Translations under genes and position numbers: made by a program | Assembly (NCBI RefSeq): GCF_038025025.1 | Contig: NW_027117349.1 | Location: 1,364,001-1,428,000, forward strand | DNA length: 64,000 bases | Source of the DNA: Phyllosticta citribraziliensis | Taxonomy: Eukaryota | Direction of reading: 5' to 3' | In this document: positions 1 through 64,000 of the stretch, in pieces | How the letters are laid out: each line of letters starts with the position of its first letter | How positions within the stretch are numbered: position 1 is the stretch's first letter | Notes under the pieces: model-generated | Database searches by the model: none | Seen by the model: only the letters and a program-made list of their open reading frames with translations | Told to the model about the DNA's origin: nothing

Positions 1-43
1 GGTGGACGACTCAGCTGCAAGGAAGCGGAAGCGAGTGCTCAAG

Positions 44-868
44 ATGGATTCCAACACCTCTTATTCAAAGTCGAACTCGATATCTACATTCTCCTCCGAC
101 CATCCACCTACGGTAAACTGCGAGCAGCCTACACAGCAAACAAACAACGACAACAACACCAAAGCCTCTACCAGCGACACCGAAACAGTCAACATCTCCA
201 CCAGCACAACCGAAAACCCCAGCATCTCCAACATCCCAAACGCCACCACCGAACATACCACCGTCAACAAAACCAAAACCAAACCAACCAACTCTCTAAA
301 CAGCCACTTTACCCTCGCAACCGAATTCCTCGCCGTGCTGTCCGACTACACAGAAATCCTATCCCGCATCGAGCACGAAAACGCCGCCCTGCTCGCCGCT
401 TACCGCCTCATCGCCACCAGCCGCGCCCGCATGACGCGCGCCTTCAACGACGTGGCGAAAGCGCGACAGCGCATGGCGCGCTTGTTTGAGCGCGCGCGGG
501 AGCAGCAGATACAACAGACGCAGGCGAGCGAGGCCTGTGCTGGCTCTGACGACGCGGACACGATGAAAGCGCTGCAGCTGGATGCCAGGCGCTGGGATAT
601 TATGCGGGGCTACGAGCGGCTGTATCGCGAGCGCAAGCGGGTCGAGCGCGAGATGCTGTCGGTGGAGAAGGACAAGGAGAGAAGGGTTGATGCGGAATGG
701 GTGCTGGCTATGTTTTCGAGGGTGGCGGAGAAGGGCCTGTTTGAGGCGCCCGTTGTGGTTGAGAGAAGGGAGGGGCGTGGTGGTGAGGGTGAGGGCGATT
801 TGGACGATGAGGATGGTGGCGAAGAAGAAGAAGAGGAGTCGGCGGATGAGCAGCAGGAGTTGGTTTGA
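44..868 (+). CDS. Hypothetical protein: Ser/Thr/Asn-rich N-terminus, predicted helical/coiled-coil middle, acidic tail
   Basis: The frame is open from the window edge (2..868) and the first ATG is at 44. No family motif recognised; the 5' end may lie outside the window. Confidence 0.45.
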   Translation: MDSNTSYSKSNSISTFSSDHPPTVNCEQPTQQTNNDNNTKASTSDTETVNISTSTTENPSISNIPNATTEHTTVNKTKTKPTNSLNSHFTLATEFLAVLSDYTEILSRIEHENAALLAAYRLIATSRARMTRAFNDVAKARQRMARLFERAREQQIQQTQASEACAGSDDADTMKALQLDARRWDIMRGYERLYRERKRVEREMLSVEKDKERRVDAEWVLAMFSRVAEKGLFEAPVVVERREGRGGEGEGDLDDEDGGEEEEEESADEQQELV

Positions 869-1251
869 GGTCTGCTTTGAGAGAGTCAGTGAAAGTGTGT
901 GTGGGAGGAAGTGAATGGCGGATAAGATTGACAAATGGACGGGCGTGGTGGACTCACGGTGTTCAAAGGCGGACGGGACAGTGTGCATTTTTGGGAGTAT
1001 CCAGCTCAATCGAGTCGGCGGACTGATTTCCATTCCATCTTCCTCTACTTTTCTACATAGGACTGATATTCACGGCGAACAACCCAGGCAAAGAAAACAA
1101 ACAATCACCTCACTACTCGCCCGTCACAACGCCCAACGAGCTCAATCAACAGACCTCCCACACTTCTCCAAACAAGCACCAAACCAAACCCAAACAAAGG
1201 AACTCCTTCACCGCCTTCCACCCAAACAAAACCAAGATCAAGGCCTGCTCA

Positions 1252-1815
1252 ATGGCCCTCCTCGCCCCCATCGAATCCGCAAACTTCATCTCCGCCATCC
1301 CCAACCCGCTCCACCGCATGTCTTTCATGCTGCACCACGGCACCGGCCTCCTGTGCCACCTTATTGCGCGTCTCGATGCGCGTAGCGCTGAACTCAACTT
1401 TGAGCATCTGCTTGAAGACTCGGACGTCATCTTGGTCACCACCGCTGTCGACGCCGACGCGCCCACAACCTCATCCTCTCCCGCCGCCGCTGCTGCTGTT
1501 GACGACAACCAAAACACACACACAGCAAACACCGGCATCGTAAAAGCTGCCCCGTCATTCAACGACACCTGCGCCCGCGATCTGCGCGCCGCGCACGACG
1601 TCATGCGACAGGCGCTGTGGACGCTGGAGGAGCTCGAGACGCCGGACGCCACTACTATTGCTGCTGCTGAATTCGACGTCGCTGCGCTCGATGAGGCTAA
1701 GGCGGGCGTTGAGGAAATGGCGAAGTTGCTGTTTTGGGCTGAGGATATAGTGGGTTTGATTGAGGTCAAGTGTCAGGGATTGCGCGAGCAGGTTTTCAAT
1801 ACTGTTGAGGGATAA
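1252..1815 (+). CDS. Hypothetical helical protein (187 aa)
   Basis: ATG-initiated ORF after a C/A-rich leader. No motif recognised. Confidence 0.45.
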   Translation: MALLAPIESANFISAIPNPLHRMSFMLHHGTGLLCHLIARLDARSAELNFEHLLEDSDVILVTTAVDADAPTTSSSPAAAAAVDDNQNTHTANTGIVKAAPSFNDTCARDLRAAHDVMRQALWTLEELETPDATTIAAAEFDVAALDEAKAGVEEMAKLLFWAEDIVGLIEVKCQGLREQVFNTVEG

Positions 1816-2377
1816 TGGTGGGGTTGGAGGGTGCATAGAAGCTGAAGGGGGGATTCATGGGAGGCAATAGAAGGTGAAAGGTCTGGGGGGTCGTTGGAAT
1901 GCGTGGTGTGGGCGTGTGTTGGAAAGATGGCTGCATGTCGACGTGGAGTACGGAGGTGGTGTTTCGGGCCGGATGTGTCAGGGAAAATGTGTCTGTGGTC
2001 GGAAAGTAGCACGAAGGTGTCTTTTGTGTCAACAGGAAAACTTTGGTGTTGAGAATCTTGATTGTTCGAGTCGTTTGCCGTCTATCATGAGAAGTGAAGA
2101 CACTGCCAACAGACTAGCCCGTACAGAGGCCGGTAGATGGCTTCATGATTCCGCCTTGTCAATAGAAACGTCATTCGTTCCATCAAAGTGATCGCAACAA
2201 ATTTGAATGCTTGTCGAACATTTTTCTCGGGAAAGAAACGCGTCTTTGGCCGTGATGGTTGGTCGGGAGGCAATTCAGGGGTAATCGCTCCGTTCTAGAA
2301 AACTGAAGTCTTGCCGCCACTGAGTGGCCAAGGCTGTCCAACAAGCTTGCAAGGTCACTTTTCGACTGAATTTGTGA

Positions 2378-2470
2378 GTTGTGGTTGTGTTTGGCGAGCG
2401 AGCACAGGTAGACTCAGGCGGCGGAGCGAAGTGAATGCAGGCATCGGCGTATAAATACCGCCCGCAGGCC
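2378..2470 (+). promoter_or_regulatory. Conserved promoter of the coiled-coil family (GTTGTGGTTGTG...GAAGTGAAT...GTATAAAT..CGCCCGC)
   Basis: The same ordered motifs recur at about 3573-3643. GTATAAAT occurs at 2449, 3629 and 5022, each upstream of a family ORF. Confidence 0.6.
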
Positions 2471-2649
2471 GCGACTCCAGAATTTCGCACCACCCAACAC
2501 CTCCCACGACTAAAAGTCCTCGAAACCTTTCGAAAACCTTTATCCAAGAAAGCCTACCCCAAAGGTATATCTACCTGTCCCCTCTATCGCTGCACTTGTA
2601 CAGCACAGCTTCTGACGCCGCTGGAACTTAGAAACACATCTCCATCACC

Positions 2650-2994
2650 ATGAACTCCAACAACGACGAGGTCGCAGAATCGTACGCTAAGATCGAGGCG
2701 CTTGAAGAAAAGATCACCAAGCTCCAGCGCGCCGTCTGCGCCGAGATTGCCATGTTGAGCGCCAAGCGCGCCCACTTTCAGCGTCTCAACCAAGACCTCG
2801 ACGAGCTTGCGGAGCAGTCGCTCGGCATGCTACAAGACGAAGCTCTCTTGGTCAGCATGATGAAGGAGAAGGAGGATGGCCAGTCGAACCGCTCCAAGCT
2901 CGACGGGTTCACCGAGAAGGCGGAAGACATGGTCGTCGACGTCTCGGAGGAGATGGAAACGGCCTCTTACAACAATCACGGAGAGGAGCAGTGA
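2650..2994 (+). CDS. Small coiled-coil family protein, copy 1 (114 aa)
   Basis: Ungapped 66-aa alignment to the ORFs at 3186, 5375 and 48906(-). TATA at 2449; putative 5'UTR intron 2565-2631 (GT...CTGAC...TAG). Confidence 0.75.
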   Translation: MNSNNDEVAESYAKIEALEEKITKLQRAVCAEIAMLSAKRAHFQRLNQDLDELAEQSLGMLQDEALLVSMMKEKEDGQSNRSKLDGFTEKAEDMVVDVSEEMETASYNNHGEEQ

Positions 2995-3185
2995 GAAGAC
3001 ATGGGCACGGGGTGGAGCATCTGGAGGGCTGTGGGATAGGCTGCTTCGAGCTGCGATGGAAGCCTGGTGGAACAACGGCAGAAGGCTCCTTCAGTTCCAA
3101 CACTTTCGAGACACATTCTTCACTGACCCCCATTGCTTTGTAAATTGTTCTCTCTTCTAGTACTGCATGGTAGGACATATCAACA

Positions 3186-3473
3186 ATGATGCAAAGCCAG
3201 CCCAACAAAATTTCGGTCGAAGAGCTGTCGGCGTCCTGTACGAAAGTCGCATCACCCGAAGAGAAGCTGTCGGAGACTCGGGAGAGCATCAAGGTCAAGC
3301 TCAATGAGCTCGAAGCTCTCCGCGCTTACTACCTGCGCCGCTCCAAGGACATTGAGCATTCCGCTCAGCAGTCCATCGAGCCTCTGCGTGACGAGTCGAA
3401 TATTGCGGACATGATCAAGTATTTTGGCAGTTCTGGAGCGTAGTCGGAGTTCGAGGCATTCGCCGAGCGCACT
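3186..3473 (+). pseudogene. Coiled-coil family copy 2, truncated by an in-frame TAG at 3441-3443
   Basis: After the TAG the frame reads SEFEAFAERT, matching SKLDGFTEKA and TRLEAFTKEA in the intact copies. Confidence 0.6.
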
Positions 3474-3838
3474 GCTGGTGCCCCATTCAAGATTCTTTGC
3501 GCTCCGTTCGCGTTGTTTTTTAACACTTCCCATTTTCGGCTTTTTTCACAACGAGTTCACAAAGTTGCAATTGTTGTGGTTGTGAATGGGAAAGCGGCGC
3601 GACGCCAGACTGAAGTGAATCTGGTTGTGTATAAATCGCCCGCCACGCTGCAACTTGAACTTTTCATCCACAACCCACCCACGATCTAACATCACGACCG
3701 TCCTCCAATCTGCTGCCGCACCGCCTTCTATCACTCTCTTAACCTTCCCTCAATATACATACCAGCAAGTCTGCATCTTGATTCATGATCCTGCCAAATT
3801 CTGACAAAAGAAAACTCCAGAACATCTCCGCATCCACA

Positions 3839-4180
3839 ATGGCCGTTTTCAAGAACGTTCTCGACGCCCAGGACAGACTCGCCAGCATAAAAGAGAGCGC
3901 ATCTAAGCTGCTTCAGTTTTTCGATGCCAGGATGCTCGAGGTTGTCACCGTCAGGACTCCCGATCTTCGGGCTGAGGAGTGGCGCCTTCGCGCTCATGAG
4001 CGCGGACTGAAGGATGTCATCAACGAGACCACTACTTTGCTCCACGACGAGGCTCAAGTTTCGCGCATGTTGGTCGAGTCTCACGAGGGTGACCTGGTCT
4101 GCAAGCTCCTGGCCTTCGAGGATTATGCCGAGAACGAAATCGAGGCTGCCACCAACGAGATTTGCAACGGTGCCAACTGA
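3839..4180 (+). CDS. Small coiled-coil family protein, copy 3
   Basis: RLRAHERGLKDVINETTTLLHDEAQVSRML...KLLAFEDYAE aligns with copy 4 RLRLLDAGLEKLGSQADAMLCNEALVADMM...RLEAFTKEAE. TATA at 3629. A putative 5'UTR intron ending at 3820 makes ATG 3839 the likely start. Confidence 0.7.
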   Translation: MAVFKNVLDAQDRLASIKESASKLLQFFDARMLEVVTVRTPDLRAEEWRLRAHERGLKDVINETTTLLHDEAQVSRMLVESHEGDLVCKLLAFEDYAENEIEAATNEICNGAN

Positions 4181-5374
4181 AAAGGTACGTGGTCTGGAAA
4201 GCCAAATCTTGACCCAAAACTGATAAAAAAGGCCTTCTACTGAAATACAATCTCGAACCACTGGCAGAGAATACGTTTTGGTGGATCACTGATGGAAATG
4301 GCTACAAGGTCTGGGTCAGGGTAGACACGGCGGTTATGCCTCAAATTCATTGCCTTCAATTTTGTATGATAATTCAAATGTGATCCAATGTCATGTGGAC
4401 AACGAAAATACTGCCTCTGGGCGCCTCTTTGATTGTCAATATCTTGCATTACATCTGAAGCGTGATTTCCTCTTGACATTTTCTCTGTCCAAAAATATTG
4501 ACCTCAGGATCAACCGATGCTTTGCGATGGGCTTGCATTAGAACATTAAAGTACGGCAAGGGGTCGGAAGCATCTTCAAAGGGGGAGACACAAAAAATGG
4601 GCATTGGGGACTTTCAAGAGAATTCAGTATCAGCAACCAGGTTGAGTGTCAAAATTTGAGCTCTGAAGATACCAATTTAACACATTTCCGTGTTAATGCG
4701 CCGACAAAACCGAGACACCATCGCCGTATCCACTCGGGGCCGCGATCTTGAATGCTTCTCGCTCTTCGAGCTCGAAATGAGTGCCGCAAAGCCATCCGGA
4801 TGAGACGAATCTCTTTCTTCTTTTGAGGACGTGTGAGAGACGGCGAAGCACAACCACGCCCTTTGGGCTTGGAGCCGCCGCGAATATTTGACTCGCAGCT
4901 TTTTAACACTTTGGGGTTTCCGCTGGTTTACCGGACCGGTTCATGCCATCGCCATCGCTTACGGTGCAAACCACAGGAGCAGGCGCAGGCGCAAACGGAC
5001 TGTCACGAATCGAGCGTGGGTGTATAAATATTGGCGGCCCCTTCCCAACGTCAACTTTTCAACCACCACCTCCACTCACTCACCCTCTATCTTCGACTCT
5101 GAGACAACGAACATCGAGGTAAGCTTACAAGATACCCATCTTCTTTGAATTCATTTCTTTGGTGCCTAACACATCGTTGGCCAGATTCTTGACAGACTCC
5201 CACGCGCTCAAACTTCAAACGCACCTCCGCACAATCGCCGTCCGACATATCTCGGGCCATTCCCAGTCAACCAAACACTTCAAGCACAATACATAAGGTA
5301 CTCCTTCATTGACATGGGAATGTGTGTCTTGTGCTTTGAAAGCTCCAGTACTGACTTCAAAATCTCTCCAGACA

Positions 5375-5710
5375 ATGTCCGCAAACGCTTCCGCCAACCC
5401 GAACCCCAGCATGGACTCCGCCTTGGCCAAGATCGCCAAGCTGGAGCTGCAGATCTCGGAGTTGCAGTCGTCTCTCAACTCGCGTATCAATACTCTGGAT
5501 GCGGAGCTCAAGCGTCTTCGTCTTCTTGATGCAGGCCTGGAGAAGCTGGGCAGCCAGGCTGACGCCATGCTCTGCAACGAAGCTTTGGTGGCCGATATGA
5601 TGGCCAGCATCACCGGCGGAGGTACCAGGCTTGAAGCCTTCACCAAAGAGGCTGAGGAGATGGTGGAGGACCTCACGAAGAAGCTTGGGGACAGCAGAGG
5701 CTCTGAGTAG
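5375..5710 (+). CDS. Small coiled-coil family protein, copy 4 (111 aa)
   Basis: Aligns to copy 1. TATA at 5022; two putative 5'UTR introns (5119-5184 and 5298-5371). Confidence 0.75.
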   Translation: MSANASANPNPSMDSALAKIAKLELQISELQSSLNSRINTLDAELKRLRLLDAGLEKLGSQADAMLCNEALVADMMASITGGGTRLEAFTKEAEEMVEDLTKKLGDSRGSE

Positions 5711-5987
5711 CCTGTCTGCGGGGCTCAGGATGCGGGGGAGTATGGAGCTTCGTGGGAAATACGGCTTGATGATTCCACTGCAATGGAATAGCTTTTACTA
5801 GTTCATGATCAAGAAGATACTTGCAATTTCCTTCAACAACAACGGACCCGTGTGACTCTACCATTTTCAAGCCCGTTCGATTGAATTGAGCCTCATACTT
5901 CAAAAGTCTGCCGTCTCCTTGCAATATTCTGCGCCTCGGTCATGCATTGTGCTGACACTGCATTCACAGACAAAATCCACAACCATA

Positions 5988-6310
5988 ATGGCCAATCAGT
6001 CTACCTCCAAGCCAAGTAAGGCGGTAGCCGTCCTGGCCAAAACCGCCGACATGGAAGTCAAGACCGAGGAGGTCCAGAGATTCGTTGAGTGGGAAACTAT
6101 CAGGCTTCCGTCCAACATCAAACACCTTCAGACCCGTGCAGAGGACTTTCAAAATCTCAGAAGCAGTTACTTCGGGGTGAGGAACTTGTTCAGAGTCTGA
6201 TGAGGGAAATAGGGGCATTACGTAGCTTGACCAGATCATAAAAGGCGACGATGAATTGATCAGCATTGTCTCGCTCGAGCTGGACAACGAGCTCTACAAT
6301 GGCTTCTTTG
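5988..6310 (+). pseudogene. Coiled-coil family copy 5, frameshifted
   Basis: The N-terminus (VLAKTADMEVKTEEVQR...IKHLQ) aligns with the family. Similarity continues in other frames (LRGEELVQSLMRE; IT*LDQIIKGDDELISIVSLELDNELYN vs SKLDGFTEKAEDMVVDVSEEMETASYN). Confidence 0.6.
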
Positions 6311-6635
6311 CGTAGAATAACCTTCCGGAAATATAAAAACGGGGATAGCAGTGAATGCGGGATTGGTCCTGGAAGGAGTTGACGCAGTGGAACAGAATAG
6401 TTCAGAATACGAGACCGCTTCCACCAGAAAGTAATGGCGGGGCAATTTTTCGTGCTTCAAGGCCGTAAGCCAGATATTAACACCACGGTGGTATTAACAC
6501 CGCGGCAACGCACTGAAGAGCGGGCGGGCTGTGAGAAACCGCCGGCTCTCCCCTCTGACCTTGACTCTTCAACCTCCAACCCTCCGACCTACAACCGCCA
6601 ACCTCCGCCCAAAAATCTTGAATTTTCTCAGAACA

Positions 6636-6943
6636 ATGCCCTCTTATTCCAAGGTCTGATACCAGTTTCGCGTGATCTGAATGGATGCTGATAATGCTCT
6701 CAGAAAACCTGCATTGCCACGCCTTCTCAGAGCGACATGTTCATCATGGTCGACCAACTGAAGAGCGTAGACAAGCTCGCCTCTGAGCTGAAGCTGTTCA
6801 ACCCCATGAAGGCGAGCGTTTCTGAGCTGCGTCGTCGCATCAAACACCTTCGGTTCATGACCGCGAAGATGAACGCCGTGAACGACGACTTCATGAGAAA
6901 AATGGACTATCGCGGCCCCTTGCGCATCAAGCCCAAGCTGTGA
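6636..6943 (+). CDS. Short basic protein, subfamily B (spliced: 6636-6653 + 6704-6943)
   Basis: MPSYSK^KTCIATPSQSDMFIM... stays in frame across a GT..GCTGAT..CAG intron. Paralog at 49631-49846(-): KLASELKL/KLVSELKL and IKPKL*/IKAKL*. Confidence 0.6.
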
Positions 6944-7499
6944 AGCTGGAATCTTGATCTACCAAGACGGCCTCTTCTTTGTAAGTATCCAGATCAATCT
7001 CGACAACGGCAGATACTGACCATAGAGATAGAAGTCAAGACAGCCACTGGCACCGTTGGAAAATCATGGGGGAGGATATATACGGCGTCACAATGGAATC
7101 AATTGGCAGAAGACATTGGCAGTGGGAATAGCAAACAAGGAATGAATCTAATTTGCCCCCAACACCGGACGCGTCGTGTCGAAGGCCCTTTTCATACCCA
7201 TCTTGAAAATTCGATGCCCCGGGATATTGACGACGGGGGACAGCAGTACAGGCTGGATTGGTGGTGGATCGTGCCTTGGCTTGTTGAAAACGCCGCGAAT
7301 CATCATCATCGTCTCCTGTTTGGGCGTGAGAAACTGAGTCGGGCGCAATTTTGAGTTTGACGGAACGCAGGCGGAACAAAGAAGTGGACTTCGGCAACCT
7401 GGTTGAAAGCAGGTGTGACGTTTTTCTGGCATGCTGCAGACATGTTGTCCGCGGCGCTTGCCATGGAAAGAAAAGTATGACCAGCGCTGGACAGAGAGG

Positions 7500-10400
7500 G
7501 AGATTGTATGCCCGTCTTTCAGCGTCGAATGAATCCGATCACATGTCGGCGGACTCACAAGCGTCATTTGGCATCTGCCAGTTCTAAATCACAAGATGTC
7601 CGTGCCTGGGTGATGAGTATAAAACCTCGTGTATCTGCGGAAGTCTGCAAGCTGTCCCGCAAGACTCCCAAGATGCTTCCGTACAAGACCCAAAACAAAA
7701 AGAATCTGACTTGGCTTCGGCTTCTGCTTTGCTTGATTTTCTCGCCTCCTTCCAATTTTCTGGTGCATCCTTCGGGTACGAGGCGCTGTTGAGCATTGTC
7801 ATCCAGTGATGGAGCGCGTCTTGACGAGTTCATAGCGCTGCGATGAATCGCCATCGTGTGTCATTTTACGGCAAATAGAGAGAGATTGCCGCAAAGACTT
7901 GATTCGAGCGCAAAAGGCCGGGGCAAAGAAGATAGCTGTGTTTATGAGTATTTCCTCGACAAGAGGGAGTCGCTTGATGACTTTGTCTGTGCCTCTGTCA
8001 GTGCCTGACGCGGGATGTCTGTCATGGAATAGGGATGAGGAACTGGGCAGTAGATGAGGGTTTTTATACCTGTCTTTCAGCTGCCAGATTCGCAACGAGC
8101 TCGCAGGGCTCTGTCACGCGCGCCGATGATTGCGGCACCGCGCGGGTTTTCTCTTGAGGTATTAAAGCGAGCACCTGTCTGCGATTACAGCCAACCTTCA
8201 AGACTGTGAGGGGCGATGAGGAGGATTGGGGATCCATATCAAGGTTTCGCACTGGGGGCCGCAACTTCGAATTTCTGGATTCCTACTTGGAGTTGGTTCG
8301 AAAGGTCCTTTCGTAGTGGCTTTTTTTAAGTACTGGAGCCCTCGTGTCCATTGTAGCATGATGAAGCGCAACACCACCACCACTCTTCTCGTTTAACCTC
8401 GCAAAGACGAGGGCAAGACACACAAGATGAAGTAAAGAGCCTGCGAGAGAAACAAACAGAATAAAGTGGGTGCTTGACGCTGTTGGCGAATGCCACGAAG
8501 TGGATTTCGCACACCCCTTCTGTGACTTTTCTAAACAGAGGAGTCGCTGCGGAGGCAAAGATTTTGGAGCGGAAGTGGCGATGGTTTTATACGATGGCTC
8601 GAGGCATCTATTAGCCGACCAGTCACAATCGAAGTCACGAGAGCCGCGTAGGGTGTTCCATGTGTCTGCGTCGAAGACTCTGGGAACAACAAGTGTTGCG
8701 AGAAAGTGACGGATATCAACGCCACCGCTTGATGCTGTCACTCGATGATTTCAGCGTTGCTTGAGGCTTTGTTGCTGGGTCCGGCCGCAAGACGAAAGAG
8801 ACAAAGCAAACTTGGCATAGCTTGGTCGACGAGTGACGCCAAAAAGTAAGAAACGAAAGGATGCTGCGACGATTTGTCTGTGATCAATGCTTGCTCTGTT
8901 GCAGGAACTGCGGACAGTAAAGAGTTGGGCTTTTATACCTGTCTCTCAGCTGCCTGCAAAACTGGCGGATCACGAGACGCGCTCCAGTAGTCTGCAGCTC
9001 GGAATTCCAAAATGATCACCGGTCCTCCGGTCGCAGGTATAAAAGGAGCGCAACTCCTGTCGCCAACTGCTCACTGCGCGCAAAATCCGTGAACACAAGG
9101 GAAGTAAACCATGATTGACGCGCTGCTCCTTGTTTGTTCTTTTCTTTTGAGAGCTTGTCGATTGAGAAACGCTTAGGATGTGACTTGAATCGGCGCAAAA
9201 TCATTGCTTGGTGATGATGAAGAGGATTGTGATGGTGTAGTGGTGCTGCTCCATCATCATTGACAGCTTTTGTTCAGCTGGTAATCCGCGTGGAAAGATT
9301 AGCGACAGAACCCGCGACAAGCGGAACAAATAGTGCTTTAAGTCACTTACGTTGGCACGAAGCAGTGACAAATCTTCGGAGGTGTTGCTCATGGCCAGTG
9401 ACTTCGCTGGAGCAGGAACCGCAGGCGAAGAAGAACTGGGCTTTATATCTCTTGCCTGTCAGCTGTCAGCCAGCTCGCCAAAAGTTACAAGCGAGCTCCG
9501 GATCTCGCGCGACTCGATGGCAGCGCTGCTGCTTCTCTCGCAGGTATAAAAGAAGCTCTTCCGCTTGTCCGCACCAGCTCGCTGTGGGCGATTCTCCCTG
9601 GAAACCACCAAACCAGCGCAAGTTTGTAAAGCCCACTGTCGTGAGGGACATGAAGACCACAATCATCCTGCACTTTCCGTTCTTTCTTTCTTCCGCGAGA
9701 CTGGAGACGGAGCAATTCTCGAGACGCCGAAGCCGACAGTGACGCTGTTGCTGGATGACAGCCATGTTTCTTCTCGCTGCGCAATATCATGCCATTAAGC
9801 TGCGCGCCGTCATGGCGCATCTTGCTTCCCCTTGCAATGAAGGACGCAAAGGAGCCGAGAAGGCAGAAGCCGCAAGAAAAGCAGGCCCAGTCCACTTCTT
9901 CGTCAACTCCATGCGCAAGCCAGTTCGTTTGTCGTAATCAACGTCTTTTAAGGCTTCTGCGGCGATACCTGCGTTGAAGATAAAGATCAGTGAGACGCTC
10001 GAAGCAGGAGAGGTTTTATACTCACCTTTCAGCTGCCAGGCAGCCGGCAATCACAAGCCGTGCTCCGATCGCGGACTCCTAAACTGTGTTGCTTGTGCCT
10101 CAGCCGTGGCTATAAAAGGAACTCATCTGGGGCGGCTCTCTTGAAAGTGTGAGCGGGTCTTCCAGCTACTTTGCTGGAGTTGAACAAACCAAAAGAACTC
10201 AAACTGCTTCCTGTGGTTTCGCTGCATTTTACTGTTCGTTATTTGTTCTCCTCGGCGACAGCGACGTTGTCGATGGGGTAAGGGGCTGGGGAATCGGGAG
10301 GCGAGTCGGGCGCCGGTGGTGTCATTGAGTGTCGATGATGTCGCCGCTGTTGTAAAGCATCAAGGTGCGTTCCCGCTGTGCGGCATAATCGTCAGTCGCC

Positions 10401-10760
10401 GACGTTTGGTCTTCTCACCACTCGCCCTCAGGGGTGGCGAAGAGACGGCGGCAAATCTGCCGCAGGACGGGCAGACAAAAGTAACTGAAGAGGCATCATA
10501 CATGTCCCAGGGGGCGAGTGATAGAATGGAAGACTGGTCTCCATGTGAACATCGTCGACGAGTGCTGCGCTGAAGGAAAAGCACCCCAGAGACAGAAGAG
10601 AGGGAGGAGTTTTATACCTTTCTTTCAGCTGCCAAACCACCGCAGAATCACGAGCCAAGCTCCAATCGCGCATTGGCGCATCGGTCAAGCGCGGCTTTCC
10701 TCTGCTGCTGATTCTTTCTCGGCGTGTATAAAAGCACGCCTTCTTGTCGCTCTTCCAGGC
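7500..10760. repeat. Diverged tandem array of back-to-back TATA cassettes (island A, 6 full units plus 1 half unit)
   Basis: Consensus TTTTATAC-N-YTTTCAGCTGCC-N-TCACRAG-N-GTATAAAA. Left/right TATA positions: 7504/7617, 8062/8159, 8585/none, 8931/9037, 9441/9544, 10014/10110, 10610/10726. Confidence 0.8.
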
Positions 10761-11233
10761 TCAGCGGCAACACTGTCGGCGTGCGCAAACAGGATCAACA
10801 TCGCTCCTCGGGCCCACTGTGTTTCTTGCCCTCGCTTCATCTCTCTCTCAGTCTCGACTTTTGTCCTGGCGCTGGCGGTTGGATGCGGCAGCGCTGTATC
10901 TAGAGTGTGGAGTGAATTGATCTGGGGAGATGCCCCCGATCATTACTCCTCAAGAACGCTACGAGGCGCCATTCTTAAACAAAGTAGCCAGATGTCTCCT
11001 TAATGTGCTGAACAGTCTGCAGAAATGGTCCTTGGAAGCGGCGACGCATCGAAATCAATCTGGCCAATTCATCAATCAGTCCTGCGCAAAAGCGCCTCCA
11101 CACTTATTTAGTAAAGCGCGCAACGGATCAAGCAATCAAGTCAGCTCTTCCCCATGCAGCTCCTCTCACTTCTCTCTCTCCTCACCTCAGGCTCTATTCA
11201 TAAGTTTCCTTCCCCATTCCTTCTTCAACAACA

Positions 11234-11333
11234 TCCGTTATGGTCTAGTGGCTAGGATTTGTCGCTCTCAGCATCTGCTTCTCAAGCACTGCAAAGCGCC
11301 GACAAGGCCGGGGTTCAATTCCCCGTGACGGAA
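11234..11333 (+). tRNA. tRNA-Glu(CTC) with a 28-nt intron (11271-11298)
   Basis: Acceptor stem TCCGTTA/TGACGGA; D arm GTCTAGTGGCTAGGAT; anticodon stem TGTCG/CGACA with CTC at 11267-11269; T arm CGGGG-TTCAATT-CCCCG; TTTT just downstream. Confidence 0.95.
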
Positions 11334-11545
11334 TACTCTTTTGCCTTTGCGTAGGAGTGTTGTGGGGCGCGTGGTGTTGAGGTGAATCCGTCGGTTGGCA
11401 AATTTTTGGTGGGTGGATAGGGCCGACGATGCGGGCCGATGAGCGCCCGGTGGACGCACGGGCGGTTAGGCACGATCAAGCGAGGACTGCGATGGGGAAA
11501 TTGGAGCTGGTGGAGACCTAGAGGGTGCGGATTTCTTCTTGTTTT

Positions 11546-11586
11546 TGTTGTTGTTGGTGGTGGTGGTGGTGGTGGTGGTGGATGAT
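11546..11586. repeat. (TTG)n(TGG)n microsatellite
   Basis: Directly visible in the sequence. Confidence 0.85.
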
Positions 11587-11959
11587 GCGTGTTTGGACCG
11601 CGCGGCGCGACACCACGGCGACGCGCCCAAGGGCAGTCTCTTCACTCCGCTGCCGCAGTAGGTGTCGAAAGAAATATACCTCCTGGTAGTATGTATGCAT
11701 CTAGGGAGCATTAATTGACTTCTACGCTTATGCTTTGGAAGCATTCATTTACTACTGCATTACCTGCGCTTAAGGAGCATCCACGCCTGCTATAGTTGCG
11801 CTTAGGAAGTAATAGTTTACTGTCGCAGCCAAAGTTCAGGGGTTGCATTTCTTCTGACACCCACTGTACTGCGTTCTTCCTGCGCCAAGCGCCCCCCGCG
11901 ACATGATGCAGTCCGAATTACAGACAACCGCAGAGAAAAAGAGAAGAAAAAAAGATATC

Positions 11960-13966
11960 TCAGTCCCACAGCACATTCACCCACTTCTCCCACTTCTTGC
12001 GCGGCGGCTCGGGCGCTTCGGGCGCACGCTCCACCGCTTCCAGCGCCTCGCGCAGCGGGATGTCGGAGAGCGCGACGATCTTGGTGCGCTTGAAGAACTT
12101 CCACGCAAGAAATGCGACCAGGACGAGGGGGATGTCGCTGTGGCGGGTGGGTCAGAATGCGCGTCGAGGTTGCGGGAATTGGAGAGAGGGGGACTCGACT
12201 TACAGGTACGACGACACGAAGCCGCTGGACGACCAGTTGCCGTTGGTGAAGACGGAGAAGCCGGCGGTGAAGAGGATGATGACGCAGAAGAAGAGGGCGA
12301 CGGGGGTGGAGTAGACTGTTTTGCATCGTGTCAGTTAGGATCCGCTCTGGGATCGGCTCGATAGATAGGAATGAAGGTTGGGAACTGTCGTACTCGTCCA
12401 ATTGTTGTGCCACGGCAGACGCTCCAGCGGCAGCATCTGCTTCTTCATGGCCATCATCAACCGCTGGTGGTTGACCAGAATGGTGATCCAGCTGATCAAG
12501 ACGCCGGCCGCGACGAGGTCGACGAACCAGTAAAACACGGTGAGCGCGCCGCTCGACAGACTCATGAAGGAGAGGAACATAAAGGCCGTCTGGATTAGCA
12601 CGCACACGTACGGGATGCCCCAGGAGGTGGTCCGCAGCAAGATGCGCGGCGCTTGGCCTTTGAGCGCCAGGCTGTAGAGCACGCGGGTTCCGGCGAGCAG
12701 CGCTTGGTTCGACGATGACCACGCCGACGTGATCAAGATGGCGTTGACAACCGAGGGGATGGCCTTGATGCCCGCCGCGCTCGCTGCAATGACAAAGGGG
12801 CTCTGGGCTGCGGTACCGGACTGGTCGTCGAGCCGCTTGTCGTCGCTCGCAACCAGCATGCCGACAATCAGCACAGCCAAGATGTAGAACAACGAGACGC
12901 GTGCAAAGACGCGTTTGCAGGCGTTGGGAATGGCTCTCCGCGGGTTGCGGGTCTCAGCCGCCGCCATGGCGACGCTCTCTACGCCGGCAAACGAGAAAAC
13001 GGCATTCGTCATCACGGCCCAGTAGCCCAGGAACTGACCCCAGCGGCCCGTGGCGATGTACTCGACGAAGGGACCGGGCGTCTTCCAGTACCGGAAGCCG
13101 ATGCGCGGGACGCCGGGAACGCCGCCCAGGTTGATGACGAGCCCCAGGATGATGAGGAAGATAATGAGTAGGATCTTGAGGATGGCGAAGAAGAACTCGA
13201 CTTCGCCATAGATGCGGATCAAGCTGATGCCGACGATAAAAGTGACGACAATGGTCAGGACGATCCAGACAGACGCGTTGATATCGGTCCAATACTCAAA
13301 CAGGACGCATATTGCTGAGATTTCCGAAGGGACTGACAGCCAATTGCCGTAGACAATGTTGTATCTAACTGGTCAACTTTGCTGTAGACATGCTCGTTGG
13401 ACCGATCCTTACCCAATGGCAAAGCCCAGCGCCGGATCGACCAGGAATTCCGCATGGCGAACGAAGGAACCAGTGACGGGGAGAAGCGCCGTGACTTCTC
13501 CCAGCGCAAACTGCACGGCGCAAACAATCAAGCCGACAGTTGCGTAGCCAAGCAGAGCGCCGAGGGGACCACCCGTCTGGATCGAGCTTCCAAGACCCAG
13601 AAACAAGCCGGTACCCTGCAAGAATTAGAAAATGCTCAAAACTTCCAGGGCAGAACGTAAAATAGGTAGAGGTAAATTTGGTAGTTGGTGGACGTTTTCC
13701 ATCCATCTTTCCTGCCCACCCCCATTTTTGTGCATAGTAGAGCAAAACAAACTTACAATCGCACCCGCCAGCGCAATCAAACTGATGTGCCTCTGATGCA
13801 GGCCCCTCGAAAGATCCCTCTCTTCATAGACAGTAACGAAATCGCCTCCATGGTCGTCCGTCACGACGCCATCCTCCGTGGCGCGCGGGGGTTGCTCGAG
13901 GTCGGGCGAGTCGTCCCGAGACACCTCCAGCCCGTACCCGTGTTTGTTGGCGGTGGTAGACGCCAT
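11960..13966 (-). CDS. Amino-acid permease (APC superfamily, yeast amino acid transporter type), 5 exons
   Basis: LSRGLHQRHISLIALAGAI^GTGLFLG, YGEVEFFFAILK, AVFSFAGVESVAMAAAETRNPRRAIP, SPFVIA; ends KWVNVLWD* at 11960. Confidence 0.93.
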
Positions 13967-14638
13967 GGCCGCTATCCCAAGAGACGAGGGCAGCGAGTGA
14001 AGAGCGGCGAAGAGCTCACAAGGCGATGCACGCTACGTGTGGTGTCTGCCTCATCGGTCCATGAGGTCGCGAGGGAAAAAGGGACTTCGTAATAATGCGG
14101 CGCGAAAGGACACCAGCAGCAGAAAAAATCGCGTGCTTGCCGGCCGACGTAAGCCAATCGAGGCCCGTCGCTCAAAGCAGACTGGCGAGGGTTGCGATAA
14201 CAGGACGAGTCAGGCCATGTGCGTCGGGCGGCAAGGGTCGTGTGGCCTTGGACTTTCGGTGGGCTTGGGACATGAACGATGGGGACTGCTCAGCTCGTGG
14301 GAGCAGCAGCGATTGCAAGTGTCGTGATTCACCTCGGGCTTTGGTGCTGGTGGAGGAAGACGTTGGCGATGTTGGCAATGTCGGGTCGATGGCGCCAGAG
14401 CGGCAAATGAGGCGCCCGATAAGCGATGGATTCGGCCCACAGCCGACGCCAAAACAGGCGGGTCTACCCGAATCACCAGCTCCACCATTCACGCAAGGCT
14501 GAAACACAAACAGTCGATTTCGTTCTCGTTTCTACGCTGGAGCAGAGCCTGGAAAAACATCGAACAAACGAGCGTGGTCAAGAGACCTCCATCTGGCCTC
14601 GACAGCTCTGCCAGCAGTCACCCAACTCGTCATTGACC

Positions 14639-15776
14639 TCAACCCTGGACCGCCGTGCCCTTGACGGCCTCGCCCAGCCTGTGGAATCCGCCCTTGGCCG
14701 CCACGTCCTTCTGCAGCTGCGCCATCTTCTTCTGGTCGCCCATGGGGTCGGCCGACTCGCCCGCGAGCTGCCAGTCGAGGTACTTGTTGGTGTAGTTGGG
14801 CGCAAAGTCCGGGCTCAGCACGCCGAGCCGCTTGCCGTACCGCGTCACCTTCTCCCAGTCCCTCTTGACGTTCTTGAGGTCTTTGCTGAAGTAGGCAAAG
14901 CTGCGCTCGAAGATCTTGTGGTTCAGCTCCGTGCCCATGGCCGGCTTGAAGTCGACGTACTCGGCCCACGCCTGCTGCGGCTCGGCCAGCACGAAGTCGG
15001 TCGCCCGCTTGCAGGCCCGCATGAACGCCCGCACCTCGGCCGGGTGCGCGTTGACGAACGCGTCGTTGCCAATGTACAGGATGGAGCAGAAGCAGCAGCA
15101 GCCCAGCTCGGCCAGCTCGTCGATGCGCAGCATCTGCACGTCGTCGGCGGGCCGGCCCTGCGCCTCGAGCCAGCCCTCCAGCTCCACCATCTGCACGTTC
15201 TCGAGCCCGATGCCCGCGTCGATCGTGCCGTCGATGATGGCCTTGGTCACGTTCATCCCGCACCGCACCGCCGTGTAGTCCGTCGGCGACATGCCGTAGT
15301 GCGCCGTCAGCTCGTCGATCTGGATCTTGCCAAACTCGCCCACGTAGCCGATCCGCTTGCCCTTGAGCGTGCGGAAGTCGGTCGTGATGCCGCTCGACTT
15401 GAGGTACACGACGCCCGTGAAGGGCTCGTCGAGGAGCGAGCCCAGCGACTGCACGGGGAATCCGCGGGCCTTGGCCGCCAGCGTGTGGATCATGGCTTTG
15501 AAGCCCAAGTCGACCTTGCCCGTGCCGACGATTTCGGTCACGTCCTGAACCGTCAGCCTTTACGTCGACTTCATGTTGCGAATACCTACGCTAGGGTCGT
15601 TGGGCTCGAGGAGAGCAACTTTGATGCCTTCATCCTTGAAGTAGCCCTTGGCCTGCGCAAGGTACAGAGGTGCGTGGTACGGGGTCGCGTGCCTGCACAC
15701 AGTCAGCTCAATCCACCCGATCAGCCAGCCAACCAGCCTACCAGTTGGTGAGGAAGGTGATCTTGTCAGTCGACAT
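14639..15776 (-). CDS. nmt1: HMP-P synthase (thiamine pyrimidine synthase), 3 coding exons
   Basis: [12 protein letters not shown]^[18 protein letters not shown]...NDPS^[43 protein letters not shown]: the THI5/NMT1 signature. Confidence 0.97.
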
Positions 15777-15853
15777 GACGGCGATGGATCAAGATGATGG
15801 AAACACTGCCTTGATCAATACACCAACTCTCGGAGGCGCAGGGGAGAAAAGAA

Positions 15854-16001
15854 GCATGTCCTTTCGCTGGCATTATCCAGTCTCAAGTTCAACCGGTATT
15901 TTCTCAGAACAACCCGGGCCTGCCGTGGCCAGCGCTCGCAGTCAAATTGATATTTGATGGAGCACTGGCTGCGGCAGCCCCAGGTCGAACACCCGGCATG
16001 C
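15854..16001 (-). ncRNA. TPP riboswitch in the nmt1 5'UTR intron
   Basis: Minus strand reads GCATGCCGGGTG...CTGAGAAAATACCGGTTGAACTTGAGACTGGATAATGCCAGCGAAAGGACATGC, with a long P3 hairpin. Donors at 16079 and 16019; acceptor at 15806. Confidence 0.95.
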
Positions 16002-17219
16002 GTTCTTTGCAAGCGTTACCTTGATCGACGAATAATGACATTGCGAGAGGCGCCATTGCTCCTTGCAGCACAATCGTACCGGCAAGTAGACTCTGACTGG
16101 TGAAGATTTGAGGATGCGGAAGCTGTCGGTGGACAATAGCAAACGAGAACAACGGGCGGACAGCCGTCCAAAATATAGCCCAGCCAAGAGGGGCAGCAGC
16201 GGGGTAAGCGGTCCCAACAGCTCCGATTTTCAGCAACGCCCGTGACAACTCTAAACCGCAGCTCGATGTTTCCTCGGTGCTATCTCTTGGTGTTGATTGG
16301 CGATGCCGTGCTGCGACCCAAGACATGCCTCTCAACCCAAACAGCTAATCGAACCAGGAGCGGCCGCGCATTCCCGCTTCGAGTCGAGCGTGCGCGAATT
16401 TTGACGAGTGCCTCAGGCATTACTTGCGCATCTGCATGTGCTCCTGCCGCTTCGGCTGTCGTCGATTTAAGCTCGACGCCAAGGGCTTTTGGCCCCAGGG
16501 GTCCGTGGTGCTGACAGGCTCTTCTGCAACGACCCTTGAGCTCTGCCTCCTTCGGCCTCGTGCTTGTTGTCGTGAGCCAGCCTCAACCGTACCGTCAATT
16601 GTGTCGTGACTCCTCCGACTGTCGGCGTCGAGTCAATCTGGAGTAAAGTGGAACCTTGTCGACGGGTGGACTTCATGATGAAAATGTGGAGCAAGCAAGA
16701 CGACAAACCTGCTCTTGCAAAGAGGGAAAGACACGCAACAGGAAAGACGGTGAGCTCGATTTGAAAGAGTTGATTGTATTTTTGCACTGTTTGCATTATT
16801 AGGTTCGGGGGTTGCAGTGACGTCAAGCAACCATTCAAAAAAAAGACCACGCGAGAGGATATCAAAACAGAAAAAGCAAAAAAAGGCTATGGAAACAGGT
16901 CATCAAGAAGCTCTTCCAACTCGTAGCAGCAGCGAAAAACAATCAAGAAAACGCCGTGAGTATGTGCAGAGTCGGAATTTGGTTGTACGTGAGGAGAGTC
17001 CGTCATCTTCGTCTGACAGCACCAGTCGTCGTCCTGTCGCTCGAGTGGTGCAAAGGACCAAACAATATACAAAAAGTGGAGAGTCGAATCAACTTGTGAT
17101 CATCAGGTTGATTGACCTCTTATCAAGGACGGGCCTTGCGACGTGGGCTTGCAAGGGTTGCAGTGCTGGTGTTCCCAGCGGAGGCTTGTCCGGCCGGTCG
17201 CTTAGACTGTGGGTCCCCT

Positions 17220-18351
17220 TTAGAGGAGCGCAAAGCCAAGGGCGAAGCCAACAAGGCTGACGGTGCTAGTGAGAAGCCAAGCACGGTCCATGGACGAAGA
17301 TGCCGCGGAATCACTGCCGGCGCTGCTCTGGGCAAAGCTGCCGCTGCTGCTGCTGCTCGACGCAGTGTTGGCAGTGCCGGCGGCGCTGGCAGAGGCGGAG
17401 GCAAGGACGGCGCTAGAGTTGTCGGCGACGGTTTCGTTGAGGACCTTGATGCTCTGGTAGTCGCCCGTCGTGTCGGTCCAGTTGTAGTTCATGCCGGGGT
17501 TGTAGTTGATGACCTTGACGTTCTTGACGTACATGATGTACGGGCCCTGGTCAAAGTCGGTGTAGCCACCGGCCCACTGGACGGTCCAGTAGTTTTGCTT
17601 CTTGGTGCCAGCAGACCAGACACCCAGAGACACCCTCGAGGGAGTCTGAGGGAAGTTCTTGCCATTCAGAGCATCCGAATAGTTGAGGGTGCGCACGTCC
17701 ACGCCGTCAATCGACCAGGTGATGGCCTCCGGGGTCCAGTTGATGCCGTACTTGTGGAACGTGTCGGTGGGAGTGTCAACATCGTAGTAGACGGCACGGT
17801 CGTAGCTGGTGGTGTTGCCCTTGCCGAAGTAGTTGGTCTCTACTGAAGTGTTGTTGCCACCCAACCATTCCTGAGACAAGAATGTCAGCTAAAGCCAGTC
17901 ATGACGTGACGATGACTTACCCAGTCAATCTCATCCAGGTCATCCGACTCGAGGACGATGGAGCTGATGACGCCAGTGCCGTTGGCCGCACGCATCTCGA
18001 CCTCGACGTATCCAAAGAAGAAGTAAAAGTCGGTCATGAGGGTCGGTGCCTGGTTCTCATTCTCAATGACGAACGCGGCGCCATTCTCCTCAGAGTACTC
18101 CAGAGTGGTGCCGATGGCGCCAGTCCAGCTGCTGTTGTCACCGGTGGTAAAGTCGGTCGTAAAGGTCGACTTGGTCAGGCCAGAGTCGGCAGGGCACGTG
18201 CCTTGATGCCGTTAGCATGAGCCATGTACGCGTACTCGAGCAACTCACTGTTCTCAGTTGGGTTGCAGTCGGTGGTCAGCTGGGCCGAAGCGAGCGGAAG
18301 CACAGCGGTAAGGAAGGCCGTGGCGGCGCCCAACATCTGTTGTTGACGCAT
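17220..18351 (-). CDS. GPI-anchored GH16 Crh-family chitin/glucan transglycosylase, 3 exons
   Basis: Signal peptide, DCNP..^CPAD, SDDLDEIDW^EWLGG, FPQTPSR, WAGG.TD, Ser-rich stalk and hydrophobic C-terminus. Confidence 0.93.
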
Positions 18352-21300
18352 CTTGTGGAAAGGATGGAGGAGAGGCGGGCTCAAGGTCTCGGGAAATGAT
18401 GACTTGCAAAGGGAGCTTCAAAGAGTCTGCCCCTAAATAAAAAATCCAAGCAAATGAGCGAGCTGGAACGCGGACGGCAATGACTGGCAAAGGTTGCACA
18501 AAAGGAGAGTGCGCAACACTTGGGGCGGAGCAAAGTTGACAGAGGGCGTCTCTCACGCAGAGCTTCTCGTTGGCGCGGGCGGGGGATGTTCAAGTATTGT
18601 CTCGGAGCAAATTGGCCAGCGACGGCGGGCAAGAATCGACCGGCCCTACTCCGTACGTGTAGATCTATCAGCCACAAGAGGGCGGTTCCTCGCGCTTCTT
18701 TGGACGACGCTGGGCACCACGGTTGGCCGGCAACCCGGGGCGGTGTCAACGTGGGACCGTGATAACGGAGCAAATATCGGGAGACGTCCGATCAACATTC
18801 TTTCTTCGTTTCCCTGTGGGGCTTACGCGGCCTGTGCGGGTGCTCGAAGCCAGCCAGCGACTCCAGCAATGGGACATGACACGCTCAGCCGCCCAGTGGC
18901 AAGAGGGTGGTGAGGGTCGTCAAGGGCTTTTCCGCCATCTCTTGCCGCAACCTGACCATCATGTGCACCTCGCCTCCAACACCAGACTCCGCATCGTCAA
19001 GTCTGCGCCGCCCCTCGCACTTCCTTGCTCGCCACAGACGCACGTCCAGGAACCACATGCAGGGAAGACGTTTGAAGAGCAGCCAAGGCCGATAAGGCGG
19101 TTGCAGAGCCCGGGAGGCGCACCGCGCAAGGCGTGCCAAGACGTGTTCCTGCGGTTCTCCGGGGAAACAACTGTTCGTGACGTCGCTAGCGGTGGGCATC
19201 AACGTGGTGCGAGAGCTGCTGGTGTTGGATGGCGGTCAAGGGATGAGGTCTGGTCGAAGCGAAGGGACGGACGCGCGGGAGTCGGAGACGCAATCCCGAG
19301 CGGACGTCCGACGATTAGCCCGTATCCAAGGCGCAAAATCCGAGGGCGAGGACAGTCGAGGGACAGCAGCGGCGGCAACTTTGCAAGCTGCTCGATCCAT
19401 TTCGATGGCGGGCCAAAAGCGTTGTCGCGCAGAGGATCGTCTCGCAAAAAGGGTCAAAGGCGCCGACCATGTACGCAGCGGCCCGAAACGGCAATCTAAG
19501 CGAGCAAGACCCTGGTTGGCCTTGGGTTCCTGGGTTCCCCTGAGAATCCCGCACTCATCCTCATCTTCTCCACGCCTTGCCCGCCCGCCGCCGCACGCCT
19601 GATGGTCCTGCATGGCAAGGCTTCTCCAGCTTCTCTACAAAGGCTGACCGACTCTCTTTCCGGCCCTCTAGCCCACGTCATGATCTCCCCTCGACACTCC
19701 TCGCGCCTTGCTCTTCTTGTTCGCAATTACCGGACCAGCGGACCTCCATCTCGTCCATTTGTCCACCATGGCCCCGCTGCCCAAGTGTGCGGTCCTGTGC
19801 GGCGGTATTGAGGGTCAATCCTCATCTGGTCTTTGCATCGACTGCCGAGCACTGCTATTTGTCCCGACTGCCATGATACCGAAAATCAGGGGTCGCTGCG
19901 TACCGACCCTCTCTTCTTCGTTTGCCCACAGTACCGGATGTAAGTGTCTCCAGCAGTGTGCTGTCCATGGCAAATGCGGAACCAGAGAGCAGCAAAGCGG
20001 ATCCAAACTCGACCACTTTACGTCAGAATGCGCCTTACAGCGCGGCTGTCGGCCGCTCGCCGCCTGTCACGGACGGAACGCACAGGTAATAGGCAGGTGG
20101 GAACGAAAGATACGAACCGACTCTCAATGGCCCAACTCGTAGTAGCTTGGCCACATTGAATACGACCAAAACTTCAACGCGCCCCCTTGGCATGGGGCTG
20201 ACTCTTTCCTTATCTGCCCGTTGAAGACCTTTCAGCGTTACATCTCCAGTGTTCCTCGGCACAGTCAAATTTCAAATGCTCGGCGTCATAATAGTCACAA
20301 TGGCTTGGTAGTTCAAGCGATGCGCTGGGGCAGCCGTGTACAGAAAAGCCTTGCGGCTTGTTCGACCGAGCATTAGCCGTCTCGTCTCCATATGCGTCTT
20401 CGGATCTCAAAAGTGGCGTCGTGATCACAGGGCTTAGACTTGCCGTGTCCAGATACGAGAGGCCGGCGTTCTCCTGGGTCAATATCAGAGCTGGGAAAGG
20501 CTGATGAGGCGGTCGACGACAAGATATCGACGGCTGCTATTTAAAACCGGAACCACAAGTTGAGGCTGTGGCCGAAAAACGGCACGCAAGTCTTGACAGC
20601 CCTGCGCCATGATTTCTGTTTTTTCGTGGCGACCGACTTTTTTTGGTCTTGTTGCATGCTCCAAGTCTCTCCGTCTTTCCTGGATTCTCGTCGCGACCTT
20701 TCTTCAGCATGCAATCACCTCCCGGGATAACGAGCAAGCAAGCAATCAGCCTGCGAAGTGTCGAGCAACGTCTTCCCAGACATCTTTCCAGGCCAAAGAA
20801 TCATCCAAAATTCCCGACCCTTCTCAGCCACTCGACCTTCCCACCATCCCGCTCCTCCATCAATGCGCGAATCTCTGGGGCTCTCCAGCCGCCTCAAACA
20901 CCTCCTGATCCAACCCGCCGCGGCAGCAAGGGCCCCAAGTCTCCCACAAGCTGACCTCGAAACAGCCTCCTCACAACAACCAGGCAGACCTCCCAACAAC
21001 GTGGACCGGGTGGCCTGACGCAGCACGTCCAAACGCATAATCCAAATGACGGATATCAAACTCAAACTCCTCGGTCCACCACGCCTCCAGCGGGATCCCA
21101 GACAAACGAGCGGGGCGGGCCGGCGCGGGCCGCTGCTTGCTGTCTGGGGTCGTTTCTGCTGCTGCTGCCACATTGCGCGGGGAGAGGGCGCGGACAGCGG
21201 CGTCCATGCGGGAAGGCGTGCGTGCATGCGTGCATGTAGGCGCGTTGGGTGCGGCCGACGGACGGGGAGATGTCAGCGATGCATTGTGCATGCTGCTGCT

Positions 21301-22034
21301 GCTGCTGGTCCCCGCCGACTGACTGGACGTCTACCGTTCATGCCGCGCAGTGGTGGAAGCGAGGGACCACGATGACGGCCGGCCAAGGTCGCACACGCGC
21401 GGGGCTGCTAGCTACAGGCGACGTGAGATCCGGATTCACCATCTAAGGCGCGTTGGAATTGAAGCTCGATTGGGGTATAGTAAGTGGTATAATGTCTTCC
21501 CTTCGCTGTCCTGTCCTGTCCTGTCCTGTCCGCTCACAACGAGGGGTTGTGATGCTACGCCACGCTGCTTCGTCCAGAGACAAAAGATGATCCATCTCGA
21601 AACTAGCCAGGGCGGCCTGTTTGATCGTCTGCCATGGTTGCAGCCGATCAAACATACAGTCCTGTCCAACATCTTCCTCTGCGCGAGACGTGGCGCAGAT
21701 CCGCAGGTTTTCTTTGCGAGGCCTCTCGAGTTTCTTGACGGCCAAGCCGTGATTACTCGTCTCTCTTCCACACGTCTAGGAATCCAAAACTCGTGACATG
21801 TTGCTCTGATGCAACACCTCATGCCGCCACCATCCTCAACGCCAGACTGGCAAAGTGCAAGTGAAAACCCCAGCAAAACGCCAATACCCAAACACCACGA
21901 ATGCCGCGCAATGAAACAGAGCAGAGCCGACGCCAATGAAAACGGACATGTGCCGAGGGTCCAACAGCAACTGACACTGCTGACCTCAGCTGAGCTCAGA
22001 GCCTGCAGCCGAGACGAGTCACAACAGCGCAACG

Positions 22035-23574
22035 CTACCTCGTCTCAGTGCCATCAGCTCCGACTCCTGGCACCGTATCCGCCATGTTGGATTCTCTGCC
22101 CTCCTCGTCCACTGCGCGTCCCTTCTCGCCGATCCACGCCAGCCCCTTGCACCCCTCGCCCTCTGTCTCGACTTGCCGGATGAACCCGTTGACCCGCTGG
22201 ACGACCCATCCGCTGACGCTGTCGACGCCCATGTTGATTGGGTCGCGCTCGGATCCTGGACCACCCAGGCGAATCACGGCGCCGGTTTGGCAGCGGCCGG
22301 GCGAGGAGAGGTATTGGATGCATTCGGGGCGGCTGGCGCATGCTTCGCGGCACCCCTGGACATCGTAAGTGCGCGGCGTCTCTTCAAAGTCCATGGAGAG
22401 GTTGTCCCAGTTTTCCTTTTCGGTGCTAATCTGCGGCGCAACGACATTTGCAAAGACGTCGCGATGGCGCAGAATTGGAGGGTTGTCCTGTGTCCGTCAT
22501 TAGCTTTGAAAGGGAATTTAGGAGTGTTTTACGTACCCCTTGCTGCAGCCAGCTTTGCTCAAAGTCCCACATGGCTTTGGTCCAGTCCGCGGGCATGTGG
22601 TGGTAAGTGACAACGCCGTAGCACCAGTGGCTCGAGGTGTAGTCAAGCGAATAGGGCGTCTCTGCCTGTAGACTAGGGAAGGCAGGCGTCAATTCAACGC
22701 CAACCATTTCCATCAGGGACGCGACGACCAGGTCTCCGGCCAAGTCTCCCGATGTCAGTTTGTTCCAAAGATCCACATTCTCGTTGCGCTTTTTCATCGC
22801 CGCCTCCATCGCAGCCCGGTTGATGAGGACGCCGGATCCAGAGTGTCCAAACAGGCGGTCCATCATCCAGTTTTGGCCGCCAATGTAGAACGGCTTGTTC
22901 GGGTCAAAGATGCGGACCCAGCGGAGGAGGTTGCTCCACACCACGTAAGAGTCAGCTTCCATGAAGAAGAACCACTTTTGGGTCGGCGCCTGGCGCAAAG
23001 CCTTCTCCATCATGGGGACAAATTTCCACTTGTCCAGATTCCATGCTCGGTAGCTGGCGCCCTCGCCCAAATCCGCAAAGTCCTTGCCCTCTCGCCTGAA
23101 TTCGTGCAGTTGGCGGTAAAAAGAAAAGTCCACATTGGTGTTTTTGATTTCGTCCGGATATTCGTCCAGCGCGTCCTGAATCTTCTGGCCATCAATCTCC
23201 TCTGCCAGGTCCGAAAAGATGGCGTAATTTGGAATGCAGCGGAAAGTCGTCTCCAGGTGAATCGGCACCTTTTCGTGTGCCTCTGTTGCTCCCGTCTTGA
23301 GCACGACAAATATGTCGTCGGCGCCCTCTAATCCCTTGCAGGGCAGGTCGCCTTCAGGGGACGGTGGTGGGACCTGAGATCCCGATGGGACGTCAATGTG
23401 AGGAGGCTGCCCAAAGTCTTGGTCCAGTCGCACAGTTTCGGGTACGAATTGCTCCGAGCCAAAGGCATTTTGCCGTAACAGTCCGAGGTGTTGCCAGGTA
23501 ACGATGAGGACCAGCAGGGTGGCGGCCGTGACGAGGTAGACGGAAATCCGGGGGCGTGATGCGGAGAGGACCAT
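22035..23574 (-). CDS. GT31 / fringe-like glycosyltransferase (type II membrane protein), 2 exons
   Basis: N-terminal TM, VVLKTGATE, WNLDKWKF, KWFFFMEADSY, FGHSGSG, VVTYHH; intron at about 22535-22487; C-terminal Cys motif CREAC...CIQY. Confidence 0.88.
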
Positions 23575-25750
23575 TTTTCTTCTTTTGTATGGTAGATTGA
23601 TGACGATTCGGCAATGGTATTATAAGGGACGGAGCGTGGAATAAAGGAGAGACTAGCACTGGAAGAGGAGAGTCGCTCGAGCCGGCGGCAAAGTGGAGCG
23701 ACCGTGTCTAGCAGACAGCGGCCGCAAGCAGGAGCAGACTGGAGAGGATGGTCGACGGCCGCGAGAGGAGAGCAAAGCGGAGAGGGTTGGGGAGCGGCAT
23801 TATTATTATTATGATGACGAGGGCGGACGAGGGAGGAGCCGATCAGCAGGTGAGAATAGGACGAAACGAGCGTTTTGGAGCATCATCATTCGCGGACTAC
23901 GGCGGAAGCTCGCGCTGGTCGAGTGGCACTGGCGAGAGCAGCTAGCTCGTGAGCTGGAAAGTGTGGGTGCGGTGTGCGCAGCGCTTTTGCTCAAGCAGGG
24001 GTGTCTCGGCAGCAGGCCCGCGACTGTGCTCAGGTCGTCAGTCTTCGGAATCTCCCCTACCTACGTCCTGTCCTCGTCTTGGTCTCCAGGAACGAGCCGC
24101 GGTCTCTGGCTTCCGCGCCGTCGGGCTGTGGCAGGCTGCCCATTCGTTTCTGCGACTCGGATGGCGTCAAACGGTGTCGCAGGAACGCGAACGGCGGCAC
24201 CAGGCCAGCGCCAATGGGGCAAGACGTCGAAGCTGATGATCTCTTGCTGCGCGGCATCTGCACGTCCCTTGCGGCGGCGAATTGCCATGACAGTTGCACC
24301 GCCGTGACGTCAGCCGGAAGGACGCGAGCAAAGACGATCAAACAGCATAATTAGGACGTCGTGCCCCTTTCGACGAGACCCTTTTTCCCTATTCTGCGAG
24401 GAGTGTACGGAGCATGTCGTAGCTTCGGCCGCTAGCCCGGCTGGGGCAGTCCAGGGTCACTTTGACATGAAGCAAGCCTCGACCCGAAGTTTGGGGTAAG
24501 GCGCTCCCTTCCGCCCAGTGCCCACACGTCTGCCGTTGGTTTGATGTGGTACCGCCCTTGGCTGCGACGCGAGGGACAGCGGACGATGTGAAACGGAGCC
24601 GGAACATGGCGAGAAGCGGGGTAAACAGAACATTCTGATGTGTCTGTAGATCTCTTGCGCGGTCCATCGCGGTCAATTTCGCGGCGCTGACATGACCTGG
24701 CGCGCCGTTGACGTGCGTCCCGTCGGGGGTGAAAGGAGAGGGATCGCTGCGCTTTGGATTGCACCATTCGAGTCGAGGGGTCAAAAGAGGCAAAGGGGCG
24801 CAGGTATCCTGTCGCGTACGTGTAGGTATGTATCTCGTCGCATGAGGTTTGTTTTGTTGGCTGGATGCAGGACGGGTGCGGGTGCGGGTCAAGGTGCAGC
24901 CAGCAGCTGTCACCGGCGACCTGTAGTTTCTCCGACCCGGAAACCTAATCCAATGGACCCGACACCAACCACTCGAGGTCCGCTCCGACCCACGTCCATT
25001 ATCCATCATGCTTTCTTCTCAAATGCAGGTGCTTTACTCTTTTCCTACGACGTACATCCCACGAGGCGTCAACTTTCAGTCGCTTTCTGCCGCTCCGCAT
25101 TCTGGAGACGTACCATTCAAGAGCTTGGAATCCCGCGCGTGAATTGAAACATCCGCGGGATGGCGGCACCTATCCCGTGTCCTCTGTTGCTTTTCCCGAT
25201 TCAAAATACGTACCTTAACCACTGCTCTAAGAGCAACCTGCCCCTTTCAGTCTTCACTCGTTGCACCGTATGACTGGTGCATACTGCGCCGTGCCCGAAC
25301 ATCGCTAGCATGGCCCGATACAGCCTCAACCTCCAAATCCTCTCCGCTATAAGACCTGGATAGCCATTATCACTGTCCGGATCGTCTCGCGAGGCTCCTT
25401 GAAAGGGAAGATCTCTGTATACCAGCAGCCAAACCGGCTTTCTTTTTGTTGCCTCTACGTCCCCATTCACTGTGGCGTCCACTCACGACCACTGTGGCCG
25501 CACATGGCGCTCAACGGCATGTTATCGCTGTCAAGAGGCGAAATACCCATCGATTGCCCGAAAAAGCCACCGTTGAACAATGATGATGTCTGCTCGCGGG
25601 ACAGGCCCTGGATGCTCCGAATCCCAGCGCTCCCCTCGGTCTGTCCAAACGCGAACATCTTGCAACGCCGTTAAAAGGCGGGCTCTGTTTTTCATTCTGG
25701 AACCTCCGAGTCTGCGTTGACTCTGCACGGCAGTCTTGAACCACTTCATC

Positions 25751-27107
25751 ATGCGTTACTTATTCTTCGTCGCTGTTTTGCCCTTGGTTTCTCCCGCTCG
25801 GCTGCTCTTGCCAGCTCCAAATGCCGTTGTGGTCCCAAACAGATACATCGTCACACTGAAACGAAATGACACGCAATCGGCTCTTCAGGCAGCTGTAAGG
25901 CGTATCGAGGAAAGTAATATTGGTCATGTCTACGACGTCGGAGAGTTCAGGGGCTTCTCCGCGACTCTTGACAATGCGACGCTTTGGGACCTTCAGAATA
26001 ACAATGCAGTACCAACAACGGACTTTCGTTACACTTGCTGTCGCTGATAACAAACAGGTTGAATCCATCGAGCCTGACACGACGTTTTCGACGGCATTGT
26101 TCGCAGTGCAAAATCCCGCGAATTGGAATCTCGCCCGCATCTCGCACCACAACCGAAGCAGCTCGCCAAAATACATCTACGACAGCAGCGCCGGCGCAAA
26201 CACCTGCGTTTACATCATCGACACTGGCATATATATCAACCACACCGACTTTCAAGACCGCGCCTTCGCAATCGCAAACTTCTCACCTGAAAACGACGTC
26301 GACGACAACCATGGCCATGGCACGCATGTCGCCGGCACCGTCGGCTCCGCCGCCTACGGCGTCGCCAAAAACGCATCCCTCCTCGCTGTCAAAGTGTTTG
26401 GTGCCTCGGGCACGGGCGCCGCGTCCGACGTTGTCGCCGGCATCGCCTTTGCGGCAAACGACTACGCTTCGGTGAACCGCAGCCAGTGCGCCAAGGGCGG
26501 CGTTGCGAATCTCAGCATCAGCGGGCCGTATACAGAGGCGCTGAACGCGGCGGTCAAGGCGGCTGTGGAGAAAGGGCTGTTCATGGCCGTCGCAGCAGGA
26601 AACAATGGCCAGAATGCTGCAAACCACAGCGCAGGTAGCGTCGAGGAAGCCTGCGCCGTGGGCGCGACGGACGCGAATGATGTGCGGGCGTGGTTCAGTA
26701 ATTTCGGGCCAAGCTTGGATATCTGGGCACCGGGCGTGGGCATCCTGTCGACTTGGAACACCGGGCCAAATGCGACGGTGAGTTTGCCTTGCGCGCCTTG
26801 GTTCACGTCGCGTCGCTGTCTTTCTCGTGGTCTCTCTCGGTACATGGAGTCTCTTCCGGCTGTCGCCCTCTGTCTGCTATTTACACCTTCGCTGACTTTC
26901 TGTCGCCAGAAAACTCTCGACGGCACCTCGATGGCGGCGCCGCATGTTGCCGGGCTCGCTGCCTATCTGACTGCTCTCGAAGGCGAAAGATCTCCCATTG
27001 ATCTCTGCAAACGCATCCAGCAGATTTCGACAAAGGACCTGGTAACAAACATCGACAACACTAACAGTGTCAACGATCTTGCCTACAACAACAATGAAGT
27101 GTGCTGA
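25751..27107 (+). CDS. Secreted subtilisin (S8A, proteinase K-like) with I9 propeptide, 3 exons
   Basis: Signal peptide; catalytic triad motifs IIDTG, HGHGTHVAGT and DGTSMAAPHVAG; AAGN oxyanion motif. Confidence 0.95.
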
Positions 27108-28592
27108 GAAATGACTGATCACGGGTTTCACGCGCAAAGTCTGAACTGGCGTTGTGGCAGCGTGGCAGTGGTATTTGCTTAGGTTTTTTCTGCAAAAGAT
27201 CGAAGTTCTGACAAGCTTAAAGCGGCATTAGGATCTAATTCCGCTGTTTGCAGTCCTCAAAATTCACGTCTGGTCTTGATGCCATTTCGACGACGCTGAC
27301 TACCTTCTCGGTCGCGTCCGCCGTTACAGCCAGACTTCTGGTGTCTTCAGCTCCGCGGGGCAGTCATTATTTGATGCTTCGAAGAATGGTTGATTTCGCT
27401 CCGCTCAATTGGACCTTGCGTCATCGTTTCTTCCACGCCAAGAAGCAAATCCAGCAAGGCTTTCTGGTTCATGCATTGTACCGATACTACGCGAGCAAGG
27501 ATGAGAATGAGAATCCCCATTGCCTTTGCCCGCTACAAGACACTTCTTAGCCAACATTAGTTTCTGAGTTTATCAGGTCACTTTGAGTCTCCTTGAGCTT
27601 TGCAGCCCGACTCTTTGCAAATTTCGCCAAAATCTTGGAGTGGTGTGATACCCCTGGAAAGCTCGCAGGCAGCAGGCGCTTATCGAATTGTCGAGACAAC
27701 CGGGGCAGACAGGCAGGCATGCAGCTTAGCGACAAGCGTTGTCACCGGCGGCAGTCCTCCGTCACTCTCTGCGGCGTAGGTGCATTCAATACCGCCCGTT
27801 TTGTCTTTCAATCCTTGATGTCCGAGGATGTTTCCCTTGACCTGTTGAGTTGTCTGTCTCACTTCACCTGTGCCCTTGCGACCTTCTGTTCCTTCGCCTT
27901 GCGATTGTCGTCGCCCGCGCTTACGAGCAAGGCTAGCAGGCGGAATTGCAGTGCGCCATCAAGTACGTGTTCGCTGAATCTGAGCAAGGATCGTCACACA
28001 TCAAGAATCGGGTCGAGCTGGCACACTTGGTCAGCCATGCAAACAAAAATGAGGCTTACCTTTCAGAAAAGTCCCAAATGACCGACAGGTAGTTTGGATG
28101 GAGTACCTGCAGCGTTTCGAGGATTCCGTCCTGCGTTTCGCGGCTAAAGTCCATCCTCAACCGCGCGGTTCGTATCTCAGCCGTGACAATTGCGACCCAA
28201 TCCTTTCTCCTGCTCGAGCCGACCTTCAAGAGTCGAGGTGGCTTGTCTGTCGAGATTAGGACCGATCTTCGAGAAGACAACCCTGATGTTGACATTTTCC
28301 CGGCTCTGCATATGCAGGAAACAAACGGACACCCGAGCGGCCCAATTGAATGCGGAGGTGTACTGTGGCGCTTCGTACGTGGACGCATCTTTAGCTTGGA
28401 CGGTCTGGCTGCATATCTCTGAGGCGGTGCAGCGTCTACTGCAACCTGGTCGAGCACACCTCCACGTCGACTTTAAATTCGACTGATCTTGGTATTTTTG
28501 AGATCTCTTCTCACCACAAAACTCAGCTTTCTACATCGTTCGCCACTCTCTACAATTGATTCCCATCTTGCTCCTCTGAATCCAAATTGAAA

Positions 28593-31500
28593 ATGGTGCT
28601 GGGTCTCTTCGGCGGCAAAAAACAAGAAGAGACTCCATGTGTGGACATTGAACGCCAGGATCCTCCGTCAGAAGGCCTGTTCATTCTCCATGATGACGGT
28701 CCTGACGCTGTAGCGGAGTAATATCATCGAGAAAAGACGCTAAGACCCACCGCTAATGCGCCGTTCTAGTGTCTGTTTTGTCCATGGCCTCGGAGGACAT
28801 CCCGAAGAAACATGGTCGAAAGGAGACTGTTGCTGGCCACAACAATTGCTCCCAAAAACCTTTTCGAGACGCAACATCAAGATACGCATCCTCAGCTTTG
28901 GATACGATGCTCGTCCCGCACAATGGGAAGCCGGTTCAAACAATAGCCGTGTCTGGGGCATTGCCAGAAAACTCATGCATCAGCTGGGCGACTTTGCCGA
29001 AGATTTGGGGCCCGAGAGATGCAATCGACCGATTGTTTTCGTGGGCCACAGCTTGGGTGGGCTCGTGATCAAAAGCGTTGTCTGTCAGTCGCTGCAGCGC
29101 AGTTCCGAAACATCAGAGCGAAAGGTTTTGGCTCGCACAGCTGGCATAGTAAGTCCCGCTTAATCTATTGCGGGGATGGTGGAATCACTCGTTGTCTAAC
29201 AAGATCATGCTTGCAGGTCTTCCTTGCTACACCTCATCACGGAAGCGACTTTGCGAAGTGGGCGAACTATTTTCAAGCCATATTCGTCATTGCACAGAGA
29301 GCGCCGAACAAGAATTTGATCGAAGTCTTAACACCAGACGCAGCTCAACTTAAAGATCTCGGTGACGGTTTCAATTGCGTCGCCAAAGCCATTCGAAAAT
29401 ACTGCTGCTACGAGACTAAGAGCACAGTCAAGGGAGGTATAGACCTTGGACAGGTAAGCAAGAGCTTTCCATGTATGGCGTGTAGCGCGAGATGACCTGC
29501 TGTCGACACTCGAAGCTCCAGAACTGTTCGAACGAGATCGTTATATCGCCGATCCCCAGTCCAGCACCTTCCAATGGCTCATGGACGGTTCTCATCCTCC
29601 ATTCGTCAACTTTCTCCGTGGAGACGACACGTTATTCTGGATCGTAGGAAAAGCAGGGTCGGGAAAGTCAACACTAATGAAATCCCTTCTCAAACACCCG
29701 GCTCTTCGCACGCACCTTGATGTCTGGTCGCCAGGCGAACCGTACGCGATTGCGTCTTTCTTCTTCCATCAGCAAGGACACCACCTTCAAAACTCCCTCG
29801 AAGGTCTTTTGAAGTCCCTTCTCTCTCAGCTTCTCCGGCAAGTGCCTGAATTTCTCCAAATTCTGCAACGTCACAACCACCGGTCAGGATCTTGGACCGT
29901 GAAAGAGCTCCGGGATGCCTTTAGAGAGTGCATGGCCGAAATCCCACCAATGACCCGAATTTTCCTCTGTATTGATGCCCTGGACGAGTACATCTCGACT
30001 GAGCAAAGGCCTGCATCTTCGAGTTCTGTCGGATTTCAAAAGAACAACCAGCTAGAGATAGCACTATTCCTTGGCAATCTTGCACGAGAGGGCCAACGGG
30101 TGAAGATTTGTGTCTCAGGCAGGCCGTATGAGGAGTTTCGAGCCGAATTTGATTCCGCCCATTGTCTGAGGCTACACGACTTCACTGGAACCGACATACT
30201 GACTTACATTGATGAAGGATTTCACGGGATTCAGGATTCCCACTGGCGGTGGACAGCTTTCGCTGATGAATACTCAGAGGTCCGTCAAACATTCTTGAAT
30301 CCTTCCTCGGTTCGGGAACTTGTTCGAGAAGCTATTTTCCAAAGATCCTCAGGCATCTTCTTGTGGGTTAAATTAGTTGTCGCCCGTCTTCGAGACCAAG
30401 TCTGGCGTGGATGCCCTCTATCACAATTGATAGATAGCCTCGACAAGCAGAACGATCTGGAAGGCCTCATTGAGTCAATGTGGGGAAATGTGCCCAAGGA
30501 GTCTCGAGAACAAGGTCTTGTCTACATTTACATGCTCCAAAAATCGCTTGGACGCCGCACTTCGAGCGAAGAATACCTGAATCTAGCCTCTTTTCCGACC
30601 ATGCAACAACGATGGACCACCCGACAGTTCTTCTCCGGAAACTTTGGCGAGCTCGACGACGAAAAACTTTTCGACTTGGAGCCTTTGGCCTTGTGCAATC
30701 TACAGGTTTCTTGCGGGCAGTTACTCGGATGGGGATATGGCCGTGTTGAAATCACCCACCAGAGTGTCATCAACTACTTCTCCAGCGACCAATTTGCTCA
30801 ATTGAACGCATTAGACTCGATTGACCTCGACGACGTGAAAGCGAAGGCCGATAGGTGCGCTGCTGCTAGCTTCATTCTGCAGCTGTGGAATCCGAAGCAC
30901 CTCAGGTCGCGTCCAAGGGATGTTGACCCACAGTATTGGGTCTTTGAAACGATTCGCATGGCCACGAGATGCATCGAAGACGTCGTAAAAAGGGGAGAGA
31001 TCACCAAGCTGGACGAACAACTCCTCGAAGCGGCATCGTCAAGACAGCTTTTGTCATGGGCATTTGGACTCGAATATCGCACCTTTTGCAAACTGTACGG
31101 AAGCACGCCCAGAGGAGAAATCTTCCGAAACTTTTGCCTCCGAGAGTTCTGGAACTCCGAAACACTCAAGGACCGAATGCCAAAATCGGAGACAAAAGAA
31201 CGCTCACTTGTCGAGATGTTGTTTGAGCTCGTATTGGTCGATCCAAAGGGACACACTTATGTCGAAGACATGTGGAGCGACTGTGACTTGAGCTCGGACA
31301 TGAAAACGAAGTTCCGAGGCCTCACCCCGTGGGAATACTGCCTGGCGCTCTTGGTCTTCTTCGAAATGATGCACTTGACACCGTTCGTCGCCAACGAGGA
31401 GATAAGACCATGGGGATCCCCGCGATGCCCAAGAGCTTCGGTCATGATACTGCAGGATCTTGTGGTTCAGCTCATCCAAAAAGGGGCAGATCCCTGCGCA

Positions 31501-32007
31501 TCGATTGAAGTCCATCGCATGACTTCAAGGAAGTGGAAAGGCGCACAGCCCGTCTGGGCTCTCTCATGCTACAAAAATCCCTACTTGTCACACTCCAGAG
31601 TTCTAAAGGGGGACATTGACCAAGTCTTTCGGAAAGGGCGAAAGATGTCGGCCCTCAGAATTGTCGGACGGATTTTCGGGGAGAAAAGTGAAGCATGGAA
31701 ATTGCTTCTGGAAAAAGGAGCACGACTTGAATCAGATGAATTCGAAAACGAGTTGATATGGCGACTGAATTCTCGTCCTTCCACAGCTTTCAACAGCACG
31801 AATGTGGCTCTCAGCGACGGGTGCGTCCCGCGGAGACCCTTCATTTTAGAAGACCTGATGGAAGAACGTCAAGAACTGGTGGACCAGTGGGCTCCTGGAC
31901 AGCCCGACCCAAGCCCCATGAGTCCGTTATCATCCATCATTTCAGAAAATTCGGACAGTTCCAGATGTGATGATAGTTTTACTGAAGATTCCAACATGGA
32001 GGACTAA
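28593..32007 (+). CDS. Fungal NLR-like gene: SesB-like alpha/beta hydrolase + NACHT, with a disrupted junction near 29454-29490
   Basis: VCFVHGLGG, FVGHSLGG, VFLATPHHGS; Walker A GKAGSGKST; Walker B LCIDALDE; SGIFLWVKLV; introns 28718-28769 and 29149-29216. Confidence 0.82.
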
Positions 32008-33236
32008 ATATTCCCCAGTTAGCAAAAGGATCGCTTCAGATGGAAGAAAGAAGGAGTGGCGACACTTGTCATCGCTCTTTAATCATTATCATCAAGTGGG
32101 CGTGAGCACTTCATCGCAAATAGGTAAGTTGCCGTCCAGAGCGCGAGCACCAATGCGTCTTCCACCTTCAAGTTCTCCGTGACTGATCCTCATGTAGACA
32201 GGCCTACGTCGAACCCTGAGCCTACCCTCCCTTGAACAAGTCGCACTCCAACCAAAACTCGAGTCGACCACGACTGCGCCACACCCCAATCCTAGCTCGC
32301 ACCACCAGATCGCTCGCGCTGCAGTCACCACTTGTCTCCGCTCCGCCCACTTGCCCCGTATTCCCGTCCGTCGGTCCACCAAGGTACCCGACGAACCGTC
32401 GCACCACCGCCAGGCAAAACAAGCGGCCACATCCGCCTACATCCGGCACCAACCACTTCGCGCTACGTCCGCATACACTACACCACACGCGACTCCGGCC
32501 GGCTTGACATTTCCACCGACTACTCGGGGACTCGCACAATCCCATCACCGCCTTGCTGCCCTGCCCAGCTTCCGTTTCTTGCATTCCAGTACTGCTGGAC
32601 AGAAGCTACGTCATTTGACACCATGACGACACCACGCATGCACCACAGCAAGCGTCGTCCGCCCGCCCGTCGGTCGGTCGGTCGTTCATGCACTGCACTA
32701 AGTACAGTACGCTACCCAACAGTCCATCATTGCGCGCAGACATGCAACCGCGGCGGCAGGTCCAACTAGCGCTACTCAAGCTTCATGTACCCAAGCCCAA
32801 CATGTCCAACATGTCCATCAGCCGCATGCATGCATACGTGGAGATCGGCATCTCGGTCTCGGCCTCTCCTGGCGCTCGGTGCGAAAGCGCTCGCACGAGA
32901 CACTGTTCTTCAGGGACAAACCGTAAAGGGCAGAAAGCCAAGGGCTTCAGGGTACCTCCTGCCTGCGTCGAGCTAATGTAGCCAGTCGAGTCGGCGGGTA
33001 GATTGAGGACGCCGAGGGGTTTAGTGATTGGTGCGTGATCTCCGTTTCTGTTTCAAGCGGAGAAGGGAAGTGCTGTGGTAGGTACATGTACTGAGTGGTA
33101 GTTCCACATGGTTTAGTAAACACCTAGGTCCGAGCAAAGACGGACGGGACGGACGAGACGGGGTCGCCGCGGACGGAGCCGCGGAGGGGATACGTACGCA
33201 GTGTACCGTGGAGAAGAGAGGAGGACAGCAGCAGTT

Positions 33237-33839
33237 GTCCAACCACGAACAGAGGGATTCGAAGCATGCTTGAATAGCTAATTCCCTGTCTCTCTATACG
33301 GCAGTTCCTGTCTACTTCCCCAGAAAAGCTAACTAGTAACACTTACTCCTACACCCCTTAACTCTACTAACCCCATAAAGCCCGCCCATCATGTCCGCAT
33401 CGGATCTCACCTCAATCAATGCCGGCCGTCCGCCAGTCGGCCACCCGCACCACAACCCCCGACAAAAAAACCAAAGGAATGCCCTCCACGGCCGCGACGC
33501 GCATGAACTGCCGAACACCGAGCACGCCGTGCCCCGTGTCCAACCACGAACAGAGGGATTCGAAGCATGCTTGAATAGCTAATTCCCTGTCTCTCCACAC
33601 GGCAGTTCCTGTCCACTTCCCTAGAAAAGCTAACCAGCAACACTTACTCCCACACCCCTTAACTCCGCTAACCCCATGAAGCCCGCCCGTCATGTCCGCG
33701 TCGGATCTCACCTCAATCAATGCCGGCCGTCCGCCAGTCGGCCACCCGCACCACAACCCCCGACAAAAAAACCAAAGGAATGCCCTCCACGGCCGCGACG
33801 CGCATGAACTGCCGAACACCGAGCACGCCGTGCCCCGTG
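33237..33839. repeat. 301-bp direct tandem duplication with RIP-like transitions
   Basis: Copies start at 33237 and 33538 with no indels. The 12 differences I counted are all C/T or G/A. Confidence 0.95.
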
Positions 33840-34794
33840 CCCCATGCTCCGTGCTCCGTGCCATGCTCCGCTCCCGTCCAACGGCCCGGTCCCGCACCAC
33901 CCGCGTCCCCGAAACCGAAACCGAAACCCACCAGACGACGGCAGCCAAGCGCCCAGCCCAGCCAGCGAGCAGCCTGCAGGGTATGTATGCAGCAGCAGAG
34001 ACAGGAGATGGGATCATAGGGGACCCGACGGTACGGTAACAACGCAGCCAGAAGAGGCAGAAGTAGCGAATCGATCAAAGAGGGTTTGGCGAGGGTTGCG
34101 CTAAACCGCGCGAGGCAGGACAGAGCGAGCGAGTGAGTGAGTGAGTGAGCGGGCGGGACAAGCCGCGGCCGCTCTTTTTGATTAGTGATGCTCTTCTCAC
34201 TCTAGACGACAGAGATTGGGCCTGAGATACGATTGATACGACAGTTCGACGACGCGGGGAAGGAACTAGGAAGGGACCTAACCAAAGGAAGCCAAAGCCA
34301 AGGCTGGCGAGCCGCGCGGCGCAGATTGGCTCCCGCTGTAAAGCCTCACGCCCGGCAGCTAGGTGATCTGCGGCATACATCATTGGATTGCATTGCGTGG
34401 CGTTGCCGTTCTGGATGGATATGCGCCTTTTTCTTATTCGCCGTGTTGCCGATTTGTAGTTGCGATTGCGATGCCGAGTTTGGGAGAAAGTTGGACAGGG
34501 GGCGGGTAGCGAGTCGTGTTCTTGATTGTTGCTTTATTCCCGCTGAAAGAGAAGAAGGTCGCTGTATACGTACAATGTGTCCGGTGAGTGTACTCCCAAC
34601 GCCGCGCAGAAAATGAAAGAGAATGAGACCAACCCAAACTCCAAGGCTCCAAGTAGGCGAGAAATCCAAGATCTATATGCGTGCAGGAACCAAAAAAGTC
34701 GTTACACATAGCTGTACATCTTTGCGGTCATGATTTTCAATCCGACAGTGCCAGTATTGCACAGAGTTTTTGCGCCGCCTTGAACTTACCTCGT

Positions 34795-36223
34795 CTACTC
34801 CGCCGTTGGGCGCCGATTCAACTCCTCACCTTGTTCGATGTTCTCCGCTATCCACGCGTTGAACTCTTTACGCATCTCGATTGGCAGGACGTGCCCCTGT
34901 CCCTCGATAACACGTTTTTGAACCTCTTTCTTTCTCAGGGCCTCCTTGTCTTTGCTCTTGCTCTTGTCCTCAGGCAAGCCCTCTAGGCCGTCGACAAGCA
35001 CGCCAAAGTGTTCAAACGGAATCATCCTGTCTTCGGTCCCGTGTAGCACCGTGATGCGGTCGTGACCCACACGCTCCGCCAGCTCCCATAGCTGCGCGGC
35101 GCTCTTGTGATGCCATCCGCATGCGACCATCTGCGCCGTGAAGCCGACGACGTTGAAATGGGCGGGGTCGCTGCGCTTCTTGATTTCCCCAGCCGCGAAT
35201 CGGTCTCCATTGGTAGGAAAGGGTTCGACGACAGCCTCGGTGGCATCGGGGGCGGCGAGCCAGTCTTGAGTGTACAGATTTCCTTTGACATAGGCAATCT
35301 GGGCGTCGAGCGAGCGCGGCATTCTGAGGATGATCAACATAGCCCGCAACGTGAAACACGAGCGAACGCGAAAGCGACTCACAGCATGTTGAACCTGTTC
35401 ATGAAATTCTCAATTATGCCCTTGGTACGGAAGATTTGCGAAGCGGTCGACACCAGCGAGAGGGAACAAATGCGGTCGGGGATCATGTAGGCCAGCTCTT
35501 GGGCAATCATGCCGCCCATGCTGATGCCTACGACGTGCAGCTCCCGCTTGCCGGACCACTTGAGATAGTCGACGACTTCGAGCACGTCTTTGGCCATTTC
35601 AGACGTCGAATACCGCATCAGCGGGCGATCCGACTCGCCAATGCCGCGGTTGTCAATGATGAGGCACGAGTACTTGTCTGCCTGTAGGTGGGCAAAGTCC
35701 TTGGTCTGGCGCTGCCATGCCGACTTGAGGCCGCCCAAGCCCATGATCCACTGCCATGGTGGTGATGTTAGCAGGAGCCAGGATTGAGAGGGTCGAGGCG
35801 CGCGTGTCAGCAGTCATGGGCAAATAGAGTTGTGGAGAAAAGCTTGTCTGCGGGCACGGTGCGACGGTTGTTGATTTGACAGGCGTGTGTCGATGATGAT
35901 GCATCATGAGCAAGGCTGAGGCAGAGACAGAGCGGAATACGAAAATAAGAGGTGAACATACGACAATGTGTCTTGGGCCATGGCCATGCAGCTCGTAGGC
36001 AATGTTAAAAGTGCCCACGCGAGCGGCAGCCACAGCCACTTTGCCCTTTTGCTCGGGCTTGAGGTTCCAAACAAGGTGGGGAAACTCTGGATGGGCTTCG
36101 ATCTCCCTTGCGGCAAGCGGGCGCGGAGGTGAAGGCTGGGTTCCGGTTGACCTATGCGCAAGTTAGCTTTGCCGAAGGGAGCCGCGGGCAGCTTGACCCT
36201 GGATAGGCACAGGAGGAATACAT
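34795..36223 (-). CDS. Alpha/beta hydrolase, 4 exons
   Basis: IAYELHGHGP, WIMGLGG, IDNRGIGES, nucleophile GISMGG, LHGTEDRMI, GHVLP. The start codon appears split by intron 36221-36152. Confidence 0.9.
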
Positions 36224-37052
36224 GGTGATGTTTGTGTCAACTAGGAGTCCAGGCTCGGACGGTGACGTGCAGCAGAAGAGCAGGGAGCTGGCTCTGGAGG
36301 GCGGACGAGAACAGGCGGCGTTGGGTTGTGTCTGTCTGACGGCATTGACTGTCCTGGCCACGAGATCCTGAGGCAGCCATCCGGAGGCCGGGGCTTGGTG
36401 GTTCCGAGGCAGCGCAGCGCAGCGTCACCGTCATCGTCGCTCTCGCACTTCACGCAGGCTGGCGGGGAGACTGCCCGTGCCATGGCGCAGTGGGTCAGTG
36501 TCTGCACCGGAGTGGACGGGTATTCGGTCGGTGGATTCGACATGCCCAAAAGAAAAAAGAAGCTCTTCAGAAATCTTCTTCTCATCGTCGTCGCTCGCTG
36601 ACCAATCGATGATGATGCGGCGGTGCCTGTACCCTACTGTGCCTTCGCCTTAGCTGCCGCAGCTTGAGCCACACGTTGCTGCTCCTTCAGCTGCGGTGCC
36701 GCGCTGACTCTTTCCTCCACCTTGTCATCCTCTTTTCTCTCCTCGACGTCCAGTCCTCCTCTTTGGCCTTTCGCATCCGCCCGCCCGTGAAATGTCCCCT
36801 GGGCGCTTCTTGTCCCGCCACAATCTCCTGTCCTTGTCGCACCCCGTCTGAGTCCACCTCTCACTCTACGTCACTTGCGCGACTCGCTGCCACCTCCACC
36901 CCCGCGTTCAACCCACGCTGTCACGCGCCAACATCCCGACCTTTTCCCAATTCGTTGTCCTGCGGAACCCTTTGAAACCCTCGGTCGCCCCGGAACCCTC
37001 GACAAAAGCAACAATCCACCCTGTGTCGCCTTCATCGTCGTCGTAGACCGTC

Positions 37053-40000
37053 ATGGACAACTCTTCGCACGGCTTTCTTCCGCAACCTCCGCCGCTCGTC
37101 AATCAGCCACCGCAGATCTTTGGCAACTACAATCCAGATGGCTCGCCCGTACCACCCCACCTGTCGGGGCCTCTGTTCGACGACTCCATGGCCATGGCCC
37201 CGGGTGATGATGGAGACGGCCAGGGCGAGCACAAGCGTCGGCGCATAGCGAGGGTAAGCTGCGCGCAATCCCTCCAACCTCCCAGCTAACTCCCTCGACT
37301 CAGGCTTGCGACATGTGCAGGAAAAAGAAGATCAAATGCGACGGCAAGATGCCCGCATGCTCGCATTGTCAAAACTACAAGACCGAGTGCATCTTTACTC
37401 AGGTTGAAAAGAAGCGCAATCCTCCCAAGGGGTACGCCGTGATTCGTGCTAGCTGTCGAACAATTCTCTCGAGCTTTGGCTGACGATGCTCCAGCGCTAA
37501 ATATATTGAAGGTCTCGAAAACCGCCTGGGTCGAATGGAAAGTCTCCTTAGGCTGTCGGGCCTACTATCCGAAGACGACGACGGGCGCACCGATTTGGGT
37601 ACCCTTGAAAAGCGCCTAGCAGACAAGAGGGCGGAGAGCAGGAATGGTACTGGCTCGTCTCGAACGTCGTACGACGGTGGCTCCACGCAGGCGCGCGATG
37701 CGACTCCGTCGCAAAGAGGCACTCCGCACCAAGTACCGGAAATGCCCAGCCCAAGGAGTGTTGTGACATCGCCGGCGCCGCTGAGGCGAGAAAAGACGCA
37801 GGAACCGCCAGCGCAACCGCCAGCGCCGCCGCAACCGCAAAAGCCCGAAGAGGAAGTCGAGTCGTTATCAGACATGATGTGCTCGCTCGTCACCAATAAT
37901 TGCGGCGAGACACGATACATCGGTACGTTGCACTCGACATCGTGGGTGGTTGCTTTGCTGACAAGTCAGGTTCGTCTTCGGGCTTTTCCATTTTTTCTCC
38001 AAAAGGCATTCAATGGGTCAACGAAAAGACCGGGGACCGGTCATTCCAGGACATGATTTCAAATGCGACCATGGATGACAACAAATGGATGCATTGGAGG
38101 CCCGAAATCTTCAGGGACATCTTCACCCGCCGTGTATTCAAGCCCCTGCCTCCCAAAGACGAAGCATTTTCCCTTCTCAAGGACTTCTTTGCCAATTTCA
38201 ACTGCATGTTCCCTTTATTCCACGAGCCAACCTTTATGCACTTGGTCGACAAGCACTACTCGAGCGATCCTTATGAAGGATCTGGATGGTGGGCAAGCTT
38301 GAACGTGGCTCTTGCCATTGCCCACAGACTCCGCGTCATGAGCAACCTTGTACCGCAGGACGAGGACAACAAGGCCTGGGGCTACCTGAAGAATGCGCTG
38401 GCGGTACAGACGGAATTGACGATTCGAAATACCGACCTTCTCAGTGTCCAGGCACTCCTCGGCATGGCTCTTTTCCTCCAGGGCACTCCCAATCCCCAGC
38501 CGTCATTTTTCCTCGTCGCAGCTGCGCTAAGGTTGGCACACAGCATTGGCCTGCACAAACGAGGCTCCAATTTCAATCTGAATCCCTCCGAGATCGAGCA
38601 ACGAAAGCGTGTCTTTTGGATCGCCTACATGCTGGACCGAGACATTTGTCTTCGCTCCGGACGTCCGCCAATCCAGGATGATGACGACATGAATGTGGAA
38701 CTGCCGAGCGACGACCCTCCCGACAACGTGGGCAACATCCCTCTCGCCGATGGCAAAGGCAAAGTGAACCTCTTCCGCCTCATGTGCACCTTTGCCGTCA
38801 TTGAGAGCAAAGTGTACAAACAGCTCTACTCGGTCAAGGCATCTAAACAGTCCGATGGAGAACTCCTCAACACGATTGGCGAGCTGGACAGGGAGCTCGA
38901 GGATTGGAAAGATGGCATCCCCATCGACTTTAGGCCTGAACACGAGATTAAGGCTTTTCACACCCCTCTCGTTCTCCACATTGTCGTTTTGCATTTTGCG
39001 TACTACAACTGCCTTACGACCATCCACCGCATGTCGGTACACCACGGCTACTGGACCAGCAGGCTATCCAATTTTGCCATCCAAGGCTTGAATGCAAGAC
39101 CACTCAACCCACGAGTCTTTTCGTCCGCCGCTCTCTGCGTTCAGGCTGCAAGGGCGTCCATCAATCTAATCAAATACATTCCCAAGGGTGACTTTGCCTG
39201 TGTATGGTAAGAAAGCCTTCAAGATGGCAGCTTCTGACGGTTGTTGACAGGAAAGTAGGTTGATCATATACTATCCAGTGTCATCTTTGGTGACACTCTT
39301 CGCCAACATCCTCCAAAACCCTCAGGATACCCGCGCGCGCTCCGACTTGAAGCTTATGAATCTCGTCGTCACTTTCCTCTCCGCGCTCGTCACGGATGAA
39401 GGCAATGGCAGCACCCACCGGATGTTGAGCATATGTGCCGAGTTCGAGCGGATAGCTCGGGTTGTGCTGGAAAAGGCTGACAAGGAGTCGACATCACGAC
39501 GAAAAAAGAGGCAACAAGAAGATGACAGGGGTACCCTCAATGGCGAACAACGAGATACGAGCCCACGCACAGAACGCCAGCAGCAGACGCCCAAGGAGAA
39601 ACGCAGGCCCACTTCAAGATCCAATACTGTGGAGGACGGGGACCAAATGCAAATATCTCCTGGCTCAACCACTGAGCAAAACAGAGGAGGCTACCCTCAC
39701 TCCATGACCCCCAACTTTGCTGATGCGGTGAGCATTGTCCGCCTCTACAAATGAACCCGACTGACTGTTCTAGAACTTCGGATTCTCTCCTTCCATGACG
39801 CACGGCTCCCTTCATCAAGGCCCATGGATGCCCGACTTCTCGACTGCTCAGTACCCCCAACATCCAGGCTGCACTGTGCCTCCACACTCCAGCAATTCGC
39901 CCTTCCCGCCGAACCAGCCAGTGCTCGGTCCGGTTCCAAGCCCACTTCAAGGAGGCATCGGCTTGGGCGGCGCTCCGGGTGGAGGCCTCGACATGGGCTC

Positions 40001-40268
40001 TTTCCAGCAACCATTTGTCCCTCAAGATCTTTGGCAAATGCCCATGACGCTCGAATGGGATTGGGCAGACGTAACAGGATATGCCGGGGGCTTCGAAGAT
40101 GCGGCCATGGCAGGCATCGGCATGAATGGAGTTTTGAACGAAGGTCTGATACCAGACGCCGCTGGACACGTCAACGGGCGAAGTCCACAGCCAAACCACG
40201 CCCCACATCATCAACATCATCAACAACAACAACAAAATCACCACGGGAGACATGGCAGCGAAGGCTGA
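37053..40268 (+). CDS. atrR: Zn(II)2Cys6 transcription factor, AtrR/FTF2-like
   Basis: KRRRIAR^[29 protein letters not shown]...RNPPKG^[18 protein letters not shown]; Fungal_trans region [12 protein letters not shown]-terminal [18 protein letters not shown]. Orthology is from recall only. Confidence 0.85.
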
Positions 40269-41404
40269 CAAAATTAATAACGACTGGGCTGTCAAAAGGA
40301 AATAGAGCTTGGGCCAGCGACGATGGAGGGGTATGATGGTAGATGCGGAGTCGGCTTTGCTTGCGGTATTTTGGCGTCTGCGTCTTCCACTGCCATTCTA
40401 CGCACACGTCGCTTGTATGCATGGCTTGAATCATGACCACTTTCTTGGCTTTTCCACCGCGGTATCTACTTGTACAGTACCTACAACAATTCGGTTCTCT
40501 AATAGCTTGTACTCACTTAGAGATGAACAAACAACTCTTCTCCATTCGGTTTATCCAGAGCAAAAAGCTACGAGGAAAGCTTCGCGGTGATATGGTGCTA
40601 ATGCCGCTAACGCCGGCATGGGTATTGTTGCTCGACGACGGGAGTGAACGGCACGCGGACCGGATCGGACGGACGGACGATGTCGTCTGCTCGGCTCTCT
40701 TGTCCTTGGTTGTTGTAGGCTTGACACTTGCTGGGTGGGTTTGAATGGTTGAAAGGGGGTGCTCCCGCCAAGAGACTGATCATGTTAGAGGTTGGGGTTG
40801 AGTCTGCGAGCGATGGGCCGAGTCTCTCAAGAGATCTTTCGGTACGCATACGCAGGGCTCTGACGTTGATTCTGTCGAGTCTTCTCGACTGAATCTTCTT
40901 CAATGCATTATGGCGGAGTAATGTGTAGAGGAATGCCATATTTGGCCGATCTTGCAGAGCGAGCTAATGTATCAGATTGTTGGAGAGCTCCGTGCGCGAG
41001 AATGAAACAACCGTGCGCAGGTATGAAATCGCTTCCGACGTTCGACGTTGGACGGCCAGCGGGTTGCCGTTTTGGGCGTTGGCTGTGATTCTGCGATGGT
41101 CACTTTTTCGGACTAGCGTCTCACGTGACCGAATTCCTGGCTCCGCCGAAGCAGCTCTTCGACGCCGACGTCGACGCATCTTTGACCAAGGGACCACCAT
41201 CAAACCTATCGCCGCCGCACGCCAATTCTGCTCAATCGTACGTCTACCCTCGCTCCGGAGTCCTCTGGCGTCGCCCCAACATCCTGGATCGCCCTCGACC
41301 CGACGCAACCCTGCTGCCCGCACGATCTCAAGCTCCATCATCGACCTTCAACCGGAACCGCGAGCGCTAATACACTGTGAACCACGCAGGGCATCACCGT
41401 AGCC

Positions 41405-41915
41405 ATGTCTGCTGCACGCTTCTTCCGCCCTCTTACCCGCGCCGTCCAGCGCCAGGCGTTCGCCGCGCCTGCCAGCGCCCGCACCGGCCTCCGCGTTGCG
41501 CCCTTCACGCCCAACGTCAACGGCCAGGCCCAGCAGCCTCTTGTTGAGCGCTCCGTCGCCGAGAAGGCCCAGGTACGGAGACTCTCCCTATCATTACAAT
41601 TTGAGTTCCGTTGGTGCGGTCAGGCTCCAGACGAAAAAGAGCTCCGGTGCCGGAACACACGGGGTGGTGCTTCACCTCACCGGATGAGACCGCAGCAGAC
41701 TATTCAAAGGCTGGAGAACCATTGCTGACAGCATATGCGCACCCCGACAGACCGTCCTCTACGCCGGCATGCCCCAGCTCGTCCCCTTCTACTGGGTCAA
41801 CGAGGCCACGTTCGGCTTCATCATCCTGCCCTCGCTCATCTACGTCTTCTCCAAGTACCTGCTGCCGCAGAACGTGCGCCGCATGTGCGCCCGCCTCTTC
41901 ATCAGCAAGCTCTAA
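41405..41915 (+). CDS. atp8: Nucleus-encoded mitochondrial ATP synthase subunit 8 with presequence (exons 41405-41572, 41751-41915)
   Basis: Exon 2 encodes TVLYAG-MPQLVPFYWVNEATFGFIILPSLIYVFSKYLLPQNVRRMCARLFISKL* (48 aa from MPQL). Exon 1 begins with an Arg/Ala-rich amphipathic leader. Confidence 0.93.
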
Positions 41916-42515
41916 GCGCGAGTCTGCCTCAACACGGACAGCATTTGGGAGAGAGAGGATTGCCACGGGATGGGATATTTCGAGATTGGTTGCTGCTGGC
42001 ATAGCGCGCCCGGCGTGTAGATAATTGCATTGACGCTTGCAATTGAGAGTCTGCGTAGTTTGTGGCTACAGGTTATCGGTGATGCGTTGAATTTGTTTTT
42101 GGGGGATGCCAATGGGGTTGATCTACTGACCCTGATCGCAGCCTTCACGCCTGATCGTCTCCGAATCAGCAGCACGGTAAGTCAACTTCATTCAGGTCTG
42201 TCGAATTCCAGTCTGCAGATTCTGGTCCATTGCGTGGGTCCAAGATGATGCCCAGCGCCTTCTCTCAGACCTCACTCCTTCCTTTTTAGTCAATCTCCTT
42301 GGTCTGAAATCGACCAGCAAGACGGCCGCTGCGAGAACAACAACAAGGATACTGATCATTCACTACGCCCATCTTTTGATCTTGGATCGTTCGTTTGCCA
42401 GCTTACTGGATTGCATCAAAGCACCGAGTCTGCCTTTCACGCCAACCACTAAATCTCTTGCTTCGTCGACTGCAGCGTGTTCGAGACTGGGCAGATTTCG
42501 GCGACGTGTTTCCTC

Positions 42516-43676
42516 ATGTCCGACTCTGAATTCGATGAGCGGGCTATTTGTGAGATCGTTGAGTCGAATCGATCGCCCGAGCCCAAAGACGAAGAGAGCT
42601 ACATGCCCTTTACTACCGGAGCCTTCATTGCCTCGCCACAATACGTTCCGCGGGAGATCCGCAGGGACCTATTCAAAGAGTCGCCTGTCAGGATCGTCAA
42701 CGAATCGATGCCCACAGATTCGCCGCTACACAAAAATGGCAACACTGCAGGAGTCGGCTACTACCTTTTGCGCGTTTTTGCGCCAGATTTGTGGAAACGC
42801 CACCCATGTTCCCCGAGTTGCGAACCTGTGATTTCTCTGCCGGACGGTGTCGCGAACGACGCGCAGCTGAATACCCTGCTCTGGTGGATGCGCGAGTGGA
42901 TGGAAGACGGACTTGACTGGATGGAAGACGGACTTGACTGGATGGAAGACGGACCTGACGTTTCGAACGACGAGGAAATGGATACAGACGACGAGGGAAT
43001 GGATACGGACGAGGAGAAAATGGATACAGACGACGAAAACAACGATGAAAACGACGACGCCGACGACGCGACAGAACAATCAGACTGGCAAGACGACGGT
43101 ATGAGTTCTACCAATTTCTATCTCTATCCTCCGCTGCCTCCGCTCTTCACGCACCCGCTAGACCCTCCACGCACCGCAAAATGGATCGACTGGAACCCCT
43201 GTCCACGGTTGCTCTCCCAGCCACCAGTCTCCGAATCCATCACGGTAACGCTGCTCCCTCTCCTGGGCGCCACCGTCGCCTTAGGCATCAATAGCGCGCG
43301 AAACGAAATAGTCGACATAATACGCGACCTCGTCAGAGAACGGCCACTGCGGGCCGAGGAGCTTGAGGCATTGACCCGCTGTTTAGAGCCCAAGAACAGA
43401 CTATTGCACCGCATCTTCAGCTGCATAGGCGAGCGGTTCAGCCGCCGACGCGTGTTAGGAGGCGACGAACGCGCCTTTTTACTCGAACATTGCGAGCTGT
43501 TGGAGATTGTGTTGCACGTGGCCGAATTCGAGCGGATTGTGAATGAGAAGAGCTACTTGTCCAAGCTAATTCACGGGGAGGACTTGGACACGATTGTTCG
43601 CGAGGCGCGCGACGAAAAGATATTGGGATGGTTGCAGGGGTTGCCTGAAGAACTAGAAGAACACGAGGAATGGTGA
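42516..43676 (+). CDS. Hypothetical acidic protein with internal 7-aa repeats
   Basis: About 1.2-kb ORF. No family recognised; the start is uncertain. Confidence 0.6.
   Translation: MSDSEFDERAICEIVESNRSPEPKDEESYMPFTTGAFIASPQYVPREIRRDLFKESPVRIVNESMPTDSPLHKNGNTAGVGYYLLRVFAPDLWKRHPCSPSCEPVISLPDGVANDAQLNTLLWWMREWMEDGLDWMEDGLDWMEDGPDVSNDEEMDTDDEGMDTDEEKMDTDDENNDENDDADDATEQSDWQDDGMSSTNFYLYPPLPPLFTHPLDPPRTAKWIDWNPCPRLLSQPPVSESITVTLLPLLGATVALGINSARNEIVDIIRDLVRERPLRAEELEALTRCLEPKNRLLHRIFSCIGERFSRRRVLGGDERAFLLEHCELLEIVLHVAEFERIVNEKSYLSKLIHGEDLDTIVREARDEKILGWLQGLPEELEEHEEW
42897..43035 (+). repeat. Two adjacent in-frame 21-bp minisatellites (WMEDGLD x3; MDTDDEx x3)
   Basis: TGGATGGAAGACGGACYTGAC at 42897, 42918 and 42939, followed by ATGGATACRGAC units. 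Confidence 0.9.
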
Positions 43677-44597
43677 CGGAGCGGTCGCTGCAAAATTCAT
43701 GTACCTTTCTTTATCCCTTTCCTTTCAGGCCTTTCAGGTGTTGGGAGCGAATGGACGACGTTGTTGACGGAGAGAAAGACGCGCTCTTTGTTTGCCGCGC
43801 TTGTACTGTTTAAGGTTTAAGAACGCGCCGCCGCAGGTTGAGCGGCGACTGGTGCGCGTGGAAAGCTAGAATATTCTAGCTGGAGAGCTGCCCGTTAGCT
43901 CGACCGCTGCAGATATCTATGCACGCTGCATCCGTCGGGTTGATCAAGTGACATCTGGTAGAAGGGGAGCAGTGCTGCTGACGGAGGGGAGTGACGGCGA
44001 GATGTGCATGATAAGAGAGTTGCACCAGGCGGCAAGTTCTGATGGCAGATTCTGGCGTCGATTGGCCCCGAATCTTACCTTTGACCTGACATGTCGCCAG
44101 AGCTGGCAGTGATGGGTGGGCTGATGGAGCAGACGGCGGTAAGTTGTAGTGGATGGAAGATGGAAGAGACGGTCACGGATCGTCGTAGGACGTTGACGTG
44201 GTGGTGTGTGGGTGATGTAAAATGGAGGAGCGATTGCGTCTGAGCGCGGCGACGTGATGGCGATTCGCCGCCGTACAAAGCAGCGGTGACGGATGGAGCA
44301 TGGCTCTGGACTGGAGTTTTTCGTGTAAGGTCGAGTTTGTGGATACTGTACCGTACCGTGGTCGATGGTCGATGGGCGTGAGGCGTCTGGTCAGGCAGGC
44401 AGTCGGGGTGCCCCGCGACCATCGCTGCAGCTACAGTAGTGGCCCGCTGCCCTGACATCTGCCAAACGTCAACCACACCAGGTCGTCAGTCTCCCCGCCC
44501 GTCCGTCAATCCAGGTCCCTTGCCTTGCCTCTGCGTCCAAAGGACTCCTCCGCCGGTCGTCTTTTGATCCCCCCAGGAGCTCCGACTGCAGCTCTCC

Positions 44598-47500
44598 ATG
44601 GCGCGCCTCCGTCTCGGAAATCCCTTGGCCTTCACTCCGCTTCCCGTGATCTTCTGGACGTGCCTCATCTACATTGCCATCGCCGCCGGCCTGCTCTACG
44701 TCCATCACGTCGTGCCGTCTGCGCCCGCCCGCGAGGCTCCCGTCCCTGGCATCAATCTGACCGAGTCCTGGCGCGACTTGCAGTACCTGTCCAATGGCTT
44801 CCATCCGTACAACTCGCGGCGCAACGACCAGGTCCGCAATTGGCTGCTGACCCGCATCGAGGCCATTCTCAACCGCAACAATGTTTCCTTCGTCACCGAC
44901 CAGACCGGCGGCAGCGTCGATGATGCTCCCGTCGTGCTCTACAACGACATGACCTCCAACGTCACGTTTTCTAGCCGTTCCACCAGCATCTACTTTGAGG
45001 GGACTAACATCATGGTCTACATCCGCGGCGCCGAAGATATTCCCGGCAACGTCGAGGACTCCAGCACCGGCGGCGTCTTGGTGAATGCCCACTACGACAG
45101 CGTCTCGACCGGCTTTGGTGCCACGGACGACGGCGTCGGCGTCATTTCCATTCTGCAGTTGATTTCCTACTTCACCACGCCCGGAAACCAGCCCAAGCGG
45201 GGCATCGTTGCTCTCCTGAACAACGGAGAGGAAGACTGGCTCAATGGCGCCAAGGCCTTTACAGAGCATCCTCTGTCCTACTTTCCGCACACCTTTCTTA
45301 ACCTCGAGGGCGCGGGTGCCGGTGGCAGGGCTACCCTTTTCCGCAGCACAGACACCGAAGTGACGCGGTTCTACCAGAAGAGCAAGCACCCCTTTGGTTC
45401 CGTCATCAGTGCGGACGGCTTCAAGCGAGGTGTCATTCGCAGCGGCACAGACTACTCCATCTTCACAGAAGACATGGGCCTGCGCGGCCTCGACGTGGCT
45501 TTCATGGAGCCACGAGCAAAGTACCACACGGTCGAAGACGGCGCCAGAGATACTTCGCTCGACTCGGTCTGGCACATGCTTTCCGGCGCCCTGGAAACGA
45601 CCAAAGGCCTGACTTCTTACACGGGCGAAGAATTCGAGGGCGGGCCCGACGGCACCGGGGACGGTAGCAACGGCGTTTGGTTTGACCTCTTTGGCAGCGC
45701 GTTCGCCGTCTTCCAGCTCCATACTCTCTTTGCGCTTTCCGTGGCGCTTTTGGTCGTGGCACCACTTGTCCTGATTGGCGTGACTGCTGCTCTCGCTAGA
45801 AGCGACAAGTGGTACCTCTTTGCCCGGAAAAAGTACCTGCACTCCTCGGATGACGACGAAGCATATCCTTTGTACGGATGGCGTGGGTTCTTTCGCTTCC
45901 CTGTTGCCTTTATTATTGCGACCGCCGCGGTCGTCGGCTTGGCCTATTTGGTCACCAAAATTAATCCCGCAGTCGCGTACAGCAGTCAGTATGCTGTGTG
46001 GAGGTATGTTTGTTGTACTTTACTTTGGAACCTTGCTGACACATTACAGCATGATGCTGACGGCATGGTTTTGCATCGCGTGGTTCATTCTCCGTGGGGG
46101 TGCAGCCATGCGTCCCAGCGCCCTGACCCGCGCCTATGGAATCCTTTGGATGTACATCTTGTTCTACATTCTGCTTGTGGCAGCGACCGTGGCCACCAAC
46201 AACTACGATATTGCTGGAGTGTACTTCATCCTCATTTACAGCTTCGCCATCTCCCTCGCTCTGCTCATATCGTACCTCGAGCTTTTTATCCTGCCCAAGA
46301 AGAAGACTCATGTTCAGATGATTGCCGATTACGGCTATGAAGGTAGCAGCCAGGGAGGAGACAATCGCCGCACGCAAACTCCTTCCTCTAGCAGACCTCT
46401 GACGGCCGCTACAGCGGTCACAGACCACCCTCCACAACACAAGGGCCGCGATGACCGACGCAACAGCGGTGATGACGATGCTACCGAGGCGACTTCACTG
46501 CTCCGTGGGGACCGACAAACGACTTTTGCCAGGGGTTATGGAAGTCGCCATGGCTCCCGGCGTGCTTCCATAGACGCCCGCTCTGCTCTGTCCATCCCTA
46601 CGAGTCGCGTTGGCAATGGTCAGTCCAATGGAAGCATACCCACACCCGCATTCCCCCGCGAGCAGTCTTGGAGCGGGTATCTGCCACGCTGGACGTGGCT
46701 GTTGCAGCTCCTCATCCTTGGACCGATCAACATCATCCTAGTAGGCCAGCTCGGGCTCTTGCAGACATCGGCCTTGCACCAAACCATAGCCGACGGATCA
46801 TCGGCGCTGCTTGTGTATCTAATGATTGCAGTTTTCTCCGCCTTTTTGCTTTTGCCCGTTCTCCCTTTCTTGCACCGCTTCACTGCACACGTTCCTGCAT
46901 TTCTGTTTGTCATTTGCATTGCGAGTCTGCTGTATAATCTTTTGGCATTCCCGTTCAGCTCGAACAACCGGCTCAAGGTCTACTTCATCCAGCGCGTCGA
47001 CTTGGATTCAGGCCGGAACGAGGTCTCCCTTACGGGCCTGGATGAATACGTCCAGCAAGTCGTCAAGCAATTGCCGAGTACCTCGGGCCAGGAGGTCAAG
47101 TGCGGTCCCCCGGATGCCGCCAACAGGGCTGGTTTGGTCAAATGCGCGTGGCAAGGGCTGATGCCAGAGGTCGTGCCGAGAAAGTCCAACACTTCGACTG
47201 CAGCCAACGATGTGGCGACATATCCTTCCAACGACCTCAAGTTCCTGAGCACTTGGGTGCATGTCAACGCCTCGCGCGACAACCCTGCTGACAAGGCCGC
47301 CACTATTGCCATATCAGGCCTCAACACGCGCAGCTGCCGCCTCTTCTTCGACAGCGCGCCCGCCACGGCGCTCTCGGTCCGCGGCGCCAGTACCAGCGGC
47401 CGCTTCGACCATGTCGACAAAGACGCCGGCGGCACCAGGGAGGTACGGCTGTGGAGTCGCGAGTGGGACAGGGAGTGGATCGTCGATGTCGAGTGGGACG

Positions 47501-47901
47501 GCACGAACGGCGACGACGACGGCGATGACGGCGAGGGCGAGCGCTGCAAGGGCCGCAGGTGTCCTGGACGCGGTCGCAGCGGGCGGCATCGCTGGCCGCA
47601 AGACGTCGACGTCAACGCCGACGCTGCCGGCGCGGTCGCAGGACATGCTGGGGAGCTGCTGCTGGCCAAGAGAAGCGCGGTGGAGGCCGAGCTCGAAGCA
47701 GAAGACAATGTCGACGACGGTGACGACAGAATCGCCCCGTCCAACGGCCTCGACGGCCGCGCCGTCTGCATCTGGAGCGACGCCAACACTCCCGGCACCA
47801 TTCCCGCCCTCGACGAGGTGCGCGCCATGGCGCCCACGTGGGCCATTGTCAGCAAACTGGCAGACGGCCTCGTCGAGGGCTCGAAGCGCTTTGTCGTCTG
47901 A
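44598..47901 (+). CDS. PFF1: Vacuolar membrane metalloprotease (M28), intron 46004-46049
   Basis: [52 protein letters not shown]; multiple TMs; C-terminal DGLVEG. Confidence 0.92.
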
Positions 47902-48522
47902 GGTTTTCTTCGGAGGTGGTGAACTAGGGGATGCGTGGAATGATATGGTCGACTCATGGATGAATGGATGGATGGGTATGAGGACTCGTTCGCTTCGCTT
48001 GCTCGCTCTCGCGCACAGGTCATATGTTACCCACGACTGCACTACACCGCGCTGGTTTTGACGACTGGGAGGAGGTAACGAGGTGAGACGAACCAATGAA
48101 TACGAATGCTGTAATTGAGGCACAGAGGTGGATAGGGGAGAGGGCTGGAGGGACGACATGAAGATGACGCCAGAATGAAATGCGCCACGGACTGGATAGG
48201 ATGATGGGATGAGGTGAACGGGGAAATGGGATGGGATGACGCCAACGCCAACGCCAACGACAGCAACGACGACGCTGCATGTATTTATGTATGTATCTTT
48301 GTATCCCTCTGTATGTATGTTTATGTTTTGCTTGCTACCTGCTTCTCGCGCGTCAGTGTCAGCATAAGCATCAGTGCGAACATTAACAGTCATCTCTCTT
48401 CTCCCTCTTACTCTCCAGTTTGCAGGCATTGTTTACCACTTCGGGTTGGTTATTTCAAGTAACTCGGCCTCAGCGACTGACCCCATACTTCCAAACGAAA
48501 GCCCCAGCAACATCCACGCACC

Positions 48523-48906
48523 TCACGCACTCGCCCCACAACCAGCACCACACCCGCCACTCCCACTCTTCCTGCCCCCCGTCGGCAAACCCCCCCTAAA
48601 CACCCTCCACTCCCGCAAGCGCCCCCGCGCCACCCTAACAAACTCCTCGACAATACTCTCCCCTCTGCCGTCCCAGCCCACCATGTTGAACGCCAGCTCC
48701 TCCGCGTCGTACGGCATGTCGTCCGCGCGCTGGCGCAGCAGCGCCATGTCGTCGGCGAAGCGCTGCAGGCGCTTGATTCGGTCGTGGCAGAGAACTATTT
48801 TGAGTTGGATCAAGGATTGCGCTTTGTGGATTGCGACGTCCAGCGTGGAGAGCTCGGTGAAGGATGCGGAGAGCTCGGCGCGCGTGGGGCGGGTGGTTGG
48901 CGCCAT
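48523..48906 (-). CDS. Small coiled-coil family protein, copy 6 (island B)
   Basis: AELSASFTELSTLDVAIHKAQ...IKRLQRFADDMALLRQRADDMPYDAEELAFNM aligns without gaps to copies 1, 2 and 4. Confidence 0.68.
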   Translation of the reverse strand: MAPTTRPTRAELSASFTELSTLDVAIHKAQSLIQLKIVLCHDRIKRLQRFADDMALLRQRADDMPYDAEELAFNMVGWDGRGESIVEEFVRVARGRLREWRVFRGGLPTGGRKSGSGGCGAGCGASA

Positions 48907-49630
48907 TCTGGTTGGAGAGGGAGCGGTTGCCAGAGGAGCTTGCTGGCGTTGGTTGTGAGTGGTTGAGGGTGGAGGGTGATGGGCGGGGGGTGGCGTACCA
49001 AGATGAGACGTCGTGGCCGTGCAGTCGCGCGGAACTCTCTGGGCAAAGAAAATGTTTGATGAAGTCGAGCGGAGTATAAATTGTCGAGCGAAGTCCTGAA
49101 GTGCTGGTGTCTGCCAGCCTATGTCCATGTGGACATTCTGCCGCAACCTGCTACCTGCTCAGATATGACGCCGTAAACTTCCCGCAAACAGAATCTGGAA
49201 AGAACTTTCGCGCCAAAGAAGCAGACGGTCTTCCGAAGATGCGCAATAGCTACTTTAGCACATGCTTCGGGTAAAAACAACTTCTGTGAATCTCACCATT
49301 GGCATATGAGCCACAAAGAAAATGGAATTGTCTGGATACGTATGGAGTGTTCTTCCTGCACGAAGTGTTTGATCTTGTAAGTGAAGGAAATTCATTGTTT
49401 GGTGTCCCACTTCCAACGTCCTCTACCAGCATTGTTTTCCTGTGATCCCCAGATCTAGCTTTATGATGATCCAAGGACGCCGGCGGCTGCCGTGATATCT
49501 GTCTCCAGCGGTCAGTGTCTGCCAGCGTTGAGATCCATGACCTGGATGCTTACAAACATCATGTTGTCTAGGTGAAACCCGTACCCCAGCCAAAGCAACT
49601 GAGAAGGCCGTCTGCCTCATGGCTCCAACT

Positions 49631-49846
49631 TCACAGCTTGGCCTTGATGTGCGAGGGGCGGCGGCGCGATGGGCCGTGATTGACCATGAATGCGAGCATG
49701 CCGAGTGCACAGGCCTTTCCGAGCAAATCCCTGTTGCGAAGGAGTACATCGACAACCTTCTCCTCTGGCTTGCCGTGAAGCTTCAGCTCAGAGACCAGCT
49801 TCTCGGTGCCTTCGGCGAGCATGAGTTTTGCATTCTGAGGAAGCAT
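49631..49846 (-). CDS. Short basic protein, subfamily B paralog
   Basis: Protein similarity and flanking DNA similarity (about 49470-50130) to 6450-7070. Confidence 0.55.
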   Translation of the reverse strand: MLPQNAKLMLAEGTEKLVSELKLHGKPEEKVVDVLLRNRDLLGKACALGMLAFMVNHGPSRRRPSHIKAKL

Positions 49847-50489
49847 GGTGGTGCGTGTTTTCTGAGAGTATTGTCAGCATTTATTCAGATCACGCAAATG
49901 TGGGGTCAGAACTTGGAAGAAGAGGCTGTTTTTAAAATCTTGTCTTTTAAGTGGCTGCAACGTTTTGTGGGCGGAGGTTGGAGGTCGAGGGTTGAGGGGT
50001 GCAGGTTGGAGGTTGGATGTTGAAGGGTCGAAAGCGTGGTTGACAGCCGGCCGGTGCTTATGGACATGCCCCGTCTCGGTTCACTTCGCCGCCGCAGTGT
50101 TAATATTGAGCGCAGGGCCTTGGCAAATTTTGTCTTTGTGAATCAGGCAGGAGAAAGCTTTGTCACCTTGATTTCAATCCTGCATCCGCTGCTGTATCAA
50201 GGTTGCCGCTACCCCGTGACGTGGTCATCGTTACTGACTCCCATCATCACAGCTCCACGACACTCAGCAGTACAACAAGATGAAGACATTCGTCATCGCT
50301 CTGCGAGCTCTACCACTACTGCGCGAGACAAGTGACAAAGCTCGCGGGCAAAGGAGCCGCCGCACACTGAGACAAGTGAACATCTCGGCTTCCCAGCGGG
50401 AGACCAAGTAGGTCGTAATTTTCGGCGTCCTCAGGGCCCCAGGTTTGAAATTCCGTGTTATCGAACCACCAATTCGAAAATATCGAGGG

Positions 50490-52450
50490 CTTTTTGTACC
50501 AGGACTCGCGGTCCAAGCGCTGCATGAGCTGCGGCGCGACACATGGCAGCAGCACATGCTTACCAAACACTGGCAGCTGGCTTGTGATCCACGGCTGCCA
50601 TCTGCAGCAGGAAAAGGGGGTATAAAACCCTCGCCCTTTTCGGTCTCCTCTCTTGTTTTCAGGACACTCATCAAGCACGGATCCAAGTGGAAGACGGCAC
50701 ACCGGATTCGGACTTTCTCGCGTCTGCAAGGCTCGCCTAGATGGTGGAGCACTCTTTTCCGCTTTTGCTGCGTCCGCTAAACAGCTTTGCTGAGTCTGGA
50801 TTGCTTCCACAGCTCAGAAAAAAGAAATTTGACCAGAAGATGGCCCGTAGCATTTTTGCTCCACGATAAAAGCATAACATCATGCTTTCTCAGTGAAGCT
50901 CATCACCTACGGTTTTGCAGCTCTTATATCTTAACGGAACCTTAAGACAGCTCAACTCACACTGAGCAAAAGAAAGAAAAGAAGGCAGAAGGACACAGTA
51001 TGCAGAGCAAACCCGAGTGTCATTGAGTTGAGAGTCTCCGAAGCTCAAGTCAGCGCATCCGCGTTGTTGAGTGGTAAGAGGCGGAGGCTTGCGGGGTCTT
51101 TTATACCACACCCCAGCGGCCCAGGCGCTGCACGAGACGTGCGTGCTTGCTCTCTCACATGCATCAATTACTATCGGCTCGTGATCCACGAGTCGCTCTC
51201 GCTCGCCGCGGAAACGAGGGTATAAAAGTCTCCAGCTTCGCCGCCTCTTTCTCTTCTACAGAGCAGTCATCGCCTACGTGCCTAGTTATTCCAGTGCCGA
51301 AATTGAAGACGACTGACTGCCTGGTCCCGTTTGCTCTGCGCCAACTTCCATTACCACTCGTCTCCTCCCTTGCGGCGAAAAAAAGGAGCAGAGGCAAATG
51401 ACTGGGCTAACGACGCAGGATGGAGCTGGATTCCTCCACCATCACCCGATGGCGTTCACTGGCATCGCAAGATGCGCTCGCAGCAGCGCCAGATAGTAGA
51501 AGGTTAGCTTAGACGCGACGAGGAAACCGCAGTGCAAAGGTATCCCGGAAGGTCCAGAAGGAAACCAGGTCCGAGTCATGAACATCTTTGTCGTTCTTTG
51601 ACAGTTGCAGCTCAAGACTGCGAACACAGCTTGTTGAACAACGGAACATGGAGGATTACAAAGGCTTTTATACCACAGCTCAGCGGCAGAGGCGCTCACA
51701 TGCCAATCGGACCCTGGCTTGTGATCTGCCTTTTTTTTCCTGTGGGAAAAGGGGTATAAAAACGTCAAGCTTCTCAGCCTGCAGCTCTTTTCCAGATCAC
51801 TCGACACCCGTGCATCTACGCAGAAGCGGAAATCCGTGACAATGACGATGACTTTTCCTGGACGCAAGAAACTCTCGAGTTGGTCACGTTTTCCTTTCTC
51901 TTGATTCGGCAGCTCTTCTGTAGCACCCTCTCCCTCAGTGCGCTGAGAAAAGGAGGCGCCATGTCCATAGAACCGTCATGGATAAGTGTTGAAGTGCTTC
52001 ATCATTGACCTACGACGCTCGCCAGCATGGAATGCTGCGTTTAGATTGTGTGCTGCTGCGGTCGTGTCGAACTAAACTCCAACTCCAACCCCAAAGGCGC
52101 AAAAGAGAAGAAGAGTTCAATGCCGCGGAGCCGGGAGAAAGAGACAGTACGATGTGATCCACATGCTGTAGAAAACAAGTTCTCTCTCCGCACCTGAAGC
52201 TCTGAACAGGCGTCCAGCTTTCAGTTGTCGAGCCTCTGCCCGCTCAACCTTCCGACTTTTATACTCCGACTCAGTGACTGAGTGGCCTAAGCGCCGCACA
52301 CGACACATGCCACATGCCCTCATACGCTACTGGCTTGTGGTCTGGATAGCACACGATAGTTGACAGTTGACATGTGAGCGAGCCAGCTGGCGACAGCGCA
52401 TATGACAGTCTGCCATGTGAAGGGAGGGAGGGAAGAAGGGTATAAAAGAC
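50490..52450. repeat. Array of back-to-back TATA cassettes (island B, 4 units, inverted relative to island A)
   Basis: TATA pairs at 50492/50620, 51099/51220, 51666/51754 and 52257/52440, each with an internal GGCTYGTGRT (reverse complement of ATCACRAGCC). Confidence 0.8.
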
Positions 52451-53316
52451 TGCTCAGGCCGCACTTTTGATGGCATCGACAGCCGTTGACGCCATGGCAG
52501 GCGCGTACCGACACTGGGTTACTTGGAACAAGTTGTTGAAGAGCAGATCACTTTCTTTGCGCGGCCGGCTGCTCGCGTTCAATTCAAGAACCCAACGTCC
52601 CAGAGATTGTGTCTCGCAGCTTTTCGCGATGGCGTCTATCCGCGTCAGCACACAGCATAGAAAGTCAGCATCGTCGAGTCATGCCGCTGAAGGTTCTCCA
52701 TTCCCTCTCACATCCACCTCTTCTCGAGCCTTCCCTTCTCCTATCTTCTTTTCTTTTCTCTTCTCTTTTCTTCCCTTCGCTTCCCTCCTCTTCCATTCCC
52801 TTCCCTTCCTGCACCAAAGACGAAAACCAGATGTCTACATACAAGCCTAGTCAAGCCTAGTCAAATCACTCAGCCAAAAACCAAGCACAGGCAGATCAGA
52901 CGAACGCTCCCACCACGGACGCATGTCGGCGACTGCCTAATCCAGCTAGCGCCGCCAAGCGCGCGTACAAAAGGACGCTCCATCTGCGGCGACGACTTCT
53001 CGACAAATCCACACACATTCGCTCACGCTTGTAGTGCAACATCCCTAACAAGATGGACACTGGTCGTGAGGACTGGTTTCACCGCAACATCGAATTGTTC
53101 TGCGCGGCGGACGGGGGTCTCGCGATGCTTTTTGCTTTGTGGGGGTCTCTGTCGACGTGAAAGGGTTGTGGCGGACATCAGCATCACTGCCATGTAATGG
53201 AGTCGAGGTAAGAGGTTATGTACATGGTATGCGAAGCGGACCAGTGGCCCTTCTTTCTAATGCAAGAAACCGTTTGATGCAAAAGCGCGCCATGCCATGC
53301 AAAAATGCAACGATGT

Positions 53317-54527
53317 CTAGTTCCCCTTCTTGTTCTTCTCCTCCTTGGTCGGCGGCGTGTACCCGCCGCTCCACAAGACGCTCAGCCGCGGGACGAAGCG
53401 GCCGACCTGCTCCTGATACACGGGATACTCGTCGTACTTGCCGGCAGTCAGCAGCTCGGTGAGCCACGTGCTTCCCTGGAACAGCATCAGGTAGAACAGA
53501 GCGCCCAGCCCCGACCAGTTGTACACCGTCTGCGTGTGGAAGCAGCCCCATTGGTATAGGAGGACCCAGATGGACTGCTCGGCGACGAAGTTGGGGTGCC
53601 GGCTGATGGACCACAGGCCGTGCGTGTTAAAGCCGCGGTCGAAGTCTGCGCGCGTGTACGGGCTGTTTGGAGGCATGACGCCGGTGCGGAGGTATGTGTG
53701 TTTGGCGTTTTGGTAGTCTGAGTGAGTCGTTAGATTGGGTGTGGATGGCGGCGCGGAGGACTTACTCCACTGCTGCTGGTCGGCGAACCATTCGAGCACG
53801 ACGAGTCCGATGAGGACGCGCGAAAAGATCACATCAGGCAGGGTCATGCCTTGGCCGGCGAGGGAGGAGCTGAGGAGGAGGACGTAGGCAGGGGTAGCGA
53901 CAAGGAAGAGCAAGACCTGGGACGTTAGCGTAATCGACAGATATCGAGAGCGAACTCACGCTTTGAATGGTCGAGATAAAAGTGACATTGAAGAGGAAAA
54001 AGATCACTGGGTGGACATAGTTCTTGATTACTTCCCAACGATAGTCTTCGGAGCCAATGCTGTATCCGCCTCGACGCCAGTAATTAAAGGTCAAACGAAT
54101 CTGCAGTCATGAGCCAGGGCCGGGAGAAAAGACGAGGGATCCTCACGCTCCAGAGACAGCTAAACGCAAAGACATTGTCAATCAGCTGCGTCGGTAGACC
54201 CGATAGATGGGCCCATAGTGTGAAATTGGCGACATGGATTGTGGGGAGCAAGCTCCACAGACGATCGACCTGGGAGTAGTTTCTGTTGATCTCGGAGACG
54301 ATCAAGAAGATTGGCGCAAGGGCGAGGGAAAAGGCAAAGCCCGACACCAGAGGGCTGGTGGAGAGGTAAATGGACTTCAGCGCGTCGAGGTCGGTGATGT
54401 TGTCCAGGACTTGGAATGGCAGGGCCTTCAACTGGGGGAGCAGGGGCTCGACCGACTTGAAAAAGTCGGCGCAGTCGGCGAGCGAATTGACGGCGGGCAG
54501 GGCCATGTTGGCCGCGACGAGAGGCAT
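53317..54527 (-). CDS. DUF1295 family membrane protein (steroid 5-alpha-reductase-like)
   Basis: EINRNYSQVDRLWS, TFNYWRRGGY..GSEDYRW, ADQQQW, GLWSISRHPNF, LFQGSTWLTE. Start at 54527 or 54506. Confidence 0.9.
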
Positions 54528-54818
54528 GGCGGAGGGTGAAGAGAGAGAGCTGGAGGGACGAGGCCTGGAGTGACAAGAGGCGGTTGGCATGGATCACGTC
54601 ACTACTGAGCGAGCCGAGATGATCGGCACAAGGGTCCCAGGGCGCCGGGCCGGGCAGGTCGACGGCGGCGGCGGAGGACCGGACGCGACTCGTCGACTCG
54701 ACCAACGCGGCAACCGTTGTCGATGCTCTCGACGCGTCTCCGCCCTCGTCTTCTTCCTCTTTTCGCGTGCGCTCTGCGAAGACGATTCGCCACCGCCCAT
54801 GGATCAACCCGTCGAAAC

Positions 54819-57063
54819 ATGCCCAAAATCCTGTGCGTGGCCGAGAAGCCGTCCATAGCAAAGGCCGTTGCCGGACACCTTTCTGGTGGTCAAATGCGCG
54901 CCGTAGGTTTTCGCTGCGGAATCGACAACAGCCCAAGCTGACCCGACCAGATCAAAGCCCGAGGATGCGACTACATCTACAATTATGAATTCACCTACGA
55001 CTTTGGCTCCCGCTGGGGCCACTGCAACGTCGTCATGACTTCAGTCGTCGGTCACTTGAAGGCGCTGGAATTTCAGCAGCCAAACCACAAGTCATGGGTC
55101 GGCTGCGAGCCCAAGGACCTCTTCGACGCCCGTGTCGACCAGGAAGTGTACAAGGACAAGAAAGCAATCGCAAAGAACATTGAGAACCAGGCAAAGTACT
55201 GCAAGGCGCTGTACATTTGGACCGATTGCGATCGCGAGGGAGAACACATTGGCACCGAGGTTCGCTTCGAAGCGTACAAGGGAAATGCGAGGATCGAGGT
55301 CAAGAGGGCGAGGTTCAGCAACATTGAGAGGGCGCACGTCCTTGCTGCCGCACGGCGCCCCATCGACCTGGACGAAAGACAGGCGCAAGCCGTCGAGGCG
55401 CGCATGGAGCTGGATCTTCGCATTGGCGCCGCCTTTACCCGCTTGCAGACGTTGCAGCTGCGACCCGTCATTGCCCGCGTCCATGGGGACAATGAAATCA
55501 TCAGCTACGGGTCCTGCCAGTTTCCCACGCTCGGATTCGTCGTGGACAGATATTTCCGCGTCAGGAACTTTGTGGCAGAGCCATTCTGGAACATCAAAGT
55601 GTCTCATGTCAAGGACGGCATCAAGGTCAATTACAGCTGGAAGCGGGGCCACTTGTTTGACCGCATGGCCGTCGCCGTCATCTACGAGCGGTGCCTGGCG
55701 GCGAAACTGGCCAGGGTGACCAAGATGCAAAAGAAGCCAACCAGCAAGTGGAAGCCTCTGCCCCTGACGACTGTCGAGCTGCAAAAGATGGGCAGTCGGT
55801 TTCTCCGCATGGACAGTCAAGCCGTCATGCACGCAGCCGAGTCGTTGTACCAAAAGGGATGGATCAGCTACCCCCGTACCGAGACGGATCAGTTTGACAG
55901 GGCCATTGACCTCAAGAAGATTATTGAGAAACAGCAGCCGGATCGAGACTGGGGTGGCTTTGCGCAGCATTTGATGGGTGGAGGTTTCAGCCAGCCACGG
56001 AGCGGGAGAAACAACGACCACGCCCATCCGCCGATCCATCCCGTCAATTACACGACCAGGCAGGCGCTCGCCAACGAGCACGAGAAGCGAGTGTATGAAT
56101 TCGTGGTGAGACGGTTTTTGGCGTGCTGCTCGCTCGACGCCAAGGGCGAGGCGACGGACATTGACATAGCTTACGGCAGCGAGGCATTTGCAGCGCATGG
56201 GCTGCGTGTGTTGGAGCGCAACTATCTCGACGTGTATCCGTACGACAAGTGGGAGAGCAGCCAGCAACTGCCGCAGTACGAGGTGGGCGAGCAATTCGAG
56301 CCAGACGAGGCGCTGATGGGAGAGGGCAAGACGTCGCCTCCCGGATATCTCACGGAGCCGGAGCTGATTGCATTGATGGATGCCAACGGAATCGGCACGG
56401 ACGCGACCATGGCGGAGCACATTGCAAAGATCAAAAGTCGGTCGTACGTCATGACTCGGAGTAGGGGTGGTGGTGGAGGTCAGCGGGGCGGCGGTGAGGA
56501 AGGGGCAGCGGTAGCGGTAGGTGGGCGGGGCGGCAGGGGAGGCAGAGGTCGGGGGCGCGGTGGCAGAGGAGGCGCAACAGCCACGGCACGGAGCGGTGGA
56601 GGCGGCAACGAAGAGTTGATTCCGTCGACGCTGGGCGTGGCGCTGATTGTGGGCTACGACGACTATGGGTTTGAGACGAGCCTCAGCAAGCCATTTTTGC
56701 GAAAGCAGGTGCGTTTGCGAGTTGAATTTTGGAATTTCGGGGATCGTGTTGTGGGCGGATCACTTTGGGAGCGAGCTGACGGACGGACGGGGCGCCAGAT
56801 GGAGGAGCAAATGCGCGCGATATGCGCCGGGACGATGACGAAAAACGACGTGGTGCAAGCGAGCATCCACCAGTATCGCGACGTCTTTACGCGCACGACT
56901 GGCAATCTCGGGCTGCTCAAGAACGTAAGTGGTCCTGTCCCTCGGGGAGCGCGCAGGCGGGCACGTGTAGGGCGGGCACGAGCATGAGGGGCTGACGGGA
57001 GAGCACATGCAGGCGCTGCGCAAGTACGTGTTGAACGAGGCCGTCCAGCAGCGGACTCGGTGA
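54819..57063 (+). CDS. TOP3: DNA topoisomerase III (type IA), 4 exons
   Basis: LCVAEKPSIAK, WTDCDREGE, SYGSCQFPTLG, catalytic ISYPRTET, HPPIHP, GIGTDAT; final exon ALRKYV...* ends at 57063. Confidence 0.97.
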
Positions 57064-57961
57064 GATGCACGTGGAGCGAGATGCGGACAGAGCGGGCAGA
57101 GGTGGGATGCCGAGACGGCGGGGAAGGGAAAGGAAGTGAAGTGAGTTGTGGGTTGCCTTTCTCTGGCTGCAACTGGAAGGGAATGGTGGAGAGGAGAGGA
57201 ATGCTGTGCCGGTGCAGCCCGACCAGACCAGACCAGCAAACTTGTACTGTGCCATGCCACGCCAACAGGGAACCACCCCTCGTCGGCCTGCGCGTGACGC
57301 CCGACGGACGGAGAGCGACGACGCTGAGGTGGAAACGAAGCTGATTGTTTTTCTGACCGGCACTTAAAAGAGTCATGGTGATGTTTTGGGTGTCGCGGCC
57401 TCCACTTCTTTGGCTGCCGCGCCCAGTGTTTATCGCTCTGGCAGCCCGCCAATGAGGGCTCCGAGCCGCCGCAGTGGTCGCTCCTTTGTCAACCATTAGC
57501 CTGATGCGCGACTGTGACCCCCGGGCCTAACCTAACCCTCTGCCACTCCTCCCATAATACCCTCAGCTACCCTACCCTACCCTACCTCTCACCTCCGCTC
57601 TACAACCCTACAACAACAAAGCTCCAACGCGTCCAGCAAACACCACCCAGTCCATCCCAGCCAGCCAGCCAGCCCAGCCTTCGCCTCGCGCTCCCGCTCC
57701 GCCCAGTCCACTTCCGTCCTGTCAGCACTGCGCTGCAGCCCGCTCTTATATCAGCACACGCCGACCACGCGCTTCCGCTTCCGGCCGCCCTCCTCGCCCA
57801 CCACCACGCCTCGTCTGTCCAAAAGCCCTGTCGCTCCGTCGCGTACCATCCAGAGACGCCCTCGCTCTTGTTCGTTGCTCCCCCGTCCACCATCTCCTAT
57901 CGCCTCCACCGCTGACTCGTATTCGCACTTTCCCCAGAAATACCACCCGATCACCAGAAAC

Positions 57962-59173
57962 ATGGCCGCTGTACCTTCCAAGCCCGTCTCCCTCCTCGCC
58001 AACCTCTCCGCCTCTGTCCAGATCCCCAACACCCACGGCAAATCTTCCGGGGACCACCGCGCCATGCTGCCTACGCCCCCCAACTCCATTTCCCCGACCT
58101 TCCCTCCCCAGCGCAAGCCGCACGCCTCCTCCCTCCAGCACGTCGTCGATTCGGACGTCGAGCTGCTCGATGCCGACCACCACCCCGCTCCGCTCTCCAG
58201 CGCCGCTCTCTCGGGCCTCGAAGCCGAAGCCACCATTACGCCCGCCATGCTGGCCAGGAACCACCTCCCCGACATGTTGCTCACCAACGGCCCGGTCGCC
58301 ATCAAACACTTGCTCATGAACCTGGCGCAAACCGTGCCGGGCTTCTCGCGCATTCCCCAGGCAAAGGCGCGCCGCTTGGTCGTGGCTGCGCTCGAGAGCC
58401 GCACCGCCGCCGCCTCGATTCCAAACGGGGAGACGGCCTTTGAGAAGGTGGGATGGGGCCGCTGGGATGCTTATATCGTCGGTCAACCGAGGACGGACCG
58501 CGTTGCGGGTGCGGGAGCGGCGTCGGCGCCGAACGGCATCCCGGTCGCCGGCTCTCACGCCCTGGCTGCCTTTTCGCCGCCTGCCAGCGTCCCCGAGAGC
58601 TACGCCGTGTCCAGTGGTGGTGGCCTCCAGATTCCACGCGTCGCCCAGGCCGCTCGGCGCTTCCCATCCCAGCGCCGCGAGGATTTGTATTCTGGGAGTT
58701 GGGCCGCAAGCTCCGCCCTCAGCGGCCGGGATCCCTCGGACTATGACGTCGACATGCACATGGCCGAGCATGAAGCCGACAAAATGTCGCTGGACGGCGA
58801 CGACGACGGCTATGACTCACCCCCAGCCCCCGAGGCCCTTGATGAGGACTTGCAACTGGATGACGAAGACGACGCTACGGACGAGGAAGACTGGGCCGGC
58901 ATGGGGGCTGAAATGCTACGCCAAGGCAGCTACCGCGGCTACGGAGGCGGTTTGGGTAGTGCTGGCGTCGTACGCGACTATAACCAGCTGTCAAAATCCG
59001 TGGCGAGGACCAAAACCAGCCCATCGAGGAGTCTACGCCCGGTCTCTCGAGGCGTCTCGATGAGCTATCAGGGTCCACCTGCACCCAAGGGATGGTCCAA
59101 CATGGCCGGTCTACCAGAGAGCGTGCAGGAGAGAGAGGCGGCCGAAGCGCTACTCAAGATGGGCTCCATGTAA
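57962..59173 (+). CDS. Stb3-like (Sin3-binding) protein
   Basis: LPTPPNSISP, GPVAIKH, KARRLVVAALE, FEKVGWGRW, TDEEDW, EREAAEALLKM. Confidence 0.8.
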   Translation: MAAVPSKPVSLLANLSASVQIPNTHGKSSGDHRAMLPTPPNSISPTFPPQRKPHASSLQHVVDSDVELLDADHHPAPLSSAALSGLEAEATITPAMLARNHLPDMLLTNGPVAIKHLLMNLAQTVPGFSRIPQAKARRLVVAALESRTAAASIPNGETAFEKVGWGRWDAYIVGQPRTDRVAGAGAASAPNGIPVAGSHALAAFSPPASVPESYAVSSGGGLQIPRVAQAARRFPSQRREDLYSGSWAASSALSGRDPSDYDVDMHMAEHEADKMSLDGDDDGYDSPPAPEALDEDLQLDDEDDATDEEDWAGMGAEMLRQGSYRGYGGGLGSAGVVRDYNQLSKSVARTKTSPSRSLRPVSRGVSMSYQGPPAPKGWSNMAGLPESVQEREAAEALLKMGSM

Positions 59174-60452
59174 GGCCAAGTCTTTGATGAGCGTTCCGCT
59201 GGACTCGGCTACCGCCGCAATGGTGGACCCTTTTTTCGAATCTTTTTAACCACGACCAGCACTTTGACGTCTTGTCCGTCACAACAGCGTCATCTATCAA
59301 ACATTGCGCGAGCCATACATTGACAGTGACGACCGACACGCGCATCTCATTTTCACGACCATTCAACGCTTCCACCTCCGCGACTCTTCAACTCCGCGAA
59401 CACACGACTTTACAACACAACTCTACTCACATAAAACACTCGACTCTTTTTCAAACTCAAAATATCTCGCGACCTTCGCGACGACTGCGCAAGCGACTAC
59501 CCCCTCACCCCGACCGAGCGCGTCACACTTTTTTACTTCTCATCGATACTTGGCAATTTTTGAATTCTTTGGGGCGGCGAACCCCCCCGGTATAGATGAG
59601 CGGCGGCTTCCACTTGGCGGCTTAAAAAAAGCCTGGACAGTGCCCTTTTACGAAGACGACGACGACGATGGATGATTGAGATTGGCGGGCTCTCTCCGCG
59701 GCGGTGCGGGAAGCGGCGCGGCTTCCCCCCGCTCGCGTGTTGATGTTGCTTTTTGGAGCATGCAAGTAATTTTTGGCGGCATTGATTGCGCAGCCGGCGG
59801 CAGCAGCAGTACTCGGGAAGTGCAGTGCAGTGCCATTGGGCCCATTTCTCCTGCCCTGTCCGTTGTTAGTAATTGGAGCGACGGCTTTTTATGGAGTCGT
59901 CGTTGGGTTTGCATCGTTCTGGTCACAGGAATGGGTGGTCGAATGAAGGCAAAAAATGAAGAAGTAGTACGACGGTGGGATTAGGTATCTTGTCTTGTAG
60001 AGCCAGGGGAAACGGCCCTGCGGAATACCAAGGACGAGGAATTGGCGCCGATGCGATGAGCACGCGCTTTTTGACACCACACACACACATTTTGTGCCGA
60101 ATGAGAGATCGTCAAGTGCATGAACATCTGATGTCGTTGACCGTCTTTCTCTACACACAGGCTGATTGCTACTAATGTAGTCAGTACATGTATGTATGTA
60201 CGCTACCGGTGCCTAAAGGTAGGTAGCCAAGCCAAAGCGCCTAGCCTAGCCTAGCCCTACATGTACCTTGCCTATTCCTCTCCTGTGTGTATAAGCTTGT
60301 TAGCGCTAGCCACTCTATCTTGCATATCTAGTCCTACATCCCTGCCCTGCCCCAAGCTTCTTCTTTTCGTGTTATCTTTTTCTTTTCCCCCTCTTGTCTC
60401 CAAGGTTTTCCTGCTTGCTTCACAACAACTCTGCGTTTCTGTTTTGCTTGTC

Positions 60453-63400
60453 ATGATTCCTTGCTCGTCGACTCCGCCGCCGGACCCGTGCGGTTCGTCT
60501 GCTCCGCCTCCGCCGCGCAGTTGTGCCGATGCTTGCTGCGGTGGTGATGGCGATGGCGACGGCACTGCTGCTGCTGCTGCTGCTGATGGAGGCGATGGTG
60601 CTTGTGTTGATGCTTGCTGCGGTGGAGCCCGCAAGTCCAGCGAGGGCCGCGCCGACGCGTGCTGCTCCAAGGACAAGACGGAGTCACCCACGCAGAGCTG
60701 CCGCTCCCCAGCGGGACCGCTCGTCGAAGCTGCACCTGATGGAAAGGCCTGCTCGCGCACCGCCTGCGGCGACACCACTCCCACAAACAACAAAACCAAC
60801 AAGAAAAAAGGGCAATGCTGCGATGGTGCGTACCGTACAGCTTCTGCCTATGTACATACTCTCTCTACACACCTGGTAGCCCACACACACACCAAACCAT
60901 GTCACTGACTACCGCCAACTAGAATCGTGCCTTGACGAGCTCGCCCTCCGCAGCTGCGCCGACGCCGCGTGCGCGCTGTCTGGCAGCTCGACGGCCTGCG
61001 AGGACCACAAGCAAAAGACGCGGTCCAAGTACGGCAGGTCGCTCGAGGCTCTCGGTTGTATCTGTCGCGCCCTGCTGGCCTGCAATCTTGAGTCTTGCTG
61101 CGATAGGACCGCGACTGCTACGTTGAGGCGTAGGCGCGGCGGTGGCCGGAATGTGAGTTCTGCGAGTTCTGTGAGTTCTGCTCGCTCCGCTCGCCCTGCT
61201 GGCTGCACGACGGGCCTGCAGGCTTGTGGCTCGGGTTCTGGTTCTGCTCGATCGCGAAAGGCTGTGGGAAAGGCGGCGTGCCGTGACGAGTGCTGTGCTG
61301 CGAAGCCTCCCAGCGTCAAGAGCAAGGCATGCCAGGATGCGTGCTGCACTGCTCTCTCTCCGAACAAGAACGGGAAAACTTCTCCACAGGACAGCTGCTG
61401 CAAGGCAAAGTCTGGCGCCGGAGTCGCCCTCAGCGTTGACAACATCGACGTGGAGCGCCGCCTGGCCAAGGACGAGCATGTCGTCCTCACCGTCCATGGT
61501 ATGACTTGCACGGGCTGCGAGACGAAGCTGATGCGCTCGCTCAGCGCCATCCCTGGCGTCAGTCGCCCGCAGACCAGCCTGCTCCTCTCGCGGGCTGAGT
61601 TCGATTTGGATGGTAGTATTTTTTCGGCCGAACAGATACAGGCGCGGCTCGAGAAGGAGACGGGCTTCAACTTCGACAAGGTGGCCAACGAGGACGACGA
61701 TCTGGAGACAATCGAAGTGCTTGTAGAAAACGCCAAAGTCTTCGCGGACCACGCGATGCCTGTGGGAGTCGTCAGCGTATCGGTCGTGGACAAGGACATT
61801 GTGGCCCTTCAGTACGATCCCAAGGTCGTCGGAGCTCGCGAACTCATCAACCGCTCCTTCGGCTCTCCCCTCGAATTGGCGCCGTTACGCCCTCCTCCGT
61901 CCATTGCCTCTGGCCGCAAGCACGTCTGGGCCACCGGGCTCAAGACTGCTTTGTCTGCGCTGCTTACCATTCCTGTCTTGATCATGGCGTGGGCTCCGCT
62001 GCCTGAGCATGACATTGCGTACGGCAGTGCGTCTTTGGCTCTTGCAACTGTCATCCAAGTCTTTATCGCGGGCCCCTTTTACTCGAGCGCGGTCCGCAGT
62101 CTCGTCTTCTCCCGTGTCATTGAGATGGACCTCCTCATTGTCCTCAGCACGACGGCCGCCTATGTCTTTTCCGTCGTGGCGTTTGCATACCTTGCTGCCG
62201 GGAAGCCCCTCTCGACGGGCGAGTTCTTCGAAACTGGCACGCTGCTCGTCACGCTCATCATGGTCGGCCGCTTCCTCAGCGCTCTGGCGCGGCAAAAGGC
62301 CGTAGAGAGCGTCTCTGTTCGATCTTTGCAAGCCACCACCGCCTTGCTCTCGTCCAAAGACGGGTCTACCACTGCAGACGAAGAGATGGACGCCCGTCTC
62401 CTCCAATTCGGCGACGTCTTCAAAGTGCTCCCCGAGACGCGTATCCCCACCGACGGCACCGTCGTCTCTGGCATCTCAGAAGTCGACGAATCCATGATCA
62501 CGGGCGAGGCGCACCCCGTCTCCAAGGAGCGCGGCGCCCCTCTCGTCGCGGGCTCCGTCAACGGCTCCGGCGTCCTTCTTGCTCGCGTCACCCGCCTGCC
62601 CGGCTCCAACACTGTCGCCAAGATTGCCGCCATGGTCGACGCGGCCAAAATGTCCAAGCCCAAGATCCAGGACCTCGCGGACGCGGTGGCCAGCTGGTTC
62701 GTCCCTGTCATCGTTGGCATTACGGTGCTCGTCTTCGTAGTATGGGTTAGCGTAGGGGTGCGTCGCGATGGCATGGGGGCGTCTGATGCCGCAGTGCAGG
62801 CTATCACGTACGCCATTGCGACGCTGATTGTGTCGTGCCCGTGTGCCATTGGGCTAGCGGTGCCCATGGTTGTCGTCATTGCGAGCGGCATCGCGGCTGA
62901 GAACGGCGTCGTGGTCAAGAGCGCAGAGACGCTCGAGGTAGCGCGCAAGGCCTCGCACGTCGTGTTCGACAAGACGGGCACACTGACGCAGGGCAAGCTC
63001 AGCGTCACGCAAGAGGCCATTCTGGAAGAGTCGTCCATCGGTTTGCTGTTTGGCCTCGTCCGCGCGAGCAAACACCCCGTGTCTGTGGCCATCGCTGCCC
63101 ACCTTGAAGCCAACGGCGTCGTCCAACTCCCCGTCCCAGACATCAAATCTGTCCCCGGCAAAGGCGTCGAAGCTCCCATCGAAGGCCGCCTCCTCCGCGC
63201 CGGCAACTCGCGCTGGCTGGGCACCGAATCCGCGCCAGAAGTGTCGGCGCTCCTCTCCCAAGGCCTCACCGTCTTCTGCTTCACGCTCAACGACTCCCTG
63301 CACGCCGTGTTCGGGCTCCAAGACACGCTGCGCCCGGAATCCAAAGCCCTCGTCGCCAGCCTGCACGCCGCGTCCATCAGCGTGTCGCTCGTCAGCGGCG

Positions 63401-63900
63401 ACGACGACCGTGCCGTCCAGTCCGTCGCCGCCGCGCTGGCCATCCCTCCCGCCAACGTGCGCTCGCGCGCCTCGCCCGCGGACAAACGCGACTACGTCCA
63501 GCGTCTCCTGTCGTCCTCCACGCACCGCCAGCGTCCCCCAACTGTCCTCTTCGTCGGCGACGGCACAAACGACAGCGTGGCCCTCGCCACCGCGACCATC
63601 GGGATCCACATGAGCAGCGGCACCGACGTGGCCGCGTCGGCTGCCGACGCCGTCCTCACCGCCGACTCGCTCGCCGGCCTGCGCGTCCTCCTCGCCATCT
63701 CCGACAGCGCCTTCCGCCGCATCTGCGCCAACTTTGCCTGGAGCTTCGTCTACAACGTCTTCGCCATTTTGCTGGCGGCCGGTGCGTTCCCGAGCGGTGT
63801 CCGTATTCCGCCCCAGTTTGCCGGCTTGGGCGAGGTCGTGAGCGTTTTGCCTGTCATTGCGGTTGCGGTGCAGATGCGTATGGTGAGGAGGTGGGGCTGA
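60453..63900 (+). CDS. P1B heavy-metal ATPase, Pca1/PcaA (cadmium-export) type, intron about 60827-60923
   Basis: Cys-pair-rich N-terminus, GCICRALL...ESCC, HMA motif GMTCTGC, DESMITGE, CPC, DKTGT, GDGTND. Confidence 0.93.
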
Positions 63901-64000
63901 TGGTTGGTGGGATTGGTAGGCTAGGGGGCGTGGCGTGCTGGGATATTGTGAGCATGCGGCATTCAACTGCCTGCCTGCCTGGGGACGTATGCGTGGGAGA

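Follow-up and report, generated by a model that had tools for sequence, protein, structure and literature searches.

What is the role, if any, of DNA in which paired TATA boxes recur at regular intervals and face away from each other, with no gene between them? The question arises in a 64-kb window of Phyllosticta citribraziliensis (the whole stretch of 64,000 nucleotides analyzed here), which holds two gene-free stretches, each with a row of related 100-190-bp cassettes that carry outward-facing TATA boxes at their ends. Array 1 (7504-10733) comprises six full cassettes of 104-124 bp and one half cassette, with start-to-start spacings of 558, 523+346, 510, 573, and 596 bp. A first-pass annotation of this DNA had placed the full cassettes at 7504, 8062, 8931, 9441, 10014, and 10610 and the half unit at 8585, and all of these positions were confirmed. 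Array 2 (50490-52447) comprises four cassettes in the opposite orientation. Across eight spacers, the distance from TATA to TATA is 412-510 bp. The cassettes are as follows.

c1, 7504..7624, minus strand: array 1; R-side TATA degenerate (GCATACAA on the minus strand), L-side GTATAAAA at 7617.
c2, 8062..8166, minus strand: array 1; R-side TATA at 8062-8069, L-side TATA degenerate (GTATTAAA at 8159).
c3, 8585..8650, minus strand: half cassette of array 1; R-side TATA at 8585-8592 and a TCACGAG-like motif, without an L-side TATA and without CAGCTGCC.
c4, 8931..9044, minus strand: array 1; TATA intact on both sides.
c5, 9441..9551, minus strand: array 1; R-side TATA degenerate (GATATAAA on the minus strand), L-side GTATAAAA at 9544.
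c6, 10014..10117, minus strand: array 1; L-side TATA is CTATAAAA, R-side TATA overlapped by GTGAGT.
c7, 10610..10733, minus strand: array 1; TATA intact on both sides.
d0, 50490..50627, plus strand: array 2; L-side TATA degenerate (TTTTTGTAC), R-side GTATAAAA at 50620.
d1, 51099..51227, plus strand: array 2 cassette.
d2, 51666..51761, plus strand: array 2 cassette.
d3, 52257..52447, plus strand: array 2 cassette with a large insertion inside.

The second, homologous array, at 50490-52447 and in the opposite orientation, had been missed in the first-pass annotation; the phenomenon is larger than first described.

The edges of the cassettes are marked by an octamer, GTATAAAA, that contains the full TATA consensus and faces outward on both sides. 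The octamers GTATAAAA and TTTTATAC occur 16 times in the 64 kb, and all 16 occurrences fall inside the two arrays, compared with 0.88 expected from base composition. Likewise, the pattern TTTATAC-N4-YTYTCAGCTGYC, with up to two mismatches, has four matches in the window and none in 100 shuffles. The exact octamer is present on both edges of 6 of the 10 full cassettes (the CTATAAAA edge of c6 being counted as intact); in the remaining four (c1, c2, c5, and d0), it is exact on one edge and degenerate on the other. Two of three octamer variants have lost the leading GT while keeping the TATA (CTATAAAA and GATATAAA; contrast GTATTAAA). Within the ∼90 to 180 bp between the TATAs, the cassettes share a CAGCTG or CAGCGG box and an ATCACRAG box, which is found in either orientation across the arrays, and a CACATGC motif is common to the array 2 cassettes. 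The mean column identity within cassettes is 56-57%, and over 10 bp the two ends of a cassette are inverted repeats of each other (CTTTTATACC...GGTATAAAAG). The motifs are present far above chance, and, in line with the earlier description, conservation is clearly higher in the motif columns than in the flanks. Several copies are degenerate, however, and the uniform motif set that had been described does not hold: the left TATA reads TTGTATGC at 7504 and TTTATAT at 9441, the right TATA reads GTATTAAA at 8062 and CTATAAAA at 10014, and the TCAC[A/G]AG box attributed to every cassette is missing from 8062 and replaced by TTACAAG in 9441. Comparison of these paralogues, all from one window, suggests purifying selection on the cassette motifs.

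Sequence profiles built from either array recover the other. The array-2-only profile finds four of the six full array 1 cassettes on the minus strand, with E values from 6.6e-11 to 0.021 (c2, 0.021; c4, 8.6e-06; c6, 1.5e-05; c7, 6.6e-11), and the array-1-only profile finds three of the four array 2 cassettes on the plus strand, with E values from 2.3e-07 to 2.4e-05 (d0, 1.4e-05; d1, 2.3e-07; d2, 2.4e-05; d3 reaches only 9.8). Weak opposite-strand matches within cassettes aside, the best match of these profiles elsewhere in the window has an E value of 0.25. Because each profile finds the other array on the opposite strand, the cassettes of both arrays are copies of a single homologous unit that has an orientation. 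The half cassette was not picked up by the cassette profile, and the score of c1 (nhmmer E value, 1.1e-25) is that of a training sequence. Beyond the window, a single cassette pattern gave 14 lone matches in JGI metagenome contigs, none with a second TATA at the array spacing; one of the 14 aligns to the window by blastn over 26 nt, which correspond to the query motif. Two cassette patterns compared against viral contigs gave one lone match and none, respectively.

Conserved features extend beyond the cassettes into the DNA that each TATA faces. A start-like CA lies ∼30 to 47 nt after each TATA. When the sequences are lined up at the TATA without gaps, the A of CAG is found at offset 41-42 on all four array 2 R sides, CAAC is found at offset 38-41 on all three array 2 L sides, and CA is found at offset 39-47 on the array 1 R sides. 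Over offsets 9-42, pyrimidines account for a fraction of 0.73 on 11 R sides and 0.57 on 10 L sides; the L sides lack the strong pyrimidine run after the TATA. Farther downstream, at offsets 100-175, the sense strand averages 62-64% C+T after all 19 TATAs, compared with 50% (standard deviation, 10.6%) for the window as a whole, and TTTGC occurs at offsets 100-200 on 8 of 10 R sides (expected, 0.17 per 100 nt). This arrangement has a mapped counterpart in a mold. In the bidirectional xylP/axs5 promoter of Penicillium chrysogenum, 34 bp separate the start site from the TATA upstream of it, the DNA in between is rich in pyrimidines, and mutation of either the TATA or the pyrimidine-rich stretch reduces activity (PMC9703631); the R-side combination of TATA, pyrimidine-rich stretch, and start-like site matches this core promoter. 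Furthermore, a short duplicated module (a 91-bp repeat) bears the factor-binding sites there, and transcription runs both ways (PMC9703631). As described, however, xylP/axs5 is a single promoter between two ordinary protein-coding genes (PMC9703631), whereas here 10-11 homologous copies, with a consensus TATA on both edges, stand in two tandem arrays and are parted by 340-500 bp of unrelated noncoding DNA.

Conversely, the 340-500-bp spacers themselves are mutually unrelated. Among 12 segments compared by blastn with a word size of 7, the best E value was 0.007 over 23 nt; global alignments beyond 60 nt from the TATA were no better than reversed-sequence controls; and no copies of the spacers were found elsewhere in the 64-kb window. 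The first-pass annotation had allowed the spacers only a shared pyrimidine-rich patch and no common reading frame, and both points are borne out: apart from the patch (62-64% C+T), blastn and global alignment detect no relationship, and the first-ATG frames are not conserved. The spacers, to which no strand is assigned, are listed below with the contigs of probable RNA that cover them.

s1, 7625..8061: unique and noncoding, flanked by converging TATAs; probable RNA contig at 7651-7950.
s2a and s2b, 8167..8930: flank the half cassette; probable RNA contigs at 8108-8312 and 8774-8863.
s3, 9045..9440: RNA contig 8989-9139 enters from c4.
s4, 9552..10013: probable RNA contig at 9606-9753.
s5, 10118..10609: without cover from either probable RNA run.
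50628..51098, 51228..51665, and 51762..52256: array 2 spacers, with d1 and d2 in between.

Spacer s3 also contains an intron-like GTAAGT...CTAAT...CAG at 9278-9350 on the minus strand. A GATGA-type motif spotted by eye in midspacer is not followed by a D box and was judged to be a chance occurrence. Finally, a metagenome contig has 17 differences within 76 nt of spacer (7799-7874) and at most 2 in the next 233 nt.

Is this DNA transcribed? Read contigs from two runs, X3 and X4, were placed on array 1 and its flanks. The runs, whose label as RNA is a guess, were treated as probable RNA on the basis of splicing in the contigs and irregular depth: four GT..AG introns of neighboring genes are skipped in X3, and the depth of X4 is very uneven. 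The contigs lie at 7651-7950, 7783-7932, 8108-8312, 8774-8863 joined to 8939-8999, 8989-9139, 9606-9753, and 10746-10919. RNA is present over array 1 at low expression, with a depth of 4-15 in the two runs versus 2080 for the neighboring amino acid permease gene (11.7-13.4 kb); the stretches 9265-9515 and 9767-10519 have no cover in either run, gaps that are uninformative either way. Counted from the first base of the 7617 TATA octamer, the 300-nt contig at 7651-7950 starts 34 nt downstream (offset 35), and X3 has zero cover over 7451-7650, just before it. The probability that a contig end would match a predicted start by chance was estimated at roughly 10-15%, given that cover is sparse and that the contigs specify neither strand nor start nor end. 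Another contig begins 55 nt after a TATA (offset 63), and a further one (10746-10919) starts a mere 13 nt past a TATA (offset 21), too close to have started from that TATA. The outward TATAs, the CA at a near-fixed distance, the R-side pyrimidines, and the contig that begins 34 nt past a TATA bear out in part the view in the first-pass annotation that the cassettes are back-to-back promoters. One X4 contig skips a segment of array 1:

8864..8938, minus strand: 75-nt segment with GT..AG ends, the GT being that of the c4 R-side GTATAAAA.

The junction is defined by one contig of depth 4, with 61 nt on the shorter side and a placement ambiguity of 3 nt. The resulting fragment, 8774-9139 on the minus strand, passes through a whole cassette and is spliced at the GT of GTATAAAA, so that some transcripts are long rather than short, and the octamer can serve as something other than a TATA box. 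This observation counts against the suggestion that the arrays give purely short RNAs, in that a fragment runs from a spacer through an entire cassette and is spliced at the GT of the next TATA. Overall, minus-strand RNA is seen from the splice at 8864-8938, plus-strand RNA is suggested by the start at 7651, and the two are never seen in the same spacer.

A shared promoter followed by unique bodies is what would be expected of a co-regulated gene family, and the spacers might accordingly be read as fast-evolving microgenes, in which every TATA would give rise to a very short mRNA whose 20-60-residue peptide, often hydrophobic, diverges too fast to align. The first-ATG frames after the 19 TATAs encode 2-126 residues (13 of the 19 fall within 18-63), and about 8-10 of them cross the pyrimidine patch, giving leucine-, phenylalanine-, and serine-rich sequences that resemble signal peptides or membrane helices. 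However, the patch is open and hydrophobic in three frames, so that such frames are expected by chance; the ATG offsets scatter from 31 to 234; the frames show no conservation; and the first ATG opens a 2-residue frame in 2 of the 19 cases and a 6-residue frame in another. Codon log-likelihood separated coding from noncoding sequence poorly (true genes, 8.9; standard deviation, 7.7), and GC3 was used instead. It is flat, at 0.47-0.60 in all 20 long frames, compared with at least 0.65 in seven of eight real genes, and codon composition therefore gives no support to the battery of microgenes that had been proposed. A search of 20 array frames against Pfam found no family at an E value of 0.01 or better (single listed match, 0.084), and no prenylation-type C terminus in a plausible frame and no cysteine-rich frame was found. 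By GC3, Pfam, and first-ATG frame conservation, the frames do not look like a family of small secreted proteins or effectors, and we consider the microgene reading unlikely. A cluster of independent small structured RNA genes (box C/D or H/ACA snoRNAs or miRNA-like hairpin precursors), with a common promoter type and different bodies, is very improbable. In box C/D snoRNAs, a terminal stem brings the C box and the D box together; a box C/D scan of the arrays returned 2 candidates versus ∼0.9 expected by length. Box H/ACA snoRNAs consist of two hairpins with an H box and an ACA 3 nt from the 3' end, and 16 of 20 H/ACA genes in Neurospora crassa are intergenic and mostly independently transcribed (PMC2780460); half a spacer, ∼200 nt, would fit the size. 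Nevertheless, the ACA is missing at offsets 110-300 from 5 of the 19 half-units, and the folding energies of the 19 predicted transcripts are not below those of shuffled controls (z-scores, −1.96 to +1.67). Rfam in gathering mode found nothing in the whole window. In E-value mode over 5000-14000 and 49500-53500, only a flanking tRNA was significant, other matches being at chance level: within the arrays nothing reached an E value of 0.1 (a bacterial sRNA match over d2, at 0.99, is at chance level), no snoRNA match appeared in either array up to an E value of 10, and two weak C/D-box matches (E values, 8 and 9.9) lie outside them. RNAalifold, applied to 9 of the 10 cassettes, with d3 omitted because of its insertion, predicted 0 pairs. 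Thus, the arrays resemble the snoRNA genes and clusters of filamentous fungi as short intergenic noncoding units with putative polymerase II (Pol II) promoters (PMC2780460) but differ from them in lacking C/D or H/ACA boxes, a fold signal, or an Rfam match. We set aside small-RNA genes transcribed by Pol III and terminated at the first T run: the 300-nt contig crosses two TTTT runs.

The splice at 8864-8938 raises another alternative, namely, one long multiexon noncoding RNA per array, read in the R direction (minus in array 1), with GTATAAAA, the pyrimidine run, and CAG forming repeated short introns and the cassettes forming exon ends. The X4 contig joins 8863 to 8939 via the octamer GT on the minus strand, and the fragment extends to 9139, upstream of c4; moreover, a pyrimidine run and then a CAG, as on the R sides, also look like a 3' splice site, and c6 carries GTGAGT...CTGAT...CAG across its TATA. 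Yet this sole junction, from one depth-4 contig with 3 nt of placement ambiguity, uses an acceptor at +75, whereas the conserved CAG lies at about +42; most cassettes would provide a poor intron, a 42-53-nt segment without a branch-point motif; and only two intron-like candidates are present within the arrays. The GTATAA donor is unlike the GTAAGT/GTACGA donors of three of the four confirmed introns in neighboring genes and differs from the fourth as well. The L-side octamer is equally conserved without a following CAG, contigs 8989-9139 and 8108-8312 cross L-side octamers unspliced, and two octamer variants lose the GT but keep the TATA. This reading is improbable, and about as doubtful is the one in which the arrays are the decayed and now functionless remains of a tandem repeat or a mobile element (a small one with inverted ends of 10 bp, for instance), whose motif islands are leftovers. 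The inverted repeat at the cassette ends, the grouping of the copies in two clusters, and the moderate internal identity (56-57%) are all compatible with a relic. Joint decay, however, should not leave octamers identical while the spacers lose all similarity; unit length is preserved although the sequence has turned over completely; and the CA site, pyrimidine run, and 100-175 patch are kept outside the cassette. In addition, no target-site duplication was seen at the cassette ends when these were read by eye, and dispersed copies are absent elsewhere in the 64 kb.

Several narrower candidates were rejected individually. The ending expected of a lipopeptide pheromone, cysteine plus three residues, is found in two frames, neither of which is a plausible precursor. 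Metallothionein-like sequences are limited to at most 6 cysteines in 25 residues in any frame, with none in a start-to-stop frame. A coding exon in the cassette was dismissed given that every frame is closed in at least one cassette and that the shared motifs fall in differing frames. As for a Starship or other mobile context, Pfam identified ordinary genes and no recombinase among 32 long frames of the window.

The reading that we favor, with a probability of about one-half, is that the arrays are tandem, co-regulated bidirectional Pol II core promoters that drive short, convergent, noncoding transcripts. Each cassette would be a compact, oriented, bidirectional promoter module, in which an outward TATA pair brackets shared factor-binding motifs and a CA start site lies ∼30 to 47 nt beyond each TATA. 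Such modules probably multiplied in tandem to give at least two arrays, now in opposite orientation; selection would have preserved the promoter motifs and a distance of 412-510 bp from TATA to TATA as the intervening DNA turned over completely. If both TATAs fire, each spacer would be transcribed inward from its two flanking cassettes into unstructured noncoding RNAs of ∼300 nt or more; at lengths of at least 300 nt, the geometry alone predicts that the partner RNAs meet and overlap, and some would continue through the next cassette. The functional output is more likely to be this paired sense and antisense transcription than an encoded product, and it might be exerted through transcriptional interference, through double-stranded RNA (dsRNA) or small RNAs, or through local chromatin marking; dsRNA or small-RNA output is plausible.

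Convergent transcription of this kind has a possible parallel in the disiRNA/convergent loci of N. crassa, in which sense and antisense Pol II transcripts overlap in gene-rich DNA and for which small RNA, together with dynamic marks on chromatin or DNA, has been proposed as the output rather than protein (PMC3764098); at the arrays, the overlap is predicted. The disiRNA loci differ in being ordinary genes with antisense partners, ranging in length from some hundreds of base pairs up to more than 10 kb, and a repeated promoter cassette is not among the features described in that account (PMC3764098). A further comparison concerns gene clusters with a common promoter type. The 21U-RNA (piRNA) genes of Caenorhabditis elegans and plant snRNA and snoRNA genes have a conserved promoter element before clustered, short, unrelated units; these units are transcribed in one direction and yield RNAs of defined classes. 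In contrast, the array promoters are paired back to back, their units converge, and no RNA class fits. A far more speculative possibility, to which we give little credence, is a eukaryotic “repeat-spacer” locus, in which conserved two-way promoter repeats would read unique, rapidly replaced spacers, perhaps captured from invaders or target genes, on both strands, so that the array would form a dsRNA guide-RNA factory for silencing in a filamentous ascomycete, with a logic akin to that of piRNA clusters. The absence of similarity among spacers, the constancy of unit length, and the clustering of the 17 differences at 7799-7874 fit that idea. A limited literature search found no description of fungal tandem arrays of bidirectional TATA cassettes, and the layout matches no element that we could find in it.

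If the arrays are instead a decaying repeat, the locus is of little interest. If, on the preferred reading, the cassettes are active two-way promoters, they would constitute a natural array in which selection acts on promoter motifs and spacing rather than on the transcribed sequence, and the ∼110-bp cassette would be a very compact bidirectional TATA promoter part for fungal engineering. The function of these arrays would then lie in the act or the geometry of convergent transcription, or in double-stranded RNA, and not in any product.

Reading of the sequence between 7000 and 11500, combined with a repeat finder, located the array-1 cassettes where the first-pass annotation had placed them. 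Its single array was part of the picture: array 1 (7.5-10.8 kb) stands, and array 2, at 50.5-52.5 kb, had gone unreported. Each full cassette is a unit of about 100-190 bp with an outward-facing TATA octamer on each edge.

Cassettes of the two arrays and degenerate edge motifs
Starts 7504, 8062, 8931, 9441, 10014, 10610: six full array-1 cassettes, 104-124 bp
Start 8585: array-1 half unit
Starts 50490, 51099, 51666, 52257: four array-2 cassettes, 96-191 bp
Left edge of 7504: degenerate edge motif
Left edge of 9441: degenerate edge motif
Right edge of 8062: degenerate edge motif
Right edge of 10014: degenerate edge motif, CTATAAAA
Left edge of 50490: degenerate edge motif

The edge motifs are far from chance expectation. 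The pattern TTTATAC-N4-YTYTCAGCTGYC, allowing up to 2 mismatches, matched the window 4 times, compared with 0 matches in 100 dinucleotide-preserving shuffles. The octamer GTATAAAA and its complement TTTTATAC are each present in 8 copies in the 64 kb, that is, 16 found versus a total of 0.88 expected from base composition, and all 16 are confined to 7.5-10.8 kb (array 1) or 50.5-52.5 kb (array 2). Over the 8 complete spacers, the TATA-to-TATA distance is 412-510 bp.

By eye, the plus-strand array-2 cassettes resemble the reverse complement of the array-1 cassettes. Homology was assessed without circularity by searching each array with an nhmmer profile derived from the other. Searched with the array-2-only profile, array 1 yielded minus-strand matches to four of its six full cassettes (E = 6.6e-11, 8.6e-06, 1.5e-05, and 0.021) and a fifth match at E = 1, whereas the cassette at 7504 was missed. 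With the array-1-only profile, three array-2 cassettes out of four matched, each on the plus strand (E = 2.3e-07, 1.4e-05, and 2.4e-05), and the cassette at 52257, which contains a large insertion, reached only E = 9.8. A ten-cassette profile yielded no additional copy in the window and did not recover the half unit at 8585. Since the profile matches lie on a consistent strand, the cassette, judged by sequence, is one oriented, homologous unit with two different sides, denoted R (facing along the plus strand in array 2 and the minus strand in array 1) and L. The two arrays are mutually inverted and 40 kb apart, separated by genes for an NLR-like NACHT protein, a subtilase, a fungal transcription factor, and a vacuolar protease. 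Nothing in the domain content of the genes pointed to a large mobile element in the window. A lineage-specific repeat family is possible; that the cassettes are a functionless repeat or mobile relic is considered improbable.

The DNA between the cassettes behaves differently. Among 12 spacer and flank segments, the best similarity (blastn, 7-letter words) extended over only 23 nt (E = 0.007), the spacers had no match in the rest of the window, and, more than 60 nt away from the TATA, global alignments of half-spacers (R-R, L-L, and R-L) did no better than alignments to reversed sequences. The frames opened by the first ATG after the 19 TATAs encode 2-126 residues, vary widely in their distance from the TATA, and show no resemblance to one another. 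The absence of a conserved gene or common frame between cassettes, as originally described, is borne out by the unrelated spacers and unlike first-ATG frames. The accompanying suggestion of individually promoted micro-genes fared poorly, the spacer frames being without coding signal in Pfam, third-position G+C, and first-ATG comparisons. Among the 20 longest stop-free spacer frames, no Pfam family was found at E ≤ 0.01 (one listed match, E = 0.084), and third-position G+C lies between 0.47 and 0.60, with a flat profile over the codon positions; it is 0.65-0.81 in 7 of the 8 domain-bearing genes of the window and 0.55 in the eighth, the NLR-like gene (29458-32007, plus strand; NPHP3_N and NACHT domains). 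Within the cassette, no frame is open in all copies. Micro-peptide genes are considered unlikely.

Small structured RNA genes are even harder to sustain and are regarded as extremely unlikely. Predicted transcripts (offsets 40-340 from the TATA octamer) showed no folding advantage over dinucleotide-shuffled sequences (z between -1.96 and +1.67), Rfam returned only the flanking tRNA and chance-level matches on the arrays and flanks, no consensus structure was found for 9 of the 10 cassettes (the one with the large insertion left out), and no ACA was present at the position expected of an H/ACA end in 5 of 19 half-units. A C/D-box scan of the arrays gave 2 candidates, with ∼0.9 expected. The best one, at 50814-50906 (minus strand; GTGATGA, internal CTGA and TGATGT, a CTGA at the end, and a terminal stem of 6 bp, two of them G-U pairs), is probably due to chance, since it has no counterpart in the other spacers and no Rfam support. 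The spacers look non-coding and unstructured.

The sole canonical intron-like segments in both arrays are at 9278-9350 (minus strand, GTAAGT...CTAAT...CAG) and 9969-10025 (minus strand, GTGAGT...CTGAT...CAG; overlapping the TATA of the cassette at 10014), both on the array-1 strand that corresponds to the R direction; no RNA contig spans either of them. A contig from the metagenome run X1 (7759-8107) has 19 differences, 17 of which are packed into 76 nt of the first spacer (7799-7874) without three-base periodicity, and at most 2 fall in the other 233 nt, including the start of the cassette at 8062. The clustering at 7799-7874 suggests either a paralogue or near-identical strains that differ by a mosaic or hypervariable patch.

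When all sides were lined up on the TATA octamer, additional shared features emerged. The A of CAG is at offset 41-42 in all 4 array-2 R sides, CAAC is at offset 38-41 in all 3 array-2 L sides, and array-1 R sides have CA at offset 39-47, with a shared YYCA(G)NGCA ∼40 nt past the TATA in the alignment. Between the TATA and the CA site, pyrimidines account for 73% on R sides (n = 11) and 57% on L sides (n = 10). In the bidirectional xylP/axs5 promoter (PMC9703631), 34 bp separate the TATA from the mapped start downstream of it, the interval is rich in pyrimidines, and mutation showed this layout to matter; by sequence, the TATA, pyrimidine stretch, and putative start site of the cassettes follow the same layout. 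The pyrimidine-rich patch noted in the first-pass annotation is on the sense strand after every TATA at offsets 100-175 (mean, 62-64% C+T, versus a window mean of 50%, sd 10.6%). A TTTGC core, chosen post hoc, is found at offsets 100-200 in 8 of 10 R sides and 4 of 9 L sides (background, 0.17 per 100 nt); the commonest 5-mer reached 14/19, versus 11/19 at the 95th percentile of shuffles. On sequence grounds, these conserved features outside the octamers point to core promoters.

Contigs from two sequencing runs, X3 and X4, cover parts of array 1. None of the runs listed as containing this sequence is on record as RNA. The RNA label of X3 and X4 is a guess, and they were treated as RNA from the behavior of their contigs: X3 contigs skip four GT..AG introns in neighboring genes, and X4 depth is very uneven (88 at 11775-12025 and 0 at 12277-12778; X3 there, >1400).

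Contigs placed on array 1
7651-7950: X3 contig, 300 nt, depth 10.9
9606-9753: X3 contig
7783-7932: X4 contig
8108-8312: X4 contig
8989-9139: X4 contig
10746-10919: X4 contig
8863 joined to 8939: X4 contig

Depth of these contigs is 4-15, versus 2080 for the adjoining permease gene, and at such depth contig ends are weak evidence of RNA ends. In favor of the promoter reading, the 300-nt X3 contig starts 34 nt downstream of position 7617, where an L-side octamer begins, with no X3 cover over 7451-7650, which includes the cassette at 7504, and ends ∼20-30 nt past an A-rich GCAAAG stretch, so that its end might be polyadenylated. Complicating that reading, one contig starts only 13 nt and another 55 nt past an octamer, and L-side octamers lie within two contigs.

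The joined X4 contig bears on an alternative in which the octamers are splice donors of a long spliced non-coding RNA. It removes 8864-8938, bounded by GT..AG on the minus strand, and the GT is that of the R-side octamer of the cassette at 8931, although the junction is seen in one contig at depth 4, with three letters of placement ambiguity. This contig and 8989-9139, each 151 nt with an 11-nt overlap, are interpreted as the paired ends of a single minus-strand cDNA fragment running from 9139 to 8774; if so, at least some R-direction RNA would start upstream of the cassette at 8931, probably at the one at 9441, cross the whole cassette, and be spliced at the next TATA. However, octamer variants that lost the leading GT and kept TATA occur in 2 cases (CTATAAAA and GATATAAA), versus 1 case of the reverse pattern (GTATTAAA), which favors selection on a TATA box over selection on a splice donor. 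A long RNA of this kind is given little credence.

Directly to the right of array 1 is a tRNA gene (11234-11333, plus strand, intron of ∼30 nt), which we take to be Glu-CUC from its anticodon-loop letters; it was found by Rfam in E-value mode only (47.2 bits, E = 8.2e-08), and both ARAGORN, which found no tRNA in the window, and a whole-window Rfam run in gathering mode missed it. An amino-acid permease gene follows (11718-13400, minus strand; Pfam AA_permease, E = 6.5e-69; depth ∼2080 in X3), and its two confirmed introns span 12138-12203 and 12316-12393; an adapter-bearing X4 contig end at 11718 may be the 3' end of its mRNA. Between them lies a perfect (TGG)9 microsatellite (11555-11581), at which X3 reads seem cut.

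Precedents exist for bidirectional TATA promoters, for convergent-transcription loci, and for families of small genes that share a promoter. In a limited literature search, no description was found of tandem homologous two-way TATA cassettes with unrelated, non-coding, transcribed, fixed-length spacers, in agreement with the initial remark that no named fungal element has such a layout. We propose, with a probability of about 0.5 for the explanation as a whole, that the cassettes are compact Pol II promoter modules, bidirectional and co-regulated, which multiplied in tandem and have convergent output; that they are promoters at all is quite likely. Selection, the evidence for which comes wholly from paralogues within one window, would have held both TATA boxes, the start-site context, the unit length, and a few putative factor-binding boxes (CAGCTG or CAGCGG; ATCACRAG, which occurs in both orientations; and, in array 2, CACATGC), while the transcribed DNA between cassettes would have turned over completely, neither coding nor folding. 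Because promoter motifs and unit length are kept and the transcribed DNA is replaced, non-coding, and unfolded, what matters may be transcription itself, from both ends into a short interval. Partner RNAs of ∼300 nt or more, with predicted starts 330-430 nt apart, would overlap convergently, and the overlap could cause transcriptional interference and provide potential double-stranded RNA; that sense/antisense pairing, rather than a product, is the useful output is a tentative suggestion. In this respect, the arrays would resemble the Neurospora loci described in PMC3764098, where Dicer-independent small RNAs and dynamic methylation go together with convergent transcription.

What the first reader, a model, noticed from the sequence alone, without database searches (positions are those of the whole stretch)
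41405..41915. Functional-looking nuclear atp8 with an acquired mitochondrial presequence
SEEN: after a phase-0 intron (41573-41750), exon 2 encodes a 48-aa peptide from MPQLVPFY to SKYLLP...RLFISKL*. A 62-aa leader precedes it, and its first 40 residues are Arg/Ala-rich with no acidic residues. Codons are GC3-rich, so this is not a recent NUMT. The ORF track misses it. KNOWN: Atp8 is normally mtDNA-encoded in fungi and starts MPQL, and some Dothideomycete mitogenomes lack atp8/atp9. INFERENCE: a completed endosymbiotic gene transfer. The Gly, Pro and Ser in the TM segment (FGFIILPSLI) may lower hydrophobicity for import.
Basis: partly seen in the sequence, partly recalled or inferred. Interest (0 to 1): 0.8.

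Follow-up and report, generated by a model that had tools for sequence, protein, structure and literature searches.

The report
Nuclear gene for mitochondrial ATP8
This fungus keeps the gene for ATP synthase subunit 8 in its nucleus, spliced and fitted with a mitochondrial import leader, which is real but already published and annotated for related fungi.

Summary
Confirmed. The spliced product is 110 aa: a 62-aa leader plus a 48-aa core matching fungal Atp8 end to end (PF05933, 76 bits). It is the only atp8 match in an assembly lacking mtDNA, so mtDNA loss is inferred from two other Botryosphaeriales.

Not new: nuclear atp8 with a targeting peptide was published for Stemphylium (PMC5626475); a 106/110-identical Phyllosticta citricarpa protein is annotated; this scan noted it twice on other genomes.

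Added here: the phase-0 intron 6-7 codons before MPQL is shared by 8 of 8 nuclear-type loci, pointing to one old Dothideomycete transfer. A transmembrane Pro occurs in 90 of 94 leader-type cores and 0 of 50 mitochondrial-type cores, fitting matrix import and re-insertion. The cleavage junction is conserved but lacks an MPP arginine and resembles the Cox1 C-terminus (weak lead). Ascodesmis (Pezizomycetes) may hold a second transfer. Import and cleavage were not tested.

The parts
41176..41237 (+). Non-coding first exon (5' end not fixed; contigs begin at 41176, 41190 and 41199); no ATG in 41101-41237
   Evidence: table 8
41238..41389 (+).
   Evidence: skipped by contigs of X1, X2 and X8 (table 5); sequence
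41390..41572 (+). Exon 2: 15 nt of UTR, then ATG at 41405 (GCCATGT context) and 56 codons of Arg/Ala-rich presequence-like leader
   Evidence: no second match to this leader in the genome
41573..41750 (+). Phase-0 intron, 178 nt, GTACGG..CAG, branch-like GCTGAC at 41724-41729; position shared with other nuclear atp8 loci
41751..41768 (+). Six-codon linker before the ancestral Met; conserved pattern L-x-[SA]-[AG]; presumed processing site
   Evidence: L at -4 in 97 of 119, S/A at -2 in 116 of 119, A/G at -1 in 117 of 119
41769..41915 (+). Atp8 core, 48 codons plus TAA; GC3 = 1.0
   Evidence: PF05933 1-48/48, 76.2 bits; yeast Atp8 match
41829..41831 (+). Codon for Pro21 of the core, inside the transmembrane segment; shared by nearly all leader-bearing copies, absent from mitochondrial-type copies
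   Evidence: 90 of 94 versus 0 of 50 distinct cores
41916..42030 (+). 3'UTR, end not determined (a relative's contig is last matched at 42030; the X1 contig runs past 42400)
   Evidence: tables 7 and 8

Best explanation
This is the organism's working gene for ATP synthase subunit 8, moved from mtDNA to the nucleus long ago in a Dothideomycete ancestor. SHOWN: a three-exon gene is spliced and reads as a 110-aa precursor whose last 48 residues are a complete Atp8. INFERRED: the cytosolic precursor enters through TOM/TIM23 by its Arg-rich amphipathic leader. Atp8 has its N-terminus in the intermembrane space (recalled), which a stop-transfer at TIM23 would not give, so the protein most likely passes fully into the matrix and is re-inserted from there by Oxa1 (conservative sorting). 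The transmembrane Pro21 and the lowered hydrophobicity would keep it from arresting in TIM23. The leader is probably removed in two steps: MPP near one of the early arginines, then a second cut at the conserved L-x-[SA]-[AG]|MPQL junction by an unidentified peptidase, restoring the ancestral Met. Odds: working nuclear gene about 0.93; conservative sorting about 0.75; exact cut before Met about 0.65; one Dothideomycete-wide origin about 0.8.
For: Exact GT..AG skips in contigs of 3 of 4 runs laid, from three studies; the X1 contig has no differing letter. PF05933 end to end. One copy in 31.4 Mb. Core identical to P. citricarpa while the leader differs at 4 of 56 places. 329 proteins with E <= 0.001, best 120 listed, spanning many Dothideomycete genera. 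Acceptor AG 18 nt (7) or 21 nt (1) before the core ATG in 8 of 8 GC3-rich loci and at 18 nt in 0 of 72 AT-rich loci; an in-frame leader exon with a GT donor in 7 of those 8. The mtDNAs of Macrophomina phaseolina (PMC8451660) and Neofusicoccum parvum (PMC4366305) list no atp8, and N. parvum has the nuclear form. Pro disfavours TIM23 arrest (PMC2171449). Pro21 in 90 of 94 versus 0 of 50; median hydrophobicity 1.84 versus 2.26.
Against: This organism's mtDNA was not seen. All runs are contigs; X1 and X2 are only guessed to be RNA, and X8, recorded as RNA, is a relative with several differences. No import, cleavage or proteomic data. Pro is not required: yeast Atp8, with no transmembrane Pro, rescues an atp8 deletion when given a targeting sequence (PMC3420929), and 4 of 94 leader-type cores plus Ascodesmis lack Pro21. 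The nuclear cores share one ancestry, so the Pro and hydrophobicity contrasts are about one event, not 94; the 50 mitochondrial-type cores come from the best 80 of 534 loci and have no known taxonomy. No Arg at -2 or -10 in 68 of 68 full leaders, and at -3 in only 7, so the second peptidase is unexplained. The tree has 48 columns, an unsettled bootstrap, and one AT-rich core inside the nuclear group.
Confidence: 0.92

Rival explanations
1. Dual state: the nuclear gene is expressed, but this species still has a working mitochondrial atp8, as some fungi keep both forms of atp9.
For: mtDNA is absent from the assembly. Macrophomina and Neofusicoccum keep atp9 in mtDNA, while this genome has a nuclear atp9 with a leader, so dual states are plausible in this order. 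Extremaceae carry nuclear atp8 although related Mycosphaerellaceae keep it in mtDNA.
Against: Both Botryosphaeriales mitogenomes I could read about lack atp8; all reported Pleosporales mitogenomes lack it.
Confidence: 0.05
2. Silent NUMT or pseudogene, with the leader a chance upstream frame.
For: The ancestral ATG is still in place, and import is not shown.
Against: GC3 of 1.0 in the core, two introns spliced, leader and intron position conserved across orders, intact frame in all listed homologues.
Confidence: 0.01
3. Mechanistic rival: MPP cuts once and the mature subunit keeps a 20-35 residue N-terminal extension; the linker is conserved for structure, not for cleavage.
For: No MPP-type Arg near the junction. 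Arg residues lie early in the leader (6 in the first 30).
Against: Leader length and middle vary freely (47-127 aa, median 53.5) while the last four residues and the Met are held, as expected of a cleavage site.
Confidence: 0.3
4. Historical rival: nuclear atp8 arose by several separate transfers within Dothideomycetes rather than one.
For: Leaders of Extremaceae and Trypetheliales differ visibly from those of Pleosporales; presequences resemble each other by composition; no shared neighbours were found in the 8 short nuclear loci.
Against: Same intron place and phase in 8 of 8 loci; Gln at -7, the mark of a CAG acceptor read through, in 39 of 48 ORF-caller proteins against 7 of 71 NCBI gene models; shared Pro21; 32 of 35 leader-type cores group at 94/81.
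Confidence: 0.2

Closest known systems
Nuclear atp8 of Stemphylium lycopersici, locus TW65_04673 (Franco et al. 2017, PMC5626475; passages read; S1 Fig and S2 Table not seen)
   Same: Nuclear copy longer than the mitochondrial form, N-terminal extension predicted as a targeting peptide, atp8 missing from mtDNA.
   Different: Pleosporales, not Botryosphaeriales. The passages I read do not mention introns, splicing evidence, the transmembrane Pro or the junction motif. Leaders of Pleosporales are about 52 aa against 62 here.
Annotated orthologues in Phyllosticta citricarpa (KAK7545294.1, 110 aa) and P. capitalensis (KAK8246197.1), and in Lasiodiplodia, Neofusicoccum, Botryosphaeria, Diplodia, Aplosporella
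   Same: Same length and build; P. citricarpa is 106 of 110 identical with an identical last 54 residues.
   Different: Four conservative leader changes. Database names are automatic and no function was tested.
Nuclear ATP9 genes of Pezizomycotina (Podospora Atp9-5 and Atp9-7; PMC3420929 and 10.1101/2021.03.17.435722, passages)
   Same: F0 subunit moved to the nucleus, with a presequence and a less hydrophobic membrane segment; early gain followed by patchy loss.
   Different: Different subunit. The nuclear atp9 of this genome has Arg two residues before its presumed mature start (my reading), which atp8 lacks.
Engineered allotopic yeast Atp8 (PMC3420929 passages)
   Same: Targeting sequence plus recoded atp8 works from the nucleus.
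   Different: It needed no change in the membrane segment, whereas the natural version carries Pro21 and a polar residue in place of Phe35.

Membership tests
Fungal ATP synthase subunit 8 (PF05933) | Score above the curated cut-off over the whole profile | tested here: met
   76.2 bits against 26.1, positions 1-48 of 48
Fungal ATP synthase subunit 8 (PF05933) | MPQL start, one hydrophobic segment, basic C-terminal tail | tested here: met
Fungal ATP synthase subunit 8 (PF05933) | Assembled into complex V | not testable with these tools
   needs proteomics or structure
Functional mitochondrion-to-nucleus transfer | On a nuclear contig, nuclear codon use, spliceosomal introns | tested here: met
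   contig C12 between a fungal transcription factor and an M28/PFF1 peptidase; GC3 1.0; two GT-AG introns
Functional mitochondrion-to-nucleus transfer | Spliced transcript | tested here: met
   3 of 4 runs laid skip both introns; contigs only; two of the three are guessed to be RNA
Functional mitochondrion-to-nucleus transfer | Mitochondrial targeting presequence | tested here: inconclusive
   composition and amphipathicity fit and are conserved (59 of 68 leaders have no acidic residue in the first 30); no MitoFates or TargetP available, no import assay
Functional mitochondrion-to-nucleus transfer | Mitochondrial copy lost | tested here: inconclusive
   no cox1 or atp6 in the assembly, so no mtDNA to inspect; two relatives lack it by the literature
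Dothideomycete nuclear atp8 (Stemphylium type) | Leader + six-residue linker + core with Pro21, intron at the leader/linker boundary | tested here: met
   the Stemphylium protein itself was not fetched, other Pleosporales stood in
Recent NUMT or pseudogene | AT-rich codons, no introns, disrupted or silent | tested here: not met
   GC3 1.0 against 0.06-0.23 in 72 mitochondrial-type loci; spliced
Single-step MPP substrate (pattern recalled: Arg at -2, -3 or -10) | Arg at the expected place before the mature start | tested here: not met
   0, 7 and 0 of 68 full leaders; none in this protein

The most novel reading that the evidence does not exclude
The linker is a fossil of the donor mtDNA. atp8 moved as part of a cox1-atp8 in-frame fusion, carrying the last Cox1 codons (L-P-L-Q-S-G type), which act as an unrecognised mitochondrial processing site also used for Cox1 tail extensions and cox1/cox2 fusions. 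Filamentous ascomycetes then gained nuclear atp8 twice or very early: once at the base of Dothideomycetes (fixed with Pro21) and once in Pezizomycetes (Ascodesmis: other leader, no Pro, same junction). For: Ascodesmis has PLQSG exactly before the Met; one assembled protein pair (P0011, P0266) shows a Cox1-type tail fused in frame to Atp8; cox1 lies shortly upstream of atp8 in 4 of 72 mitochondrial-type loci; a profile from 43 linkers without PLQ ranks the Cox1 tail 3rd of 23,422 five-mers; a LAGLIDADG-Atp8 fusion has a like junction (P0145). Against: the idea was formed after seeing the data; two unrelated five-mers rank higher; P0011 is a tandem, possibly artefactual assembly from one run; none of the 4 loci is fused; convergence on a protease site explains the motif equally well.
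Probability: 0.15. Interest if true: 0.6.

Novelty: new member of a known kind. Interest (0 to 1): 0.25.

Why it matters
The gene itself is ordinary for its class. The family is still useful. It is a natural, long-running version of allotopic ATP8 expression and shows which residues changed after the move (Pro21, loss of Phe35). It explains why mitogenome papers keep reporting atp8 as missing in these fungi; two recent ones (passages of PMC8956966 and PMC11167856) note the absence without mentioning a nuclear copy. The conserved junction without arginine points to a processing step that is not yet assigned to a peptidase. The spread into Extremaceae and Ascodesmis suggests the transfer is older, or more frequent, than a Pleosporales-only event.

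Tried and rejected
Own-genome searches for atp6 and cox1 found nothing (controls rang in 9 of 14 each), so mtDNA loss could not be tested; contig C18, first suspected to be mtDNA, is GC-rich nuclear DNA with an intron-bearing atp9. No donor gene for the leader was found in the genome (one match, itself), but presequences diverge fast. No shared neighbours between 24 kb of the window and the 8 nuclear-type loci (loci of 1-5 kb, so weak). Pattern scans for a cox1-type linker fused to atp8 in viral and prokaryote collections gave 0 matches; these collections are not expected to hold fungal mtDNA. PDB search of P0011 matched only Atp8, not Cox1. A bacterial promoter scan was the wrong tool and found nothing. 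An alternative acceptor AG at 41731, right after the branch site, is out of frame and not used by any contig. Translation from the internal ATG alone was set aside: the first ATG of the spliced message is 41405. The Mann-Whitney p-values are not used as evidence because the rows are related. No structure or complex prediction was run. Look-ups of earlier findings by sequence and by place gave nothing relevant. Paper searches found no text on Phyllosticta atp8, the shared intron, Pro21, Ascodesmis or a cox1-derived linker; I judged most hits from listings only, and the library lacks most subscription journals.

Full report
VERDICT. The window carries a spliced nuclear gene for ATP synthase subunit 8 with a presequence-like leader. 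The nearest named proteins are from Phyllosticta (Botryosphaeriales), so I take the organism to be of that genus (inference).

ANATOMY. The product is 56 + 6 + 48 = 110 aa. The first 40 residues hold 6 Arg, 9 Ala and no acidic residue, with an amphipathic stretch at residues 3-17. All 48 core codons end in G or C. The core matches PF05933 from end to end at 76.2 bits, cut-off 26.1; the leader matches no Pfam family. It aligns without gaps to yeast Atp8 in the PDB. Upstream lies a fungal transcription factor gene and downstream an unnamed ORF and an M28/PFF1 peptidase.

EXPRESSION. Of 24 runs listed I laid 4. Contigs of X24 run through both introns and carry many differences, as DNA of relatives would. 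The X1 contig has no differing letter. Limits: all are contigs, X1 and X2 are only guessed to be RNA, and X8 is a relative. There is no ATG in 41101-41237, so 41405 is the first start of the spliced message.

COPY NUMBER AND mtDNA. PF05933 has one match in the 31.4-Mb assembly. Atp6 and Cox1 have none, so the mtDNA is simply not in the assembly and its loss of atp8 cannot be checked here. From papers: the Macrophomina phaseolina mitogenome lists atp6 and atp9 but not atp8 (PMC8451660, whole text); N. parvum has atp9 but not atp8 (PMC4366305, passages), and N. parvum has the nuclear form. Of 7 matches to the atp9 family I read one, on C18: an intron-bearing nuclear atp9 with a leader (my reading); the other 6 were not examined.

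WHAT IS KNOWN. Franco et al. 2017 report a nuclear atp8 in Stemphylium lycopersici, longer than the mitochondrial form and with a TargetP-predicted targeting peptide (PMC5626475, passages; section 14 whole; supplements not seen, and S1 Fig may show the intron or junction). PMC11881002 states the transfer for Shiraia-like species (passages). PMC7225605 finds atp8 missing in 9 of 20 mitogenomes (passages). PMC8956966 and PMC11167856 note its absence in all reported Pleosporales (passages); Mycosphaerellaceae keep it (PMC7999263, passages). A P. citricarpa protein of 110 aa differs from this one at 4 of 56 leader residues and at none of the last 54. Two earlier notes of this scan, on other genomes, reached the same verdict; I had read the Franco passages before seeing them.

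SPREAD AND ORIGIN. A profile of five homologues found 329 proteins at E <= 0.001 among 8000 scored; the best 120 were listed. Named ones include Alternaria, Exserohilum, Lophium, Venturia, Verruconis, Lasiodiplodia, Eremomyces, Aulographum, Coniosporium, Trypethelium, Bogoriella, Vermiconidia, Extremus and a Pyrenula MAG (assignment to orders is from my knowledge). Eight have GC3 of 0.69-0.94 and 72 have 0.06-0.23; I call these nuclear-type and mitochondrial-type. An AG lies 18 nt before the core ATG in 7 of 8 nuclear-type loci and 21 nt before it in the eighth, against 0 of 72 at 18 nt. Seven of the 8 have an in-frame Arg-rich leader exon with a GT donor 52-67 nt upstream; the eighth has only 160 nt upstream. 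Among proteins called without intron models, 39 of 48 have Gln at -7, as a CAG acceptor read through would give, against 7 of 71 NCBI models (I sorted the ids by hand from the source column). A tree of 77 cores groups 32 of 35 leader-type rows at 94/81, with one long-branch AT-rich row inside. Ascodesmis nigricans and two unnamed rows group apart at 93/91. With 48 columns and an unsettled bootstrap this is weak alone; the shared intron is the stronger sign of one old transfer. The Ascodesmis protein (105 aa, 2.97-Mb contig) has a different leader, and an ORF call of the same gene follows it for 18 residues before the Met, so its intron, if any, lies elsewhere. That may be a second transfer. 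A wider search (168 representatives, 150 listed) showed leader-only matches only among exon fragments of the same gene, so no donor for the presequence was found; none was found in the own genome either.

MECHANISM. Shown: gene structure and splicing. Inferred: import by the leader through TOM/TIM23. Atp8 is N-out, C-in (recalled; one search gave no paper I read on it), so full passage to the matrix and re-insertion by Oxa1 is the likely route. Meier et al. show that a Pro in a transmembrane segment disfavours TIM23 arrest (PMC2171449, abstract and first part of results). Of 94 distinct cores from 119 proteins (P0003-P0122 without P0011), 90 have Pro at position 21; 0 of 50 distinct mitochondrial-type cores have any Pro in 13-28. 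Median peak hydrophobicity is 1.84 against 2.26, and this core (1.67) lies below all 50. Phe35, present in 49 of 50 mitochondrial-type cores, is mostly replaced by Arg, Lys or Asn. Against over-reading: these rows share ancestry; some leader-type cores are as hydrophobic as mitochondrial ones (P0100, P0120, P0122); several lack Pro21; and yeast Atp8 works from the nucleus with only a targeting sequence (PMC3420929, passages). Pro21 is thus a likely optimisation, not a requirement. The junction is conserved (L at -4 in 97, S/A at -2 in 116, A/G at -1 in 117 of 119) while leader length runs from 47 to 127 aa, yet Arg stands at -2 in 0, at -3 in 7 and at -10 in 0 of 68 full leaders. I therefore favour an MPP cut upstream and a second cut at the junction by an unidentified peptidase.

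A LEAD. Several linkers read P-L-Q-[SA]-[AG], and Ascodesmis has PLQSG. Cox1 in 4 of the 72 mitochondrial-type loci ends in, or runs through, LPLQS and lies 168-686 nt upstream of atp8 (L031 read as Cox1 by my knowledge of the sequence, not by a family scan). P0011 and P0266, from one run, show this tail fused in frame to Atp8, in a tandem form that may be an assembly artefact. A profile from 43 distinct linkers without PLQ ranks PLQSG 3rd of 23,422 five-mers from 271 ORFs, behind the start of a 74-aa ORF (probably Atp9, recalled) and a minus-strand ORF. I put a Cox1 origin of the linker at 0.15.

SCORES. Working nuclear atp8: 0.92. Novelty: new member of a known kind. Interest 0.25. Most novel reading not excluded: probability 0.15, interest 0.6 if true. 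My paper searches found nothing on the shared intron, Pro21, Ascodesmis or the linker, but most hits were seen as listings only and the library is partial.

Noticed in passing
window 41238-41389: A 152-nt 5'UTR intron of the atp8 gene, skipped in contigs of three runs.
   Followed up: yes
window 41748-42400 and beyond: The 2,946-nt X1 contig joins the spliced atp8 exons to sequence running past 42400, with about 2 kb more beyond the stretch laid; read-through into, or overlap with, the ORF at 42516-43676 is possible. A contig across two genes does not show one transcript.
   Followed up: no
window 42516-43676: A 386-aa ORF with no Pfam match and an acidic middle built from two 21-nt tandem arrays (42897-42959, 3 copies; 42967-43036, 3.3 copies).
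   Followed up: partly
L009 (G000:C18, about 111850-112370, minus strand): Nuclear atp9 with a leader and one apparent intron, so both small F0 subunits have nuclear genes in this genome.
   Followed up: partly
protein P0267 (Ascodesmis nigricans): Leader-bearing Atp8 in a Pezizomycete on a 2.97-Mb contig, with a different leader, no Pro21, low hydrophobicity and the junction PLQSG; a possible second transfer.
   Followed up: partly
proteins P0113, P0120, P0288 and P0099: Leader-bearing Atp8 in Vermiconidia, Extremus and Saxophila, relatives of fungi that keep atp8 in mtDNA, and in a Pyrenula MAG whose leader resembles the Dothideomycete one but whose core lacks Pro21.
   Followed up: partly
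protein P0145: A LAGLIDADG domain fused in frame to an Atp8 core through a linker like that of the nuclear copies; one short contig.
   Followed up: partly
L031, L035, L038, L068: Gene order cox1 then atp8 in four mitochondrial-type loci; in L038 the Cox1 frame continues about 110 codons past its usual end.
   Followed up: partly
L062 3016-3159: A divergent AT-rich atp8 core that falls inside the nuclear group in the tree on a long branch; probably an artefact, not checked.
   Followed up: no
L088, L089: AT-rich 55-aa atp8 cores in flanks of raised GC (0.34, 0.38); possibly recent NUMTs.
   Followed up: no
window 41120-41180: A CACGTG motif and a GC-rich palindromic stretch just upstream of the first exon; not tested against chance.
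   Followed up: no
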